From: a virus
Taxonomy: Duplodnaviria; Caudoviricetes
Direction: 5' to 3' (one strand)
DNA: 64,000 nucleotides
Virus record (IMG/VR): IMGVR_UViG_3300028888_000001
The translations under genes and the position numbers were made by a program. Below are positions 1-64,000 of this stretch, piece after piece. The notes under the pieces were generated by a model, which was not told where the DNA came from, did no database searches, and was given only the letters and a program-made list of their open reading frames with translations. Within the stretch, counting starts at the first letter, position 1. The number at the start of each line of letters is the position of its first letter.

Positions 1-603
1 ATCCATAGCGCTTTCGCAACCTTCGAGCTTGCCGATTGCTTTTTCAACTCCATCTTTATCGATAATAACAGCTTCTTCAATTTTAAAGCTCTTATCTTTC
101 ATACCGAGCAGCGCAACTTTATATTTAGCGATGAATGCTTTATTAGCTACGTCAAAACTCTTGAACTTCTCAACTGCAGCTTTCCACAGTTTAAGAATGG
201 TCTGCTTAATCTTCTCAAGAATCTCTTGGACTCTCTTGACGAAATTAGCACCAGCAGCCTTTGCTGCTTCTTTAGCTTCACCAGCTTTATTCTTAGCGGC
301 GGCCATTGCATTGGAGGCTTTGTCTTTTAAAGACGCTTTCTCTGCAGCGCTGTCTCCATCTTCTTCGCCTTCTGCGGCTTCAGAGAAGTTAAGCAGCATA
401 CCGTACTTATCATAGTACTTAAGCTCAGCAATACCAACCTGCTCCATAAGAGCATTCCATGCCATCTCGGTTTCAGCAGCATAAATCATAGCTGCACCTT
501 CACCGAAACCATATTCAGATGGAGCAACTTTCTCGCATTCTTCGTTAAACTTTCTAACGAGCATTTCCTCCTGAAGAGGATCGTTAATAGCAGTTTTAAT
601 CAT
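1..603 (-). CDS. Putative internal head/virion protein (3' end outside window); paralog-like to 628..1680
   Basis: Not in the ORF track. ATG at 603 follows RBS AGAGGAGG; open to the window edge (MIKTAINDPLQEEMLVRKF...LNFSEAAEGEEDGDS...). Shares an 'EAAEG' motif plus Ala/Lys-rich helix with the next gene. Confidence 0.6.
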   Translation of the reverse strand, partial: MIKTAINDPLQEEMLVRKFNEECEKVAPSEYGFGEGAAMIYAAETEMAWNALMEQVGIAELKYYDKYGMLLNFSEAAEGEEDGDSAAEKASLKDKASNAMAAAKNKAGEAKEAAKAAGANFVKRVQEILEKIKQTILKLWKAAVEKFKSFDVANKAFIAKYKVALLGMKDKSFKIEEAVIIDKDGVEKAIGKLEGCESAMD

Positions 604-627
604 TATTATATTTCCTCCTCTTCTATA

Positions 628-1680
628 TTAAAACAGTGGCTGAGACATAGACTCCATAAGTTTAGCCTGTGACTCATTATGGGATTCAAATGTCGGCACG
701 CGCTCTGGTCCCTTATACATGAGATTCTCAACCGTGCAACCAGTGATAACGCACTCAAGCATATTATCAACATCCATTTCAGCCTGCTGAATAGCAAACT
801 CGATGAGGCTAGCTTCACCTTTAGGAGATGCAAGGCAAGCTGTAAGTGCTTTACGCATAGTGCTATAATACTTTCTCATAGCTTGCTGTCTTACAGAAAG
901 CCAATTAAGGCAAATGGTTCTGTAATTCTTATAGCTATTATAAACGTCAAGAGTTTCCTGAGCGCCTTCTGTACCTTTTGCCATTTTAGCTTGTTTACGA
1001 TACCCAGCAGCTTTCTTATTAAGGTCTCTCTTGTAATTGACTGCTTCTTTGGCATACTTAGCAAGCCCATTACGAGCGTCGCCGTTACCACCAAAAAATC
1101 TTTCTACCGTAGCAAATACAGAATCTGCTTTTACGTCTTTTTTCTTCTCTCCAATGAAGTAATCTACAGTTCTTTTAAGCTTCTGAACGTCCTCGCTTGT
1201 ATATCTGCGAGTTTCAAGCCATGCTGGAACGGTATCTTTAGCATCAGAAGTTGTAAATGGAGATTTTTCATACCATTCTCCAATGGTAATATTAGAAAGA
1301 TTCTCTCTCTTAACGTCTTTAATTCTCTTTTTAAGAGATTCATAGTCGGAAGTAAGAATCTTGTTAAACTGAGCTACAGCTGCAGCGACAGCCTGATTGA
1401 ACTTTTCACCAAGCCATTCAAGACCAGCAGCAACTTTTTCCATAATGGACTTAAATGCTCCGGATGCCATTCTAGCAGCATTCTGAGCTTTATCTTTAAC
1501 GCTTTCTTTGTTATTATCACCTTCAGCTGCTTCATTAAGCTTAATCTCAATTGCGTCAAGCTTAAGCATAGCCTTAAGCATGTTCATATCAGATTCACAT
1601 GCTTCTAGCATAGCTCCGCCAATGCCGCTATACATTTCAGCAACCGGTTTAAGATTACTATCGAAACTAGCATAAATCAT
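628..1680 (-). CDS. Putative internal head/virion structural protein
   Basis: 350 aa, RBS AGGAGG, upstream AACA-N6-TA motif (1736..1747), 'IKLNEAAEG' followed by amphipathic helices. Function inferred from context. Confidence 0.5.
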   Translation of the reverse strand: MIYASFDSNLKPVAEMYSGIGGAMLEACESDMNMLKAMLKLDAIEIKLNEAAEGDNNKESVKDKAQNAARMASGAFKSIMEKVAAGLEWLGEKFNQAVAAAVAQFNKILTSDYESLKKRIKDVKRENLSNITIGEWYEKSPFTTSDAKDTVPAWLETRRYTSEDVQKLKRTVDYFIGEKKKDVKADSVFATVERFFGGNGDARNGLAKYAKEAVNYKRDLNKKAAGYRKQAKMAKGTEGAQETLDVYNSYKNYRTICLNWLSVRQQAMRKYYSTMRKALTACLASPKGEASLIEFAIQQAEMDVDNMLECVITGCTVENLMYKGPERVPTFESHNESQAKLMESMSQPLF

Positions 1681-1762
1681 AACGGTTTAAACCTCCTATA
1701 ATTTTTCTTTTATACTTTGTACAAAATATAAAATTTACATTAATGTTTTTAGAATACTTGAT

Positions 1763-2938
1763 TTAAAACAATGCAGCATTAGCTGAGTCTGGTATAGACT
1801 GTATCACATCGCTATAAACAAACTTTGTTTTACTATCTTTGTCTAAATCTTTAGCTGCTTTAGACTCTGCCGTTCTATCAGAGACATTAAGCTTATCAGA
1901 AAGCTTGTTAAAGAACTGAGCTACACGATTTTGTTTTTCAGCGATAGTCTTTCTTTCTGTTTCATCTCTAGTGAGATTGTTTTCTACATTATATGCATTC
2001 ATAACTAAAAGCGCAGATTGAGCATCAAAATAATCAGACGCTTTAGTTCTAGCATAGTAGAAATAATATATAAGTTCTTTAATAATAATTATTAAAAGAA
2101 CCAGTCCAAATACAACAGTAACTGCTCCAGTTATTATCGGATGAGCAACTGCCGCTTTACCAATTGTAGTAATTGCTGCACCAATAGTATCAGCAGGAGC
2201 TATAATTGGAATCGGAGCTTCTGTCACAACTTCAGCAGATTCATGCTTCTTAGCAAAATTGAATATCAAACTATTTTTGATAGCATATTCCATAGTCTGA
2301 TCAAATTTACCATTTGCGCATAGCTTATTAAAATGGACTAGATTTTTATATAGAATTTTCTGATCACCTTTAAGACGAGAAGCCTTATCAAATGCGATAT
2401 TGAAACCCTTATTCTCAGGAAGCTTGATAAATTCAATACTAGATGAAATCATCAAAGATACTGCAGATACTATGCTTAGAGCTAGAGTGTTATAAGACAT
2501 AATAACCATGTCTACATTGCCTCTAAAGCCACGCATAAATAATTCTTTACGATCAACCATATTCTGTAGTGCTATAGATACTGTATCAACTAGAGAAGTT
2601 GGTTGTCTATAATTTGTCAAAATATCTGCAATAACTGAGATACAATCACTAAGCTCTTCATACTTATCTATCTTTGTAATATCACCTTTAGAAAGTGGAA
2701 TATTACCAAAATCTACATCGTCTACTTTAGAGACAATATGAGAATAGAGCTTACTAGCAAGAGCTTGCATCATCATATTCTGATCTGCTTCGTTTACCGT
2801 AAGAAGAATTTTTCTTGTCATTTCATCTTTAGTATTGAAATATGACATGCATTCATTAAATTCTTTAGACCTATAAATAGAGGAGTAGTCTACTGCTCTA
2901 GTATTGGAGGCCTCGTCTATCATATAAAAATCATACAT
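1763..2938 (-). CDS. Putative virion structural protein with one hydrophobic helix
   Basis: 391 aa, RBS AAGGAGG, TM-like segment (GAVTVVFGLVLLIIII), co-transcribed with 2960..4321. Confidence 0.5.
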   Translation of the reverse strand: MYDFYMIDEASNTRAVDYSSIYRSKEFNECMSYFNTKDEMTRKILLTVNEADQNMMMQALASKLYSHIVSKVDDVDFGNIPLSKGDITKIDKYEELSDCISVIADILTNYRQPTSLVDTVSIALQNMVDRKELFMRGFRGNVDMVIMSYNTLALSIVSAVSLMISSSIEFIKLPENKGFNIAFDKASRLKGDQKILYKNLVHFNKLCANGKFDQTMEYAIKNSLIFNFAKKHESAEVVTEAPIPIIAPADTIGAAITTIGKAAVAHPIITGAVTVVFGLVLLIIIIKELIYYFYYARTKASDYFDAQSALLVMNAYNVENNLTRDETERKTIAEKQNRVAQFFNKLSDKLNVSDRTAESKAAKDLDKDSKTKFVYSDVIQSIPDSANAALF

Positions 2939-2959
2939 TTAGATTGGAACCTCCTTTCA

Positions 2960-4321
2960 TCATCGAGAAATTTTATCCATAAGGTTAACAATTTTCTTAT
3001 AGTCAGAGTCTTTGTTTTCTCTTGTAAGTGCTTGGTATGTTAAAGCTTCAAATGTATCGTCTCCATCATACAAGAACTTAGCAATTTCAACAGAGTCATC
3101 AATAAGAACAATGCCCATAAGATTAAAACTATTAAGAAGCACTCTACAAACTCCCGGTTTCTCAAGATCCATGTTAGAATATTTACGCATATACTCTACT
3201 TCTTCTTGAGATATAACTAGAGTCGTTATTGGGGAAGCATCGTTCTTTCCTAATAGAGAATAAAACTTATTGTTTCTTGCTCTACGCTCTAATACTTTAA
3301 ATAGCCTACTATTGACTGAATCTTTGGCTACATTAATAGCTTCGAATTTAGTCTTTTCAATAGCAAAAAGAAAATCGCGGAAAAAAGCGCGTTCCTTAGT
3401 GGAACAGCGGATTAGATTAAATAATGTATTATTATCTGAGTATTTATTGGTTAGCCTACGAATAAGATCCATAGATTCTACTGGATATAACTTGGCTTTA
3501 ACACCAATTACTCCGTGTCTTTGGATAGAATTATTCCCAGCCATCGAAAGAAAATTAACAACCATCATAGTTGGCTGTAATTCATTAGCTTTCTCTAAAT
3601 CTTTTTGAGATAAGATCTGAGAACTAAAGAATTTTTCATTATCATTGGATCTAAATTCGTCAGCTGTATTTTTGTTATATATTGTTACAGGACTAGCCTT
3701 AGGCTCAGCGTCTTTGTTGGTAGATTGTCTTGAAGAAGTATCTTCAAGAGTTACTGTAACGTTGCCATACATAGAAGTATTAACGGAATAATCATTAACG
3801 GAGCTTTCCCTAAGAAAAGTATTAGCTGCTTCGTTAATTCCTTTCATACATTCCATAACAGCATCGAATTCATCTTTATCGATAACTTCAATAGCGCCCT
3901 CATGAACACCGGCGTTCATAGCTGTAATAAAGTCATCTAAGCTTAAAGCAGAACCAACTTTAAGATTATGATGAAACTTACCGATGTAATCGTATAAGCT
4001 TTTGGTGTCTTTGTAATTGGTTAGATTCATTGCAGAGAATAAGATTTGTAATAGAGACACACATTTACGCTCAATTGCTTTAGTTAAGAGCATAGCAGTA
4101 TCCCATTTTAATGAAGTTGAGACTAAAACTGGGAAAGTTAGTACTAGATCCGATGCTCGTCTAGAAATTGAACCGCTGTTGTGCCTTCCAGCCGATAGCC
4201 ATTTACTCCCAACATCGGCTGCATTTCCAACAGCATTAACGACATCTGCAATACTAGTATCTTCGCAGATATTCACAATATCCCGCATGATAGTTTTATT
4301 AATTTGCTGGGATTGATGCAT
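2960..4321 (-). CDS. Putative virion structural protein
   Basis: ORF track gives 2960..4339, but ATG at 4321 follows AAAGGAGG, so it is the preferred start. Late-type promoter motif at 4344..4355. Confidence 0.5.
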   Translation of the reverse strand: MHQSQQINKTIMRDIVNICEDTSIADVVNAVGNAADVGSKWLSAGRHNSGSISRRASDLVLTFPVLVSTSLKWDTAMLLTKAIERKCVSLLQILFSAMNLTNYKDTKSLYDYIGKFHHNLKVGSALSLDDFITAMNAGVHEGAIEVIDKDEFDAVMECMKGINEAANTFLRESSVNDYSVNTSMYGNVTVTLEDTSSRQSTNKDAEPKASPVTIYNKNTADEFRSNDNEKFFSSQILSQKDLEKANELQPTMMVVNFLSMAGNNSIQRHGVIGVKAKLYPVESMDLIRRLTNKYSDNNTLFNLIRCSTKERAFFRDFLFAIEKTKFEAINVAKDSVNSRLFKVLERRARNNKFYSLLGKNDASPITTLVISQEEVEYMRKYSNMDLEKPGVCRVLLNSFNLMGIVLIDDSVEIAKFLYDGDDTFEALTYQALTRENKDSDYKKIVNLMDKISR

Positions 4322-4371
4322 ATTCAAGCCTCCTTTCAAATTTTACTCTAATGTTTTATGTAAAAAAATAA

Positions 4372-4845
4372 AGAGATTGAAAGCATTTTAACGTTTTAAG
4401 GTTACTTATAGCTCAAAAATATCTTTGAGGAATGCTTCTACTTTACCGCCAGCTGTATTCTGATTTATTATATGGTCGACATCGATTTCAAATTGGAATT
4501 TTTGATTGATCCAGTTCTTCCTGAATTCTTCATAGCTCATCTTAGTGTTATCCACTGGTCTGCACATAAGCTCAAGCTTGGTGTCGTTATTATAGATAAC
4601 AATTGTGCTTCCTGGCGGAACAATTTGTTCTAAGACATACTTAGTTGCTTTCTTCTTAAAGAACTTTCCAATCTTATCAGCAGCAAACTCAATTGCTCCT
4701 AATAATTTGAAATCTGCGTCAGACTCCTCATAATATGACTCAGAATCATCATAACAGTTATTGTAGTCTATATAGTCATAATCATTGTAATAACAATCTG
4801 TCATTTTATATCCCCTCTATAGAAATAATCATGCTTTCAATCTCT
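4372..4845. repeat. Perfect 15-bp inverted repeat (4372..4386 AGAGATTGAAAGCAT / 4831..4845 ATGCTTTCAATCTCT) bracketing a small gene
   Basis: Read directly. The two arms are exact reverse complements, and a T-rich run follows the distal arm on the minus strand. Confidence 0.9.
4406..4804 (-). CDS. Hypothetical protein with Tyr/Asp-rich N-terminus
   Basis: 132 aa, RBS AGAGGGG, TATATTAT motif upstream (4856..4863). Confidence 0.6.
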   Translation of the reverse strand: MTDCYYNDYDYIDYNNCYDDSESYYEESDADFKLLGAIEFAADKIGKFFKKKATKYVLEQIVPPGSTIVIYNNDTKLELMCRPVDNTKMSYEEFRKNWINQKFQFEIDVDHIINQNTAGGKVEAFLKDIFEL

Positions 4846-4911
4846 CCACTAAAATATAATATATAATTATAAATATTTTTTCTCAAATAAAGCGTAAAAA
4901 GAGCTTCCTGG

Positions 4912-4923
4912 AACATTCTTATA
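4912..4923 (+). promoter_or_regulatory. Late promoter motif AACA-N6-TA (representative of a family)
   Basis: AACAttcttaTA. The same motif lies just upstream of genes at 1736(-), 4344(-), 9917(+), 22851(+), 50134(+), 53782(+), 59244(-); GACA variants at 17545(-), 32358(-), 32406(+), 34608(+). Matches the AR9 non-virion RNAP promoter consensus. Confidence 0.75.
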
Positions 4924-4958
4924 ATTAAAAATATATATGCGGAGAGGGGGTAATTTTA

Positions 4959-6446
4959 TTGGAACCTCTTGAGGGCAATGGTACAGTAGAATTTACAGAA
5001 ATAGATGGAAATAGTCCGAAGAAAAGCTTTACTATTCCTAATACGACTTCTGTAATGCATAGAAATGGAATATTTTCTACCGGTGAAGATGACTGGTATA
5101 ATTCTGTAAACAGGTTTAGTTGGGTAGATTTAAGAAATCATATTCAGTATAATAGAGAATATTTATTCTTCACTAAACCTGATTTATATTTAATGGAAGG
5201 CTCTAATCTACAAGATGCCTACCTGAATGATTCATTAAAACATAGCCCATTTTTTGTAGATGCTTTTCAGAATCATAAAGAAGTTCTTGGGCAGCTACAA
5301 TATTCAATAAATGATCGTAATGGTAGAGCAACACCATTTATGTTTCTTTTGACTAACTCTGTTAGCTCTAAGCTAGACTTGCCAGGAATTACAGCGGAAT
5401 CTCACGAATCCACTACAAATATTTATGGTACATCTATATCATATAGAACTCATTCTCTAAAATCAGATAATGGCTATGACTTCACTTTAAGTTTTAATGA
5501 TACTAAGAACTTAGAGGTATATACACTAGCCAAAGCATATGATGAATATATCAGAATGAGCAAAACCGGTCAGATAAATATATTAAATGGCGCTCCAAAA
5601 GCAGAGATTCATAAAGATTATGTAATAAATAGAGTTCTTCCAGAACAATTTTCTATTTATAAATTTTTAATAGCTGACGATGGAGAGACTATAGCCTACT
5701 ATGCCAAAGCAACCGGTTGTTATTTTACAGATGTACCTAGAGCAGAATTTGGTGATCCGCAAGATGGTGTTGTTAAATTCTCTTTATCTTTCCATGCTAA
5801 CTTTATAGAGGACAATAATCCTCTAATACTATCAGAATTTAATAATATAACTTTAGCTTCTAATGAGGTTGATATTCCTTATTCAGATATATGGACGGCA
5901 GACGGGATTAATAATGAGTGGGTTGTATTCCCGTGTATTAGAGCGTATAGCGATATTAGAGCAACCTCTAAAGCTATGTATAAAGATTATAGATTAAAAT
6001 GGACTAACAAACCAAAAGCTGGAGTAAATCTAGTTGGCAGCTCAGATAATGGCGGTAGCAGATTCTATGGGCCATACTCATACCCAGGCGGTGGAATATT
6101 ATCTGATCTTATGGGAGGTTATACACCTCAATCAGACTTCCAAGCTCCAAGACGACAAATAATACCAACAATAGTAGATACAGTTAGAAGCTCTGTAGAT
6201 ACTATAGGTAATGGTCTTGATTGGGTTAGAAATCAAGTTGGCGACGTTGTAAGCAATGTATCTGATATCGTTTCATCTGCTCAGTCTAATCTAGAGGATA
6301 ATTTTAGAACTCTATCTTTAAGAATTCAACCAGATGGACAGACTGTTACATTTGGTAATATTCTTGATTATGCTGCAGATACAGCTCAAGGTATATACAA
6401 TAATCTCTTTAATAGAAATAATAATCAACAAAGTCAAAATCCATGA
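4959..6446 (+). CDS. Virion structural protein, probably baseplate/tail-tube associated
   Basis: 495 aa, TTG start with G-rich RBS, late promoter, directly upstream of the wedge-like gene. Function by context only. Confidence 0.45.
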   Translation: MEPLEGNGTVEFTEIDGNSPKKSFTIPNTTSVMHRNGIFSTGEDDWYNSVNRFSWVDLRNHIQYNREYLFFTKPDLYLMEGSNLQDAYLNDSLKHSPFFVDAFQNHKEVLGQLQYSINDRNGRATPFMFLLTNSVSSKLDLPGITAESHESTTNIYGTSISYRTHSLKSDNGYDFTLSFNDTKNLEVYTLAKAYDEYIRMSKTGQINILNGAPKAEIHKDYVINRVLPEQFSIYKFLIADDGETIAYYAKATGCYFTDVPRAEFGDPQDGVVKFSLSFHANFIEDNNPLILSEFNNITLASNEVDIPYSDIWTADGINNEWVVFPCIRAYSDIRATSKAMYKDYRLKWTNKPKAGVNLVGSSDNGGSRFYGPYSYPGGGILSDLMGGYTPQSDFQAPRRQIIPTIVDTVRSSVDTIGNGLDWVRNQVGDVVSNVSDIVSSAQSNLEDNFRTLSLRIQPDGQTVTFGNILDYAADTAQGIYNNLFNRNNNQQSQNP

Positions 6447-6469
6447 AAGAAAGGAGTGAGAAAATATAA

Positions 6470-9400
6470 ATGGCCTCTACTAATACAAATACTAATTCTG
6501 AAACTCTAATATCGACAGATATATTTGAGATTGCAGAATTTTATGATTATATTAGAGCAAATCATATACCTGACTTGGATGAGACTTCATCTATGGTTGG
6601 TATATTTGGTTATATGAATGAGATGTTTTCTCAGTCTCTTCAGAATACGCTTATAGCTATAAGCGAGACAACTAATGAAACAATACCGACTAGAGCTAAA
6701 TTCACTAAGAATGTAATCACGCATGCTCTTAATTATGGTATTACAGACATTAATGCCAAACCAGCGGTAATGACAATAATGATGTATTTACCATTAACAT
6801 ATTTTGAAGCAAATGTGACTACAGACAATACTGATGATAGGGAAAGAAAAATATTTAGACTATCAAAGAACGTTCCTATATTTGTAGATAAATTTGAGTT
6901 TCATTTAGATTATGATATAATAATCACTAGAATGCTTAATCTTAGCAATGAGTATGTATATACAGCAATCTATGATCTATTTGAAACTGGTACTACAAAT
7001 ATTAAACAGCAAAATCCTTTAAGCGATATTTCTAATCCTTACATAACAACGCTAATCAAAACTAAACTTGAGGGCGTAGAATATTTAGCCTTTTCCGTTA
7101 GAGTTCATCAGGTGCAATATCTTCAAATAGATACTAATATTCTTACTTCAAATAGTATTGAAAATAAGACAGTTACATTTGATTTTGATGGACAGCTAGC
7201 ATCTTTTAACGTTGATATCATAGAAACATCTGGTAGCACTGAAAATATAGTAAAACATCTCACTCCAGTATTTAATGGTCTACTAGATTATACAGTATCG
7301 ACAGATGACTGGTGCTATTATGAATACATCTCTGAGAATACTATAAGAATTATATTTTCTAGAGATGCTTATGTGCCGAAGATAAATCAAATCGTCAGGA
7401 TTAATCTTTATCTATCAGATGGAGCATCTGGTAATTTCACATATAATCAGCCATTTAGGATAGCTCTTCTTGAAGAGAATTATAATAATTACAATGGCAT
7501 GTATGCTCTTATATATCCTCTACTTAAGGGTGTTTCTGCTGGAGGAAAAGACAAAAAGTCTGTAGCGGATTTAAAGAAAATTATCCCTAGGGAAGCATCT
7601 TCAAGAGGATCAATCATTAATACTACAGATTTAAAGAATTTCTTTAATTCTATCAATGATACAGAGTGTAAGCTGTTCTTTAAAAAGAAGAGAGATAATC
7701 CATTCGAAAGAATGTATTATGCTTACATGCTAATGCGCAAAGACGCAAATGTATATCCAACTAACACTATTAATATTAAATTATTACAAACAGACTTTGT
7801 TGGTAAAGCTGGTAATAATAATTTAAGTATTAATCCTGGAACTATATTCTATTATTATAATCACGGATCTGCTGAGCAAAATGATTTTGCTACATTAGAG
7901 TGTCCTGAGATATTTATGCCTGATGATGGCATAGAACGTGATTATGATATGACAATAAACGAAGATGGAGATTATGTGCGTATATTTAAATACGCATCGC
8001 CATTTTTGATTACTATAGATAGTGATTTAATCACATCTTATCTAATGACAATAATGAATGAAAACAAGACGTTTAGATTCGATAGTATAAACACAGAATC
8101 TAATCTTCAATTTGTTGCTACAAATATGCAGTGGGTTAGAAATTATTATACTACAGATGGAACGTCTAATTATGATAATAAATATACTATGACACTTGAT
8201 ATCTCTCAAAATGATTCTTCTAATTATAATCTTATAACTTATCATACAGATGCAAATAATGATATAATATTCGACGATGTGCGTATTAAAGTCTATATAG
8301 TATTATATACAGATGAGACTGCTACGACTCCTTACAGATATAAGGAAGGCGTTTTATCTGCATATGATAACGATAGATATATGTCTACGTTTAAGTTTGA
8401 GTTTGAAACTGATGATAAGATGGATCTTAATAATAGAATTAATATCATCGGTGTTCACAACGCAAAGCCAGAAGAATTTCAAACCAAATCTCAAACAAGT
8501 ACATCTCATGGCTATATGGGTAAGAACACATATGCTAAGTTATTTATCTTGGCAGACTTTGGTACTAAAGTCGGAGATAATGTAAATGGAAATATAGTAA
8601 CCGAAGAGATGGTTGAAACTAAACTATATGGGACTGATGATAATGGCGGAAAAACAAAATTTGGTTTATCCGCAGCAATTCCACAGAAGCAAGATATAAT
8701 AAACGCATATTTGTCTAATGATATTTCTGCCGAGATTGATGGTACAGAATGGTCAATGGTTGATGTTATGCGGGCTAATTCTGAATACATGAATAGAATC
8801 CCAAATCAGAATACCAACCCGAACGTTATCATTAGATGGATTAAAGCAAATATAGATTCTGATTTTGTGCAGAATACTCTATTAAATGATTCCAGAAGCT
8901 TAGCAATAATAAATTCATATAACTATGAAGATCTTAGCAGATACACTCTATGTAACGTATTGTCTGTAGATGATGGTATAGACTTTTATCATGATTATTC
9001 TGCTATGATGCGTTCTGGAATTAGCGTTAGCGCTGTTCAAGAAGTTAGCCCTGATGGAGATTTACTCTATTCTGAAGTAAGTAGAGTTGATGAATGGGGA
9101 ACTCCATATACAGAATGCGCACCAATATATAAATTAAACGAAAATGGCAATAGGATATATGAATATACTATGCTAAGAGTGCCAGTGTTGAAAGCTGGAT
9201 ACTTATCCTCAGAAGAATTAGTTCAAGATTTCATCTATGAAGTTGAAGAGCGTAGAAAATACATAGAAGTTTGTCTTGAGGTATTGGAAGATACATTCGA
9301 TGTAGACTTTAAGTTTGTTAATACATTTGGCCCATCCAAGACATTCTATTATCAAATTCCATCTTCACAGAATTTCAAAGTTAAAGTTTCTGTTAAAGAA

Positions 9401-9916
9401 CTTAACGTATATAGCTCTACTGTAGATGAAGATAATGCTTCTAATGTCGTTGGTGTTATAAGCTTTGGTCAATATGTAAATATAACTAAAGTTAGAGGTC
9501 AGTGGGGTTATATAACAGACCCATTTGTTGGATGGATTAAGATTTCTGATACTACAAGAGTCACTACATTTATAGACAATGTAGCAGTTGAATTAAAATT
9601 CGCTCTTGAGGCTCAAACCTCTGCTGATAAGTATGTATCTACCTCAATAGTTCAAGATATTAAAGAATATATCGAAGATATTAATGAAATTAACGAATTA
9701 CATATTCCTAATATAATTACATTAATAACAAATAACTATAGAGAGCAATTAGTATACTTTGAATTCTTAGACGTTAATAATTATGGCTCATCTTGTCAGC
9801 ATTTGTATTTATTAGAAAGAGATCCTGACATAGTAGATATCGCTCCAGAGTTTATTAACGTGGCTGTAACGGAAGATAATACATTCCAGCCTAAGATAGA
9901 TATAACGGTATACTAA
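6470..9916 (+). CDS. Baseplate wedge-like subunit with inserted SH3b-like domain
   Basis: 1148 aa. Wedge/BplJ-like segments (ETIPTRAK...VITHALNYG; SDGASGN; SAGGKDKKSVADLK...IINTTDL). SH3b-like stretch LNVYSS...VVGVISFGQYVNITKVRGQWGYI...GWIKISDT near the C-terminus. Confidence 0.65.
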   Translation: MASTNTNTNSETLISTDIFEIAEFYDYIRANHIPDLDETSSMVGIFGYMNEMFSQSLQNTLIAISETTNETIPTRAKFTKNVITHALNYGITDINAKPAVMTIMMYLPLTYFEANVTTDNTDDRERKIFRLSKNVPIFVDKFEFHLDYDIIITRMLNLSNEYVYTAIYDLFETGTTNIKQQNPLSDISNPYITTLIKTKLEGVEYLAFSVRVHQVQYLQIDTNILTSNSIENKTVTFDFDGQLASFNVDIIETSGSTENIVKHLTPVFNGLLDYTVSTDDWCYYEYISENTIRIIFSRDAYVPKINQIVRINLYLSDGASGNFTYNQPFRIALLEENYNNYNGMYALIYPLLKGVSAGGKDKKSVADLKKIIPREASSRGSIINTTDLKNFFNSINDTECKLFFKKKRDNPFERMYYAYMLMRKDANVYPTNTINIKLLQTDFVGKAGNNNLSINPGTIFYYYNHGSAEQNDFATLECPEIFMPDDGIERDYDMTINEDGDYVRIFKYASPFLITIDSDLITSYLMTIMNENKTFRFDSINTESNLQFVATNMQWVRNYYTTDGTSNYDNKYTMTLDISQNDSSNYNLITYHTDANNDIIFDDVRIKVYIVLYTDETATTPYRYKEGVLSAYDNDRYMSTFKFEFETDDKMDLNNRINIIGVHNAKPEEFQTKSQTSTSHGYMGKNTYAKLFILADFGTKVGDNVNGNIVTEEMVETKLYGTDDNGGKTKFGLSAAIPQKQDIINAYLSNDISAEIDGTEWSMVDVMRANSEYMNRIPNQNTNPNVIIRWIKANIDSDFVQNTLLNDSRSLAIINSYNYEDLSRYTLCNVLSVDDGIDFYHDYSAMMRSGISVSAVQEVSPDGDLLYSEVSRVDEWGTPYTECAPIYKLNENGNRIYEYTMLRVPVLKAGYLSSEELVQDFIYEVEERRKYIEVCLEVLEDTFDVDFKFVNTFGPSKTFYYQIPSSQNFKVKVSVKELNVYSSTVDEDNASNVVGVISFGQYVNITKVRGQWGYITDPFVGWIKISDTTRVTTFIDNVAVELKFALEAQTSADKYVSTSIVQDIKEYIEDINEINELHIPNIITLITNNYREQLVYFEFLDVNNYGSSCQHLYLLERDPDIVDIAPEFINVAVTEDNTFQPKIDITVY

Positions 9917-9952
9917 AACATTTTAATAAAATTTAACGGGAGGTAACATGAT

Positions 9953-10981
9953 ATGATATATTCTGATTTTAATAAACCATCAGAAAATATGAATATTCCC
10001 CAAAGACAGATATTAGAGATGATTAAAGAACAGCAGGAAGATTTATATAGAGCTGAAGAAGACAAAGCTATTAGAGAGCAACATGAGTATGAACGTGCTT
10101 CTGAAGGATATGCTGAATGGGTCAGAAACTATATAGAAGAACAAGCCTCTAATGCTAGAAATAGATTTGAGTTTCTTAATAATGCTAAGAATTCTCTTAT
10201 GACAGAAGCTATTTATCATCTATATGAGCAATCGTTTGATGGGGATCTTAATAAGAGAGATAAGCTTATTGTTAAGAATCTTATCACCAACTTTGTTAAT
10301 GAGCAAAGTGCTGGCGATCTTATAAATAGATTTAAATTCCAGAATACTCTTACGGCTGAGATTGCTAGAATTGTACAGGAATCTTATAATAAAGTAATCG
10401 AATCAGTAACTCCAGATGAAAATGTTCCTGGAGCAGTTAAAGATCTTAAACTAGATACTACAATAGTAGACGACTTTTATAAAGATATAGCTGGTTTAGA
10501 TTCTGATGAAGCTTCTAACCTGATCAGAACTAAGGTCTCTGATGCTATGGAAGAATTCATTGCTAGCAATCTTCAGAATAAAGTGGATTATATGGAGATT
10601 ATAGATAATGCTAAGCAGAAGATAGAAGATATCAAAGGCAATGATCCAACCGGAGTATTGACAGATACTGAAGGCCCATCTGGAGATCAGACTGTAGCTC
10701 CAGAGGAATCTTATATTATGACTGAAGCTAAAAGACAGATTAACGAGATGAGACGTACTAGAAAGAAAAACGTCTTCCATTATCTTGTTGAAGCTATAAC
10801 AAAGCAGACATTTGCTGATGATAATCTGCGCGCTCAGTATATTCATGAGTCTTCTGTAGATATGGGAAATATTACTCATTCTGCACATCTCATTTACCAT
10901 TTACTGGAAATGATGAATACTACAGAAATGGTAAGCAAAGATTATATTAAGAATTATATTCAATCATTAGTGACTGAATGA
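9953..10981 (+). CDS. Putative virion structural protein
   Basis: 342 aa, helical and acidic, RBS GGGAGG, late promoter 9917..9928. Confidence 0.5.
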   Translation: MIYSDFNKPSENMNIPQRQILEMIKEQQEDLYRAEEDKAIREQHEYERASEGYAEWVRNYIEEQASNARNRFEFLNNAKNSLMTEAIYHLYEQSFDGDLNKRDKLIVKNLITNFVNEQSAGDLINRFKFQNTLTAEIARIVQESYNKVIESVTPDENVPGAVKDLKLDTTIVDDFYKDIAGLDSDEASNLIRTKVSDAMEEFIASNLQNKVDYMEIIDNAKQKIEDIKGNDPTGVLTDTEGPSGDQTVAPEESYIMTEAKRQINEMRRTRKKNVFHYLVEAITKQTFADDNLRAQYIHESSVDMGNITHSAHLIYHLLEMMNTTEMVSKDYIKNYIQSLVTE

Positions 10982-11001
10982 ACAATAGAACAGAATAAAC
11001 T

Positions 11002-11027
11002 ACCCAGAGGGATTGCTCCCTCTGGGT
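11002..11027. terminator. Intrinsic terminator, representative of a related GGGA-loop-TCCC hairpin family
   Basis: ACCCAGAGGGA-TTGC-TCCCTCTGGGT. Related hairpins at ~16020..16043, 24963..24996, 27937..27964, 34566..34587, 53177..53199, 56568..56595, 60799..60828 and 62267..62294, all at gene 3' ends. Confidence 0.8.
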
Positions 11028-11076
11028 TGATATTTTATTTTTAGCCTTACAAAAATATTGCTCATTTATGTACATT

Positions 11077-13605
11077 TTATTGATAGATCGCTGAATAATT
11101 TATTATTTTTTCTTCTACAAATTCAGACGATTCTTCAACATAATCTATATCAAATGTTACATGCTTTGGGCCTCCTATACGGACTAAATGGATATTTTTA
11201 TTAGTTCTATCTATTACAACAATATCAAATGCTTGTTCTGTTATTGTACCCTTGGTGCGATCAAAACCCATAAGATCTGCATTGCCTTGAGAATCTACCC
11301 ATGGAACACAATTATCTTCTGTAATTATAATAAATGGAACGCCGCCTGGAGAAGTCCAAGCCCCATCGCTATGAGTATGCCCACTAAAAGATGCGATTAC
11401 TTTTTTATTTTGATTATTTGAATTGAACGTATCAACAATTCCCCATAATTTAATCGTATTAGAATTTGATGTGCTTATAACTCCAAGCCCATTACCAGTG
11501 GTCAATAATACTGCATGAGAAAATATTATTATTTCCCATCCATCATCAACATCCATTGCAACATTTTCAAGCCAACTCCATTGATCTGCAGTCATTCCTC
11601 CAGGTGTTATTAAATTATCATTTTCATCATAATAGTATGGATTAAACCAATTAAGCATAATATATCTTATTTTTTGTTGATAATTATTAACGTAATAGTA
11701 CTGATATTTAGCATCTCCGTAAACTTTATCTTGTTCATCATTTTGATCCATAGAATACATTATAAATGCTTCATTTATTTCATTACCGCCAGTATAAAAC
11801 CACTCATGATTCCCCATAGCATGATAATATTTACCAGGAAAATATTTTTTAATATCGCTATAACATAAAGTAGCATCTCTAGCTCTATCAACATCATCCC
11901 CAGTATTAAAAAGTTTACGAATATATGTATTATTATAAATATAATTTAATAATTTAGGAGAATTATGTCCTCCTGCTCTATTATAATGCATATCCGATAT
12001 CCAAGCAAAACAATCACCTGTGGAAATATTATTTTGAATAAGCTCGTTAATTCTAGATATTTTATTATCTAAATAATCATTTTCAAAATAATACTCTGGA
12101 ATTTCTACATTGGATTCAGAATTACTTTTTAGTAAATCTGCTTTTTGCATTCTATCATATAAAGTTTTTGGATCTACGTAGTCAGATACATCTTTATCTG
12201 CAATATAACCAGTAAAAGTTTTGCTTTTTTCAATTAATATATTTCTAGGAACTATTTTAGTCCAATCATCATTATTTGCTAAATACGTCATAAATGTTAT
12301 ATATGCCGTATTTTCAAAAGTAGTAAATTGAAATATGCCATTTGTTTGATTATTATATCTAGCAATATCTGTTCCGCTAAAATCATTTTTAACTATAGTT
12401 TTATTACTATCAAACTGTATTATATAAACGCGATAATTCAAATCTTCATCATATTCATAATAAAATACATAATCAGTGCTAGGCTCAACTGGTATAAACT
12501 CTCTAACAGCTGAATTATTTTGAGCATCGGTATTGGCTTTTGATACGAATTTTCCGTTATTAGTACCACCATTTCTATGACCTTGTTCAAATAATAATGA
12601 ATCATCCCATAAATTTTTTGATTTGCTTGCAATTAAGAAATTGCTTAATTTATTATTGATCCCTTCTAATTCATTTCTTTGACAATAATTTAACTTAACT
12701 TCTTTGTATTCGCCCTTGTAAAATTTTAAATCATATTTTTCTAGAATAGGATCTGTAATAATTTTATTATTAATCGTCTGATTTGAGGGAAATGATAAAA
12801 TAATTTTTGCATAAGCACATTCTGAATCCGTTGTTAAAGTAAAATAATTAATTGCATTAACGACAGTGTACTGAGCACGTTTAATAAATGTGTAATCAGA
12901 TTTATACTGAGCAAGCATAATATAGGAAGCATCATTACATTGTATAGTATATAAAGTATTTGGATCGACTGGTATGTACTGTGAACTTCTAACATTACTT
13001 GAACGCGCCTCAAATTCTCCAGTACTAATTATATTGCCGGATTCAAAGTCTGGTATTTCTATATATTCTAATTCCGGATAATATCCAATTTCAGTTTTAG
13101 TGATTATTTCCTTATCGTATTTGGTAACCACATCATCATTTAAGACATACTTATTTAAATTATCATTGTTAATATTTTCATCGACTTCATATAATTTAAC
13201 GTTTGTAAACTGGTATGTTTCACCAGCATACTCTTGTTGAGCTCTTATTGGATAAAAGCCAAACCTAATATAATTAAAATTTTCTATATCGCCAATAATG
13301 TTATTTGATATATATACGATATCGTCTGTATTAAAATAATAGTTATTATGAGTCCCATCAAGATATTGTACCATAATATAGCCTAAAAGATCATCTGTTT
13401 TATATCCATTATAATTATCAAATGTTAAATAATATCCATATTTGTTAATATTATCATATGGTATCTGGTTGGCAAATAAATAAAAACCAAAACCACCATT
13501 TGTTACATTTATTTCTACTGTATCCATTTCTATAATAATTTTACCGTTTGAATTATTGAATACATTATTATAATTTTCTTCTAAATCCACCAAATCGTTA
13601 GAAAG
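11077..13605 (-). CDS. Cassette A: 5'-truncated tail-appendage-like ORF, beta-sandwich modules plus C-terminal calcineurin-like metallophosphoesterase
   Basis: Frame begins at the 12-bp site (LSND-LVDLEE...) with no RBS. Motifs ISDMH, TGDD, MGNHE, FSH, SGHTH; SKNLWD and IEKSKTFTGY-type modules. Confidence 0.75.
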   Translation of the reverse strand, partial: LSNDLVDLEENYNNVFNNSNGKIIIEMDTVEINVTNGGFGFYLFANQIPYDNINKYGYYLTFDNYNGYKTDDLLGYIMVQYLDGTHNNYYFNTDDIVYISNNIIGDIENFNYIRFGFYPIRAQQEYAGETYQFTNVKLYEVDENINNDNLNKYVLNDDVVTKYDKEIITKTEIGYYPELEYIEIPDFESGNIISTGEFEARSSNVRSSQYIPVDPNTLYTIQCNDASYIMLAQYKSDYTFIKRAQYTVVNAINYFTLTTDSECAYAKIILSFPSNQTINNKIITDPILEKYDLKFYKGEYKEVKLNYCQRNELEGINNKLSNFLIASKSKNLWDDSLLFEQGHRNGGTNNGKFVSKANTDAQNNSAVREFIPVEPSTDYVFYYEYDEDLNYRVYIIQFDSNKTIVKNDFSGTDIARYNNQTNGIFQFTTFENTAYITFMTYLANNDDWTKIVPRNILIEKSKTFTGYIADKDVSDYVDPKTLYDRMQKADLLKSNSESNVEIPEYYFENDYLDNKISRINELIQNNISTGDCFAWISDMHYNRAGGHNSPKLLNYIYNNTYIRKLFNTGDDVDRARDATLCYSDIKKYFPGKYYHAMGNHEWFYTGGNEINEAFIMYSMDQNDEQDKVYGDAKYQYYYVNNYQQKIRYIMLNWFNPYYYDENDNLITPGGMTADQWSWLENVAMDVDDGWEIIIFSHAVLLTTGNGLGVISTSNSNTIKLWGIVDTFNSNNQNKKVIASFSGHTHSDGAWTSPGGVPFIIITEDNCVPWVDSQGNADLMGFDRTKGTITEQAFDIVVIDRTNKNIHLVRIGGPKHVTFDIDYVEESSEFVEEKIINYSAIYQ

Positions 13606-13677
13606 ATCAAATGAAAAATACGTTATTAATCGAAAAATAATAGAATTAGGCGTAAGCCTAATTCACTTTCTAACGAT
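13594..13677. repeat. 84-bp element, copy 1: inverted 12-bp ends (ATCGTTAGAAAG...CTTTCTAACGAT), 60-bp spacer with hairpin; putative back-to-back recombination sites
   Basis: Ends at 13594..13605 and 13666..13677. Hairpin GAATTAGGC-GTAA-GCCTAATTC at 13643..13664. Two substitutions relative to copy 2. Confidence 0.92.
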
Positions 13678-15924
13678 ATCGATGATTTAGAAGAAATATT
13701 TTATGTAGACGACACAGATTATATTGATATAACAAATAAATATAAATATGAAAATTATTCTTCAAATATTAGTGAAGGAAAAATAAATTTTTTCAAATCA
13801 AGCACTAGATTATTAAATATAAACGACCCAATTCCATTATATTTATATGATGAAATTAAAATTATCAAAATAGATGAAGACATTGCTTACACTATAATAG
13901 TTGCCGATAAAAATAATACTTTATATGAAACTTTTTCTAGAATTAAAAAATCTGAATATATTTATAATGTAAATGAAGATAATGCTAATAAAATTATGTA
14001 TATTGTAGCTTTATTTGATAATAATGTAGAACCATCAGATTTGAGTAATTATTTAACAATTCAATCTAAAAGTCGTAATTTAATAACTAATTTATTGCAA
14101 AATACTAATAAAACAAATTTATATTATAAATTAACAATAGATGAAAATGACATTTTATATTATAATACAGTAAAAATATTTAATAGAGAAGCTGACACGT
14201 ATTGGGTAAATTATATCATAGATCCAAACGAATGCGATTTTAATAATAAAGGATTTTACATTAGAATATTAGATAGAGCTAATGTGATAACCCCAACCCT
14301 TCAAAATAGACTATGTTATGTTTATTTAAAAGATTCGGTTGCCAATAAGAATGTTAATGTCTATATATATGAGAAAGATTTAAACAAATCGATTTATATT
14401 GAAAAGCCAGAAAACTTAGATAATGTCGATGTAATATCTCTTGTGCTTTATATTCAGCCGACACAAGAAGATAGTACTAATTATCTAAATATTAATTGTT
14501 CTTTCACGGTATTAATTTCAAAAATACCATTTACAAATGAAACAGAGGCATCTGAACAAAATAAAGAAGAGTATGACGTATCTAATTATAATGATATGAT
14601 AGCATATAATTTAATAAATAATAATAAACTTTCTGCAAAAAATATTATCGGCCCTATCAATAAAACATACACGGCAGTTATTGAACAGGAAAATTGGACA
14701 AAAAATTCGTATTACGTTTTTGATGATATAAATGTTGAGCCATTGGATGAAATATATATCACTTGTTCTGAATGCCATGCTATTGGTTTAAGATTGATAT
14801 ACGGGCAATTTTTTGATGCAAATAATCAAAGTATAAAAAAACTATCAATTAATAAATCTAATTTGTATGTAAATGATACAGATGGCTTTAAATATTATGT
14901 ATCGGTGCCTTATGGGGCTGTCAAATTTCAATTAGAAATAAACCTAATATCTAATGCTATCACAGCAGGAGAGACAAATGAAATTGGAGAGGAATTTTAT
15001 ATTAAAAATTTATTTGTAATTGTAAATAAAGATTTACATACATTTCTAAATAATGATTGGAAACAAGCAATAAATTATTTACAAACTAATGCGAATGATA
15101 AATTTTGTTTTGGTATTCAATCGGACACTCATTTTGCTATGCTTAGTGATACTGTTGGCTATAATCTTGCAGAGGCAACTAAGTATTTTGGATTTGATTT
15201 TATAGCTAATCTTGGAGATATAACTAGAGGTTATAGCGGCGGCACAAATGGTATTTATGATACAGATTCGATGGAAGGAATGAAATATTATGCTAAGCAT
15301 ATAATGTATAGATATACAAACGAAGTTAAATGCCCATTCTTAGTCGCTGTTGGAAATCACGAATATAATATTTTATATAAAAATAATCATCCAGAACAAA
15401 ATGAAAGAGTGTTTACTGAAAGTGAATTATTCACATTATTCATTAGGCAGTGTTACAATACAAGCGCAAGAATAGATGGCGTTTATGGTAAACAATATTA
15501 TTATTTAGATTCTATTGCTGTTAGAGTTATAGTGCTAGATACTAATGACACTAATGGTTCATTTAATATATCAAACGAACAAACTCAATGGTTTATAAAT
15601 ACAGCTTTAAATACCAGTAAACCAGTACTTGTATTGTCACATGTTCCATTAATACAAGAAGTTTCAATTAACTATTCTAGCACATATGCCAATATAGTTA
15701 CAGCATTACAAGAATTTAAGTCTAATGGTGGAAGAGTAATAGCTTGTTTAAACGGCCATGTACATAAACAAGATGCTATTAAATTAGACGGTATATGGTA
15801 TATTTCATGTACATTAAATGAAAGCAATGCTGATACTGTTGAATTCTTTATGGTAGATCTAAATAATTTTAGTATTGAAACTATTGGTATTGGGAATGCA
15901 TCTTCTAGATCTTTTGAATATTGA
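13666..15924 (+). CDS. Cassette B: 5'-truncated ORF with C-terminal metallophosphoesterase
   Basis: The frame of ORF 13996..15924 stays open 110 codons upstream to the 12-bp site (LSND-IDDLEEIF...) with no start codon or RBS. Motifs QSDTH, LGD, VGNHE, LSH, NGHVH. Confidence 0.75.
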   Translation, partial: LSNDIDDLEEIFYVDDTDYIDITNKYKYENYSSNISEGKINFFKSSTRLLNINDPIPLYLYDEIKIIKIDEDIAYTIIVADKNNTLYETFSRIKKSEYIYNVNEDNANKIMYIVALFDNNVEPSDLSNYLTIQSKSRNLITNLLQNTNKTNLYYKLTIDENDILYYNTVKIFNREADTYWVNYIIDPNECDFNNKGFYIRILDRANVITPTLQNRLCYVYLKDSVANKNVNVYIYEKDLNKSIYIEKPENLDNVDVISLVLYIQPTQEDSTNYLNINCSFTVLISKIPFTNETEASEQNKEEYDVSNYNDMIAYNLINNNKLSAKNIIGPINKTYTAVIEQENWTKNSYYVFDDINVEPLDEIYITCSECHAIGLRLIYGQFFDANNQSIKKLSINKSNLYVNDTDGFKYYVSVPYGAVKFQLEINLISNAITAGETNEIGEEFYIKNLFVIVNKDLHTFLNNDWKQAINYLQTNANDKFCFGIQSDTHFAMLSDTVGYNLAEATKYFGFDFIANLGDITRGYSGGTNGIYDTDSMEGMKYYAKHIMYRYTNEVKCPFLVAVGNHEYNILYKNNHPEQNERVFTESELFTLFIRQCYNTSARIDGVYGKQYYYLDSIAVRVIVLDTNDTNGSFNISNEQTQWFINTALNTSKPVLVLSHVPLIQEVSINYSSTYANIVTALQEFKSNGGRVIACLNGHVHKQDAIKLDGIWYISCTLNESNADTVEFFMVDLNNFSIETIGIGNASSRSFEY

Positions 15925-16047
15925 TTTTGTACTAGTATGATAACTTGCTATAAATATATAAGAATATCTCTAGATAAAAAATAAAATAATATTTTAATAT
16001 ATAATAATTTTTATTGTACCCTCCAGGGAGTAATCCCTGGAGGTATT

Positions 16048-17517
16048 TTAATTGTCAATTCTTTTTAGGTTTATCATACTACTCATTAAAAATGTGCTAT
16101 CTTCTCTTAAGTACGCTTCACGTTTTCTATATAATAAATAATTACCATTAAATTCTTGATATCTATCGATATTATGAATGGTGATTCTTTTATTGATACT
16201 AAATAAATTAGTATCTAAATCATTCTTATTAAAATAAACTAAGAAGTTCTCACTATTACTTTGAGCTTCGATATTATCTATCATATGCTCATTATCATTA
16301 TTAAGTCTTATAGTATGTGTTTTAGGACTAATATAGTTGGCTTTGTTTTTTAGATTTTTATTCATCTTAGTTTTATATTGTTTACTAAGATCATTTATAG
16401 TCACCACTGTATCAGTATCATTTTCTGGATTTGATATTACGCCAGCAATTTTCGTTTTGCTCTTGTTTATTATAGTATTATCAAATACTTGAGTGAATGC
16501 ATAGTTTACGTCTATCTCATATGTCTTACTAGTATTATTGATAACCATCCCTATCTCATTAGATATAGAATCGTTGATGTCCCGTATTGATATAAGGATA
16601 GATCCGTAAGGATCATCTTTTCTTTCAGTAAGATTTCCAGATGAGGAGACTATATAAGTGCAATCAAAATCTTGATAATATCTATATGGCGTTGAATAAA
16701 ACACCTTTTGATTATTTAAAAATTGCAATGCTTTATTTACAGAATCATGTGGTGGTAAAATAAATTGAGGGAACGTGTCGTTATATGAGAATGGCTCTAT
16801 AATAAGATTATTTATGTGATTTGTAATATACTTTACAATATCATACATGGTAATATTTCTTGCTGCCATTTCACATGTAATCTTATTATTGTTTATATGC
16901 TCGACACATAATAGTCCGAGTGTTAACTCTGTATACGTATCTCCCTTCATGGTTGGGTTAGTATTCACGTTATAATCTACAGGGTCCATTTTATTTACAT
17001 CGTCAGGCAAAAAATAAATAAATTGCTTCCTGAAACAAAGTAAATCTGTTTTATGAGAAATATTATTATTAAATTTATACAGTGATAGAATGATTAAATT
17101 ATTATTTTGATTTTTAATCATATCATCAACAAGAGATCTATCCAATCTCATGTTACAATATATTACTGGCATTGTATTTATATCATAATTATGGTCAACA
17201 ATCATAGAGCGTAAACACTCATTTTTAATCAGTGTAGTAGTTTTTCTATTAACGTCATAATATTGTAATTGAATCTTATATCTATAAGCAACAATATTTC
17301 GTTTATCTCTTGACGTATTACGACTATAATATGATGTAATGTTAGAATAAGTAGAGTAGCCAGCTCCAGTTACAGATTTTGGAGCTGTATATGTAGCAGT
17401 GCCACCACCATTTTCAGTTGAAAATCCAACTCTAGATGACGTACTTTTTACTGATGCTGATCCATATGATGCTATAGCTCTAGCTTTATCTTGTAATTGT
17501 TCAAAACTCACAGCCAT
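16048..17517 (-). CDS. Virion structural protein, possibly baseplate hub-like
   Basis: 489 aa, RBS GCAGGTG, own GACA-N6-TA motif (17545..17556) and terminator. The hub assignment is tentative. Confidence 0.4.
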   Translation of the reverse strand: MAVSFEQLQDKARAIASYGSASVKSTSSRVGFSTENGGGTATYTAPKSVTGAGYSTYSNITSYYSRNTSRDKRNIVAYRYKIQLQYYDVNRKTTTLIKNECLRSMIVDHNYDINTMPVIYCNMRLDRSLVDDMIKNQNNNLIILSLYKFNNNISHKTDLLCFRKQFIYFLPDDVNKMDPVDYNVNTNPTMKGDTYTELTLGLLCVEHINNNKITCEMAARNITMYDIVKYITNHINNLIIEPFSYNDTFPQFILPPHDSVNKALQFLNNQKVFYSTPYRYYQDFDCTYIVSSSGNLTERKDDPYGSILISIRDINDSISNEIGMVINNTSKTYEIDVNYAFTQVFDNTIINKSKTKIAGVISNPENDTDTVVTINDLSKQYKTKMNKNLKNKANYISPKTHTIRLNNDNEHMIDNIEAQSNSENFLVYFNKNDLDTNLFSINKRITIHNIDRYQEFNGNYLLYRKREAYLREDSTFLMSSMINLKRIDN

Positions 17518-17575
17518 TTAATTAACACCTGCCTTTATGGTTATTAATTAAATGTCGCGGGCATAAAAATAATAT

Positions 17576-20458
17576 TTAAATATTTTTAAGAAATGCAGTA
17601 TATACATCGGCGCATTGCCAATAACCAGATTCTACAGGATGAACACCGCCGTTTGCAATTGGACTGAAATATGTAGTTGTATTTCTAGCATTTACTTGAA
17701 TCTCTTCCATACCCATGTTATATACAGTATCAAGGCAAAGATTTAATGGAATTAGATAAATATTTTCATCTTCCCTATTTTTATAATTCTCTATCTGATT
17801 AGCAACCCATAAAATATTATTTCTTTTATATCTATTTCTCGTTTGACCATTTTTATATGCTTTACCATAAGCATCTTGGGAATAATTTGGTGGGATAGTA
17901 AGACAGATACCGATTTTAATATTTTCATCAAAATCTTTAATCTGAGAAATTACTTCATCGCATAACCCATTTAGATATTCAATTTCAATATTTAATGAAA
18001 TATCATCAGCATATCCAAATGTATCATTAATACCTAAATTTATAAAAAACCAGTCTGGATGATCAAAATTAGTTTCAGAAAAATAATTTGCTATATCAAA
18101 TGTTTCAGTTGTTTCATTATAAAATGGATTATCCACATCACCTCTACCATCTGTGTACGTTTCTCCAGCAGATGTAAAATAAGTTCTATATTTCCAGCCA
18201 GATCTACCCTCATGGTTATTTGGATTGCTTCCTCTAGTACCAATTGTTATGATATTCATTGGATCGGTTGATAAATTTTGATTTAATTTAGTAACACATA
18301 TGCCATTATTTGTAGTACTATCTCCAAGTATTATTAATTTAATTAATTCATTAGCTTTAGCTGTAGCCGATGCGACATAAATAGTTGCAGTTTTTGTTAC
18401 AGTTATATCATTTTTAGTAACTTTTATTGTTATAGGATACTCCCCAACATTTTCTTCAATTGGAGTAACTCTAAAACATCTTTGCAAATGTGTGCCTATA
18501 GAACAAGTTACATCAAAATCGTATTGGGTATCATAACCATCTACGAGATTATCAAAATATATATTAGTTTCATATCCAACCAAAGCATAAATTTTTGGCG
18601 GTAAATTTACTGGAAATTTTGATTTATTAATATTATCGCTTAGAATATATTGTGGATCTATTGCTTTATAATATGGCTCGTAATCAGTTGCTTGATCGCC
18701 TTCTTCAAGCATAGAATTTTTTACGTCCTTATAACCTGCTGAGAATCTATAATAAGCAGCATTATTAGGGGTTGTAAATGTTACCGCTTCTTCTGAATTC
18801 CCACCACTTAAATAATTTTTATTAATATCAAAAATGCAATATCTATAATTTATATAATATTGATCTATATTGCTATATGTATACGTGGTATTTGGTTTTA
18901 TAGATATATAATCGCTTGTTGTATGTGAGGCATTTTCAGATATATTACCATTTATTTGACTTATATAATATCCTCTAGATAAACTATCATCATCTACTTT
19001 TAATAAATTCTTAGAAGTTACAAAAAATGTAGTATCTTCTGGAGTTATTAAATCTTGATTCGAATTGTCTAATTTTATATATTTATTGTCTATATACATA
19101 TAATAATTTTCATACGATGTAGCTTCAGTGCCTTCTTCTAATTGTAATAAATTTGTACTATTGGCAGCTTTTGATTGAGATAGGGCTATATAATATGCTG
19201 ATTCTGGAGATGTTATAGTAAAATGTTTAGTAGAATTAGATGCATTTACTGCAGAATTAGGAATATACTTATTATCGCTATCATAAAATGCATATTGAAT
19301 ATTACTTGTTAAATTAGATGAAATTGTATACTCTGTTGATGGCTTAATTTTTATTTTATCAGTAGCAATATAATTATCATTGTTATTTATTGAACCACTT
19401 ATCCAATTTACATAAAATCCATCTAATAATGTATTAATATCTATAAGGTTTTTACCTTGAATGAAAAACGTGGTATCTTGAGGCTCAATTAATTTGTCTA
19501 ATTCGGTATTTTCCTGATTGTTTTGAATTGCGGGTATATAAATTGGATCTATTGTATAACCATAATCTGCATACTTGGTTCTTTCTTCACCCTCTTCCAA
19601 TTGTATATAATAGTCAGATATATCATTATTATTAAAACTTAAACGTATATACTCGTCCAACGGGCCAGTTGTTATTTGAAGGCCTTTATAAGTATCGCTA
19701 TTGGGGGCATAATATATTGATACATTATTTTGACCTCCGGTATTAATAAATTGCTTATTAAATAAAGAATAAAAGCAAGTACAAGTTTTAATAGAACTTA
19801 AGCAATATGTAGTGTTTGGCTTTATTTTTATATAATCAAATAAAATATAAAAATTATTGTCACCGATTCTGCCAACAGAAACAATATATTTACCAATTTC
19901 TTTATTTGGATCGTCTTTATTAAATAAATTCTTAGAAGTTACAAAAAATGTAGTACTTTTTGGAGTTATTAATGGAATACTATTACAATCTATAAAATTT
20001 GGGATAGAATAATCCAATGATTGTAATTCAATTTTTGTACCTTTATATAAGAAAATTAATAATTGGTTATTGGGTATTGATGAGTAATTTGCAGATATGT
20101 GAATGTATGCAGCATTTTCCGGCGTTGTATATTCTGCAAAAGCAGCATTCATATTATAATCTATGATATTGTTTTCAGCATCATAAACAATGTATCTTGA
20201 TAAATCTACATGTAATGAGTATGTTGTTTCTGGTTCCACATCATAAATACAATAAATAAAACCCGGGTATGGTTTTAAAATCTTTGTTTTATTTACATTA
20301 TTATAGTAAAAGTATATCGCATCCTTTTCAATATATTTTGGTAATATAATATTATCTTTATTATTTATTTCCAATAAACCAATCCATCCAGTGTTTTTAT
20401 ACATATAAGTATTTAAATTGTTAATTCTTTCAATGTTATCAGTATTATCGTTAGAAAG
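17576..20458 (-). CDS. Cassette C: repeated carbohydrate-binding-like modules plus C-terminal SGNH/GDSL hydrolase
   Basis: Begins at the 12-bp site (LSND-NTDNIE...). The track's ATG at 20479 lies in the spacer, has no RBS and is ATA in copy 1. Motifs ILGDS, EGRSG, NLGIND, GVHP; three 'TTFF..KNL...LEEG...Y' modules. Confidence 0.75.
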   Translation of the reverse strand, partial: LSNDNTDNIERINNLNTYMYKNTGWIGLLEINNKDNIILPKYIEKDAIYFYYNNVNKTKILKPYPGFIYCIYDVEPETTYSLHVDLSRYIVYDAENNIIDYNMNAAFAEYTTPENAAYIHISANYSSIPNNQLLIFLYKGTKIELQSLDYSIPNFIDCNSIPLITPKSTTFFVTSKNLFNKDDPNKEIGKYIVSVGRIGDNNFYILFDYIKIKPNTTYCLSSIKTCTCFYSLFNKQFINTGGQNNVSIYYAPNSDTYKGLQITTGPLDEYIRLSFNNNDISDYYIQLEEGEERTKYADYGYTIDPIYIPAIQNNQENTELDKLIEPQDTTFFIQGKNLIDINTLLDGFYVNWISGSINNNDNYIATDKIKIKPSTEYTISSNLTSNIQYAFYDSDNKYIPNSAVNASNSTKHFTITSPESAYYIALSQSKAANSTNLLQLEEGTEATSYENYYMYIDNKYIKLDNSNQDLITPEDTTFFVTSKNLLKVDDDSLSRGYYISQINGNISENASHTTSDYISIKPNTTYTYSNIDQYYINYRYCIFDINKNYLSGGNSEEAVTFTTPNNAAYYRFSAGYKDVKNSMLEEGDQATDYEPYYKAIDPQYILSDNINKSKFPVNLPPKIYALVGYETNIYFDNLVDGYDTQYDFDVTCSIGTHLQRCFRVTPIEENVGEYPITIKVTKNDITVTKTATIYVASATAKANELIKLIILGDSTTNNGICVTKLNQNLSTDPMNIITIGTRGSNPNNHEGRSGWKYRTYFTSAGETYTDGRGDVDNPFYNETTETFDIANYFSETNFDHPDWFFINLGINDTFGYADDISLNIEIEYLNGLCDEVISQIKDFDENIKIGICLTIPPNYSQDAYGKAYKNGQTRNRYKRNNILWVANQIENYKNREDENIYLIPLNLCLDTVYNMGMEEIQVNARNTTTYFSPIANGGVHPVESGYWQCADVYTAFLKNI

Positions 20459-20530
20459 ATCAAATGAAAAATACGTCATTAATCAAAAAATAATAGAATT
20501 AGGCGTAAGCCTAATTCACTTTCTAACGAT
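20447..20530. repeat. 84-bp element, copy 2 (same orientation as copy 1)
   Basis: Inverted 12-mers at 20447..20458 and 20519..20530, hairpin 20496..20517; 82/84 identical to 13594..13677. Confidence 0.92.
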
Positions 20531-22765
20531 TTTGAAGATTTAGAGAATAATGAATTAGAAAATCTATATTTATTATATAAACAAACATATGATTCGCATG
20601 AAATAAATATTAGCATGATTGATAGTTTAGAGCAAGGCAATATTCAAAATGGCGATAATAGCAGTACCAATCAATTAGCTAGATTAAGGTCTGGAGAATA
20701 TTATTCATGTAAAGATTATGATTTTTTAATAACTCCGTATCATTATCTTAGATTATATTTAGTATTTTATGATGAAAATAAAATATGGGATAGTACTGCT
20801 AATATAGAAGATACCGATATTTTATACATTAATAAATCTAAATCATATTTTAGATGCGTTATAATTGATCGCTCCGATTTAAATTCTTGGTCAACACCAA
20901 TATCTGTAGACGATGTAAAATATAAAGTATTCATGGGTAAATACAATTTTAATAATTTTTATAAGAATTATAATAATATTAAAGGTATTGAAAAGGATAA
21001 TAATATTTTATTTTTTATTAATGATCTGGAAGCAGGTAATATTCAAGAAGGTGTTCCTAATAGTAATAATTATGCTGCAAGAGTTAGAACAAAAAATTTT
21101 TATTTAACTAAAGACTATGATAAAATAATTTCTAATTATAATTTTATAGTTTTTATTAATTATTATGATTCTGATAATAATGATACGTATCAAACGACTT
21201 CTAGTAAGGAATTATCCGAAGCCAATAATGAAATAATTATAAATAAAAATTACTCATACTTTAAAATTGTATTTATTGATTTTACAGAAGCTAATTATTT
21301 AACTCCGATAACTCCATACCAAGTGAGATCATTAGCCTTTTTAGCAAAGACGACTAATGAAACCGAAGCGTCATTATCCCAAATTAAAAAAGAAATAGAT
21401 AATAAAATTACAATTTTAGATAATAAAAACTATTTACTTCATAATAAAGGTTATAATGTTACTGCTATATATGATTGGGAGCAGGGTAATATTCAAGACG
21501 GCATTCCTAACAATAGTTCATATGAAGCAAGAGTTAGAACAAAAAATTTTTATTTATGTAAAGATTATAAAAAATTAGTTACGATTAAAACAACTTTACG
21601 TTTATATTTAACATTTTATAATTCAGATTATATTTATTTAAATAGTATCGAAGGTAATGGAGAATTAGCCATAGATCAATCAGCTACATATTTTAAATCT
21701 GTTATAATTGATCGCTCCGATTTAAATTCTTGGTCAACACCAATAACTCCAGATGATGTAATAACTAATATATTTTTAGTAGAATCTATCGAAGAATTAA
21801 ATGAAAATGGAGATGCCGTTCCAAATTATTTTAAAACGCAATTAGAGACAGTTTCTAATGATGCATTATATCATAGTGCATCCGTTGGCAAAAATGGGGT
21901 TTCATTTATTTTTTGTACCGATTTACATTGGTCAGTAAATCAAAAACATAGTGCAGCTTTAATGAAAGAAGTAATTAATAATACATTAATTAATACTATA
22001 ATCTTGGGTGGGGATTATATAAATCAATTTAATGGCGGCAAAGAATATGCTATAACAAATATGAGAGATTGCATTTCTAAATATTGGAAATTATCGGATA
22101 GAGTATTTCCCATATTTGGTAATCATGATAGAAATTCTAATGGTACTCCTGTAGAAGCCTATATGACTGAAGATGAAGCTTATATAGAATTAAATAGATG
22201 GATTAATCCAATAGCTAAATACGCTGATGATGATTATTTTTCTTATTATTTCGATGATGAAAAATCAAATACGCGATTTATAATTTTTAAATCAGCAACT
22301 CAATCTATTTCATCTGATATTACTGATTCTACTATAAATTGGGTTGAGTCTAAAGTATTAGAATTGCCAAAAAATTGGCATGTGATACTAGCATCTCATT
22401 GGATAACTACTGGACAAACTTCTTGGGATCATCCAATGGATAATGACGGGACGTACACTGGTAGGTTGACTAATAATGCAAAAAAATTATTTGATAAAAT
22501 GGAAGTTATCAATAATGATTCAACAAAATGCACAATTGAATGTGGCATATTTGGTCATATTCATTGTGATGTAGTTATGAATGATTTATATAGTTTCCCA
22601 ATTATATTTACAGACACAGATGGAAATTTGGCACTTGGAATTTATCCATTTGAAGAGGGCACAGTAAATGAACAATGTTTTGATATAATAACTATAGATT
22701 ATAATAATAAAACTGTTTATTGTGATCGTATTGGACGCGGTGTAAGTAGAGAAGTAAATTATTAA
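20519..22765 (+). CDS. Cassette D: three 'EQGNIQ' modules plus C-terminal metallophosphoesterase
   Basis: The frame of ORF 20615..22765 is open 32 codons upstream to the 12-bp site (LSND-FEDLEN...). Motifs CTDLH, GGD, FGNHD, ASH, FGHIH. Confidence 0.75.
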   Translation, partial: LSNDFEDLENNELENLYLLYKQTYDSHEINISMIDSLEQGNIQNGDNSSTNQLARLRSGEYYSCKDYDFLITPYHYLRLYLVFYDENKIWDSTANIEDTDILYINKSKSYFRCVIIDRSDLNSWSTPISVDDVKYKVFMGKYNFNNFYKNYNNIKGIEKDNNILFFINDLEAGNIQEGVPNSNNYAARVRTKNFYLTKDYDKIISNYNFIVFINYYDSDNNDTYQTTSSKELSEANNEIIINKNYSYFKIVFIDFTEANYLTPITPYQVRSLAFLAKTTNETEASLSQIKKEIDNKITILDNKNYLLHNKGYNVTAIYDWEQGNIQDGIPNNSSYEARVRTKNFYLCKDYKKLVTIKTTLRLYLTFYNSDYIYLNSIEGNGELAIDQSATYFKSVIIDRSDLNSWSTPITPDDVITNIFLVESIEELNENGDAVPNYFKTQLETVSNDALYHSASVGKNGVSFIFCTDLHWSVNQKHSAALMKEVINNTLINTIILGGDYINQFNGGKEYAITNMRDCISKYWKLSDRVFPIFGNHDRNSNGTPVEAYMTEDEAYIELNRWINPIAKYADDDYFSYYFDDEKSNTRFIIFKSATQSISSDITDSTINWVESKVLELPKNWHVILASHWITTGQTSWDHPMDNDGTYTGRLTNNAKKLFDKMEVINNDSTKCTIECGIFGHIHCDVVMNDLYSFPIIFTDTDGNLALGIYPFEEGTVNEQCFDIITIDYNNKTVYCDRIGRGVSREVNY

Positions 22766-22887
22766 AATTTATTTTTATCTTTAAATTAATTACTTTTAAT
22801 TGCGAAGCGGAGGAAATTATAAACCCTGAATAAATAAATTTCTTTTCGAAAACAGAGTATTAATATATTATAAACGAGGTACCCCAT

Positions 22888-24963
22888 ATGGATAATAATA
22901 TTAATACTCTGTATTTTATACAAGAAAAAGCTATATTAGAAGCGGTTTTTGCTGATGTTTTTAAATGGCTTAAGAAGTCTTCTAATAATACCACTGTAGT
23001 TCCAAAATCTACTCCAAAGAAATCGGCCAAAGCAAAACTTTCTCCATGTACATATATTGACCAAGATTCCAAAGAAATAGTTATTCAAGGAATTAATTTC
23101 CGTAAATTTATTTCTCGTCTAAAGGAAACTTATAAATATAGAGGAATATTAAATCTTTTTGATCGTAAATACTCTACATGGGAAATGAATTTATGGTATA
23201 AAGAAAAAATAACTAAAGATAGAATGAAAGTTATAGAGCTTAGAGTTCCACTATTTTTCTCATTAGAGCTTTATAAGATATTTCAAGATTTGTACGAATT
23301 TTATAGATATTCAATGTATCAGTCTATAGCAAATGATATTTATAATAATACGTGGATATCTAATTTTGAGAAAGTGAATCCTGTATATACAGACATATCT
23401 AAATTATCTAATATCACATATGAGTTTAAACCATATCAAGCAGAGTTTATTAGACAATATTCTGCTTTAAAACAGCTCTATGATTTAGATGGCTATATTC
23501 TTTCATTTGAGCAAGGTTTAGGAAAAACATTAACCGCTATAGGACTAGTGGAATGCTTAAACAAAGATCAGATTATTATCATTTGTCCTAACTCGCTGAA
23601 AGAAAACTGGGCTAATGAAATCAGTATGTATTATAAAAAATATAATACTCATAAAGGTCTTTTAGAAAAAGAAATTTTTATAAATAATAATAAAAAATTC
23701 AATGCTAAAAATCCTAAATATATTATAGCTAATCAAGAAAATATTCCTTCAATATTTTCTATAATAAAGCAAAATAAAAACACTATGATTATTGTAGACG
23801 AATGTCATAACTTCCGTAATATAGATGCTGAACGTGTAAAGAATCTTATTAAGCTTAAAGAGCTTATAGATTGTAAAGATAATCTATTAATGTCTGGAAC
23901 GCCCATTAAAGCAACGCCAAATGAATTAGCTCCAGCATTAAGAATGATAGATCCATATTTTACCGAGCCAGTATGTATAAGATATATAAAATCATTCAAT
24001 ACATATTCAGAAGAAATATCTCGTGTTGTTAGGGAGAGATTTTCAAGAATAATTTATAAACAAACTAAAGAACAAGTGCTACAACTACCGGAGAAAAATA
24101 TTTATCAAGCATTTTTACCATTAAAGCATGAAGAACCATATTATGTGTCTACAATAAGAAAACAAATAGCACAGGATTTTCATAAAGAGTATGAGATTCT
24201 TTATAAAGATTTTTCTATTTATAAAAATAGATTTGAAACGCTTGTAAAGAAATATTCTTCAGCCCCAAGTATAGATACTAAAGTATATCTAAATTATCTT
24301 GCTGGGAATATAAATTTTGGAGAATACAGAGAAGAATTATATAAAGATTTTCTCAAACAATATGTATATCCAAATATACAAGATATATCAGAAATTAAAG
24401 AGCTAAAAGAAATGCAAACTAAATATATCTATATGTATAACTCTGCTATGGGCAAAGCAATAGGCAAAAATTTACCTCCAGCAAGAGCAAATTGCTATAT
24501 AGATTTATTTGACGAGAATAAACAATTCTTCATAGAAAAAATAGAATCTAATAATAAGAAAACCGTAATATTTACTCCATTCTTGGATGTTGCAAATCAT
24601 ACTGCTGAAGAATTATCTAAATCTGGAATTAGTAATGTTCTTATTACCGGTGAAACTAAAGATAGATTTTCTCTTATCACAGAGTTTAAAGAATCAGATA
24701 TAATAGATGTATTAATTGCTACAACACAAACTTTAAACACTGGCGTTACTCTAGTTGAAGCAGATCAAATGTTCTTCTTAGGTGTTCCATATAGAGATGC
24801 TGATTTTGAACAAGCTTGCGATAGAATACATCGTATAGGGCAGACCACAGATGTAAATATTTATATCATTCTTCTTAAATCTAAACAAGAAAATGTTTCT
24901 ACTAGAATAGAAAAAATAATGTCATGGTCGGCAGACGCGGTGAATGATTTCATGGATATTTAA
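22888..24963 (+). CDS. SNF2-family (SF2) helicase/ATPase
   Basis: EQGLGKT, IVDECH, SGTP, QACDRIHRIGQ; late promoter 22851..22862. Confidence 0.9.
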   Translation: MDNNINTLYFIQEKAILEAVFADVFKWLKKSSNNTTVVPKSTPKKSAKAKLSPCTYIDQDSKEIVIQGINFRKFISRLKETYKYRGILNLFDRKYSTWEMNLWYKEKITKDRMKVIELRVPLFFSLELYKIFQDLYEFYRYSMYQSIANDIYNNTWISNFEKVNPVYTDISKLSNITYEFKPYQAEFIRQYSALKQLYDLDGYILSFEQGLGKTLTAIGLVECLNKDQIIIICPNSLKENWANEISMYYKKYNTHKGLLEKEIFINNNKKFNAKNPKYIIANQENIPSIFSIIKQNKNTMIIVDECHNFRNIDAERVKNLIKLKELIDCKDNLLMSGTPIKATPNELAPALRMIDPYFTEPVCIRYIKSFNTYSEEISRVVRERFSRIIYKQTKEQVLQLPEKNIYQAFLPLKHEEPYYVSTIRKQIAQDFHKEYEILYKDFSIYKNRFETLVKKYSSAPSIDTKVYLNYLAGNINFGEYREELYKDFLKQYVYPNIQDISEIKELKEMQTKYIYMYNSAMGKAIGKNLPPARANCYIDLFDENKQFFIEKIESNNKKTVIFTPFLDVANHTAEELSKSGISNVLITGETKDRFSLITEFKESDIIDVLIATTQTLNTGVTLVEADQMFFLGVPYRDADFEQACDRIHRIGQTTDVNIYIILLKSKQENVSTRIEKIMSWSADAVNDFMDI

Positions 24964-25097
24964 ATATTCTAGAGGGATTACTCCCTCTAGAATATTTTTT
25001 GGTAAACCTAAATTTAGTTATATAATATATATTTGTATAGATAGAACAATCTATACAAAACTTATAAACTTTATCATTCATAAAAGGAGAAATAACA

Positions 25098-26108
25098 ATG
25101 GCAATGGAATATAACATTTTTACAAAAATTGAAGGTATTAAATTCGTTGGTAGCGCCATCTGTATTGATGTAATAGACAAAGATGATACAGCTAAAAATA
25201 ATGAGTATGATTGCATTATTGCTGTACATGATGGAATTTTTCACACAGATGATGTTCTATGCGTAGCACTGGTAATGATGAAGCGGATGGAAGAATCTGT
25301 TGAGGAGCAATTTATTCACACTTTGGTAATTCGTACAAGAGATAAAAACGAATTTGACAGGTGCGATTATGTTCTTGATGTTGGTGGAGTTGATTCTGTA
25401 ACTTCAGATTGTGTTAGGTTTGACCATCATCAGCCAGATAGCAAAAGCTATGAAAATGGAATCAAAATGGCCGCGTGCGGTAAGTTAGCCAGATACTTCT
25501 ATGCAGAAAGTGATCCTGGTTGGCTTGAGTATCTTAAGGTCAATGTGCTGTATGGAATTGAAGCTCAGGATAATGGACAAGATGGATTCCCAACGTATAT
25601 CAATCCGTTTGGATTTATCAATGTTATGAATCCAAATTGGAATGAACCAAGCGAATACGAGAGACGCTTTGTAGATGCTGTATCAATTGTACTTGAGATG
25701 CTCGGTAGATATCGGGCAAGATATGATTCTGTCAAGGAAGCCGAGGAATATGTCAATACTGCAATAGAACACAGTGAAAGAGGAATAATTGTTCTTGAGC
25801 AGTTTGCACCGTGGGTAAACTATGTGTGCAAATATAATGCAACCAAAAACAATGATGATGAAAAAATTAAATTCGTTGTCTTTAAGTCTAGCACTGGCAG
25901 TTGGAATGTGCAAACTGTAAGAATTCAGCCAGATAAGTTTGATTCTATCAAGTTGTTACCTGAAGAGTGGGCTGGAAAGAACGGCGTTGAACTTGATGAA
26001 TCTTCTGGAATTGAAGGCGGTGTATTCTGCCATATTGGTAGATTCATCTGTGGTTGGAAGACTAAAGAAGCTGCAATCGAGGCTGCAAAGAAAGCTAATA
26101 GTTTGTAA
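25098..26108 (+). CDS. MYG1-family (UPF0160) metal-dependent hydrolase/exonuclease
   Basis: HDGIFHTDDV, DVGG...FDHHQ, DNG, LPEEWAG, FCH..RFI motifs; RBS AAGGAG. Confidence 0.88.
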   Translation: MAMEYNIFTKIEGIKFVGSAICIDVIDKDDTAKNNEYDCIIAVHDGIFHTDDVLCVALVMMKRMEESVEEQFIHTLVIRTRDKNEFDRCDYVLDVGGVDSVTSDCVRFDHHQPDSKSYENGIKMAACGKLARYFYAESDPGWLEYLKVNVLYGIEAQDNGQDGFPTYINPFGFINVMNPNWNEPSEYERRFVDAVSIVLEMLGRYRARYDSVKEAEEYVNTAIEHSERGIIVLEQFAPWVNYVCKYNATKNNDDEKIKFVVFKSSTGSWNVQTVRIQPDKFDSIKLLPEEWAGKNGVELDESSGIEGGVFCHIGRFICGWKTKEAAIEAAKKANSL

Positions 26109-26127
26109 AGATTTACAGTAACAATTA

Positions 26128-26135
26128 TATATTAT
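26128..26135 (+). promoter_or_regulatory. Putative early promoter motif TATATTAT
   Basis: TATAT(T/A)AT also precedes non-structural genes at 4856..4863(-), 25019..25026(+) and 33959..33966(+). It resembles the phiKZ early motif TATATTAC, but this is weak evidence in AT-rich DNA. Confidence 0.4.
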
Positions 26136-26253
26136 AGAAGTGTGATGAGGAAATAAGTTAATTTCTCATCAGTATCTATAAGTTAATCTAGAATACAAGG
26201 GCCATTACTGGCCCTTGCATATTCTAGGATGATTTTTTCATAAGGAGGTAACT

Positions 26254-27921
26254 ATGAAATATGTACTCAAAGCAACTGTCAAATCAAAAGCTATCATCTT
26301 GATGATTCTAAGATTTATAGCTAATAGCATCTATATAGTTATTAATGCGAAAATCTTATTGTGGTTGTCGTTGGCACTTACTGAAGAAAACCATATGCAC
26401 TATGCTAATCTTGTAATGGTTGGTAGTTTGGTGAATATGGTATTGTCTTCGTTAATAAGCCTACTGGGATTACAGAAAATGATGATCTTCACGGAACTAC
26501 AGAATATGCTAGTTGACAAAGTTCTACGTTCCGGAGTAGACTTATTTTCGAAATTTTCTCCAGGTGCTATAGGCCATATAGGTAATACGCTTAATGCTAT
26601 ATCAGGTGCTTTTGCATTATTCTTAGATACCATAAAAGCAGTAGTGCTAATTGTGGTCTACGTTTGGTCTATATATTCCATTGATAGTTCGCATATAGTT
26701 CATATACTTGTTATAATGACATCAATAGCAATCTGTATGGCTATTGTTAACTACATGTGGAACAAGATAGACAAGAAGATTGATACTTTAAAGACAGAGA
26801 GAAATGTTGAGCTGGACGAAATTCTTAACGGATTTATGGAAGTAAGATCTTTCCCAGGAACAGTTGAATCTCATCGAACAGCTATTCTATCACAAAATGG
26901 TACATTATTAAAACTATTCTTTAGAAGAAATATTTTGAATTTAACTATCTCAGCAACAACAGAACTTGCATCTAGTGCGCTTACAATAATAATTCTGTTA
27001 TACTGTATAGCAAATCCAAATTTATTATCTAGCGCTATCTCAATGACACTAGTAATGTACACTTGGAGGCTCTTAGAGCCAGTGTGCGATCTAGTATTTT
27101 ACATGTCAGACTTATCTGACATGTGTTCAGGAATTCCAAAATTTAAAGAAATAATGCAATTCCCAGAAACTATAGAAAACGGTGACATCAATTTAGACGA
27201 ATTTAATTCTAGTATAGAGATAAACAACGTCTCTTTCTCTTACGATTCATCTAGCAACGTATTATCGAATATATGCATGTCTATTCCAAAAGGCTCTCAT
27301 ATAGGAATATGTGGACCATCTGGTGGTGGCAAATCAACATTCCTTAAGCTATTACCAAGATTCTATGATGTTACATCAGGTCAAATATTAATAGATGGAA
27401 TCAATATAAAAGACTTAAAAATAGAATCCATGCGTAAACTTATAGGAATAGTTCATCAGAGTACGTATATATTCGACGGCACTCTATTTGATAATATAGC
27501 GTATGCTAAGAGACCAAATAAACCAACAGAGTTTGAAGTTGTAGAAGCTTGCAAAAAAGCGTATATCTATGACTTTATCAAATCGTTACCTGAAGGTTTT
27601 GAAACTAAGGTGGGCCCTAGAGGATTAAAGCTTTCTGGAGGGCAAAAGCAAAGAATCAGTCTAGCAAGACTGTTTCTCTTAAATCCAGAGATTATAATTC
27701 TTGATGAAGCTACAAGCGCTTTAGATAATGAATCTGAAACAATTATCCAAGAAGCTATCAATAGCTTCAAAGGAAAGACTATCATTACAGTAGCGCATAG
27801 ACTCTCAACAATAAAAGATTGCGATACTATATATGTAATAAGTGATCATAAGATTGTTGAATGTGGAACTCATGAAGAATTGTTATCCTTAAAAGGTGTA
27901 TACTATAATATGCAAAAGTAA
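26254..27921 (+). CDS. ABC exporter, fused permease + ATPase (MsbA/ABCB-like half transporter)
   Basis: N-terminal TM helices; GPSGGGKST, LSGGQKQR, ILDEATSALD, VAHRLST. Confidence 0.93.
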   Translation: MKYVLKATVKSKAIILMILRFIANSIYIVINAKILLWLSLALTEENHMHYANLVMVGSLVNMVLSSLISLLGLQKMMIFTELQNMLVDKVLRSGVDLFSKFSPGAIGHIGNTLNAISGAFALFLDTIKAVVLIVVYVWSIYSIDSSHIVHILVIMTSIAICMAIVNYMWNKIDKKIDTLKTERNVELDEILNGFMEVRSFPGTVESHRTAILSQNGTLLKLFFRRNILNLTISATTELASSALTIIILLYCIANPNLLSSAISMTLVMYTWRLLEPVCDLVFYMSDLSDMCSGIPKFKEIMQFPETIENGDINLDEFNSSIEINNVSFSYDSSSNVLSNICMSIPKGSHIGICGPSGGGKSTFLKLLPRFYDVTSGQILIDGINIKDLKIESMRKLIGIVHQSTYIFDGTLFDNIAYAKRPNKPTEFEVVEACKKAYIYDFIKSLPEGFETKVGPRGLKLSGGQKQRISLARLFLLNPEIIILDEATSALDNESETIIQEAINSFKGKTIITVAHRLSTIKDCDTIYVISDHKIVECGTHEELLSLKGVYYNMQK

Positions 27922-27978
27922 GTGAAAAACTCTATCATCCTCAGAGGGAAATCCCTCTGAGGATATTGTTTTTATTAT

Positions 27979-30900
27979 TTATTTTTTATTAAAGTATTCA
28001 TCTATTTCATGCATAGTCATAGGCTTTTTACCATAAATTTCAGCGCACTTACGCTGCAGTTCAATAAGAACCTTATTCATAGCACCTACCTTGAAGATGG
28101 AGGTAATAATTCTCCCGTCAGTACTACTAGCACTTGAACAAATATCTATTTCTTCATTTGGTCTAAAATCTGTATATGGGGCATCCTTATCTGGATATAC
28201 ACTCATGAGAACAACTTTGTTGGCGTTAAGACATGAAAGCTTATCTCCGGGGGAAATCGCATCTGAATATCTCGAATATATTTCTATTCGGACACTATTT
28301 TCTGCGCCCTTCATTTTACCAGACACATCTGCTTTTCCAACAGAGTCGAAGTTTACAGCTCCATTGCTTACAGATCCAGCTGCTATACTTTTTAATCTCT
28401 TTACTTCATTTTCTCTATTATTAACTATCTTCTGTAAAGATTCAGACATATCTTTTAGTTCACAAGTTCTATATATCTTAATATCAGATATAATTCCTGT
28501 AACCTTAGATTTAACAATACTTCTACCTATAGTGGTTATATCATTATCCTCTATAGAAAGATTTTTGAGTAACATATTAGCATCTTCATCGTCAAATGCA
28601 TTCTGGAATATAATTAATGGCTCACCTTCTCTTATAAGCTGCCCTTTCTTAACTATAGATAATACATTGGTAGATGCTGGTAAAGTGACATCTTTCATAA
28701 CTACAATGTCAGAGCTCATAGCCTTAGATAGATATTCAGAACAAACACCTGAGTCTTCAAACCCATCTTCGTTTGTTGCAATGCACACTTTAGCCAGATA
28801 ACCCATATTATATGCTAGCTGTTTACCATCACCGATTTTATTACTAAAAGATTTCTTATCCCAAGCAATAACTTCACCGGCTTTCACTGAGTTTCCAACT
28901 TTTTTATTTGTTGTTAACTGAAGATCTATATAAAAGCCGCCATCGCTATTTTTCTTAGTTTGCTCAGATAAGTCTACATAGTCTTTAGATCCATCTGAAT
29001 ATTGTATAAGCATATAATCATTAGTTATCTCTGTAACTTTACCATTTTTCTTAGCCTTGAAAGCAAACATATCTGACGTTAAATATGGAAGAGCTTCTTG
29101 TGCTCCTGTAGTTATAAGCTGAGGGTGAGAAACATTAATTGGAGTTCCGTGTTTTGCTGTCTGAGCAGCCGTCATAAACTGACGGAACGGGTCATCACTA
29201 CTAAGCATAAATGGAGACAAGCTCTCTGTCATGCTCATACTTCCAGTCACAGTATCATTGTCTTTTATATCAGAATGCTTAAAATAGCCTCTACCGCCAA
29301 CAACGCTTGCATCTATTGTTGTATATCTATTTACACCAACAGTGCCAGCAAAACCTGTACTCATGCTAATAATATTTTGAGCCGATTTATCATATGATCT
29401 TTTTTCAAGAGTATATGCTCTGTCTGAGTTTAAACCAGAAACACCTTTAGTGCTGATAGTATTTTTAGCTTCGATTTCTAGTAATGGCTGAAATACACTA
29501 AGATCTGATGTAGTATTTTGTGCTAGCACGAGATCTATTACAGCAGATTGTTTCATTGTCATAGGGAATTTCTTTCCGCGCTTATTATTTGCAGCATACT
29601 CTTTATAAGACTGGCTTAGAACCCTATAGAATTGAGCAGCGATAACTTCATTAGTTCTGTATCTATTGCTGGCTAAATCAGTATGCTTAACATACTTATT
29701 ATCTACTAATAGATTGCTAGCATATATTAAAGCCTCATGATATGTGGTCGGCAATTTATAGTCTTTACTAATCTCTATAGTTATTGGGTCATACATCAAA
29801 TCTTTAAAGTTATCCAAGCCATCTGATTTATTTCTACCTCCGAAATTATCTAATTGCTCTACCCATGTGGCTTTCTTATTAATGTCTTTGATAGAAATAT
29901 CTTCTGTATTGCAATCTTTTAGCCCATTCATTAGCATCATTGAATCATATGTATTATTGAAATTAATATATCCATCTTTGAGTTTAATATAGTCTTGATC
30001 TATATCGATTGATTTATTTTCAGATATATTATATTTTACTCCAGCTAAGTCCATAGCTGGAACCAATCCAATATCATGAGCAAGAATTACTATTGTTGGT
30101 ATATAAGTATTCAACACCCAGCATCTAGAATATGTTGCTCTTTTTAATTCTGATTGGGAAGCATAAATTTTTCTAAACTCTTTATCGGTAATAGCATTTG
30201 CTATAAACTGAGATATCGTAGAATTATTCTCTGGCTTATAGTATAAGCATTTACCATCTTTAGAGAGAGCTATTGGTAAGCCATTTTTAGCGTTAACTCC
30301 TGGGATTTTTCTAATCTCATCTTGGTTAAAGTAAAAAGTTATCTCACCATATTCTTCACTATTAAATATAATCTTACTATAAACACTAGCAATATCAATA
30401 TAGTCTATTGGTAAATTATATTTTTGACAAACTCTTGAGTTGTCACCAGCAATAGTTTTTATTTTTGGACCTTTATATTTCTTTAGAGTTTTTATAAGTC
30501 TATCAGAATATGGATTAGATTTACCGGTGCTAGTATTATATCTATCTACAAATAACTTATTATAAAATGTAGCTATCTGTGTACGGGAATCAGATGTTTT
30601 AGAAATCGGTATTAAAGGCATCTCAATAGAGAATATTTTTTCATTACCTCTAAGACGCATAAAGCGATGATCTCTAAATTTTGGTATATCGAATTTTAAA
30701 GTAAAGCGTTTACCATCATAGCCTTCACATTTTACTGTATAAGTAATTATAGAATCTTCTGATGTTGAGGTGTCTTCTGTAGCAACATCAAGAATGCTTA
30801 CGGGGAAGTTTTTGTTTTTATCGCTAAGACTATTAAGACACTTTAAAATATCTGCCTCTAAATCATATTCTTTTTCAAAGTTTACTGTTTTTATATGATG

Positions 30901-32328
30901 CCACTCATTATTTATAGTATCTATAGGTAATGATGTCTCTGGTAACTCTTTAGGTTTATTAGATTCATTAATCATTTCTTTAACAGATTTACCATTAAAT
31001 TGTTTCTTCATAAATGAATCTTGTGCTGCTGTAATTCTAGCACCTCTAGAAGCACTATAATTTAACCCATTATCAGAATTATCTTCTAGATTAGAAAGAA
31101 TTCTTTTAATATCATTATCCTCTTCCAATTTATTAAGAGCATCATCTTCTGTCTTGGCAAATTTAGAAGCATCGTTAATTTTCTTTACTAGTATAGCTTT
31201 ATCTGCCTCTTTAGGCGTATCATCTGGATTTGCATTGCCAGTAAGATTATGAATCACTATGCCTTTATTTGTTTCTATCTTAGATATAATATTTGCCGCT
31301 ATAGCATCTGAACTATTCTCTTCTTGATCTTCAGGTTCTTCTACTATAGTTTCATTATTTTTAAGCTTAGTGATAAACTTAGCAAACTTCATATAAGTTT
31401 GGTTATTAACTTGATCAGAAGCAAATTTAAAATATCCATTATTGCCAATGAATACAAAATCTACACCATCAAAGCATTTAAGTTCATTTTGAGCAAAACG
31501 TACTCTTTTATATATTACGGATATTGGATTTAAATTCTTTCTATAATCGAATAATTCAGATCCATCTTCTATAGCCCATCCATCTACAGGAACAAACACT
31601 GTAATTCTTTGATAGCCAGCTTTAGTAATACGTTTGTCCATTATGAATCGTCTAATAAATTCATAATACATATCAACGCTTTTTCTTATAGTAAACTTAT
31701 TATTATTCAAATAAGCTTGATTGTAATAGTATAGATCTATAAATAAGTTAGCTTGTTTATATCTATCATAATTTAAAAATGTTTTTCTTATCCATGGATT
31801 ATCCGTTTTGACTTGAGTATACATACTAACCATGGCTTTATTGTTTCTTAATCTATCATTATATAGTAATCTTTTATATTTAGCATTAGCAGCATCAGCT
31901 TCAGTAAAATATTCGTCATCATACATCTCATTGAAAAATATTACTTTATCTTGCAATCTACAATATAAATCATTAATTTCTGATTCTTCTAGGTTGGAAA
32001 AATTCTTAACGTCTGTGGTTTCTCTAAAAACACTTGAAGCATCTTCAAGCATTACTCCATTTTGATCATATTGATAATGATCTATCTCTAATGCTCTAGA
32101 CTCATTATTTATAGTATACATTATATCTTTTTCTACATAATAAGACTGAAAAATCCTATTCTTATTAACGCAGAATTTAGAATTCATAAGCAAATTAGAA
32201 AACTCATAACTTGGTGTTAGCAATAATATAGCCGAACCCTTAAGTTTATTTTCTTTTACATATGGTAATAAGAATTGCTTTTTATATAGTCTATTGTATT
32301 TAAGATTCTCTAAACAATACATAAGCAA
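27979..32328 (-). CDS. Phage multisubunit RNA polymerase beta-like subunit (probably virion RNAP)
   Basis: 1449 aa. Beta motifs: GTVGVNR, DPFRQFMTAAQ, GFEDS, and GDKLSCLNANK...D.PY...D (equivalent to GDKxxxRHGNK). It ends before the C-terminal clamp region, as in split jumbo-phage RNAPs. Late-type promoter at 32358..32369. Confidence 0.85.
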   Translation of the reverse strand: MLMYCLENLKYNRLYKKQFLLPYVKENKLKGSAILLLTPSYEFSNLLMNSKFCVNKNRIFQSYYVEKDIMYTINNESRALEIDHYQYDQNGVMLEDASSVFRETTDVKNFSNLEESEINDLYCRLQDKVIFFNEMYDDEYFTEADAANAKYKRLLYNDRLRNNKAMVSMYTQVKTDNPWIRKTFLNYDRYKQANLFIDLYYYNQAYLNNNKFTIRKSVDMYYEFIRRFIMDKRITKAGYQRITVFVPVDGWAIEDGSELFDYRKNLNPISVIYKRVRFAQNELKCFDGVDFVFIGNNGYFKFASDQVNNQTYMKFAKFITKLKNNETIVEEPEDQEENSSDAIAANIISKIETNKGIVIHNLTGNANPDDTPKEADKAILVKKINDASKFAKTEDDALNKLEEDNDIKRILSNLEDNSDNGLNYSASRGARITAAQDSFMKKQFNGKSVKEMINESNKPKELPETSLPIDTINNEWHHIKTVNFEKEYDLEADILKCLNSLSDKNKNFPVSILDVATEDTSTSEDSIITYTVKCEGYDGKRFTLKFDIPKFRDHRFMRLRGNEKIFSIEMPLIPISKTSDSRTQIATFYNKLFVDRYNTSTGKSNPYSDRLIKTLKKYKGPKIKTIAGDNSRVCQKYNLPIDYIDIASVYSKIIFNSEEYGEITFYFNQDEIRKIPGVNAKNGLPIALSKDGKCLYYKPENNSTISQFIANAITDKEFRKIYASQSELKRATYSRCWVLNTYIPTIVILAHDIGLVPAMDLAGVKYNISENKSIDIDQDYIKLKDGYINFNNTYDSMMLMNGLKDCNTEDISIKDINKKATWVEQLDNFGGRNKSDGLDNFKDLMYDPITIEISKDYKLPTTYHEALIYASNLLVDNKYVKHTDLASNRYRTNEVIAAQFYRVLSQSYKEYAANNKRGKKFPMTMKQSAVIDLVLAQNTTSDLSVFQPLLEIEAKNTISTKGVSGLNSDRAYTLEKRSYDKSAQNIISMSTGFAGTVGVNRYTTIDASVVGGRGYFKHSDIKDNDTVTGSMSMTESLSPFMLSSDDPFRQFMTAAQTAKHGTPINVSHPQLITTGAQEALPYLTSDMFAFKAKKNGKVTEITNDYMLIQYSDGSKDYVDLSEQTKKNSDGGFYIDLQLTTNKKVGNSVKAGEVIAWDKKSFSNKIGDGKQLAYNMGYLAKVCIATNEDGFEDSGVCSEYLSKAMSSDIVVMKDVTLPASTNVLSIVKKGQLIREGEPLIIFQNAFDDEDANMLLKNLSIEDNDITTIGRSIVKSKVTGIISDIKIYRTCELKDMSESLQKIVNNRENEVKRLKSIAAGSVSNGAVNFDSVGKADVSGKMKGAENSVRIEIYSRYSDAISPGDKLSCLNANKVVLMSVYPDKDAPYTDFRPNEEIDICSSASSTDGRIITSIFKVGAMNKVLIELQRKCAEIYGKKPMTMHEIDEYFNKK

Positions 32329-32459
32329 AATCTCCTTTCGAAGATAATTTCATTGATTATTTATTTGTCCAACGAAACTTAATTGTACGAATTTAAAGCT
32401 TTTAAGACACTATAATAAATTTTTAGAGTATTAATAAAATCACTATAGGAGAAAATAAA

Positions 32460-33116
32460 ATGGAAAGATTAAATAAAATTTCAGGTACATATTATATAAG
32501 TATGAAACTAGATAACGATACCTTTGGTTACGTTAGGTCATCATCTATCATCGGTAAAAAGAAAGAAGATGATAACAAAATTAACCCTAAGTTTTATAAA
32601 ATTAACAGAACTTTGTTACATAATACTTTTAGTGGTATTAAAGATCAATTTTATGCAGCTATGAATACGCTGTATTATGATTTGATTAGCCCTGAAGCTG
32701 ATAAAAGCGAATTAGTAAATCTATTTTTTGTAGTATTCGATACTGGAGTTAAAGAATCTGTTAGAACTTGCGATGGTTATTTCATTAGATGTGATTCTAT
32801 AGATGACCTCACAAAAGATGATAAATTTAATAAGCTATATAAAGAATATGTATTAGAAGAAGATGATAAAGTAAAAGCAAGCTCTGCCGTATTTAATTTT
32901 GGTTATGTTACCAATCATATGATAGATATAAATAATTTGCTTGAAGATAAATTTGAATTTGTAGTAAGCAAATTGCAATATAACTCTATTACCGTTATAG
33001 ATCAAAAAATACAATTTGATGAGGATGATGTGTTTAGTTTTGAAGCTGATAAAATAAGCAATAATGATGTATTAAAATATGTCATTAACACAACTCAAGT
33101 TAATTTGGAGGTTTAA
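32460..33116 (+). CDS. Hypothetical protein
   Basis: 218 aa, RBS AGGAG, GACA-N6-TA at 32406..32417. Confidence 0.6.
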   Translation: MERLNKISGTYYISMKLDNDTFGYVRSSSIIGKKKEDDNKINPKFYKINRTLLHNTFSGIKDQFYAAMNTLYYDLISPEADKSELVNLFFVVFDTGVKESVRTCDGYFIRCDSIDDLTKDDKFNKLYKEYVLEEDDKVKASSAVFNFGYVTNHMIDINNLLEDKFEFVVSKLQYNSITVIDQKIQFDEDDVFSFEADKISNNDVLKYVINTTQVNLEV

Positions 33117-33122
33117 TAAAAA

Positions 33123-33470
33123 ATGAGAAGTTCTATAAACGAGTATGGAGAACCAATGAAACAATATTGTGCAAGCTTCTTTAATTATATTGCTAATGAA
33201 CAACAGATGGTATTTATCAAAGCAGCTAATTCGCAAGAAGCTTGCTCAGTAGCATTAATGTATCTTAGAAATTTTACTAAGAAAGATGCAACTCTTAAAG
33301 ACATTGACAGTATTCGTGAGATAGAAGACGCTATGTTTACGGATTACCGTCAGGAGTATAAACGTTATATGCATATTTATGACGAAGCTCCTAAGCTTCC
33401 TAATCTATTATATTCAGAGGAGGATGGATGGTATTATGTCGACGAAAGTGGAGAAAAAATTGAACTATAA
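33123..33470 (+). CDS. Hypothetical protein
   Basis: 115 aa, RBS GGAGG. Confidence 0.6.
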   Translation: MRSSINEYGEPMKQYCASFFNYIANEQQMVFIKAANSQEACSVALMYLRNFTKKDATLKDIDSIREIEDAMFTDYRQEYKRYMHIYDEAPKLPNLLYSEEDGWYYVDESGEKIEL

Positions 33471-33612
33471 TCTTGTCGTGAAAGATAATAACGAGAATGA
33501 AGAAGATGAGTATAAAGATACTATCCATTCTTATCGTGATGAAATCGGCGACGATGATTACGATTATATAAATGGCCGTCATGCTAGTTACGATGACGAG
33601 TATTATGATTAA
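33436..33612 (+). CDS. Small acidic hypothetical protein (start uncertain)
   Basis: Asp/Glu/Tyr-rich frame filling the gap between neighbouring genes; several candidate starts. Confidence 0.4.
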   Translation: MSTKVEKKLNYNLVVKDNNENEEDEYKDTIHSYRDEIGDDDYDYINGRHASYDDEYYD

Positions 33613-33629
33613 AAAGAGATGGCATTATT

Positions 33630-33815
33630 ATGGCTAAAGTAAAATCTACCGAAGGAAAAAGAGATTTTATAGCATTCATTTCTAGTATGAGCGATACAGA
33701 AATAAATGATTATATAAAATCTCACGGTAAACCACCAAAGAAAATAGAAATAATCCAGTTAGTAGATAAATCCAGCAGGAGTTTAGAAGAATGGTTGAAA
33801 TGTTTAAACAGTTAA
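33630..33815 (+). CDS. Small hypothetical protein
   Basis: 61 aa, co-oriented in the cluster. Confidence 0.55.
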   Translation: MAKVKSTEGKRDFIAFISSMSDTEINDYIKSHGKPPKKIEIIQLVDKSSRSLEEWLKCLNS

Positions 33816-33994
33816 AAAACGTTGCATTTATAATCTGTATTTCTTTCATCACTTATCAAGCGATGAGAATGACCAATAATGTAAAGTGGATATGGTTTAT
33901 GTTATTTGGATTATTTGCTTTATAATAAAGTGATATAAAGAATAATACAGTTATAAAATATATAATATTTTTATTTTAAAGGAGGCACAACAAA

Positions 33995-34543
33995 ATGAAA
34001 GATGTAACAAGAGTACAGGATCTTATTAAGCAAATTCAGGATACTAGAACACAGACAGCAGCCAATGCTAAAGATGAAGTTAGGGTAGCTCAAGCTATGC
34101 TTAACGATCCTGAGTATAAGGTTGATATCTATACTAAGAAAGGCATCCAAGGTCAGTATTGTCCATATGAAGAAACCAGAGCTATGTGCGCTGATATTAT
34201 TAAAGACACAACTAAGATGTCTCAGGCTGAAGCTGAAGAGTTATCCAAGAATTATCAGTTTGATAAGAATACAGCACAGACCATGGTAAACTTCAGTAAA
34301 GAGTTTGTTAATACATATATTCAGACTGGAAGAAAGCTACCGCTTGGTGGAAGAGAGCGTTCTAATGTGCAGCTAGCTCTCAAAACAAAAGAAGCCAAAG
34401 TTGCTACATTCCCGTCTGCTACATCGGTTGATGCTAATGGTAATAAGATTTATTCCACTACACAGGGTAAGCTTGTTCCAGAACATGATACAGTTAAGGT
34501 CTTTTCAAGCTGTCCTGCATGGTTACAGGATAAATCAGAGTGA
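33995..34543 (+). CDS. Hypothetical phage protein
   Basis: 182 aa, strong RBS AAAGGAGG, followed by a terminator. Confidence 0.65.
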   Translation: MKDVTRVQDLIKQIQDTRTQTAANAKDEVRVAQAMLNDPEYKVDIYTKKGIQGQYCPYEETRAMCADIIKDTTKMSQAEAEELSKNYQFDKNTAQTMVNFSKEFVNTYIQTGRKLPLGGRERSNVQLALKTKEAKVATFPSATSVDANGNKIYSTTQGKLVPEHDTVKVFSSCPAWLQDKSE

Positions 34544-34648
34544 TTATATAAATACATATCGGAACCCGGAGGGAGAAATCCCTCCGGATTATTTTTTGTT
34601 TAAATTTGACATTTTAGTAATTTTAGTATAAAAGGAGGCTAAAAATCA

Positions 34649-37600
34649 ATGGCTTTCAAACTACCAAAATTAACCCGCTCAAACACAAATTACTTAAAGA
34701 ACGCTGTTAAATCTATAACTTTTATCGCTGCAGATGTGGCTAAGTCTGATCTTGTCCCTGCAGTAAGCGATTTCGTCGAAAGTAATAAAGATTTCGTTAA
34801 AGCCACTTACAGTAATATCCGAATTCCAAAGATGAAAGATAGGAGGAATATTTCTGCTTTTAGTAATAATAAAATCTTCCAAGCTGTAAATTATGGTATT
34901 AACAATCTTAAAACCGATCTCGCATCAGGCGATTTCTATGCTAAAGCTAGAGCAGATGCTGACCTAGCTGAAGTAATGGGATTCGATATGTCTGATTGGG
35001 ATGATTTAGATAATTTTGATTTCGAAAACTTTGATGACATCGATAACGCTCCCAGTGCTGAGCCTCAAATGACTAAAGGCGATGCAGCCATAGTTAAATC
35101 AATAGAAGCAACCTCTAGCGCTAGCGCTAGAGCTACAGTTAACGCCGTTGTGAGCAGTACAGAGCAAAGTATAAAAAGTTCTAGGCTCATTTCTGGTATG
35201 CTATTCCAACAGCAGGAAAAAATATTTGCTTCTACGCATAGAGATCTCTCACTTATTGGAGGAACACTATCTTCACTATTTGAATTTACTAAAGGAGTTC
35301 TTGGCAATATTGATAGCAATCTTAGTGAATTTCAGACTGAAATGCTGAAGACAACAAATGCACAGACTGAAATTCTAAAAGATATCTTAGAGATCCAAAG
35401 AAATCAATATAAGTCAGCACAAGAACGTGAACTAGAAAACGCACAGAAACGCTCATCCAAACGCAAGCGGCTAGGAGACATATACGGCATAGATGATTAT
35501 GTCGATATGGTTAAAGATAATGTAAGTTCTCTTATGTCTGAGTTTGGGTTTGGCGGAGATGAAGGCGGTTTAGGCGTTGATTCAATAATAAAAATGTTTG
35601 GGGCTGCTCCTGTAAAGGAGATTTTAACATTTGGTATGTCTAAAATGATACCATCTATAGTAAAAACAGCTACCCAAGCATTGGATACTACTATATCAAG
35701 TGTGTTTGCTAATATAATGGCAAGGCTTGATAATAATAAAGATGACTTTGGTATTCTAGGTTTTATCTCTAGAATATTTGGTGTTAACACTGACGTTTCT
35801 TCAACTATCAACACAGCTAAATATGAAAAAGGTCCAGTGCCATTTGATGGTATAACTAGAAAAGCAATTATCGATGTTATACCTGGATATCTGTCTAGAA
35901 TAGAAGCATTCTTAACTGGAAAGCCGATGCAAGATTTTGACTTCGAAAGTGGTAGATGGCAAGATCTTGCTAAGGGCAGAACTAGATTTGAAAAAGCAAA
36001 ACAAGACCGTATTAACTATGCATTATATGATGTTAAAAATGCTGGTTTTGAAGACGCTGTTAAAAACGCTGCCCCATCGAATGAAGCTGAAAAGAAAAAA
36101 TGGGAAAAAGCTGCAAACGATTTTCTTAATGAGTTTCTAGCTAAAAGATTAGGTGTTTATAATGCAAACGTAACAGATCCAGATAAAAATGGCATAGATA
36201 TAACAAAAAATCCAGAGTTATATAAATACTTCTCTCAACTTTTAAAGATATATGATACATTTGACGCTGAAGAGTACACTGACTCTAAAGGTAGAAAAAG
36301 AACAAGATACACTAAATCTAGTGTAAAAGCTAAACTGCCTGCAGAGTTAATGGAAGCAAGAACAGCCCAACAAAGAGCTATTGAAGAAATGGGCTCTACT
36401 GGGCATTCGTCTGTAGTAAAAGCATTTGAATATAAAGATGCTGCTATACCTGAATTTGCTGAAAGCTTTGTAGATAGACTCGCTGGTAAATTTGGGAGCA
36501 CGAATTTAAGTACTCAATCAATAAACGATCTCTTTTCTTATAGAGATAATTATGGTAATACATTGCATACATATCTCTATAATATAAACAGAGAACTTCA
36601 ATACATAAGGCTATATGGTAGCACGTCTGCAGCAGCTCCTAAACCAGAAAACACAAGTAGCGCTAGGAGTAATATTATTGGTAGTATAACCGGAGCGGAT
36701 CAAGCATTTTTCAGTTCTAGATATGGAAGTACAATCAATAATACTGCATCTACAACGTCTACAGCATCAGATGCTGCTAGAAGATTTGAAGCTATTGATC
36801 TTAGAGACGTAGCTTATCTCAATGAACAAGAAAGACTTAGACAAGAAAGATTAGCTGCAGAAGAAGAGGCTAGACAAAAAGCTGAAGATGAAGCTAGGCA
36901 GAAAGCCGAAGCAGCCGCTAAATCTAATTATAAAAAGAGTACATTTGCTAAGATTTTAAGTGATGATACACTAGATCTTAGAAGCTTTTCTGGTGATGAA
37001 AGAGATTATGTTTTAGGCCTTAGTAAGCTTGCCGCTAGAGGCCAATCTGACAAGATTAGAGCTATATACGAAGACGTTAATGATACTACAGATGGATACA
37101 ACGAAAAGAAAGTTTCTGATTTCTTTAAGAAACAATTTATCGATGCTGGTATCACGTCTAAAGAATTATATGAAACGGCTATTTCTCGTGCTGACGCTCA
37201 AGGCAAACGAACCTATGAAGTTATCAGTGATTCTGAAAGATCTTTCTTAAATAAAATTTTAAGAAAGATTAAAATTGCTCGTGAAGGTAGTTTTCTAGAT
37301 AACATCACGGCAGCTCCAGCTAAGGCATTTTCTAATATCTTGTATAGTGCTGATAGAGCAATTTACGAGATGTTTTTCAAATATGAATTTAAAGATGAGA
37401 ACGGTAATGACTATAATGGATTCTTAGACTTTCTTGCTGGGCAGACTAAGAGCGTTATTGATAAAATTAAGACTCAGATATTCGATCCGTTAAGAGAGAA
37501 ATTCAATAATTTCATTGAAGGTACAATCTTTAAGAAAGAAAACAGAGAAGAATTCTTTAAGGGACTTAAAGAGACTTTCTTAGGAGGAGCCAGTAAAATT

Positions 37601-40600
37601 GGCTCTACTGTAGTTACAGGAACCAACGAAGTTATAGTACAGCCAGCTTTAAATGCTGCTGATGCTGCAGGCATCAAAGGTAAAGCTGAAGAAATAGTCA
37701 ATAGAGTTTTTAACAATGGAGAAGAACAGCCAGCTGCAGCAACTCAACAAGTTGAGCAGCCAGCTCAACAACAAACTACAGAACAGACTGCAGAGCATAA
37801 TGCTTTAGGTTCATTAGGAAGGCCATATACTGGAAGAACAATGCTAACTAAAGGCGAGGTTCTTCTTAACGGTAGAGGTGCTCAAGTTGTTCCTAAAACA
37901 GGACTGTATAATGTAGTAAATTCTCATATTGTTAATACTGAAGATGCTCATGATTATCTTGGTGTACCAGGCCCTAGAACTACTATTACTCAAGCTAAAG
38001 CTGCTGAGAATGCTGCTGAAAAAAGAATATTTGGTAGGCACGCTGAAGGTACTATAGATATCGATAAATTTATAAACTCTCAAGGCAATATATTTAATAA
38101 GAAATACACCAAGATGAGTAAAGACGAAGCTCAGCAAATTGTTAAAGACGCTGTTGGTGACGCTAAGAGTGTTGGACAAATTGCTGGTGGCGGTCTTCTA
38201 GGTGCATTAATATCTGGTATATTCGGTCTTGCCGGTGGTCCTCTTGTAGGTGCTGGTGTTGGTGCCGCTATTACTCTTGCCAAGAAATCAAAGACTTTAC
38301 AGAATTTCTTATTTGGTAAGGTTGGAGAAAATGGTGAAAGAGAAGATAACGGTATTATAAAGAAATCTGTACAGGACGCATTTAAGAAATATGCACCAGA
38401 TATGGCTAAATTTGCTGGTGCTGGTTTTGCCGCTAGTTTAATAACTCCTTTAGGTCCTGTAGGCGGTATTATGCTAGGTGCTGCCGCTGGTTATCTGAAG
38501 AATAACGAAGAGATGAGAGAACGGATCTTCGGTAGATTAAAGATCGGCGACAAAGAAAAAGAAGTCATAAAGAAAATGCTTCCTGCTGGGCTTAAAGGTG
38601 CAAGCGTTGGTGCCATTGCTACATTATTTGGAGGGCCATTTGGTCTTATAGGTAATGCTGCTCTTGGCGGTGCTATTGGCATGATGACTAGCACTGAAGA
38701 ATTTAAGAAGTTGATGCTCGGTGAGAGAATCAATGGTGTTCTTCAAGGCGGTATATTACAGCCAATAAAAGATGCTTTTGCTCCTATAGCTGAAGCTGGT
38801 AATGAATTTAAAGATCGTATATTCTCTGCTATTGATGATAATATTATAACTCCAATACAAAGATTTATTAAGCCTACATTACACGCTATACCTAGAGCTT
38901 TAGGCTTTATTCCTAGAATAATAGCACAAACACTATTAGATAAGAAATTTGCTTTGGGGATGAGCGGTATATTTGCTGATCTTATCGTTAAGCCTATAAC
39001 TGGAGCATTGATGCCTATAGCTAAAATAGGTGGATCACTTACTAGAGCAGCAACTACTCCAGTGAGATTATTAGGTGCAGTCGGTAATAAGCTCCATAAA
39101 GGCCAAATAGATAAAAGAACAGATACATATGAAACCGCAGCTGAAAGGGTAGCATTTAATACAGATGTATTAGGTAGAAAATCTAGTCAATATGATTTAA
39201 ATCTTGCTAATATCGGTAAAGAAGGTGGAATGTCTGTAGAAAGAGCTAAGACTATTTCTCAGGCTATTACACTATATACCACGTCAAGAGAAACACTATC
39301 TAGACAGAAACACGGTGTAGAAAGAGAAATCTTAAAAGTCCTTAATGGATGGAAGGGCAATAACGGTCAAACTTTACCTAGGAAGATTAAAGCTTCCTGT
39401 GTTAAAGCTATAGATTCTGGTCGTCCAGCTGCTATTGCTAATATTCTTAGGGGAGCTGGTTTATCTAATAATGAAATGAGTGCTCTTTGGGAGCAGCTTA
39501 AACCATTAATAGATAACTGGACTGAGTTACACACTAAAGAACAAGAAGCTCGTAATATGTCTGATGCTGATAAAACTAAGATGGGTAAAGATCTTAGAGC
39601 GGCATTTAGAGACGAGCTAGGCATTGAAGGAAAGGCATTAAAGAATCTAGATTTTAATAATATGGATCAAATGAGAAATATCAGTAAACAGCTTAATCTT
39701 GAAATTGAAGATAGAGAAGCTCTAGCTGGTATGAAAGCTCCTGAGATCCAAATTAGTGAGAACGTAGATACTATTAGAGATATTATTGTCAAATGGGCAA
39801 CTAAAGGTATAAAATTAGCTGACCCTGAGGATGATACTTATGATGAAGATATCCAAAGTGCAATAGAAAAGCATACTAATCTCGGTAAAGCCGATAGGAG
39901 TATTGCTAAAGCATTAGCTAGAGGTACAAAACAATCTGATTCTATAGGTGATGATGAATTAGATGATAGAGCTAATGATGAGTTAACTAGACAAGTTAAA
40001 GGTAAAGGTATTCCGATAGTTGGTGCTCTACCAGTTATTAGACGCTTACCGTTTATAGGTAGAAAAAGTAATATTCATTTCATGCACGCTAGCAAGCCAT
40101 CAAGACTTGTTGATAAGTATTCCAAGAAATATGGATTACCATCAAGCATAGTCAATGTGCTTGCTAATATGAATATGCTAAATGCGCCATCATTAAAATC
40201 CATTAAGACTTTATATAAGAAAGTTGCATTTGATGCTACTGGAGCTGGATATATTGCAGCTTGTTCTAGAGCGAAAATCAACGGTTTAGTTAAGATTTTT
40301 AATAATGAAGATTTTACTAATTATTTCGAAAATCGTGCTAATAATAATAAATTTATAACTCCAGATGAAATTAAATATTTAACAAAAAGCTGTCATAGTA
40401 GAGTATTTAGAAGAACTTTATTTAATAGATTACGCAGAGTAGTTGAAAATGAAGCATGGGATAAGTTTGAAAACATTATCGCTATATGCGAGATGGATGG
40501 CAATACTGCTGCAGAGCTTCAAGCTAAGATAGGCGTCGGCAGCGATAGGTCTTACAATTTCTTCAATGATGCAGAAACTAATGCTGCTATAGATAAAGAG

Positions 40601-43600
40601 CGTAAAGCTAGAGCTGCTGGTCAGCAAGCTAATGCAACTCAAGAGATCGCTCAGGAACAACAGGCAGCTGCTCAAGAAACAGCTCCAGATCATAACTTCT
40701 TAGGTTCTATCATCGGTGGTTTAGGATCTGTTGCTGGAGGTCTTCTAGGTGGTGCTAGTAAAGCAGTACTTGGATTAGGCGGTGGCTTATTAAGTGGCTT
40801 AGGCAATATTATAGGTGGCATCGGAAAAGGAATATCAAATCTTCTTGGTTTTGGTAAAGACAAAAATCAAGAGGGCGGTCAAGCACAAAATCCAGCTATT
40901 GTTGGAGGGGCTGTACAAGCAGCAACTGAAAACGCAGGTGGTGGCGTTACTGGTTTATCTGAAGATGTAGATAAACGAGGTGACGATACAGATGTAGTAT
41001 ATGACCAAGAAACTAGCACTGGTATCAAAATAAGAGAGAAAAATGATGGTACCGTAGAGCCAGATACAAGAGATCAAGCAACCAAAGCTGCTCTAAATTG
41101 GAAAGCTGTTAAGCAGAAAGCTCAAGAAACATCTCAAGCTATTGCAGATAAAGCTAATCAGGCAATTACTGCTGCTTTAGGCGCTGCTGATGCTGCTAAG
41201 CACACCGCTAAGAAAGGCATGGGCTGGCTAACCAAGTTATTACTTGGAGGAATGCTAGCTAAAGGCTTATTAAACTCTGGTGTATTTAAACGAATAAAAG
41301 AAAACTATCTATCTCCACTATGGAATAATGCAATTAAACCTAAACTACTTGGAATTGGCTCTTGGATTATAAATGAAGCAATCCCAGGAATATGGAATTT
41401 TGCTACTAAAACAATTTGGCCTAAAGTTAAAAACTTCTTACAAGAAGACCTACCAAATTTCTTTACTAAAACTTTACCTGGGCTAGCATCTAAAGTAGTT
41501 ACTGGAATAATTTCTGTAAAAGATTTTGTGGTAAAAGATGTATTGCCGACTGTATGGGAATTTGTAACTACAGATTTTGTTCCATTTGTTACTAAGTACT
41601 TTACTGAAGATATTCCCAATTTATTCTTAAAGAACATTCCAGCTTTAGGCACTAATATAAATGAATGGTGGAATGGTGATGGCTCTGAAGGATCAGGAGC
41701 CAAAAACGATATATTAAATAAAATAAACGAAGCTAAAGATGCCGTAACTAATTGGTGGAATGGCGATGGTACTGAAGGCAGCGGTGCTAAAAATTATGTT
41801 AGTAACGCTATCCATGGCGTTGGTACAGCTATAAGTGATCTGTGGAATGGTACAGAATCCAACGAAGGCATTAAAACATGGTTAGGTGATGCTATAGGTG
41901 GTGTTACAACTGGCATCGGTAATTGGTGGAACGGTGATGGAACAGAAGGCTCTGGCTTTAAGAACACATTTAAAGATATTCTTAAAAATGACGTTGGGCC
42001 TTTCTTATCTGAGACTTTCTTCCCGGCACTTGGTACTTTCTTACATGATGCTGTTCTTCCAGCAGTGGGCACTATTTTAAGCTCTTTAGCCAAATCTATC
42101 ATCAAAGGTATTGTACCATCGACAGCAGATCTAGTAGGCAGTCTATTAGATAATACTGTAGCTGAAGATAATAATGTCGGAGCCACAGCTACTGTTGATC
42201 CTAAGAAAATAATAGAAGAAAAAGGCGAGGACTACGTTACCGCACTTAAAGATGAAAACGGTAAAAAGCTAACAGCTAAAGACTTAGCTGAGGGCAATTA
42301 TAAAAACGTATATAATACAGAATGGGCCAAAGGTAAAAAGAATGAAGATGGCACCGTGACATTTACAGATAGATCAGCTAATGGTTCAGAATATGCTGAA
42401 GCTGCCTTAAATGCAACATTGCATAGCATTACAAATCCGGCAATGGCACAAAATGTCATTAAGATGGCTGATTTTATGGCTAAAAACGGTGGTAAAGTAA
42501 TCACCGGAATTGGAAAAGTTGGTAGTCATATACCAGTTGTAGGTGGAGCCTTTAAATTAGGAGCGACTGCTGGCAATGCAATGCTTCAAGGCACAGCTAA
42601 AGCTCTAACAACGCCAGCTAGACTTGGTGTAAAAATATCTCAATCTGGGCCATTCAAAGCTATTGCTACTAAGTTAGATGAAGCTCTTGAGGCTTTATTA
42701 ACACATTCTACAATATTAAATAGACTTAAAAATTGTGCCATCGGTCAAGGTATTTCTAACTTTGCGGCATGGTTAAAAAATGTTAAAAATAGTTTAACAA
42801 GTGTATTCCATAAAGCAACTACAGAAGCTGTACAAACAGCTACAGATGCTGAAATAACAACTGCAGTTAAAGCAGCAGGAAAAGCACTTGCTATAGCTCA
42901 ACTTGTAGCTGATTTCTTGATTGGTTGCGATAGAGCTGAATCTATTGTAGGTGTAACAGAAACATCATTCTTAGAAGAAATCATCTGCGGATTTATTAAC
43001 GCTATAGTTAATTACTTCTTTATATTCGCAATGTATCCTGGCGTGAATAAGATTGCTAGGTGGCTATTTGAAAAATTCTGCTCTGATTATGAGGAAAGAA
43101 GAAAAGAAGCCGAAGCTGAATACGAAGAATATCTTAAGAATAATACTGATGCCAGCTCAACAAAAACATTTGAAGAGTATCTAAGACAAAAATACTCTGC
43201 AACTGGATTTATTACTGAATCCATTAAGGATGCTTTTGCTGGTGTATTTAAAGATACTTCTGTTGTTACATTGGAGAATTCTCCGTCTGTAGCCTTATCA
43301 TATAATGGCGATTGGGAATATACATACGATATGACCGATGCTGATGTAGCTAAGCATTATTCCGAGTTATCTAGAAAGAAGATTAGACAGCTTGAGACTG
43401 ATGCTATGGCCGATTATCGTAATGGCGGCGGTCGTCAATTAGAAATATTAAAACGTATACAATATATTAAAGATAATAATCCAGAATTAATTACAAATGA
43501 TAATCAGGGTCAATATCTGTGGACAGAAGATTTATCTGACCAAGATATTCTCAACATGTTTAAGGACTATCAAGATCAAGGCTTATTAGATCAAATAGAA

Positions 43601-46600
43601 AGCTTAAAAACAGCATACAATAATTATGGTGGCTTAGGTAATGAAGGTGAGTTGTACGAGCGTTATCTTGCTATAACCGATAGGATAAAACAAGAAGAAG
43701 AGCTTAAGAAACAGGGCTCTGCAAACTCCGCCTTAACTGACATGTCGCCAGTATCGTTAACAGCTGCTTCATCTGAAACGAACAAAGCAACTGGACTGAA
43801 TTCTTATTATTGGCCTGAAACATATACTATGACTGATGACTATATAAGACATACTTGGTCTAGTTATTCTAAAGAAAAGCAAGCTAAGATCAAAGCTGGT
43901 GATTGTACAGACAAAGAGCAAGAAATATATACAAGATATAAATATATCCAAGAAAAGAAAGATGCTAAGAAATTCAGTGCTTCTGGAGAAGCTGTAACGG
44001 TTGATCACAATGCTGCTGGTACGTTGAATCTTGGTGGTTTCTTAGCCAACACCAAAATCCCAACGGATTATCAGCTTAAGAATTCCACTAACCCGCTGAT
44101 GGCTCAATCTATAGAAGCAACTGAAGCATCGGTATTTTCTGTATTACAAAAATTAGCTGGTGGTATATTTGGTTCCGTAAGGGTAACCATGAAAGATTAT
44201 GCTGCCGCTATAAGATCTTCTATAGCTAACTTTGGCGAGAAAGACAGAGCTATCAGAGCAGTACAAGATGGAAACCTGTCTATCTTCTCTCAAGGTTATT
44301 GGGACTTTGCTGAAAATGCTACATCTATGGGTAGCATACTAAATGGTTTAGCTATAGGTATGGGTAGAACAGTTGCTGCTCCATTGCTTGTAGTTAAGTC
44401 ATCAATGAAATCACTAATTGAAGATATTAAAAATATTGGTCCATGGATGACATCTCATTTCTCCGAGCTGGCAGGATTCTTCTTACATCCAATGGATTAT
44501 ATATACAATGCTATATTAAAGAATTATATATATGCCAAATCTCCAAATGCTTCTGGATATGAATCTCCTGAAGGTAAAGTGTTAGCTAACATAATGAATG
44601 TTGGTGGACGTACTATTATCAAAAAGGTATCATCCGCTGTAGCTTCTGCTGCATCTTCAGGCAGTAGATCATCTAGTAGTTCTTCATCTTCTTCAAGCGG
44701 CAGTACATCATCAAGTACCAGTGATTCTGATACATCAATACTTGATAGAATTAGACAGACTGCTTCTAACGTTGGAGGGGCTATAAGAAATACAGCTAGT
44801 AATGTTGTTAGCTGGCTTACTGGTGATAGTGGTTCAAGCAGTGGATCATCAAATAATAATAAACCATCTGTAATTCAAAGAGTTGCTAATGCTGCACATG
44901 ATGCATATACAAGTGTAGTAGACAGATTCCAGCAAGCTGGAAGTACTATAGCAAATACAGCATCCGATATATGGGGTGGCTTAAGAGATACAGCTAGTAA
45001 TTTCGGAAGTTTTATGGGTAATTTATTTGGTAGAGGTAAATATTCCAAACAAATAGACCCATCTATTTCTGGTATAAGGTATAACGCTAGAGGGGACTCT
45101 GAATATCAAACCATAGGCGATTCTGCATGTGGACCAGCTGCAGCTGTAAATGTTATAGAGTCTATGTACGGCAGAGGTAAGTCTGTTAATCCTGTAGTTG
45201 GAGCAACTCAATTTGCTCTTAGTCATGGATATAAAGAACAAGATGGAGGTACACGTCCAGAATTCTTTACTGATTATTTCAATAGATTTGGATTGGATTC
45301 TTCTATTACATATGATAAATCAACTGTAGAAAGAAATATCAATGCTGGTATCCCCACAGTTCTAATGGGAAGTGATTCTAGAGGAACTTCTTCATCGCAT
45401 CCATTTGGACAGAATCCTCATTATGTAACTGTAACTGGAACTGATGGTAGAGGCCATGCTATAGTTCAAGATCCAGAATCTAGATATGATGACCAAGTAT
45501 ATGATGTAAAAGATTTAGTTAAGAGAACTTCTATAGGTGTATCCGCTTATGGTAGAAGTACTCGTAGAAAGAAATATGGCAGAGGTACAGTTTCTCAAGG
45601 CCGTGCCCATGCTATAATTAGTAAGATTAAAGCTTCTAATAAAAATAAACCAACGACGAATCAGATTTATTCTCATCCGAAATTTAATGCTCGAAGCAAA
45701 TTTGGCCGTGGTAGAGATGTTGAGAATCAAGATCTTTGTGTATGGGCAGATGTAACAGCTGAAGAGCTTAATAACTTTATAGCTTCTTATAGAGGTTCCG
45801 ATTCTCCATTTAATGGTAACGGTGCTCTATTTATAGAAATTGGTGAAAGCACTGGTATGGACCCAGTTTATATCTTAGCGCACTCTGCTACAGAATCTGG
45901 CTGGGGTACATCTCAGTATGCTAGAGAACGTGGTAATTACTTTGGTATCGGTGCATATGATGATAATCCTGATAATGCACATACTATGGCTTCATCTAAT
46001 GGTGATTTCCATCCAGATGGACTGTTAGCTGGTGTTCAATGGATTAAGCATGATTACTACGATGCTGGGCAGACCACACTATATCTATTTAACCATGCTG
46101 CTGATGGTTGGCATAATTATCGTACTTCAGATTTCTCTCCTGAAATTAATATAATGAATTCATGTTATGACAGCTGTAACAACTATGATAGCAGAGAGAA
46201 GAAAAAGCATACTGGAGATGGTAGATCTATTCCAGCAACATCAGCTAATACTAATAATAGCAATGGCAGTAGCTCATCAAGCTCAAGTGGAGGAACCACA
46301 ACAGTAGTAAAAGATACTAGAAACATGCTACTTATTCCAGGTCTTAAATTCCATAAAGATTCTGAAAATGATAAGCTTACTGTAAATACTTCGTCAACTT
46401 CTGGAGTTAATACTACAAGTACAGCTGCGCCATCATCTTATAATAGCACTATTAGAACAGAAACAGAGAGAGGCGAAGAAGCATCTCAAGATTCTGCTAC
46501 TGATGCTAATGCCGCTCGTCAAGAGCAACTAGCAATGAGAAATCTTCGAAGAGCTCAGAATGCTCAAGAAGATGCTGTTCATGAGACTGCTGCAATTAGT

Positions 46601-49600
46601 GGCGATTCTCTTAGACAAGAACAGCTCATGATGAGAAACAATAATAACAATAATAAACCAAATACAACCAATAGCAATAATAATACAAACAAACCAAACT
46701 TACTAGAGAGAATAGCAAACTACTTCACAGGTAAAGGCACTGGCGCAGTATCGGGTGATTATAGAACCGTAAATAAGTTTGGTCGTGGTGATGAGAAATA
46801 TTCTATTGGTCAATGGATTAATAGAACTCTAACCGATTCTCCGACAGCTCAGGTTCTTAATAGTTTTCTTGATATAGGCGCGCCGAAAACCGAAGAAAAG
46901 AAAAGCTCTTCTACAGGGTCTGTATCTTACTCTACCTCTTCTTCATCATCTTCTAGTGGAAGTGACGCTGTTAATGCTGTTCTCGGTACCGGTAAAGCTG
47001 CTGATGTTGTAAGAATAGCTCAACATGAAGCTGAACTTACAGACGGAAGTAATATGGAAAATCCAAATGGCAGCAATGCAGTAAAATATAATGACTGGTA
47101 TTATGGAGAACATGTTTCTGGAGATGCTTATCCATGGTGTGCAGCGTTTGTATCATGGGTATTAAACAAAGCTGGAGTTGGAGAGAATATATTACCTAAG
47201 ACGGCTAGCGCTCCTCAATTCTATGAGAACGTGGGTACCCATGGCGGTAAATATGTATCGGCTTCTGATGGAGCACCTGGAGATATTATTACATTTTCTA
47301 ACACTGGAAATTCTGGTGGAATCTATCACGTTGGGTTGGTAGAAAATGTATCTGGTGGTAAAGTAAATACCATCGAGGGCAATACATATCAGGGTTCTGG
47401 AGACTGGGGTGTTTATAGAGTAAACTACGATGTTAATGATAGCAGACTATTACTCGGAAGGCCAAATTATGGAACCGGTAAAGGTAAAAATGAAAGTAAG
47501 CCTATGAGTAAATATGGCAGAGCTAAAGATTTCTTTGGTAGAGGCCGTCGTCGTTACAAAGTACCAAAATTTGGAACTGGTAATAGAGCTTCTGAAGTTT
47601 GGAACTGGTTTACTAAACACGGATATTCAGAACAAGCCACTGCTGGTATTCTTGGTAACATGGAGCAAGAATCTACTGTTGATCCGGAAGTTATCCAAGG
47701 CAATGGCGCTGGCCCAGCAGCTGGTATCGTTCAATGGGAAAATTATAATACTAAAAGTTCAAGATGGCTAAATATGAGTAACTACGCTGCATCTAAAGGT
47801 CGTGATTGGACCGATCTTGAATCTCAGCTAGAATTCATAGATAAAGAAAACAAAGAAGGCACCGATGTTTTCTGGTCTTTAGCCGATGTTTATAAATCAT
47901 ATGATGACTTTAAGAAAGCTGATAATACTATAGCTGCAACTGATTCATTCGAGCAAGCATTTGAACGTGCTGGAACGCCGATGATGGATAATCGTTATAC
48001 AGCAGCAAATAATTATTATAAACAATTCACTGGTAAAGAGGGCGATCCGATCGGAAGTGTTGTTAATAGCACTGGCGGTAGTAGCAGTACTGGAGGATCA
48101 AATTCAGGTGGTAGTTCAGGAGATCAAAAATACTCAATTGGTCAATGGCTTAATAGAGTATTAACAGATTCACCTGTAGCTCAAGTTCTTAATAGTTTCC
48201 TTGATATCGGTGGTGGATCAACCACTACTGAAGAAGAGATTATCGAATCTGGCGGGACTGTTAATAATGGCGGAGACGCTAGTAGCAACAGCAACCCATC
48301 TGGAAATTATACTGGTAATACCCAAATAACATCGACTCCTGGAGCTGGAGGCAATAGCCCGCTAGTAGTATATACCGCAATAAGCCCATGTCAATCAGGA
48401 AAAAGAACTCACGATATTGATGCTATAACCATACACTATATGTCATCCGATATGTCTGTTGAGGGATGCGGTAGTTGTTTTGATGGAAGTGATGGTCAAA
48501 AGAGCTCAAACTATGGTGTTGGTTCTGATGGTCGTATAGGTATGTATGTCGAGGAGAATCACCACGCATGGACATCAGCTGATTATGATAATGATGATAG
48601 AGCTGTAACTATCGAAGTTGCTAACCAGCCAGATGGAAGCCCAACTAGCGCTGCTTATAACGCACTAATCGATCTTTGTACTGATATTTGTATACGTAAT
48701 AATATAGCTGAACTTAAATGGAAAAATGATGAATCTCTTAAGAGAGATATTGATCAACAAAATATGACTATCCATAAATGGTTCTCATCTACCGATTGTC
48801 CTGGACCATGGTTTAGTGAACACATGGGTGAAATTGCTGCAGATGTAAATGCTAAACTTAAAGGCTCAGGTAAAGGTAAATTTGGCCGTGGTAATGGTGT
48901 CAAAATTAATAAGAGTAAATTAGGAGTATTTAATAACGGTTTAGGTAAAGACGGATTTGCTAAACCAAAGAGATTTAGTAAACCTAAATTTGGTATGGGA
49001 GCAACCGACTTATCACCGAAATTAGCAAGACAAATTGCTATTACAAAGCCCAATACAAAGAAACAGCGTTTAGCTAAAGCTATAGCTGAAATGACGAACG
49101 GGGCAGATCCAAAACAAAAATATTATGATGCTAAGAATAGAGCCAAGAACAAAAACAAATACGGTAAAGGTACAATGCCTCCAACCGAAGCTGCCAAGAA
49201 TACAATTGATTTCTATAAGAAGAAACCAGTTGTTGGTAAAGGTAAATTTGGTAGAGGTCCTGGTGATGTATTTTTCTTTGATGATGGAACTGTTCAACGC
49301 ATTCCTGAACTTAAATTTAGCGATATTTTATCAGGTGTAACTACAGTTAATAGTACTAATAGAAGAAGAGCTATTAATAATGGAGGTTGGGATTCTATCT
49401 CAGACTCTGGCACCAATACATTATCTTCTTATAATAATTGGGACGCTATATATGATGAAGAATTCGAAGCTGATAATACAGCTAGTTCAACTGTTAATGA
49501 GCCAAGAATTTTACAAAGAACTTATAGCTCGTTAGCTAACAGAAGAAATTCTGTTAGCGCAAATGCTATAAGAAATAGAACCACTGGTACTATAACAACA

Positions 49601-50086
49601 GCTTCTAATTACAATAATTCTGTTGGTGCAAATGCTATAAGAAATAGAACCACTGGAGCTACAACAACATCTTCTAATTACAATTATGCTTCTCAATTAA
49701 ATAACTCAGCTAATTATTCTAATAATAATCTATCTACTAGACGACAAGCCATGATGCAAAATAGCGGCACGAATAATAATACTAATACTTCGTCTATAAA
49801 TTACATGAGTGTAATCAGAGAGATTATTAATATTCTTATTACTGTCGCTAATAATACTGATAAGCTTAATACTATCATTACTATACTACAGAGTAAGCTT
49901 GGGATTAACGTGAATGCTCAAGACGTATCGAATGCTCAGACATCATCTAATTCTACTGCTTATTTAGCTAATGCATTAATGAATGCGAATAATAGAAGTT
50001 CCAGTCTTAATGCGTATAGCGATACTGTAAATAGTGGATCATTAAATTCAATTATAGCAGCTATGAACGCCATAGCATCTGAATAA
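34649..50086 (+). CDS. Giant tape-measure-like tail protein with five C-terminal hydrolase domains (C39-like peptidase, GH73 glucosaminidase, CHAP, phage tail lysozyme, amidase_2)
   Basis: 5145 aa, helical Ala/Gly-rich body. SACGPAAA...HYVTVTG...QDP (~45040-45540); LAHSATESGWG...NYFGIGAYD (~45720-46190); WCAAFVSW...HVGLV...TIEGN (~46990-47470); AGILGNMEQES...GIVQW...FERAG (~47580-48030); ITIHY...HAW...IEV...HKWF...CPG (~48360-48860). Confidence 0.85.
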   Translation: MAFKLPKLTRSNTNYLKNAVKSITFIAADVAKSDLVPAVSDFVESNKDFVKATYSNIRIPKMKDRRNISAFSNNKIFQAVNYGINNLKTDLASGDFYAKARADADLAEVMGFDMSDWDDLDNFDFENFDDIDNAPSAEPQMTKGDAAIVKSIEATSSASARATVNAVVSSTEQSIKSSRLISGMLFQQQEKIFASTHRDLSLIGGTLSSLFEFTKGVLGNIDSNLSEFQTEMLKTTNAQTEILKDILEIQRNQYKSAQERELENAQKRSSKRKRLGDIYGIDDYVDMVKDNVSSLMSEFGFGGDEGGLGVDSIIKMFGAAPVKEILTFGMSKMIPSIVKTATQALDTTISSVFANIMARLDNNKDDFGILGFISRIFGVNTDVSSTINTAKYEKGPVPFDGITRKAIIDVIPGYLSRIEAFLTGKPMQDFDFESGRWQDLAKGRTRFEKAKQDRINYALYDVKNAGFEDAVKNAAPSNEAEKKKWEKAANDFLNEFLAKRLGVYNANVTDPDKNGIDITKNPELYKYFSQLLKIYDTFDAEEYTDSKGRKRTRYTKSSVKAKLPAELMEARTAQQRAIEEMGSTGHSSVVKAFEYKDAAIPEFAESFVDRLAGKFGSTNLSTQSINDLFSYRDNYGNTLHTYLYNINRELQYIRLYGSTSAAAPKPENTSSARSNIIGSITGADQAFFSSRYGSTINNTASTTSTASDAARRFEAIDLRDVAYLNEQERLRQERLAAEEEARQKAEDEARQKAEAAAKSNYKKSTFAKILSDDTLDLRSFSGDERDYVLGLSKLAARGQSDKIRAIYEDVNDTTDGYNEKKVSDFFKKQFIDAGITSKELYETAISRADAQGKRTYEVISDSERSFLNKILRKIKIAREGSFLDNITAAPAKAFSNILYSADRAIYEMFFKYEFKDENGNDYNGFLDFLAGQTKSVIDKIKTQIFDPLREKFNNFIEGTIFKKENREEFFKGLKETFLGGASKIGSTVVTGTNEVIVQPALNAADAAGIKGKAEEIVNRVFNNGEEQPAAATQQVEQPAQQQTTEQTAEHNALGSLGRPYTGRTMLTKGEVLLNGRGAQVVPKTGLYNVVNSHIVNTEDAHDYLGVPGPRTTITQAKAAENAAEKRIFGRHAEGTIDIDKFINSQGNIFNKKYTKMSKDEAQQIVKDAVGDAKSVGQIAGGGLLGALISGIFGLAGGPLVGAGVGAAITLAKKSKTLQNFLFGKVGENGEREDNGIIKKSVQDAFKKYAPDMAKFAGAGFAASLITPLGPVGGIMLGAAAGYLKNNEEMRERIFGRLKIGDKEKEVIKKMLPAGLKGASVGAIATLFGGPFGLIGNAALGGAIGMMTSTEEFKKLMLGERINGVLQGGILQPIKDAFAPIAEAGNEFKDRIFSAIDDNIITPIQRFIKPTLHAIPRALGFIPRIIAQTLLDKKFALGMSGIFADLIVKPITGALMPIAKIGGSLTRAATTPVRLLGAVGNKLHKGQIDKRTDTYETAAERVAFNTDVLGRKSSQYDLNLANIGKEGGMSVERAKTISQAITLYTTSRETLSRQKHGVEREILKVLNGWKGNNGQTLPRKIKASCVKAIDSGRPAAIANILRGAGLSNNEMSALWEQLKPLIDNWTELHTKEQEARNMSDADKTKMGKDLRAAFRDELGIEGKALKNLDFNNMDQMRNISKQLNLEIEDREALAGMKAPEIQISENVDTIRDIIVKWATKGIKLADPEDDTYDEDIQSAIEKHTNLGKADRSIAKALARGTKQSDSIGDDELDDRANDELTRQVKGKGIPIVGALPVIRRLPFIGRKSNIHFMHASKPSRLVDKYSKKYGLPSSIVNVLANMNMLNAPSLKSIKTLYKKVAFDATGAGYIAACSRAKINGLVKIFNNEDFTNYFENRANNNKFITPDEIKYLTKSCHSRVFRRTLFNRLRRVVENEAWDKFENIIAICEMDGNTAAELQAKIGVGSDRSYNFFNDAETNAAIDKERKARAAGQQANATQEIAQEQQAAAQETAPDHNFLGSIIGGLGSVAGGLLGGASKAVLGLGGGLLSGLGNIIGGIGKGISNLLGFGKDKNQEGGQAQNPAIVGGAVQAATENAGGGVTGLSEDVDKRGDDTDVVYDQETSTGIKIREKNDGTVEPDTRDQATKAALNWKAVKQKAQETSQAIADKANQAITAALGAADAAKHTAKKGMGWLTKLLLGGMLAKGLLNSGVFKRIKENYLSPLWNNAIKPKLLGIGSWIINEAIPGIWNFATKTIWPKVKNFLQEDLPNFFTKTLPGLASKVVTGIISVKDFVVKDVLPTVWEFVTTDFVPFVTKYFTEDIPNLFLKNIPALGTNINEWWNGDGSEGSGAKNDILNKINEAKDAVTNWWNGDGTEGSGAKNYVSNAIHGVGTAISDLWNGTESNEGIKTWLGDAIGGVTTGIGNWWNGDGTEGSGFKNTFKDILKNDVGPFLSETFFPALGTFLHDAVLPAVGTILSSLAKSIIKGIVPSTADLVGSLLDNTVAEDNNVGATATVDPKKIIEEKGEDYVTALKDENGKKLTAKDLAEGNYKNVYNTEWAKGKKNEDGTVTFTDRSANGSEYAEAALNATLHSITNPAMAQNVIKMADFMAKNGGKVITGIGKVGSHIPVVGGAFKLGATAGNAMLQGTAKALTTPARLGVKISQSGPFKAIATKLDEALEALLTHSTILNRLKNCAIGQGISNFAAWLKNVKNSLTSVFHKATTEAVQTATDAEITTAVKAAGKALAIAQLVADFLIGCDRAESIVGVTETSFLEEIICGFINAIVNYFFIFAMYPGVNKIARWLFEKFCSDYEERRKEAEAEYEEYLKNNTDASSTKTFEEYLRQKYSATGFITESIKDAFAGVFKDTSVVTLENSPSVALSYNGDWEYTYDMTDADVAKHYSELSRKKIRQLETDAMADYRNGGGRQLEILKRIQYIKDNNPELITNDNQGQYLWTEDLSDQDILNMFKDYQDQGLLDQIESLKTAYNNYGGLGNEGELYERYLAITDRIKQEEELKKQGSANSALTDMSPVSLTAASSETNKATGLNSYYWPETYTMTDDYIRHTWSSYSKEKQAKIKAGDCTDKEQEIYTRYKYIQEKKDAKKFSASGEAVTVDHNAAGTLNLGGFLANTKIPTDYQLKNSTNPLMAQSIEATEASVFSVLQKLAGGIFGSVRVTMKDYAAAIRSSIANFGEKDRAIRAVQDGNLSIFSQGYWDFAENATSMGSILNGLAIGMGRTVAAPLLVVKSSMKSLIEDIKNIGPWMTSHFSELAGFFLHPMDYIYNAILKNYIYAKSPNASGYESPEGKVLANIMNVGGRTIIKKVSSAVASAASSGSRSSSSSSSSSSGSTSSSTSDSDTSILDRIRQTASNVGGAIRNTASNVVSWLTGDSGSSSGSSNNNKPSVIQRVANAAHDAYTSVVDRFQQAGSTIANTASDIWGGLRDTASNFGSFMGNLFGRGKYSKQIDPSISGIRYNARGDSEYQTIGDSACGPAAAVNVIESMYGRGKSVNPVVGATQFALSHGYKEQDGGTRPEFFTDYFNRFGLDSSITYDKSTVERNINAGIPTVLMGSDSRGTSSSHPFGQNPHYVTVTGTDGRGHAIVQDPESRYDDQVYDVKDLVKRTSIGVSAYGRSTRRKKYGRGTVSQGRAHAIISKIKASNKNKPTTNQIYSHPKFNARSKFGRGRDVENQDLCVWADVTAEELNNFIASYRGSDSPFNGNGALFIEIGESTGMDPVYILAHSATESGWGTSQYARERGNYFGIGAYDDNPDNAHTMASSNGDFHPDGLLAGVQWIKHDYYDAGQTTLYLFNHAADGWHNYRTSDFSPEINIMNSCYDSCNNYDSREKKKHTGDGRSIPATSANTNNSNGSSSSSSSGGTTTVVKDTRNMLLIPGLKFHKDSENDKLTVNTSSTSGVNTTSTAAPSSYNSTIRTETERGEEASQDSATDANAARQEQLAMRNLRRAQNAQEDAVHETAAISGDSLRQEQLMMRNNNNNNKPNTTNSNNNTNKPNLLERIANYFTGKGTGAVSGDYRTVNKFGRGDEKYSIGQWINRTLTDSPTAQVLNSFLDIGAPKTEEKKSSSTGSVSYSTSSSSSSSGSDAVNAVLGTGKAADVVRIAQHEAELTDGSNMENPNGSNAVKYNDWYYGEHVSGDAYPWCAAFVSWVLNKAGVGENILPKTASAPQFYENVGTHGGKYVSASDGAPGDIITFSNTGNSGGIYHVGLVENVSGGKVNTIEGNTYQGSGDWGVYRVNYDVNDSRLLLGRPNYGTGKGKNESKPMSKYGRAKDFFGRGRRRYKVPKFGTGNRASEVWNWFTKHGYSEQATAGILGNMEQESTVDPEVIQGNGAGPAAGIVQWENYNTKSSRWLNMSNYAASKGRDWTDLESQLEFIDKENKEGTDVFWSLADVYKSYDDFKKADNTIAATDSFEQAFERAGTPMMDNRYTAANNYYKQFTGKEGDPIGSVVNSTGGSSSTGGSNSGGSSGDQKYSIGQWLNRVLTDSPVAQVLNSFLDIGGGSTTTEEEIIESGGTVNNGGDASSNSNPSGNYTGNTQITSTPGAGGNSPLVVYTAISPCQSGKRTHDIDAITIHYMSSDMSVEGCGSCFDGSDGQKSSNYGVGSDGRIGMYVEENHHAWTSADYDNDDRAVTIEVANQPDGSPTSAAYNALIDLCTDICIRNNIAELKWKNDESLKRDIDQQNMTIHKWFSSTDCPGPWFSEHMGEIAADVNAKLKGSGKGKFGRGNGVKINKSKLGVFNNGLGKDGFAKPKRFSKPKFGMGATDLSPKLARQIAITKPNTKKQRLAKAIAEMTNGADPKQKYYDAKNRAKNKNKYGKGTMPPTEAAKNTIDFYKKKPVVGKGKFGRGPGDVFFFDDGTVQRIPELKFSDILSGVTTVNSTNRRRAINNGGWDSISDSGTNTLSSYNNWDAIYDEEFEADNTASSTVNEPRILQRTYSSLANRRNSVSANAIRNRTTGTITTASNYNNSVGANAIRNRTTGATTTSSNYNYASQLNNSANYSNNNLSTRRQAMMQNSGTNNNTNTSSINYMSVIREIINILITVANNTDKLNTIITILQSKLGINVNAQDVSNAQTSSNSTAYLANALMNANNRSSSLNAYSDTVNSGSLNSIIAAMNAIASE

Positions 50087-50170
50087 CTAAAAATAATAAA
50101 ATAATAATTCCACGGGTCTAAAATGACCCGTGGAACACTTAAATAATTATAATAAGATACAATTGGAGGT

Positions 50171-52078
50171 GTGTATATGCCAGCGGTTATAGATGATAGC
50201 GGCAAAATACTTGCCAATTATTCTAATACCAAAAAATTTACTGTACGTGTCTCTATGATATATGTATTCAAAGCCGCCACCAGTGCTACATCAAAACCTA
50301 ATAGATGTGGCACTCTTAAATTGTCTGAAACTTTTAAAGCAGAACCAGTTGAAGGCAAGAAAGGCTGGTATAAAATAACAAGTGGTACGTATAAAGGTCG
50401 ATATGTATTTCAAAAAGAAAACGAAGAAGTCGGATATAACTTTGCTTCAGTAGCAGATTCGACTTCTGTAACTCCAGAACAAAATGAGCAAGCGCGTATA
50501 GCTATAACAGAAGCAACGACAAATGAAGATGGAAATCCGACAACTGTAAATTCAGAGGGTGAAGTTACAGATGAAAATTCCAATAACAATACGTCAACAT
50601 ATCAAGGCTCCCCAACAGAAATGCCATCTGAATTTATGGAAACGTATAATGGTGATTATATAAATTCAGAAGACTATAGAGCGTATCTAGAAAATCTTGA
50701 AGATGGGCTATCAATAAAACGTCTTAGTGTTATTTTAGGATTACCTCACCAATTTTTACCAACTGCAGACGCTAGGCTGGATGGTACTGGTAGGGTAGCC
50801 TCAATAGGTAGAACATATGCTGAAAAGATAGTAAAATATATGCCAGTTATGTTTATTACCCCAGGAGTTCCAGAATTTATGAAAGGTTTCTCTGCAGAAC
50901 AGAGAACCAATATGTTAGCTGGATTGGTTTCTGGTATACAAGATGCTATATCAGCATATGACATGGAATCGTCTTCATATTATGGTAGATATTATTCTCT
51001 TAAATTTGCGTACGTAGATTATTTTAAATATGTAAATGGCATGCTAAGATCAGCAGCATTATTTTTAGGAATAGATTCAGTTACAGTTAACGGAAAAACT
51101 CTTGGAACTTATAATTGGTTATATAATGGTGAAGATCATCATATTAATAATGCTACTGGTACAGGTTGGGTTGGAAGTTGGTTAGGAAACTATGTTGGTG
51201 CTATAGCAATATACGCAGATTGTGGCAATACTATAAACGATTCATTTTCTAACTCCACTGGAGAATCTAATCTTGCTAGCACTCTAGGTTCAGTATCTGA
51301 TAGTGGTAGAGAGTTAAACTTCTTGTTGGGCAATGTAGGATCATTAACAGGCTTAAAACTAAATAAGCTTACTGGTGAACAAGATCTATTAGATAATATG
51401 GACAAAGTTAGAAGTGCTATAGATGATACTATGGGAGGGGCTAATATATTTAGTAATATATTAAATAAAGCTCAAACCATACTAGCAGGTGGTAGGCTTG
51501 TATTCCCAGAAATTTGGACTAATTCTGAATTTGGTAGATCATACTCTTGCTCTATGAAATTAGTATCACCTGCAGGAGATCCTCTAAGTGTATATTTAAA
51601 TATACTAGTCCCAATATATCATCTTCTAGGAATGTGCTTACCAAGAGAAAGTATGTCACAAGCATACTTTTCTCCATTCTTATTAAGATGCTATTACAAA
51701 GGCTTATTTCATATAGACATGGGAATTATGACAGGTTTAAGCGTTACCAAAGGATCGGAAGCCGAGTGGACTTACGATGGTATTCCGACTGTAGCAGACG
51801 TTAGTTTTGAAATTAAAGACCTATATCAATCGATGTATATGTCTAGAGCCGACGACTCTGGTTCTCTAGGATTGTTGAGCAATATGGCCGAGCTTGATTA
51901 TATAGCAAATTCTTGTGGTGTTAATATTAACGATCAAGAAATTCTTAGATCATATAAGTTATGGTCATTGCTTAAATTAAGAAATGCTCCTGGAGATTTC
52001 GTGTATAACAATATATATGGTAATATTCTTCAATTCTTTAATCAGAAGGCTTATAATATGTTTGCCATGTTTAGTTAA
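50171..52078 (+). CDS. Virion structural (baseplate/tail) protein with N-terminal SH3-like region
   Basis: 635 aa, downstream of the tape-measure gene, late promoter 50134..50145, GWYKITSGTYKGRYV SH3-like segment. Confidence 0.5.
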   Translation: MYMPAVIDDSGKILANYSNTKKFTVRVSMIYVFKAATSATSKPNRCGTLKLSETFKAEPVEGKKGWYKITSGTYKGRYVFQKENEEVGYNFASVADSTSVTPEQNEQARIAITEATTNEDGNPTTVNSEGEVTDENSNNNTSTYQGSPTEMPSEFMETYNGDYINSEDYRAYLENLEDGLSIKRLSVILGLPHQFLPTADARLDGTGRVASIGRTYAEKIVKYMPVMFITPGVPEFMKGFSAEQRTNMLAGLVSGIQDAISAYDMESSSYYGRYYSLKFAYVDYFKYVNGMLRSAALFLGIDSVTVNGKTLGTYNWLYNGEDHHINNATGTGWVGSWLGNYVGAIAIYADCGNTINDSFSNSTGESNLASTLGSVSDSGRELNFLLGNVGSLTGLKLNKLTGEQDLLDNMDKVRSAIDDTMGGANIFSNILNKAQTILAGGRLVFPEIWTNSEFGRSYSCSMKLVSPAGDPLSVYLNILVPIYHLLGMCLPRESMSQAYFSPFLLRCYYKGLFHIDMGIMTGLSVTKGSEAEWTYDGIPTVADVSFEIKDLYQSMYMSRADDSGSLGLLSNMAELDYIANSCGVNINDQEILRSYKLWSLLKLRNAPGDFVYNNIYGNILQFFNQKAYNMFAMFS

Positions 52079-52151
52079 AAAATAAATACTAAAATACATA
52101 AGATTAAGTGGAGTGATCCACTTAATCTTAAATTAATAATTGGTGGTGATT

Positions 52152-52856
52152 ATGAAATCTAGAAAAGAAAAAATGATAGAGTATAATAAAAAATATGGTC
52201 ATATCCCTAAAGACTATATAGAACGATTAAATTGGATGTACGACACATTAAAAATAGATGATGATAAATCAAACGAAATTCTTCAAGCTAGAGCTAATTA
52301 TATAAACTCTACATATTTCGAAACTATAAGAATGATACTCTATGAGATACCAGAATATACACCTAGACCAAGAGCTAGATTAATCAATAAAGCTGGTATA
52401 CTAAATTCAGTCGGTACTAATAGTTTTATTCAAGTATATTCTATTACAGGTAAATCTAATAAAGAATATATGGCTATGTTTAAGAAAGAGAATCTTTCAT
52501 ATTTAGAACAATTATTATATACCCCATGCGATATAGAGTATAGAGTATATTTTCCAACCCCTAGTTATTATAATAAAACCCAAATATTTTTAGCGGAAAT
52601 TGGGTTAGATAGGCCATTAATAAAACCAGATTTTGATAATATTGAAAAAAGTTATTCTGACGCTTTTACTGACAATATTTGGATAGATGATATAGTTGTA
52701 GTGGATGCCACATTAAGAAAGTATTATTCTATATTACCGAGAGTAGAAATAGACTTAAAATATTCTAATCAATTATGCAATATACACCAATATAAGGCTA
52801 TGATAAAAAGAAAAGACTATAACCCCGATATGAAAATAAATTATTTCGGAGGTTGA
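52152..52856 (+). CDS. rusA: RusA-like Holliday junction resolvase
   Basis: PRPR...KPDFDNIEK...DAF...WIDD..VV...KYY...PRVEI; ATG at 52152 follows GGTGG. Confidence 0.8.
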   Translation: MKSRKEKMIEYNKKYGHIPKDYIERLNWMYDTLKIDDDKSNEILQARANYINSTYFETIRMILYEIPEYTPRPRARLINKAGILNSVGTNSFIQVYSITGKSNKEYMAMFKKENLSYLEQLLYTPCDIEYRVYFPTPSYYNKTQIFLAEIGLDRPLIKPDFDNIEKSYSDAFTDNIWIDDIVVVDATLRKYYSILPRVEIDLKYSNQLCNIHQYKAMIKRKDYNPDMKINYFGG

Positions 52857-53161
52857 TTAGTAAAATGAAAAACGTAGATGTTAGGGAAGTTTATAATAAT
52901 AAATTAAATATAGCAAATTATGATAATTTTGATTTATTGATAAGTGAGATGAATAAACGCGATAAAGAGTTAAAAATTTCAGATGGTTATGACAGAACAC
53001 TTTTATTAGACTATTCAGAAAGTAAAAATAGTATAGACTCATTTCAAAATATGTTTGGGAAGGTATTAAAATCTTGGATAAAAGAAGAAATAACTTGTCC
53101 AATAAATTATACTTACAGTTTATTCAGATTAAACAAAAACCAGTTTATAATAAAAATTTAA
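52853..53161 (+). CDS. Hypothetical protein
   Basis: 102 aa, overlaps the rusA stop, GGAGG upstream. Confidence 0.55.
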   Translation: MISKMKNVDVREVYNNKLNIANYDNFDLLISEMNKRDKELKISDGYDRTLLLDYSESKNSIDSFQNMFGKVLKSWIKEEITCPINYTYSLFRLNKNQFIIKI

Positions 53162-53212
53162 TAAAAATAATATAGCCCATAGGGATTGCTCCCTATGGGT
53201 CAGTATTTTGTT

Positions 53213-53704
53213 TTAATAACCATTAACTCCAGAAAGAGATTCTACATCATTAATCCAGTCGCTAACATTTATTTCTCTATAGTCTTTATCGTTGTCCCTA
53301 ACAAATACTTTAGAAATGCCAGCGTTAATAATCATGCGTTTACAAATAGAACAACAATTAGCATTTTCTACATATTTACCTGTTTCTTTATCTCTACCGC
53401 TTAGATATAAATATCCACCAATCATATCTTTGCGGCTAGCAGAAATTATAGCATTCTGCTCACCATGTACTGATTTACATACAGTATAATTTTGACCTCT
53501 AGGGATGCCTAATTTATTTCTTAAACATTCTCCTGAATCACAACAATTTTCTACTCCTCTAGGAGCCCCGTTATAACCAGTGCTTATTATCTCGTCATTA
53601 TTAACTATAACAGCACCATAGTTTCGTCTTAAACATGTGCCTCTCTTACTTACAGCGTCGGCAATATTAAGATAATAATTATGTTTATCTAATCTTTCAT
53701 CCAT
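53213..53704 (-). CDS. dCMP deaminase (cytidine/deoxycytidylate deaminase family)
   Basis: RGTCLRRNYGAVIV, STGYNGAPRG, HGEQNAI, CSICKRMIINAGI. Confidence 0.9.
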   Translation of the reverse strand: MDERLDKHNYYLNIADAVSKRGTCLRRNYGAVIVNNDEIISTGYNGAPRGVENCCDSGECLRNKLGIPRGQNYTVCKSVHGEQNAIISASRKDMIGGYLYLSGRDKETGKYVENANCCSICKRMIINAGISKVFVRDNDKDYREINVSDWINDVESLSGVNGY

Positions 53705-53869
53705 TTACTCATAACCTCCAGACATTTATAAATTAATATACTGTAAGGGCTTAAATAAATTATAATTAGCATTATTGCTCGAACAATATATTAAATAAAT
53801 CTATTGAAATATAGAATTATTTTTTGAGTAATTTTTATTTTATCAAAACTCAAAGGAGGCTAATACGGC

Positions 53870-55426
53870 ATGGCTAGATTAATAAAAATGACAAATGAAG
53901 CATTCTTAAAGATGGTAATTCAGACATGTTTCAAAGACCAATCAGTAACTGAGCGTGAAATTGCTGTTGGCGACGTTGTAGAAAACTTAAGATATGTTTC
54001 TGATGGAGAAATAGTTACAGTATCTGGTAAGGTATTAGACATCACTTATACATTACCATCTAGAATTGCTTTCTCTAGGACTAAACCTGCTGATACATTC
54101 TCAGCAGATGTTACTATTAATACTATTAAGATCGATGCTTCTGAGCAGTATGCTTCTAAAGTTATTGAAGTTCCTGCTATTGAAATTATTGAAGACGAAG
54201 GTGTAGAAAATGTAGAACGCATGAAATTCTACGCTACCGTTGAATTTAATATGAAGATGTATTACTCCAATAGGTCTACAGTAAATCTATCTCTTAAGGT
54301 AGGCGATAAAGTAGATGGAGTAAAAATTATGACATCTACTCCTGGAGTAGACATTGTCGGTACATTTGAGATTCTTGCATTTGGTTATACTAGAAATAGC
54401 TCTACCAAATTTACCATTAACTGCATAGCGTTTAAGAATGCTGAAGATGATACGATTGTTGTAGCAGATCTTGATAAGATTCTTGAGCTTGCTGAAGTTA
54501 TGACATATGAGTCTGCTTCTGTCGCTGAGGTTATTTCTAGTGTTCTTGAAGCTCGCGATGGAGAGACCGTTAAACTTGCTGGAGATATTGATGCTACAGC
54601 TCAGTTGATTAACGTAACAGGTAAAAATATCGAGCTTGATCTTGGCGGGAAGACTGTTACTGTAAACAGCTCCGGAACCGCTGGATTAAGTGTTGGCGAT
54701 GGTGGTGTTCTTACTATAGATGGAACCGGTACAATTGCAACTGAAACGCCGTATGATTCCACTCATGGTTATGGCGTTATAACTGCAAAAGATGGCGGAA
54801 CTCTGAATTTCAATGGTGGCACTATTAGTGCTGTTCTGGATGATCCAGTTAATAATGGTCAGTTTGGTATCAAGGCAGTTGGTACATCTGCTGTAAATAT
54901 CAATGGTGGTGAGATTAATACTGGTTGGTATGGTGTTAGCACTCATGGAACAGCCACTAATGCTGATACCGTTATTACTATCAATGGCGGTAAGCTTAAC
55001 TCTGCATCTGATTATGCTGTATATATTCCTAAGGGTAATCTGGTTGTTAATGATGGTGAGATTACTGGTGCCGCTGGTGCTATTTCTTGTAATGGCGGAA
55101 ATATCACTATCAATGGTGGCACTATTAAGTGCAGCGGTGGTGGCGATACTGGAGAATGGTCTGATGGAACAAGCGGACAGAACAATGCTGCTATTAACCT
55201 GAATGGTAAATATAGTCCTGTTACATGTACTATCCATGGCGGTACGTTTATTTCTTCTCTATCCGCTGATCCAATTATTGTTGCTGGAACTACTAAGCCT
55301 GTAACTGTAGTAATAGATGGTGGTAAGTTTAGCCAGAAGCCAGATGAATCTTGGATTGCCGATGGATATCTTGTAACTGGCGAGCCTGTAGATGGCTTCT
55401 ATGAGGTTTACAAAGCTCTTCAATAA
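53870..55426 (+). CDS. Putative virion protein with C-terminal parallel beta-helix repeats
   Basis: Repeated (I/V)xINGGxI units, strong RBS, late promoter 53782..53793. Confidence 0.6.
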   Translation: MARLIKMTNEAFLKMVIQTCFKDQSVTEREIAVGDVVENLRYVSDGEIVTVSGKVLDITYTLPSRIAFSRTKPADTFSADVTINTIKIDASEQYASKVIEVPAIEIIEDEGVENVERMKFYATVEFNMKMYYSNRSTVNLSLKVGDKVDGVKIMTSTPGVDIVGTFEILAFGYTRNSSTKFTINCIAFKNAEDDTIVVADLDKILELAEVMTYESASVAEVISSVLEARDGETVKLAGDIDATAQLINVTGKNIELDLGGKTVTVNSSGTAGLSVGDGGVLTIDGTGTIATETPYDSTHGYGVITAKDGGTLNFNGGTISAVLDDPVNNGQFGIKAVGTSAVNINGGEINTGWYGVSTHGTATNADTVITINGGKLNSASDYAVYIPKGNLVVNDGEITGAAGAISCNGGNITINGGTIKCSGGGDTGEWSDGTSGQNNAAINLNGKYSPVTCTIHGGTFISSLSADPIIVAGTTKPVTVVIDGGKFSQKPDESWIADGYLVTGEPVDGFYEVYKALQ

Positions 55427-55512
55427 ATAAAAATTAATCAAAACACATACAGGGAGAGCCGTGAGGCTCTCCATAATAATATTCAAAAACTATTTGAATT
55501 TTAAAGCATATT

Positions 55513-55671
55513 TTAAGTTAGAACGTTGCGAAGCTCATCAATATGCGCTCTTAGTATTTCGGCAACCTCATAAGGACTATATCTAATAATTTCACCAAGT
55601 TTAAATTTACATTTATCATGTTGCCCTGTTTCAATTAGAATTAATTCTATGGCGCGAATTAGTTCTTCCAT
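55513..55671 (-). CDS. Small hypothetical protein (52 aa)
   Basis: Below the track cutoff; MEELIRAIELILIETG...; AAGAGG RBS. Confidence 0.5.
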   Translation of the reverse strand: MEELIRAIELILIETGQHDKCKFKLGEIIRYSPYEVAEILRAHIDELRNVLT

Positions 55672-55762
55672 ATCATCGCCTCTTTTCTGTCCAGTTAAGT
55701 CAGTGATTAAAAGTAGATATTTTAAAGTCGATATTGTAAATGAGAGTGAGCACTCTTATTTT

Positions 55763-56340
55763 TTAATACGTAAATTCTCTATCTTGACCGACACCTAATC
55801 GTTTCATATATATTTTTCTATTTTTCTTATCTAAGCAAAAAGTATCTATACAATGGTCTTCTATTGTATGAGGCGTCCTGGTATAGGATAATTTTTCGCC
55901 ATTTTCGTAATAAGATGCAACAATATTATCACATGGCATTTGTATTTGCCATTTTCCGGTATCACCAATCTCTATTGCATTATCGTCATGATAATGACCA
56001 TTTATATGACATATATAATCAATAGGCCCTTGTTCCGTAAAATCTACATCATATTGTTGTAAAATAGTAGATCCCCTACCAATACATTGAGCGGTGCCGG
56101 AAGCCGACGACCCATTTATAAATGCTTTTATTACATTAGTAAAACCATTATTAGATAATGCTGTTAATCTATCATGGGATAATGTAAGTACCGACCATTC
56201 ATTTCTGTCATATTTATCTATAAAATTTAGCGCAACATTACAAAACCATGTAAATTGTTTTTGTTGTACAATGGTATTAGTGCCACTAGTTAATGGTTCT
56301 CCCGTTTCGTTATCAAAAATATCAGCGCTATCTATGATAT
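55763..56340 (-). pseudogene. C-terminal half of a cassette-type metallophosphoesterase
   Basis: Has LSH, NGHYH and the RT..TIED..ID...D...KIY..RLG.G..REF.Y tail shared with cassette D (partly A and B). Lacks the DxH, GD and GNH motifs and any RBS. Confidence 0.7.
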
Positions 56341-56344
56341 ATGT

Positions 56345-56539
56345 GGAGTTGATCTTGAAATTTATTATAGTGGTGCAATTAGTATAAATATTGCAAGACA
56401 AGTATTTGAATATGAATCAGAAAGTAAAGAATTAACGTATGTATCTTTACCAATTTTTAGCAATAAACCATATTTTATTTTAAATTGTAGTGCTGGTACT
56501 AATATTTATGACATAAAATTTAAAGCATCGGTATTTTAA
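56345..56539 (+). pseudogene. Start-less C-terminal fragment diverging from the metallophosphoesterase fragment
   Basis: 65-codon open frame (GVDLEIYYSGAISINIARQVFEYES...KFKASVF*) with no start codon, ending just before a terminator. Confidence 0.45.
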
Positions 56540-56614
56540 AATCATAGTTAATGCTAGTAATAAAAATATAACGGGTGGGATATCCCACCCGTTATACATA
56601 TTCCTATTTTCTTT

Positions 56615-57879
56615 TTAAGCTGAGAATTCATTCAGGTCTTTATATTGACGCATATCATATTCTTCTCTTCGTGGTTTACTCCAGGTATTAATCGCTGTGT
56701 AGAAGCCCACAATCCTGGTATATTCCGTTTCTACTTCACCTCCACATACAGGACACCTATTACCAAAGAACGCATGACCATAATGGCAAGTCTGTATGCG
56801 ATGATTAAATGCGTAGTATGTAACACCTTGATCTGCGATATATTCGATCATTTCTCTGGCTTTTTCATAAGAATCAAATGGAGCGCTCGTAGAAATATGA
56901 AGTATCGACCCGCCCGAGCAATACGAATCAAATGCTGCTGCAATTTTAATACGCTCTTGGATGGTTGTTTTAATGCCTAGAGGAATAAACTGATTACCAT
57001 ATAATGGTAAATCATATATATTTGCTTCTGGATAGAAGAACTTATCCTTCTGCATTAATTTATCTGCAGCGGATTCTCCAGGAATTTGTTCTGTATTAAT
57101 CATATAATCGCAGTTATATTTCTTAATAAAATCATCCGCTACAGAGCGCATAGTTTCAAAAATCTTTTTACCAAAATTATACGCTTCTTCTTTATAATAA
57201 GTATCATTTAATTCATCTATTTCTGTATAGCCAAAGGCTTTCATGACCTCGTAGATACCGGTAAATCCTATAGTATTATATAAATGCTCAAAATCAATTA
57301 ATCCATATGAGAAGTTAGGAAGTAATCCCTTCTCCACATTACGTTTGATAATATGACGAACTCTATCTAGAGCGATAAGATCAATTTCAACTCTTTCTTC
57401 AAGTTTCTTTAAATATAATTCTTCATTAACTTCGCCATTAGTTTCGTTTAAAACATCAAGAGCTATTCTAGCAAGATTTATAGTTGATACTTTTACAGAA
57501 CCAACTTTAAGAGCCGTCGACCCAATCGAATTAAAATAGCCCATCTCCCGGATATCTGACCGGAGTCTACAACAATTTGAGAGGCTTGAAACATTATCAT
57601 CTATAAATAGATTGCTATCAGACCATTGCATATTATGCCTAATAGCCCATTCAGCAAATTCTTCATCAATAAACTTTCCATTTTGTCGTAATAAGCTAAT
57701 CGTGCTCACCGGAAAGGTCATCATCTTGTCTCTACGAATCTCAGCCATGGTTTCCATATACCATTTCTGGAATTCGATAATTTCTTCTTCATAATCAATT
57801 ATAAATGATCCATCTGGAAATTCTGATCCACCAAATAGAGCTTCGAAATATGGACGATCAAATACGGATGTGTTAGTAA
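56615..57879 (-). CDS. nrdD: Class III anaerobic ribonucleotide reductase, exon 3
   Basis: (F)TNTSVFDRPY..., NCCRL, EQIPGES, Zn-site CHYGH...CPVC, glycyl-radical motif RIVGF. Confidence 0.92.
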
Positions 57880-59335
57880 CAAATATCTTGGATTAGACGT
57901 TACTCTAATCGCTCTCTATATCACTATAGAAGTTGAGACTATATCATGAACATATAATACTATTACCATATTATATGAACCCCACCACTTCGATTTAAAC
58001 GGACTTACCCAATCAATGCCGTACCACTTTTCATAACTAGTGGCTCTACTCTACTCGCTTCGTGCAATTTATTATTGCCTTATTTTCAATTTGCCTAGTG
58101 ATATTTTTATCAATCTATTTAGATATTTCTATCAATGCAAATTTCTAGCTTTCGATAGTCGTTGAACCTCTCTATAATATTTCAATTATAGGTTGGCTGC
58201 TGATTTTCTGCAATATTTTTATCTAGATTATGAATCTTATGATGACAATTACTACAAAGAGTTATCATATTATCTAAATCATTAAAAAGCACATCATGCT
58301 TTATTATTTCGAATAATTGCTCTATATTATCAGAAATACTATATTGCGGATTCATATTAGCGCAAATATACACAATTTGAGATAATGGTAATATATGATG
58401 ATGAACCTCTAAATTTTCCGTGCTACCGCATATTCTACATTTATATTGGTCTCTATATAAAACTACTGGATTTAAAACTTGGTTGCAATAACTACGTGCT
58501 TTTTGAGTTAAAGAAGCTTCAAAATGATGATCTGCATAAATTGCTGGTGGAGCTTCTAAAGCATTTTTCTGGGTATAACTCTTAATACCCAAATTATTAA
58601 AACATGTTTTTACAACCTGTATATCGCATCTATAAATATCTGCTATGACCCCTAAACTATAATGATGGTTATAATGGAGATTTATTAAATTATCTCTATT
58701 CATTAAATCTGGATGGATAAAGTAATTGCCATTTAATACGCGTTGTGCTTCTTGCATTGTTCGTGTTTCTATCCCATTATGCTGTAAATGTCTTATTACA
58801 ACATTATGCGAAGTTCCATACATATTTGCAATTTGCAACGCACTTAAATGCTTATTTAAATATAAATCTATCCATTCGGCATCATTGCTTGAATCATAGA
58901 CAGGATTATATTTATAAAAAGTTTTTTCTATTCCATAATTGTCTAAATATCTAGAAACCAAACGACTATTTGTATTTAATGCTCTAGCGGTATCTTCGAT
59001 AGAAAGATTTTGATTTATATACAATTCTTCCAATTGTTCTTTAGAAATTTTATTACCATTTTTCTTTATGCCATGTGTATACAACTGCCATGTTACAGCT
59101 TTCTTCGATACATTATTTTCTTGAGCAATTTGTTCGACTGATTTATTATTAATAATAAATTCTTGATAAAGATAATTTGGATCTTTGTATTTAGCATCTG
59201 GATCATTATTATAACTCATGGTATTAACCTCCGTATAAGTTTATACCAATATGTTATAATCTAAATAATGTATTACAGACGTTCCAGCAATTCAATGGGT
59301 TTTCTTATTATCTTTGTAACAAGGCCCCTACATTC
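57880..59335 (-). ncRNA. Group I intron 2 in nrdD, encodes HNH endonuclease
   Basis: 5' exon ends in U (GCCU pairs with GGGC) and the intron ends in G. P AAUUGCUGGAA, Q AAUCAGCAG, R UUCAACGACUA, S AUGAUAUAGUC. Splicing restores QSA-F-TN. Confidence 0.9.
58182..59219 (-). CDS. Intron-encoded HNH homing endonuclease with tandem HTH-like repeats
   Basis: RDQYKCRICG...LEVHH...ITLCSNCHHKIH; four 'LY....S...IA' repeats; RBS GGAGG; the 3' end overlaps intron element Q. Confidence 0.88.
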   Translation of the reverse strand: MSYNNDPDAKYKDPNYLYQEFIINNKSVEQIAQENNVSKKAVTWQLYTHGIKKNGNKISKEQLEELYINQNLSIEDTARALNTNSRLVSRYLDNYGIEKTFYKYNPVYDSSNDAEWIDLYLNKHLSALQIANMYGTSHNVVIRHLQHNGIETRTMQEAQRVLNGNYFIHPDLMNRDNLINLHYNHHYSLGVIADIYRCDIQVVKTCFNNLGIKSYTQKNALEAPPAIYADHHFEASLTQKARSYCNQVLNPVVLYRDQYKCRICGSTENLEVHHHILPLSQIVYICANMNPQYSISDNIEQLFEIIKHDVLFNDLDNMITLCSNCHHKIHNLDKNIAENQQPTYN

Positions 59336-59498
59336 AGGCAGATTGAATTGAATCTCTTACGTACGTTTGGTTAACCGCAAAAATAAAACGCTGAAAATTT
59401 TGTTGTGCGTAATATTTAGGATCTCTTACATAATATCCATCATCAACATCTTTCTTCCAGAAATAAAACATATAAGGAATTAAGTCGGGCATGCCCAC
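59336..59498 (-). CDS. nrdD: nrdD exon 2 (163 nt)
   Basis: VGMPDLIPYMFYFWKKD...QNFQRFIFAVNQTYVRDSIQSA; keeps frame with exons 1 and 3. Confidence 0.88.
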
Positions 59499-59797
59499 CG
59501 TTTTAATAGTGCTATTTACTGACTATATCTTCATCCATAATAATATTATATTCCTTTCATATACAATATTTAAATTTACTATGGAGATGCGCGCTTTGAT
59601 CAAGGAATTTCACCTTAAACCTACTCCTTTCGGATAGTCGATACACCTTTCTATTTAAATAGACTTGGCACGGGATAATATAGCTCCTCCCCCGTTAGCA
59701 TGTAGTCATTTATTCTTATCTACACACACCTAGCAATTACTAGTTCACGCATTATTTCGCGAGGAGATTACTCTCCAAGGGAGCCATGGGCAAGTTT
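59499..59797 (-). ncRNA. Group I intron 1 in nrdD (299 nt, no ORF)
   Basis: P1: exon GGAGCU pairs with GGCUCC (U.G at the splice site). P10: UGCCCAU pairs with exon-2 GUGGGCA. R UCGACUA, S AAGAUAUAGUC, terminal G. Splicing restores TSGA-VG. Confidence 0.9.
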
Positions 59798-60337
59798 AGC
59801 TCCAGATGTCCGGTTACTAGCAAAATTAACAAATTCTTTTACAAAATCTATAAATGTAATAAGATGCTTTGCTGGTTTAGCAGAATCATCACCATCAAAA
59901 TATAAGCCTTTTTCAGCTAAATCTTTGAGTGAGTAGGCGAAGCAATAGCTCCGGAAACTAGCACTACAAGCATCGTGCATGTAAAGCTCGCCAATCCACT
60001 CGGATCTTAACCATTGGTTTGCTTTAAAGAAACCATATTTCTTTTTAATCTCATAATATATTTTATTAAATGCTAATACCTTAGCATGGGGCTTTGCCAT
60101 CTCCGTTTGTAAGCACACAATATCTTTATGAGATACATTGGAGTTTGCATCTACTGATTTGTCTGCCACCACCCCATCTTTATCAATGAAATTATCAATA
60201 AAGTCTGTATAAGAAAGCTGAGAATCTGCAAAACCATTTAAACGTGCGATTTTCTCTCCAAACTCAGCCTGTAAAGCATTATATTGTGTAATAAAATCTT
60301 TATCTAGATTAATATCAATTTCCAAAGTCGATGCCAT
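59798..60337 (-). CDS. nrdD: nrdD exon 1
   Basis: MASTLEID...GELYMHD...YCFAY...PAKHL...SNRTSGA. Start at ATG 60337 preferred (GGTG RBS). Confidence 0.88.
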
Positions 60338-60417
60338 TATAAAATCACCATTTATATCGTGTATGCGCAAACATACACGAGTACACCTTCCTATCTTATT
60401 TTTTCTTATTTTATTTT

Positions 60418-60624
60418 TTATTCTTGGGAATTAACCCATTTTATAGCAGCGCCAAAATCCATTAATTCTCCATCTATTTCTAGAGCTGGTGCGCTCATCA
60501 TACCTTTAGATTCCATGATATCTATATCAGTACATACTTCATGGGCAATATTCTTCTGATTGAGCTTTACCTCTAATACATTACATTTAGGACAGTTAGT
60601 AGAGTAAAGAATAATATTAGACAT
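60418..60624 (-). CDS. Glutaredoxin/NrdH-like redoxin
   Basis: LYSTNCPKC, SAPALEIDG; directly upstream of nrdD; RBS GGAGG. Confidence 0.85.
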   Translation of the reverse strand: MSNIILYSTNCPKCNVLEVKLNQKNIAHEVCTDIDIMESKGMMSAPALEIDGELMDFGAAIKWVNSQE

Positions 60625-60833
60625 TTACAAATCCTCCTTCTTTAAGGATATATTGATTGATATATAAGCTAGAGATTATAATATAAGATATATACTCTAG
60701 CCGTGGTTACTAACATGTGACCATTATAGTAAAATTGAATTATGGTGTTAATGATAGAAATTTAAATCTCTTTAGTGTATATTAAAGAAATAAATGAAAC
60801 CCTAGAGGGAACAAATCCCTCTAGGGTTATTTT

Positions 60834-62261
60834 TTAATAAAGATCTGTAAATGCTTTTTGTGCAGCTAGTATGTTATTTAGATACATGCTAGTGTATTCT
60901 ACTATATTTGGATGGTATTTTTGTATATTATTCATATTTGAAGAATTGCAACCAGCGATTAAGAAACTACATTTATAAGATTTTATATTATATACAGATT
61001 CATCTGTAACAGCATTATTATATTGCCATACAATGATTTTACTCATATCAAAATTAGAATTATAAATATTTTGTAATGTGCCTAGATTATAACTAAAACC
61101 AAATTTGGCTAATGGATCTATGGCTAATACTTTATTCATATTTTCTACAGTATTGGAAAAGTTAAAATAAAAGCCTTTACCGCACATATTTTTATTTCTC
61201 ATTACAGTTGCAACTTCTTCAAAATTATTTATCTTTAAATCAAGATTTACATATGATCGATAACGCCATAAATAATCAATACAATCATTAAATTTATATA
61301 AATGCTGATCACCATATGTTGGATGGGTGCTTATAACAAGATTACTTAGAGTTTCCCATGTTTCATTTGCTATAGTTAATGTTGTTTCTTCTCCATTTAA
61401 AGTACCTTTAATGGTTGGATCGTGCCATATTAATAACTCACCATCAGAAGATTTTCTAATATCAAGCTCAACACATCTAAATCCATTATCCATAGCATTT
61501 TTCATGGCTATATAGCCATTATATGGTACTAAAGCTTCTGCTATACCTTGATGAATTTCTTCTATAAATGGCATTTCTGTTGATGATTTTATATTAGCTA
61601 TATTATCAAACAAAGGTATTTTATTTATAAAGCCATAATCTACAATATAGAAATATTGTAATATTTCTGTAACTGAATTTATTGCTATCTCATTAGAAAC
61701 TTTTGCAAATAATAATTTAAAATTAGTACCGGCTTTTATGGTAACAGATTCTGTTAACCAACCAGAATCATATATTCCACCTGTTTTAGTTTCATCATCT
61801 TCTTTAAATACTTGATAATTCCATCTATAATCTGGAGAAGCTGGCACTATCGTTATATCATAATCTAGCTTTACACATTTTGAAGTGCGTACTCTTCTAG
61901 AATCAGCCTGTGGGTTGTAATAATATATCGTACCAATTTCAAAATCAAATAGGCCAACTTCTTCAATATTATTGATAACTTTTTTATAGTAATCAACTTT
62001 CTCTTGCTGTTGTTCGTTTTCATTGACAAATCCTATGTATTGTGATAAAATACCGCATATAAAATAATATGGTTTGTTCAGATTACTTGCTTTACCAAAT
62101 AAAAATATATCACTATTTGAAATATTTGATCTGTCATGCATAATTTTTACTTTATTATTTTCTATACTATAATAAAAATATATTTCTTTTAAAAAAGTGA
62201 TAGTAAAATTATAAATACTATCATTAACCATATACATGGTGAGCACAAGAGATTTGTGCAT
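60834..62261 (-). CDS. Cassette-like ORF: tail module plus glycerophosphodiester phosphodiesterase (GDPD) domain, probably 5'-truncated
   Basis: HQG...ELDIRKSSDG..LIWHD...LDLK; FEIGTI..RVRT module like that in cassette D. The ATG abuts a terminator, with no RBS and no 12-bp site. Confidence 0.65.
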   Translation of the reverse strand: MHKSLVLTMYMVNDSIYNFTITFLKEIYFYYSIENNKVKIMHDRSNISNSDIFLFGKASNLNKPYYFICGILSQYIGFVNENEQQQEKVDYYKKVINNIEEVGLFDFEIGTIYYYNPQADSRRVRTSKCVKLDYDITIVPASPDYRWNYQVFKEDDETKTGGIYDSGWLTESVTIKAGTNFKLLFAKVSNEIAINSVTEILQYFYIVDYGFINKIPLFDNIANIKSSTEMPFIEEIHQGIAEALVPYNGYIAMKNAMDNGFRCVELDIRKSSDGELLIWHDPTIKGTLNGEETTLTIANETWETLSNLVISTHPTYGDQHLYKFNDCIDYLWRYRSYVNLDLKINNFEEVATVMRNKNMCGKGFYFNFSNTVENMNKVLAIDPLAKFGFSYNLGTLQNIYNSNFDMSKIIVWQYNNAVTDESVYNIKSYKCSFLIAGCNSSNMNNIQKYHPNIVEYTSMYLNNILAAQKAFTDLY

Positions 62262-62327
62262 TAAAAACAGAGGGTGGAGAAATCCACCCTCTGTATAAAA
62301 TAAATATTTATTTTTATAAATGATAAA

Positions 62328-64000
62328 TTAAAAGTTAAAATTATATTTATTGTATAAATCAGCGTGTGCATCTGTAACTCTATATTTATCAATCGTTAAA
62401 CCAGTTATACCCATATCGACTAATTCTCTAATTCTATTCATAATAGTGCCATATGAAATTGTGGTCAAATCAACATACCAGCATTCTATCTCGTAACCAT
62501 TGTTTATAGCCAGCTGTGCTTGCTCGACCGTTAAAGTTCTACCATCAGGATTAAAGAAAAAATTTCCACGCACGGATGTGTTATCTTTGAATTCTTCCCA
62601 ATATTCGCAAAGAGCTTCTGTTGGGGTTGAAAGGGTTCCAAATCTATAATTATTATATATAGATTTTAATGTTTCTGCTCTATCTATACTAATATTAATC
62701 CAGGATGTCTTATCTCTCATTCCATATTTTTTCAATATACTATCCATCCAAATTACATCTTCATCAGTCCATGTATTTTTTCTATCTATATAAATTTCCA
62801 TTCCTAATTGCTTAGATAATAAAACCCATTCTTCAAATGATAACATTTGGGTTCCTCGGAATTGTTCGCCATAATAGAGCCCAAAATCGAATCGTTTTAA
62901 ATCTTTATATAATATATCTGTTACAGAATAATCTGCACCATTCATTGGAGTTAAATTATTTATATCTTGCTCTTGAGATTCAATATAATTGTTGTCAATA
63001 AATTCATAAATCTTTTCTTCTTGTTCATCATAATAATATATATTATTAGTACTATCTATATAAACTTTATATCCTTCAATTGAAACTATATTACCATTTA
63101 CATTTATTTTATTTAAATTTATATCATGCCAGCAAATAAAAACCCCATCTGATGAATTGAAAACATCGTTTTCATTTATTTCGAACCCTAATTTTCTAGC
63201 CGCAATATATGCCGGGGCTACGCATTGAGGAGCATCGATATCATCGCCCCTATGAGCAATATGTCTTATAGTTTTAGATGGCAAAACATATTCTATATTT
63301 TTTACATTTATACCGAATTCTAATAATTTTAGCGTAAAGCAATTTTCAACTCCAAATGATCTATATGATAATAGAAAATATTTAGCATTTTCTACTGTCG
63401 CAGCAGTAATTAATAAATCATATTTCGCAATATTAAATGAATATGATTTACGTTTTATAAATTCTTTATTTTCATCATATAATGCTATAGCAAACCACAT
63501 AACATGTACTTCTGAGTATTCTATAGACATATAATATTTATAATTTTCGTTAAACTTTATTAAACTAGTATAATATTCTAAATTAGTTAAATTTTGAGCA
63601 GAAAAAATTCCATCAGCTCTAATAAATCCAGGATACGTTTCATATTCTAATTTATATCCTGAATCCGACACTTCGTTTAAATATGATTGAATCTTTTGTT
63701 CTAAATATTCTTCATTAATATTATTAAATTTTTTAGTAATATAAATTTTATATGGCTCGTTTATAGTTCTAAAAGATATTATACAATAATATGCTAAATT
63801 ATATTGCTCTAAGTCTATATTAAATGTATAGTAAATATTATATTCATCATTATTTTCATTCCGATCTAAATATGTGCTATAATTGTAAATTATGTTATAA
63901 TTTTTATCTAAAAATATATAATGAATCCAAGACTTTGTTGGATTTGTAATATTATATTCACCATCATCAGAATTGTGATTGTTTCCAAAAAATTCAACTT
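62328..64000 (-). CDS. Cassette-like ORF with C-terminal GDPD domain, 5' end beyond window
   Basis: IAHRG...ENDV..SSDG..ICWHD...GITGLTID. The frame stays open from 63671 to the window edge. Confidence 0.75.
   Translation of the reverse strand, partial: VEFFGNNHNSDDGEYNITNPTKSWIHYIFLDKNYNIIYNYSTYLDRNENNDEYNIYYTFNIDLEQYNLAYYCIISFRTINEPYKIYITKKFNNINEEYLEQKIQSYLNEVSDSGYKLEYETYPGFIRADGIFSAQNLTNLEYYTSLIKFNENYKYYMSIEYSEVHVMWFAIALYDENKEFIKRKSYSFNIAKYDLLITAATVENAKYFLLSYRSFGVENCFTLKLLEFGINVKNIEYVLPSKTIRHIAHRGDDIDAPQCVAPAYIAARKLGFEINENDVFNSSDGVFICWHDINLNKINVNGNIVSIEGYKVYIDSTNNIYYYDEQEEKIYEFIDNNYIESQEQDINNLTPMNGADYSVTDILYKDLKRFDFGLYYGEQFRGTQMLSFEEWVLLSKQLGMEIYIDRKNTWTDEDVIWMDSILKKYGMRDKTSWINISIDRAETLKSIYNNYRFGTLSTPTEALCEYWEEFKDNTSVRGNFFFNPDGRTLTVEQAQLAINNGYEIECWYVDLTTISYGTIMNRIRELVDMGITGLTIDKYRVTDAHADLYNKYNFNF

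Follow-up and report, generated by a model that had tools for sequence, protein, structure and literature searches.

We estimate the probability at about 85% that four long open reading frames, called here cassettes A–D, have neither promoter nor start and lie silent as 3′ cassettes in a multiple-inversion shufflon serving one tail-fibre gene of a sheep-gut jumbo phage. Such a shufflon would diversify the distal part of a single tail-fibre protein, with which the phage binds or degrades its receptor. The analysed stretch (the window, 64,000 nt) belongs to a circular contig of 313,204 bp, which carries the expression site as well. What was observed directly comprises the cores and their frames, the lack of Shine-Dalgarno (SD) sequences and starts (an ATG before cassette C excepted), the expression site, the recombinase gene and the exchange at the core in related phages.

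Cassette A (11077..13605, minus strand, 842 codons from the core) is an open frame without SD. Its fibre-like N-terminal part matches phrog_7158 and a tail phrog. Cassettes B (13666..15924, plus strand, 752 codons from the core) and D (20519..22765, plus strand, 748 codons from the core) encode metallophosphoesterases. Cassette C (17576..20458, minus strand, 960 codons from the core) contains repeated fibre modules and an SGNH/GDSL esterase. The earlier note had counted three metallophosphoesterases and one SGNH enzyme. For B and D this was confirmed by Pfam Metallophos. The C-terminal domain of A is predicted to be metallophosphoesterase-like from its alignment with the Metallophos domain of D (E 5e-15, metal motifs lined up), and the support for C is a Pfam Lipase_GDSL match with an E-value of 3e-5, above the cut-off. 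The homologues of D in other phages have ordinary fibre N-termini. The frames of 748–960 codons are intact in DNA of 25–27% GC, which indicates selection; as they are open under table 11, recoded stop codons are unnecessary. Searches for homologues of D, of C and of a relative's deaminase revealed no paralogue on the 313-kb contig.

None of the four cassettes has a ribosome-binding site, as had been claimed, while a clear GGAG/GGAGG-type motif precedes about 20 of 30 neighbouring genes. The claim that the cassettes lack starts holds for A, B and D and calls for a minor correction in the case of C, which has an in-frame ATG 7 codons upstream (20479). In B there is no ATG, GTG or TTG for 110 codons, and the first start is codon 111; the chance probability of such a start-free open frame is about 5e-5 in DNA of 26% GC. 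The first start codon of D is codon 33, and that of A is a TTG immediately 3′ of the shared 12-mer. It could be supposed that the cassettes are independent genes, whose translation begins at an internal or non-AUG codon or arises through frameshifting out of a small spacer ORF, and that the 12-mer is a conserved N-terminal motif. The ATG before C, a similar in-frame ATG before a cassette elsewhere in the genome (C6), and a small spacer ORF (ATG 13611), which stops just short of B in a different frame, speak for this. However, the ATG of C lies inside the spacer, has no SD and is situated immediately downstream of a terminator-like hairpin. Its position is not conserved in three spacer copies (ATGACG, ATAACG, ATAATG) and is missing in relatives. 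Moreover, a protein motif alone leaves unexplained why all sites have AAC and GAT, the two sides of a spacer have only the core in common, and the same core occurs inside complete fibre genes. We consider independent translation very improbable. Two specific variants, a +1 shift out of the small spacer ORF and an ATT start, were tried and remained unsupported, given that the spacer sides share the core only.

The 12-mer CTTTCTAACGAT occurs in exactly four copies in the whole window: 13594-13605 (A, minus strand), 13666-13677 (B, plus strand), 20447-20458 (C, minus strand) and 20519-20530 (D, plus strand). The sites and the open translations agree that it opens all four ORFs in the same frame (L-S-N-D), as the earlier note had stated. 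It also proved right that x-x-D-L-E follows in three of them (A, B and D); C has N-T-D-N-I-E instead. When up to one mismatch was allowed, the window contained five matches against 0.54 expected, and none of 100 shuffles reached five. We verified eight exact cores in this genome, present in both orientations: four in the window, two in locus L031 and two further ones in L028. This number is a lower bound (at least eight), as the whole 313-kb record was not scanned. Megablast against the phage collection and pattern scans of IMG/VR gave no matches. At every aligned site (7 of this genome and 37 of relatives), the core is kept at the DNA level, including synonymous positions. It should be noted that most of these sites had been retrieved by the core search itself.

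As the earlier note described, A/B and C/D form head-to-head pairs around two near-identical 84-bp elements (core-spacer-core), which differ at two positions. In the 60-bp spacer between the inverted cores of A and B (13606..13665), the cassette frames are closed by stops, and a 9-bp hairpin (13643-13664, loop GTAA/TTAC) precedes a T-run on the minus strand. The 60-bp spacer between C and D (20459..20518) has a hairpin at 20496-20517, terminator-like on the minus strand. A third spacer copy elsewhere in the genome lies in the opposite genome orientation, and 81 of 84 columns are invariant over the copies. The hairpin scan also found a bidirectional terminator-like hairpin after cassette A (11002..11027) and another after cassette B (16020..16043, plus strand). 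Between B and C there is a passenger gene of 489 aa without a family match (16048..17517, minus strand), which has its own purine-rich RBS-like motif AAAGGCAGGTG. We also examined whether the spacer is an invertible start-codon cassette that supplies a leader (MTYFSFD) to A or B, and to C or D. This was rejected because the ATG is neither conserved in the three spacers nor present in relatives, there is no SD, and a real expression site exists.

The 84-bp element could also be a MITE-like or attC-like insertion between paralogues, small and either mobile or foldable, with the cassettes moving as integron-like units. It has 12-bp terminal inverted repeats and near-identical copies, and its single strand folds strongly (z -6.8). 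The TTCTAAC/GTTAGAA of the core presumably resembles integron R boxes, which we treat as a lead only. The best NCBIfam model of the recombinase described below is of the XerA/integron-integrase type. Yet its scores with the integron-integrase models (64 and 35 bits) are far under the cut-offs (265 and 435), and no attI/Pc-type layout was seen. Some complete genes contain a lone core with no spacer, and relatives pair an unrelated spacer of equal length with the same cores. The criteria for an integron are not met: the layout consists of divergent cassette pairs with in-frame fusion. Of the explanations considered, we give this one the least credit.

The shufflon requires a complete gene that contains the core, and the earlier note expected one outside the cassettes. 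It turned out that a complete, SD-driven tail-fibre gene with the 12-mer in the L-S-N-D frame lies about 18 kb beyond the window end (L027/L031). The expression site, the only one known in this genome, consists of AAGGAGG, ATG, 391 constant codons and CTTTCTAACGAT in the same frame, followed by a 725-aa metallophosphoesterase cassette; the junction reads ...TGDQLTE|LSND.... The protein library contains a single N-terminus–cassette fusion from this phage, a point against the shufflon. The anticipated tyrosine or serine recombinase was likewise found outside the window, between cassettes, as an intact Xer-like tyrosine recombinase of 341 aa (L028, 8304-9329; Pfam Phage_integrase, PF00589, 7e-26) with R-K-H-R-H-Y present. 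Its gene is located 8 kb beyond the expression-site fibre gene and is flanked by more cassettes. That this enzyme acts on the cores is inferred, since the two are linked by position only. A 386-aa ORF with a weak DUF3504 match in another locus (L020) is unrelated to the recombinase. Further start-less cassettes headed by the same core, also foreseen, were found in L028 and L031. In addition, an ORF with a GDPD domain at the window end (62328..64000, minus strand) is open for its C-terminal 556 codons, continues beyond the window and is probably a fifth cassette.

The window cores are 61.7–68.5 kb from the expression core. The intervening DNA contains structural genes, the gene for RNA polymerase beta and an ORF of 5145 aa, which bears out the described interleaving with core jumbo-phage genes. 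The cassettes are spread over at least 86 kb of the 313-kb genome, so the compact cluster expected of a shufflon is not present here. The circular MEGAHIT contig is cut precisely where the expression-site core begins, at its first base; the chance of this is about 3e-6, and the cut fits a pruned minor junction at this place. Only Logan contigs, not reads, were placed on the window, and no read-level inversion junction was obtained. These contigs, from the source run SRR9006805, break inside the repeated spacers, and the listed joints with sides of 20–26 nt resemble low-complexity noise. In one 151-nt goat-gut Logan contig, the match ends at 13605 and is followed by 11 unlike letters, which are unreadable. 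This contig material therefore speaks neither for inversion nor against it.

The exchange of cassettes is seen in related phages. The metagenome search gave 23 matches to inverted 11-mers. We kept 17 JGI rumen loci and excluded L006, L008, L009, L015, L022 and L024, which have inverted 11-mers without long ORFs and were judged unrelated. The layout of the 17 loci is as in this phage, and L021 includes an expression site too. In relatives, the spacer sequence is unrelated to that of this phage, while the cores and the spacer length are the same. Given cassette families are found on both sides of the spacer, and the base preceding the core tracks the spacer side, not the cassette. Relatives with different cassettes on the same constant N-terminus and a homology switch at the core do exist: in the rumen relatives, the core joins one N-terminus (91–98% identical) to cassettes of three types. 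As far as the core, the identity of L029 and L021 is about 91%, and their DNA homology switches exactly there. Past the core, L029 continues as a homologue (83% identical) of the silent cassette of L021. In a third lineage, the exact 12-mer stands behind a different N-terminus.

These exchanges could also be read as the scar of occasional fibre-end swaps, for which the core is merely a conserved linker. The recombinase would then have another role (dimer resolution or integration), and the window cassettes would be rarely or never expressed. Its Xer-like type is consistent with this, as is the lack of read-level junctions, only contigs having been available. Some relatives also differ by a cassette replacement with the 3′ flank conserved, and such a replacement requires homologous recombination, not inversion. 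These differences count against the shufflon as well. On the other hand, homologous exchange needs more than 11–12 bp. A scar does not account for start-less frames that stay open for 750–960 codons, for core DNA conserved at synonymous positions in all aligned (mostly core-retrieved) sites, for a recombinase gene positioned between cassettes, or for a contig cut precisely at the expression core. We regard such a scar as improbable, though less so than the two other alternatives.

According to the shufflon model, the recombinase would swap the sequence downstream of two inverted cores, with crossover within the 11-bp TTTCTAACGAT. Cassettes A and C have the opposite orientation to the expression core, and a single inversion of 62–69 kb would join one or the other to the constant part, leaving the former cassette parked at the spacer. 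B and D would first require a local inversion of the B–C type, with which the passenger gene would travel. Idle cassettes would be parked head-to-head on the 60-bp spacers, where the stop codons and the terminator-like hairpin would keep them untranslated. Ongoing inversion in this phage itself is inferred, without read-level evidence, and so are the long-range events and the actual use of window cassettes lying 62–69 kb away. For this phage the evidence is indirect only: the flipped spacer copy and the contig cut at the core. The distance of 62–69 kb, which far exceeds the segment sizes of characterised shufflons, counts against the model. A further point against it is that the cores of B and D are direct repeats of the expression core, an arrangement that would cause deletion unless the enzyme is limited to inverted sites.

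It is possible that programmed inversions of at least 62–69 kb, about one fifth of the 313-kb genome, bring any of a dozen-odd enzyme-tipped ends to the single expression site and thereby switch the host range. They would flip the RNA-polymerase, structural and giant-protein genes, and the hairpin spacers would be purpose-built silencing docks. We propose this extension tentatively and hold it at somewhat less than even odds. Jumbo phages are usually assumed to widen their host range by means of many simultaneous fibres. This giant phage, however, seems to maintain a single fibre gene together with a stock of large enzymatic tips. A 2026 review of jumbo-phage biology does not mention inversion or shufflons. 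The cassettes encode metallophosphoesterases, SGNH esterases, GDPD and a beta-helix. Plausible targets of the tips are wall polymers with phosphodiester links or acetyl groups in a Gram-positive rumen host. Should the distant cassettes be in use, this would be programmed site-specific inversion across tens of kilobases of viral DNA, with core genes re-oriented at each switch. The 11-bp core is a simple search key, by which 17 related loci and two additional lineages have been recovered, and it supplies receptor-binding modules of natural origin whose fusion point is defined.

Several known systems resemble this one. In the shufflon of the R64/IncI1 plasmids (Rci, sfx sites, pilV), a tyrosine recombinase makes multiple inversions at asymmetric short sites and swaps the C-terminus of an adhesin. 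There, however, the adhesin belongs to a pilus encoded on a plasmid, and four segments lie within about 2 kb without spacers or passenger core genes. Gin, Cin and Min are serine invertases that work with an enhancer and Fis, whereas the sole recombinase found here is of the tyrosine type (the whole genome was not scanned for a serine invertase). In Mu, P1 and p15B, the respective systems Gin, Cin and the multi-segment Min invert DNA and thereby change the distal part of a tail fibre (PMC6109161). The Rin shufflon of Bifidobacterium prophages has a phage-encoded tyrosine recombinase and an 11-bp asymmetric crossover site rix, TTCCCTAACCC, located in frame between a constant 5′ part of the receptor-binding protein and alternative 3′ cassettes; its variants are distinguished by inversions at rix sites (Mavrich et al. 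2018, PMC6109161). The phage studied here shares with Rin the type of recombinase, the short in-frame site and the constant 5′ part with alternative 3′ cassettes. The sites themselves differ in sequence (TTCCCTAACCC versus (C)TTTCTAACGAT). Rin is compact, with about five small cassettes beside rin in a temperate siphophage, in contrast to at least eight cores over at least 86 kb in a 313-kb phage. Unlike those of Rin, the cassettes here are 600–1000 codons long and each has an enzyme domain; their parking places are 60-bp hairpin spacers, dispersed amid RNA polymerase and structural genes. Thus, the principle is known from the Rin shufflon, and what is new is the big enzymatic cassettes, the presence of at least eight cores, the 60-bp hairpin spacers and the location of cassettes among core genes 62–69 kb from the expression site.

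Once reverse-complemented, the window matches a section of the ENA contig ERZ27257205:k141_6857040 exactly (window position x corresponds to 82264 - x in the record). The two ends of this contig share an identical stretch of exactly 141 bp (12354-12494 of one end, L031, and 1-141 of the other, L028), the same value as the assembler k; therefore, the genome has a circular map of 313,204 bp. It is recognisable as a jumbo phage from its RNAP beta, virion proteins and 5145-aa ORF. The sequencing runs containing this DNA are from sheep gut, and goat-gut signals are weak. The SNF2 helicase and RNAP beta genes beside the cassette pair (22888-32328) are in convergent orientation and separated by two genes, and those of the relative L013 (670-7210) are tandem and adjacent, which could be due to a past large inversion or indel. 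The dCMP deaminase of this genome (133 aa, L031 4061-4462) is intein-free; the relative L002/L007 (5499-7235) encodes a 578-aa dCMP deaminase with an HNH-domain intein, and the relative L023 an NrdD with a LAGLIDADG-domain intein.

The 12-bp core CTTTCTAACGAT occurs in exactly four copies in the window, at 13594-13605 (-), 13666-13677 (+), 20447-20458 (-) and 20519-20530 (+). When up to one mismatch was allowed, five matches were found versus 0.54 expected. Counted from the core in the L-S-N-D frame, cassettes A, B, C and D remain open for 842, 752, 960 and 748 codons, respectively. This confirms the observation of the earlier note that an identical 12-mer heads four long ORFs in the same frame. 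The DNA in this region is 25-29% GC, and the chance probability of 110 open codons in such DNA is about 5e-5. As the note had claimed, the first 110 codons of cassette B contain no ATG, GTG or TTG. The earliest start in D is codon 33, and in A it is a TTG immediately after the core. The claim that all four ORFs are start-less has to be amended slightly for C, which has an in-frame ATG in the spacer, 7 codons 5' of the core. This ATG comes after a terminator-like hairpin, lacks a Shine-Dalgarno sequence and is not conserved in position among the three spacer copies of the genome (ATGACG, ATAACG, ATAATG). The reported absence of ribosome-binding sites was borne out: a Shine-Dalgarno-type motif was found upstream of none of the four cassettes, versus a clear GGAG/GGAGG-type motif in about 20 of 30 other window genes. 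The enzyme domains agree with the description in the note, three metallophosphoesterases and one SGNH: a Metallophos domain was found in B and D, the C-terminus of A can be aligned to the Metallophos domain of D, and C has a GDSL/SGNH match.

Each head-to-head pair surrounds an 84-bp element, in which 60 bp of spacer are flanked by perfect 12-bp inverted repeats. The two window elements were said to be near-identical and indeed differ at two positions only. A third spacer copy lies beyond the window in the opposite genome orientation, and 81 of 84 columns are invariant among the copies. The spacer contains stop codons in the cassette frames, and its hairpin with a T-run is terminator-like toward the cassette on the non-hairpin side. 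The complete element is predicted to fold into a single long hairpin (dG -26.8 kcal/mol, z -6.8). The core includes TTCTAAC/GTTAGAA (for example, at 13594-13605), which resembles CTAAC in the rix site of Rin and which we take to be similar to the inverse-core and core boxes of integron attC sites (RYYYAAC / GTTRRRY).

Using a fibre N-terminus from a relative as a query, we found the partner gene that the earlier note had predicted. It encodes P0174 on the Logan contig L027 from the same sample, which is identical to the two ENA contig ends over 6,405 and 4,423 bp, without a single mismatch. AAGGAGG stands seven bases 5' of the ATG; 391 constant codons ending in ...AADAKVTGDQLTE are followed by the exact 12-mer in the L-S-N-D frame and a 725-aa metallophosphoesterase cassette. 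The core of this expression site is on the + strand in window orientation at about 82,123, 18 kb beyond the window end, 61.7 kb from the C core and 68.5 kb from the A core. A single 5145-codon ORF (34649-50086, +) lies between the window cassettes and the expression site. It turned out that the cut in the circular MEGAHIT contig falls precisely on base 1 of the expression-site core; the probability of a cut on that exact base by chance is about 3e-6. Since a repeat of 12 bp is too short to cause a branch in an assembly graph with k=141, the simplest cause is a pruned minor junction. This is a hint of ongoing exchange that rests on our understanding of the assembler, with no read-level proof.

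Downstream of the expression site follow, in order, an ELLD-domain gene, a silent beta-helix cassette (-), the third spacer copy, a silent GDSL cassette (+), an intact 341-aa Xer-like tyrosine recombinase (PF00589, 7e-26), an HTH gene and a further cassette. The catalytic residues R, K, H-x-x-R, H and Y are present in the recombinase. Upstream, about 13 kb beyond the window end, there is a GDSL cassette of 741 codons with a solitary core at its head (L031 7204-7240). TAA and then GTTACTGAA stand before this core; eight of these bases, TTACTGAA, match the end of the constant fibre part. Together with the first C of the core, nine bases of this end, TTACTGAAC, are kept behind the stop codon. Possibly, the locus is an expression site that has decayed or been truncated. 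In total, eight cores were verified; further silent cassettes and a recombinase, both anticipated in the note, were located, the recombinase being of the tyrosine type. A GDPD-domain ORF (62328-64000, -), at least 556 codons long, continues past the window end. Beside it, a 475-aa ORF (60834-62261, -) has GDPD/PI-PLC-X and tail-fibre phrog matches, no SD and a GC-rich hairpin immediately 5' of its ATG; it may be another fibre-type enzyme, with no core linked.

To look for relatives, JGI metagenomes were scanned for two inverted 11-mers 50-75 bp apart. Of 23 loci, 17 from two rumen-type data sets have the same layout, in which start-less ORFs, the longest of about 1,130 codons, lie head-to-head around a 60-bp spacer. 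Their spacer is unrelated in sequence to that of this phage, and a GTAA-loop hairpin is present in both. Three other JGI loci (L006, L008 and L022; one of 162 kb) have a different repeated element, with the same inverted 11-mers about 60-75 bp apart and no long ORFs behind. The same cassette families, opening with FQYNQESL.., VSNLSEYNVDQD.. or (I/V)LGASYKASEVW..., stand on either spacer side, depending on the contig. The base 5' of the core is set by position (T on one spacer side, G or A on the other, C in expression sites), and the bases 3' of GAT go with the cassette; therefore, the exchange point is within TTTCTAACGAT. The relative L021 has a complete fibre gene: AAGGAGG, ATG, 497 constant residues (initiator Met included), the core and 510 codons. 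Proteins P0172 and P0173 (locus L029) are 98% and 91% identical to its N-terminus and continue, after ...GDAITE|LSND, into cassette types unlike that of L021. At the DNA level, the identity of about 91% between L029 and L021 ends two bases beyond the core, and L029 then runs on into a sequence homologous (83% identical) to the silent cassette that L021 itself carries. Relatives with different cassettes on one constant part do exist. In a third lineage (L030), a different 416-aa N-terminus leads into the exact 12-mer and a metallophosphoesterase cassette. Homologues of D in unrelated phages have ordinary fibre N-termini where LSND would be.

We have established the site, the frames, the silence of the parked cassettes, one expression site, the presence of a recombinase gene and, among relatives, exchange at the core. 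How the cassettes move is inferred: the recombinase would act on a pair of inverted cores and flip the DNA that lies between them. With respect to the expression core, A and C have the opposite orientation; for either of them, one inversion would be enough to create a fusion with the constant part, and the cassette now in use would be parked on a spacer, on its non-hairpin side. B and D are direct and would require a local inversion first, for example B-C, which would also flip a 489-aa passenger gene. The reading of the note, a silent library of fibre C-termini joined by site-specific recombination to a constant N-terminal gene elsewhere, is supported by the partner gene, the additional cassettes, the recombinase and the exchange among relatives; read evidence that the system is active, and used over long range, in this phage is still lacking.

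Among the papers searched, none couples shufflons with jumbo phages, and inversion and shufflons are both absent from a 2026 jumbo-phage review. Of the known systems, the Rin shufflon comes closest. It has a tyrosine recombinase, an in-frame rix site of 11 bp, and about five cassettes for one constant RBP 5' part (PMC6109161); the likeness lies in the recombinase type, the short in-frame site and the constant 5' part with alternative cassettes. Gin, Cin and Min use serine invertases, in contrast to the tyrosine recombinase of this phage. The R64 Rci/sfx system works like the Rin shufflon. The dispersed system described here does not meet the compactness criterion for a shufflon and differs from the known ones in scale, dispersal, spacer docks and setting.

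Follow-up and report, generated by a model that had tools for sequence, protein, structure and literature searches.

A conserved 84-bp element as the probable silent head-to-head junction of a tail-fibre shufflon in an AR9/PBS1-like jumbo phage

Two copies of an 84-bp element, at 13594-13677 and 20447-20530 of a 64,000-nucleotide stretch of phage DNA (the window), each separate a pair of long reading frames that face outward and lack recognizable starts. What is this element, and how might the reading frames beside it come to be expressed? From the anatomy of the locus and its comparison with related phages, we consider it very likely that the element is the silent head-to-head junction of a shufflon that diversifies the tail-fibre gene of an AR9/PBS1-like jumbo phage.

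Each copy opens with the 12-bp arm ATCGTTAGAAAG and closes with its exact reverse complement, CTTTCTAACGAT (Table 1). All four arms in the window are perfect, two in each orientation, and their invariant core is TCTAACGAT. The observed number of 12-mers with no more than one mismatch was matched in none of 100 shuffled sequences (0.39 expected), and four matches to the 9-mer core were likewise reached in 0/100. A fifth near-match at 550-561, with one mismatch and inside an unrelated GC-richer gene, is within expectation and was set aside as chance. The arms translate as L-S-N-D, in frame with the four outward-facing ORFs. Together the copies form a 98-nt direct repeat of 95% identity, the likeness stopping about 14 nt past the right arm. 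The preliminary description had noted that the spacer between the arms is kept in the same orientation in both copies and that the flanking ORFs are unrelated as DNA; both observations hold, the spacers differing at two positions and the adjoining cassette DNA being unalignable. Tyrosine recombinase core sites typically have a binding-site dyad, and the lack of a conserved one around the 9-12-bp core is a point against a crossover role. A serine-invertase (hix/gix-like) site was rejected, there being neither a dyad nor, among the window ORFs scanned, a serine recombinase, as was a MITE-like mobile element, since target duplications are lacking and every copy sits in frame at the head of a cassette.

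Table 1. Coordinates of the junctions, cassettes and neighbouring gene in the window.
Feature	Position	Strand	Remarks
Headless cassette A	11077..13593	-	Matches the last 842 aa of P0046 at 90.5% (aa) and 91.8% (nt) identity; C-terminal domain related to the metallophosphoesterase cassettes
Arm of cassette A, putative crossover site	13594..13605	-	Minus strand reads CTTTCTAACGAT = L-S-N-D; homology to the L003 expressed fibre gene begins exactly here
Spacer of junction 1, 60 bp	13606..13665		No promoter-like feature, Shine-Dalgarno sequence or conserved start codon
Terminator-like hairpin, 9 bp, then U-rich tract	13643..13664	-	Terminator scan, folding, covariation
Arm of cassette B, putative crossover site	13666..13677	+	12-mer match
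Headless cassette B, Metallophos domain	13678..15924	+	Frame open from 13630; no ATG/GTG/TTG before 13996
489-aa gene with its own Shine-Dalgarno sequence	16048..17517	-	Directly downstream of cassette C, within the putative B...C invertible segment
Headless cassette C	17576..20446	-	C-terminus homologous to SGNH/GDSL esterase tail proteins
Arm of cassette C, putative crossover site	20447..20458	-	12-mer match
Spacer of junction 2, 60 bp	20459..20518		58/60 identical to spacer 1, same orientation; hairpin at 20496-20517
Arm of cassette D, putative crossover site	20519..20530	+	12-mer match
Headless cassette D, Metallophos domain	20531..22765	+	No start codon before 20615

The four ORFs, here called cassettes A-D, have neither a start codon nor a Shine-Dalgarno sequence, and end in metallophosphoesterase or SGNH esterase domains. 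In this AT-rich genome all four frames stay open for 750-960 codons. At the N-terminus they have in common only LSND and a few more residues, and their C-terminal similarity as proteins is weak. The 489-aa gene beside cassette C is probably a cassette-linked accessory gene. GDPD-type ORFs also lie near the cassettes. No resolvase-type domain was detected among the window ORFs scanned.

A full-length counterpart of these headless frames is found in a related phage of 324.7 kb (L003). Cassette A falls in a 90%-identity protein cluster with the 1236-aa L003 protein P0046, in which a 394-aa N-terminal region is followed by LSND and an A-like cassette; nucleotide homology (91.8%) between cassette A and L003 starts at the arm. 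Comparison between these related phages places cassette A in a parked position in the window phage and in the expressed position in L003. Three proteins from three phages (P0046, P0052 and P0053) have a common N-terminal region up to ...VTGDQLTELSND and then run at once into three unrelated cassettes. As in shufflons, in-frame repeats thus join a constant 5' part to alternative 3' parts, and at least three short repeats occur in both orientations (four in the window, six in L003). P0053 is encoded on a 313,331-bp contig, alongside a near-identical variant of cassette A and identical copies of B, C and D. No homologues of cassettes A or D were present in another relative from IMG/VR, whose anchor protein is 56% identical.

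The six L003 sites comprise the expression site, one at the far end of a 5-kb expression module and those of two homologous 84-bp elements with spacers of exactly 60 bp. The expression site and the far-end site form a 20-bp perfect inverted repeat, and the same head-to-head arms bracket the 5-kb expression module where the 60-bp spacer would be. The whole L003 shufflon occupies one compact 19-kb locus between nrdD and a helicase gene; in the window phage it is split. Two independent L003 assemblies both end exactly at an arm. Assembly ambiguity at crossover sites has been reported for shufflons (PMC5430464), and the L003 ends are consistent with it, but this is only suggestive; the two-copy direct repeat could also simply cause such breaks.

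Directly after the expressed fibre gene, L003 encodes a 340-aa tyrosine recombinase with a Phage_integrase domain (Pfam, 4.5e-26) and a SAM-like N-domain; its best NCBIfam matches are the XerA, XerC and XerD models, all below cut-off. On the P0052 contig the recombinase gene points the other way with respect to the fibre gene, which is what inversion of the recombinase-bearing segment should produce. The window phage also has an intact enzyme: P0173, 82% identical to that of L003, is encoded beside other cassettes on the 313,345-bp contig that also carries the window's cassette C. The recombinase is thus encoded with the locus, its gene lying outside the window, which itself holds a 13-codon 3' remnant of a recombinase gene at 62224-62265. 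A more distant phage of 262 kb, with a recombinase 59% identical, carries an identical 12-mer within a 34-bp inverted-repeat pair; this pair separates two divergent tail-fibre paralogs, and the 12-mer precedes their start codons. The 12-mer therefore follows the recombinase and not LSND coding.

Exact and degenerate searches of IMG/VR found no copies of the 84-bp element, megablast of the locus gave no match among GenBank phages, and the cassette-head pattern had one chance match in JGI metagenomes, inside a formate-tetrahydrofolate ligase gene. Head-to-head pairs of the 9-mer core 56-76 bp apart numbered 7 in IMG/VR and 61 in GTDB genomes, which is not above a rough chance estimate for 18 specified bases, and a similar spacer was present in none of them. 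A cluster of such pairs in Anaerococcus/Peptoniphilaceae proved to be an unrelated long palindromic repeat. The 12-mer CTTTCTAACGAT and an Xer-like recombinase do recur together in several uncultured jumbo phages, and the combination is thus a usable marker for finding such systems.

The spacer contains the hairpin GAATTAGGC-GTAA-GCCTAATTC, with a folding energy of about -12 to -14 kcal/mol and z-scores of -4 to -5.6. A 9-bp GTAA-loop hairpin followed by a minus-strand T-rich run had been described before, and both copies bear this out. A terminator scan called the hairpin in each copy, on the minus strand only, with nine pairs (four of them G-C) and the tail TATTATTTTT, that is, the G+C-containing hairpin and adjacent U-tract of an intrinsic (rho-independent) terminator. 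Between the window phage and L003, two double (compensatory) changes preserve 8-9 pairs of the hairpin, beside which lies a conserved A-tract; the covariation comes from two lineages only, its score being reached by 17 of 500 shuffles. Hairpin and U-tract resemble a terminator or insulator. Among the sigma-70-type promoter-like matches listed for 10800-23000, which do not exceed those in shuffles, none falls within either spacer; nor was an AR9-type late promoter (AACA-N6-TA) seen by eye in the spacer. The evidence as a whole points essentially to the first alternative of the preliminary description, in which recombinase-binding arms flank an insulating spacer that keeps the cassettes silent.

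Taken together, these data suggest the following mechanism. The 12-bp arm would be the crossover site for the Xer-like tyrosine recombinase, placed in frame (L-S-N-D) at the head of each cassette, and the cassettes would be promoter-less, start-less C-terminal parts that carry a surface-polymer-degrading enzyme domain. The same site, elsewhere in the genome, would mark the end of the fibre gene's constant N-terminal half (394 aa), and inversion between this expression site and any oppositely oriented arm would swap the expressed cassette. An invertible segment would consist of two convergent cassettes (here B...C), and because each segment carries two of them, neighbouring segments would meet head to head. 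The 84-bp element would be this meeting point, its two sites facing outward from a 60-bp dummy spacer that provides a functional start for neither side and whose hairpin and U-tract most likely halt read-through into a parked cassette. On steric grounds the two sites, 72 bp apart centre to centre, are probably too close for mutual synapsis. The proposal that the element is an empty docking site for a mobile promoter or N-terminal module is correct to the extent that a 394-aa constant module exists, but the cassettes would reach this module by inversion between arms and the module would not insert into the spacer. In the window phage, the recombinase and the expression module lie outside the window and far from the four cassettes, so that reaching the expression site would invert tens of kilobases, which counts against this mechanism. 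We infer from the sequences that such inversion may be active in this phage today.

A stronger version of the shufflon junction, which we regard as tentative and rather unlikely, would make the spacer a parking module that is dedicated to this role and under selection. As a one-sided terminator of fixed length it would both silence the cassettes and block recombination between adjacent sites, and inversions at the same sites, each spanning tens of kilobases, would have divided the shufflon between two distant loci. If so, a host-range recombinase would also remodel the architecture of jumbo-phage genomes.

The split locus would also be expected if rearrangement had separated cassettes A-D from their expression module and recombinase, exchange had ceased, and the element were a relic. 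Neither the recombinase nor the expressed fibre is present in the 64-kb window, which holds only the short 3' remnant of a recombinase gene; the locus contrasts with the compact one of L003; and the large contigs with cassette C have a single gene order in 3/3 cases. Decay is difficult to reconcile, however, with arms that match at 12/12 positions in all four instances and spacers that match at 58/60 when the adjoining cassette DNA cannot be aligned, with four long frames that have all stayed open, or with an intact recombinase in the genome. We therefore consider a relic improbable.

Far less probable is a micro-invertible switch, in which the 60-bp spacer would flip between its own arms and give the left or right ORF a start codon and MTYFSFD, so that a stand-alone protein is expressed. 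The geometry permits this, and the minus-strand frame does read into LSND as previously described, as M-T-Y-F-S-F-D-L-S-N-D in copy 2, where the ATG-TYFSFD abuts the arm in frame. Copy 1, however, reads L-I-T-Y-F-S-F-D-L-S-N-D, with ATA in place of ATG, and the L003 equivalent has a stop codon on the ATG side and an ATG on the other strand that is buried in the hairpin stem. None of the ATG, ATA or ATT codons in or near the element has a GGAGG-type Shine-Dalgarno sequence, whereas almost every real gene sampled in the window has one. At 60 bp, the distance between the sites also falls short of the minimum reported for Cre, roughly 80 bp, and a flipped spacer would be an expected by-product of larger inversions that span it. 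With a start codon that is not conserved and an authentic N-terminus supplied by the 394-aa constant region, the switch put forward in the preliminary description is left without support. Least probable of all is an ordinary divergent intergenic regulatory region, common to two duplicated gene pairs, kept by gene conversion and with ORFs that start downstream or non-canonically: gene callers do start B and D at internal ATGs (13996 and 20615) and C at the spacer ATG, but the B and D frames are open for 32-122 codons upstream of their called ATGs and in frame through the arms, no called start has a Shine-Dalgarno sequence, the listed promoter-like matches are no commoner than in shuffles and are missing from both spacers, and in a relative cassette A demonstrably forms the 3' portion of a longer gene.

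Read as a shufflon junction, the element shows how spare parts may be stored: in frame, start-less, behind a terminator and between two crossover sites. It would also explain the truncated ORFs and wrong starts given by gene callers and the assembly breaks at these positions. Tail-fibre shufflons hold several host-recognition solutions in one phage genome, and the interchangeable parts here are large enzyme domains (metallophosphoesterase, SGNH esterase) and not simple binding tips; with such domains swappable, the phage may switch the cell-wall polymer that it attacks.

Among described systems, the Rin shufflon of Bifidobacterium prophages (Mavrich et al. 2018, PMC6109161) comes closest. As here, Rin is phage-encoded, its locus is flanked by the gene of an XerD-like tyrosine recombinase that lacks an arm-type binding domain, and a short asymmetric repeat is where alternative C-terminal cassettes are joined to a constant N-terminal receptor-binding-protein gene (PMC6109161). 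The 11-bp rix repeat TTCCCTAACCC, found ahead of each variable cassette, has a pyrimidine run followed by CTAAC in common with CTTTCTAACGAT but is not identical to it (PMC6109161). In domain layout, with a SAM-like N-domain and a catalytic domain only, the L003 recombinase matches the Rin type. Rin differs in that it occurs in temperate siphophages of Actinobacteria and has Rv cassettes described as small genes that resemble the C-terminus of the receptor-binding protein (PMC6109161). The present system belongs to an AR9-like jumbo phage of ~313 kb, is divided between distant loci and has cassettes of 750-960 codons with different enzyme domains at their ends; convergent pairs of these meet at a conserved, hairpin-bearing 84-bp double-site junction.

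The R64/IncI shufflon (Rci, sfx, pilV) is likewise a multiple-inversion system with a tyrosine recombinase. Its segments lie between inverted sites that keep the reading frame of a constant 5' gene part, and its assemblies are often broken or mis-joined there. Within the segments two partial 3' ORFs face each other (PMC5430464); the sites are asymmetric, each conserved in part only (bioRxiv 10.1101/2024.10.25.620183). In contrast to the site here, the sfx core and right arm read GTGCCAATCCGGTNNGTGG, and Rci has an extra C-terminal domain. The site CTTTCTAACGAT lacks the 7-bp core GTGCCAA and conserved 12-bp right arm of the Rci/sfx family, and the 340-aa Xer-like enzyme falls outside the Rci type as judged by size and Xer models. 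The R64 target is a plasmid pilus adhesin, whereas here it is a phage tail fibre. We came across no report of a conserved spacer with a terminator between sfx sites that lie head to head.

In the Gin, Cin and Min systems of phages Mu and P1 and plasmid p15B, host range is likewise switched by DNA inversion, with alternative C-terminal tail-fibre parts and linked accessory genes joined to a constant N-terminal part, and Min also has multiple crossover sites. Gin, Cin and Min are serine invertases that act on 26-bp dyad sites with a Fis-dependent enhancer, whereas the recombinase here is of the tyrosine type (Phage_integrase/Xer-like) and its site has no evident dyad, which places the system outside the Gin/Cin/Pin/Min class of serine-invertase tail-fibre switches. 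The principle is already known from Rin, Rci and Min; the setting is unusual.

The 84-bp element is real: it occurs twice in the window, the copies making up a 98-nt direct repeat of 95% identity, and in each a left arm, ATCGTTAGAAAG, and a right arm, CTTTCTAACGAT, its exact reverse complement, are separated by a 60-bp spacer. The 12-mer arm occurs in four exact copies in the window, far in excess of chance (0/100 shuffles reached the observed count), and the 9-mer core TCTAACGAT was likewise above chance (0/100 shuffles). The two spacers share one orientation and 58/60 positions, and the likeness between the copies stops ∼14 nt past the right arm. A 9-bp hairpin within the spacer (-12 to -14 kcal/mol, z -4 to -5.6) was called as an intrinsic terminator by a consensus scan on the minus strand only. 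TYFSFD-LSND is preceded by ATA in copy 1 and ATG in copy 2; the preliminary description of the element was correct in this and every other detail.

Coordinates of sites, hairpins and cassettes in the window and in two related phages
Feature	Position	Strand
84-bp element, copy 1 (window)	13594-13677	
84-bp element, copy 2 (window)	20447-20530	
Spacer hairpin, copy 1	13643-13664	
Spacer hairpin, copy 2	20496-20517	
Cassette A	11077-13605	minus
Cassette B	13666-15924	plus
Cassette C	17576-20458	minus
Cassette D	20519-22765	plus
G+C-rich terminator hairpins (window)	11002-11027, 16020-16043, 24968-25006, 34565-34603, 53176-53214	
Recombinase remnant, last 13 codons	62224-62265	plus
L003 expression site	11183	
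L003 site at far end of expression module	6195	opposite
L003 84-bp elements	17132-17215, 22820-22903	
L008 inverted-repeat pair	8000-8033, 8787-8822	

Both arms encode L-S-N-D, read outward into four long start-less ORFs, cassettes A to D, whose N-termini are almost unrelated past LSND. The frames of B and D extend back to a stop codon within the spacer, and no ATG, GTG or TTG occurs over the first 122 codons of B or the first 32 of D. PHROG matches are tail and virion proteins; B and D carry a calcineurin-like metallophosphoesterase domain in their C-terminal parts, A has a related domain, and C has homologues among SGNH/GDSL esterase tail proteins. The surrounding genes and tblastn matches to AR9, PBS1, phiR1-37 and Staphylococcus jumbo phages identify the phage as an AR9-like jumbo phage. 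G+C-rich terminator hairpins of one family (CCCAGAGGGA...TCCCTCTGGG type) lie at gene-block ends, among them the 3' ends of cassettes A and B. After the cassette block come genes for a helicase, a MYG1-like exonuclease and an ABC ATPase and one large RNA-polymerase-like gene, ordered as in the related phage, and a single 5145-aa ORF with a Shine-Dalgarno sequence occupies 34649-50086 (+).

An exact look-up was run with all four window cassettes. Cassette A falls into one cluster (at least 90% identity) with P0046, a 1236-aa fibre protein of the related 324.7-kb phage L003, in which a 394-aa N-terminal region ending ...VTGDQLTE leads into LSND and then an A-like cassette; DNA homology between the window and the P0046 gene (91.8%) begins at the arm. 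When the 400-residue N-terminal part of P0046 was used as query, the same constant region was found on other cassettes: fibre protein P0052 joins a 90% identical constant part to a GDSL cassette, and P0053, with a constant part 82% identical, lies on a 313,331-bp contig on which B, C and D recur unchanged, together with a variant of A. Because P0046, P0052 and P0053 are colinear as far as LSND and unrelated directly after it, we conclude that the arm is the junction of a constant tail-fibre half with exchangeable C-terminal halves.

L003 has six sites in all. Its expression site and the opposite-strand site at 6195 form a 20-bp perfect inverted repeat bracketing a 5-kb expression module, and its two 84-bp elements have spacers of exactly 60 bp, an invariant TCTAACGAT core and the hairpin in the same position. 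Between the window phage and L003, pairing in the hairpin survives double substitutions at two pairs (A-U to G-C and G-C to C-G), the sole pair lost being the terminal one, and the adjacent A-tract (the minus-strand U-tract) is conserved; this compensatory conservation, seen across only two lineages, is no more than suggestive, with 17/500 shuffles equally good. On the same strand the 4-nt loop reads GTAA in the window (13652-13655) and TTAC in L003 (17190-17193), exact reverse complements within flanks that keep their orientation, which amounts to a small loop inversion inside a palindromic stem. In the related phage, two scaffolds of 324.6 kb from independent assemblies stop exactly at an arm (end of L004, 17140; start of L007, 1), the break coming after the 9-bp core in one and at the 12-mer's outer edge in the other. 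These ends fit assembly ambiguity at shufflon sites, and the two-copy repeat could explain them equally well.

In L003 a gene for a 340-aa tyrosine recombinase directly follows the expressed fibre gene. The protein contains Phage_integrase (4.5e-26) and SAM-like N-terminal domains, and its best NCBIfam matches are Xer models, every one below cut-off. On the P0052 contig the recombinase gene has the opposite orientation relative to the fibre gene, an outcome that would be expected from inversion of a segment bearing the gene. An intact recombinase, P0173 (82% identical), shares a 313,345-bp metagenomic contig with a protein identical to cassette C; its neighbours there are GDPD and GDSL cassettes and tail genes. 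Within the 64-kb window no intact recombinase gene was found, only a 13-codon 3' remnant (INHIHGEHKRFVH and stop) adjoining a terminator hairpin (62267-62295) and GDPD-domain ORFs. The remnant is convergent with one of these ORFs (62328-64000, -), which runs past the window end, and the rest of the gene is replaced by a second (60834-62261, -), which lacks a Shine-Dalgarno sequence. This stretch looks like debris, or like one more piece of the shufflon.

The site also accompanies the recombinase in L008, a more distant 262-kb phage whose enzyme is 59% identical. There the identical 12-mer CTTTCTAACGAT lies within a 34-bp inverted-repeat pair that surrounds 754 bp of DNA between two divergent tail-fibre paralogs; the recombinase gene is 1.2 kb away. 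Both paralogs begin MSINKATL, and the 12-mer is upstream of both start codons; it is therefore conserved as a recombinase site and not for the LSND peptide. Recombinases of the L008 type were also seen on nine other contigs, each merely 2-5 kb long, so assemblies break near this gene. Anaerococcus/Peptoniphilaceae genomes (L019, L022, L026, L032, L035, L036, L079 and others) contain a multi-copy, ∼110-nt long-palindrome repeat that has the 9-mer ends ATCGTTAGA...TCTAACGAT in common with the element, ∼85 bp apart; its G+C-rich interior is unrelated, and it is distinct from the element, apparently forming a repeat family of its own in bacteria.

Taken together, these observations identify the locus as a shufflon. 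Each invertible segment (e.g. B to C) carries two convergent partial ORFs, as do the segments of IncI plasmid shufflons (PMC5430464), so that neighbouring segments meet head to head. The 84-bp element is such a meeting point without an expression module between its sites: two outward-facing crossover sites around a dummy spacer that gives no functional start. A new cassette, together with linked genes such as the 489-aa ORF that lies behind C, would come under the fibre promoter through inversion between the expression site and any arm of opposite orientation. Within one element the arms presumably do not normally recombine with each other, since their centres are 72 bp apart, a very short distance for tyrosine recombinases. 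Inversion is probably active at present in the window phage.

Of the roles proposed earlier, that of recombinase-binding arms with an insulating spacer is the one borne out; the terminator-like hairpin is probably a terminator or insulator stopping read-through into a parked cassette on the U-tract side. A docking site for an N-terminal module is half right: arms do bracket the 5-kb module in L003, and the element itself holds only the dummy spacer. An ATG/ATA micro-switch is not supported, as the start codon is not conserved (L003 has a stop codon two codons ahead of the left arm, and its ATG is on the other strand, within the hairpin stem) and a GGAGG-type Shine-Dalgarno sequence, present on nearly all bona fide window genes sampled, precedes no candidate start within the element or close to it.

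In the related phage the shufflon forms a single 19-kb block flanked by nrdD and the helicase gene; in the window phage it is split, and the nrdD, shufflon and helicase blocks are ordered differently. The stretch 53213-56401 holds a dCMP deaminase gene and two ORFs, of 518 and 212 aa; the 212-aa ORF resembles the C-terminal end of one metallophosphoesterase cassette in the related phage (E 4e-7). The stretch may be a displaced shufflon piece, since the related phage has deaminase genes within its shufflon. An HNH endonuclease/HTH ORF (58182-59219) splits the anaerobic ribonucleotide reductase gene nrdD (56615-60370, -) into segments at 56615-57757 and 59768-60370, which suggests an intron or homing-endonuclease insertion.

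Among described systems, the Rin shufflon of Bifidobacterium prophages comes closest; in it a phage-encoded, XerD-like tyrosine invertase acts with an 11-bp asymmetric rix site, TTCCCTAACCC, before every variable receptor-binding cassette (PMC6109161). The Rci/sfx shufflon of IncI plasmids, with asymmetric and only partly conserved sites (bioRxiv 10.1101/2024.10.25.620183), is alike in logic, and the serine invertases Gin, Cin and Min are alike in function; membership in either family is ruled out by the different site and enzyme type. A full-text literature search found no paper mentioning both shufflon and jumbo phage. Unlike the described systems, the present one resides in a jumbo phage, its cassettes are long and enzymatically diverse, its junction consists of a double site of fixed 84-bp length that contains a conserved hairpin, and in the window phage the shufflon is divided. 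The element is one part of a system of known kind, found here in a new setting.
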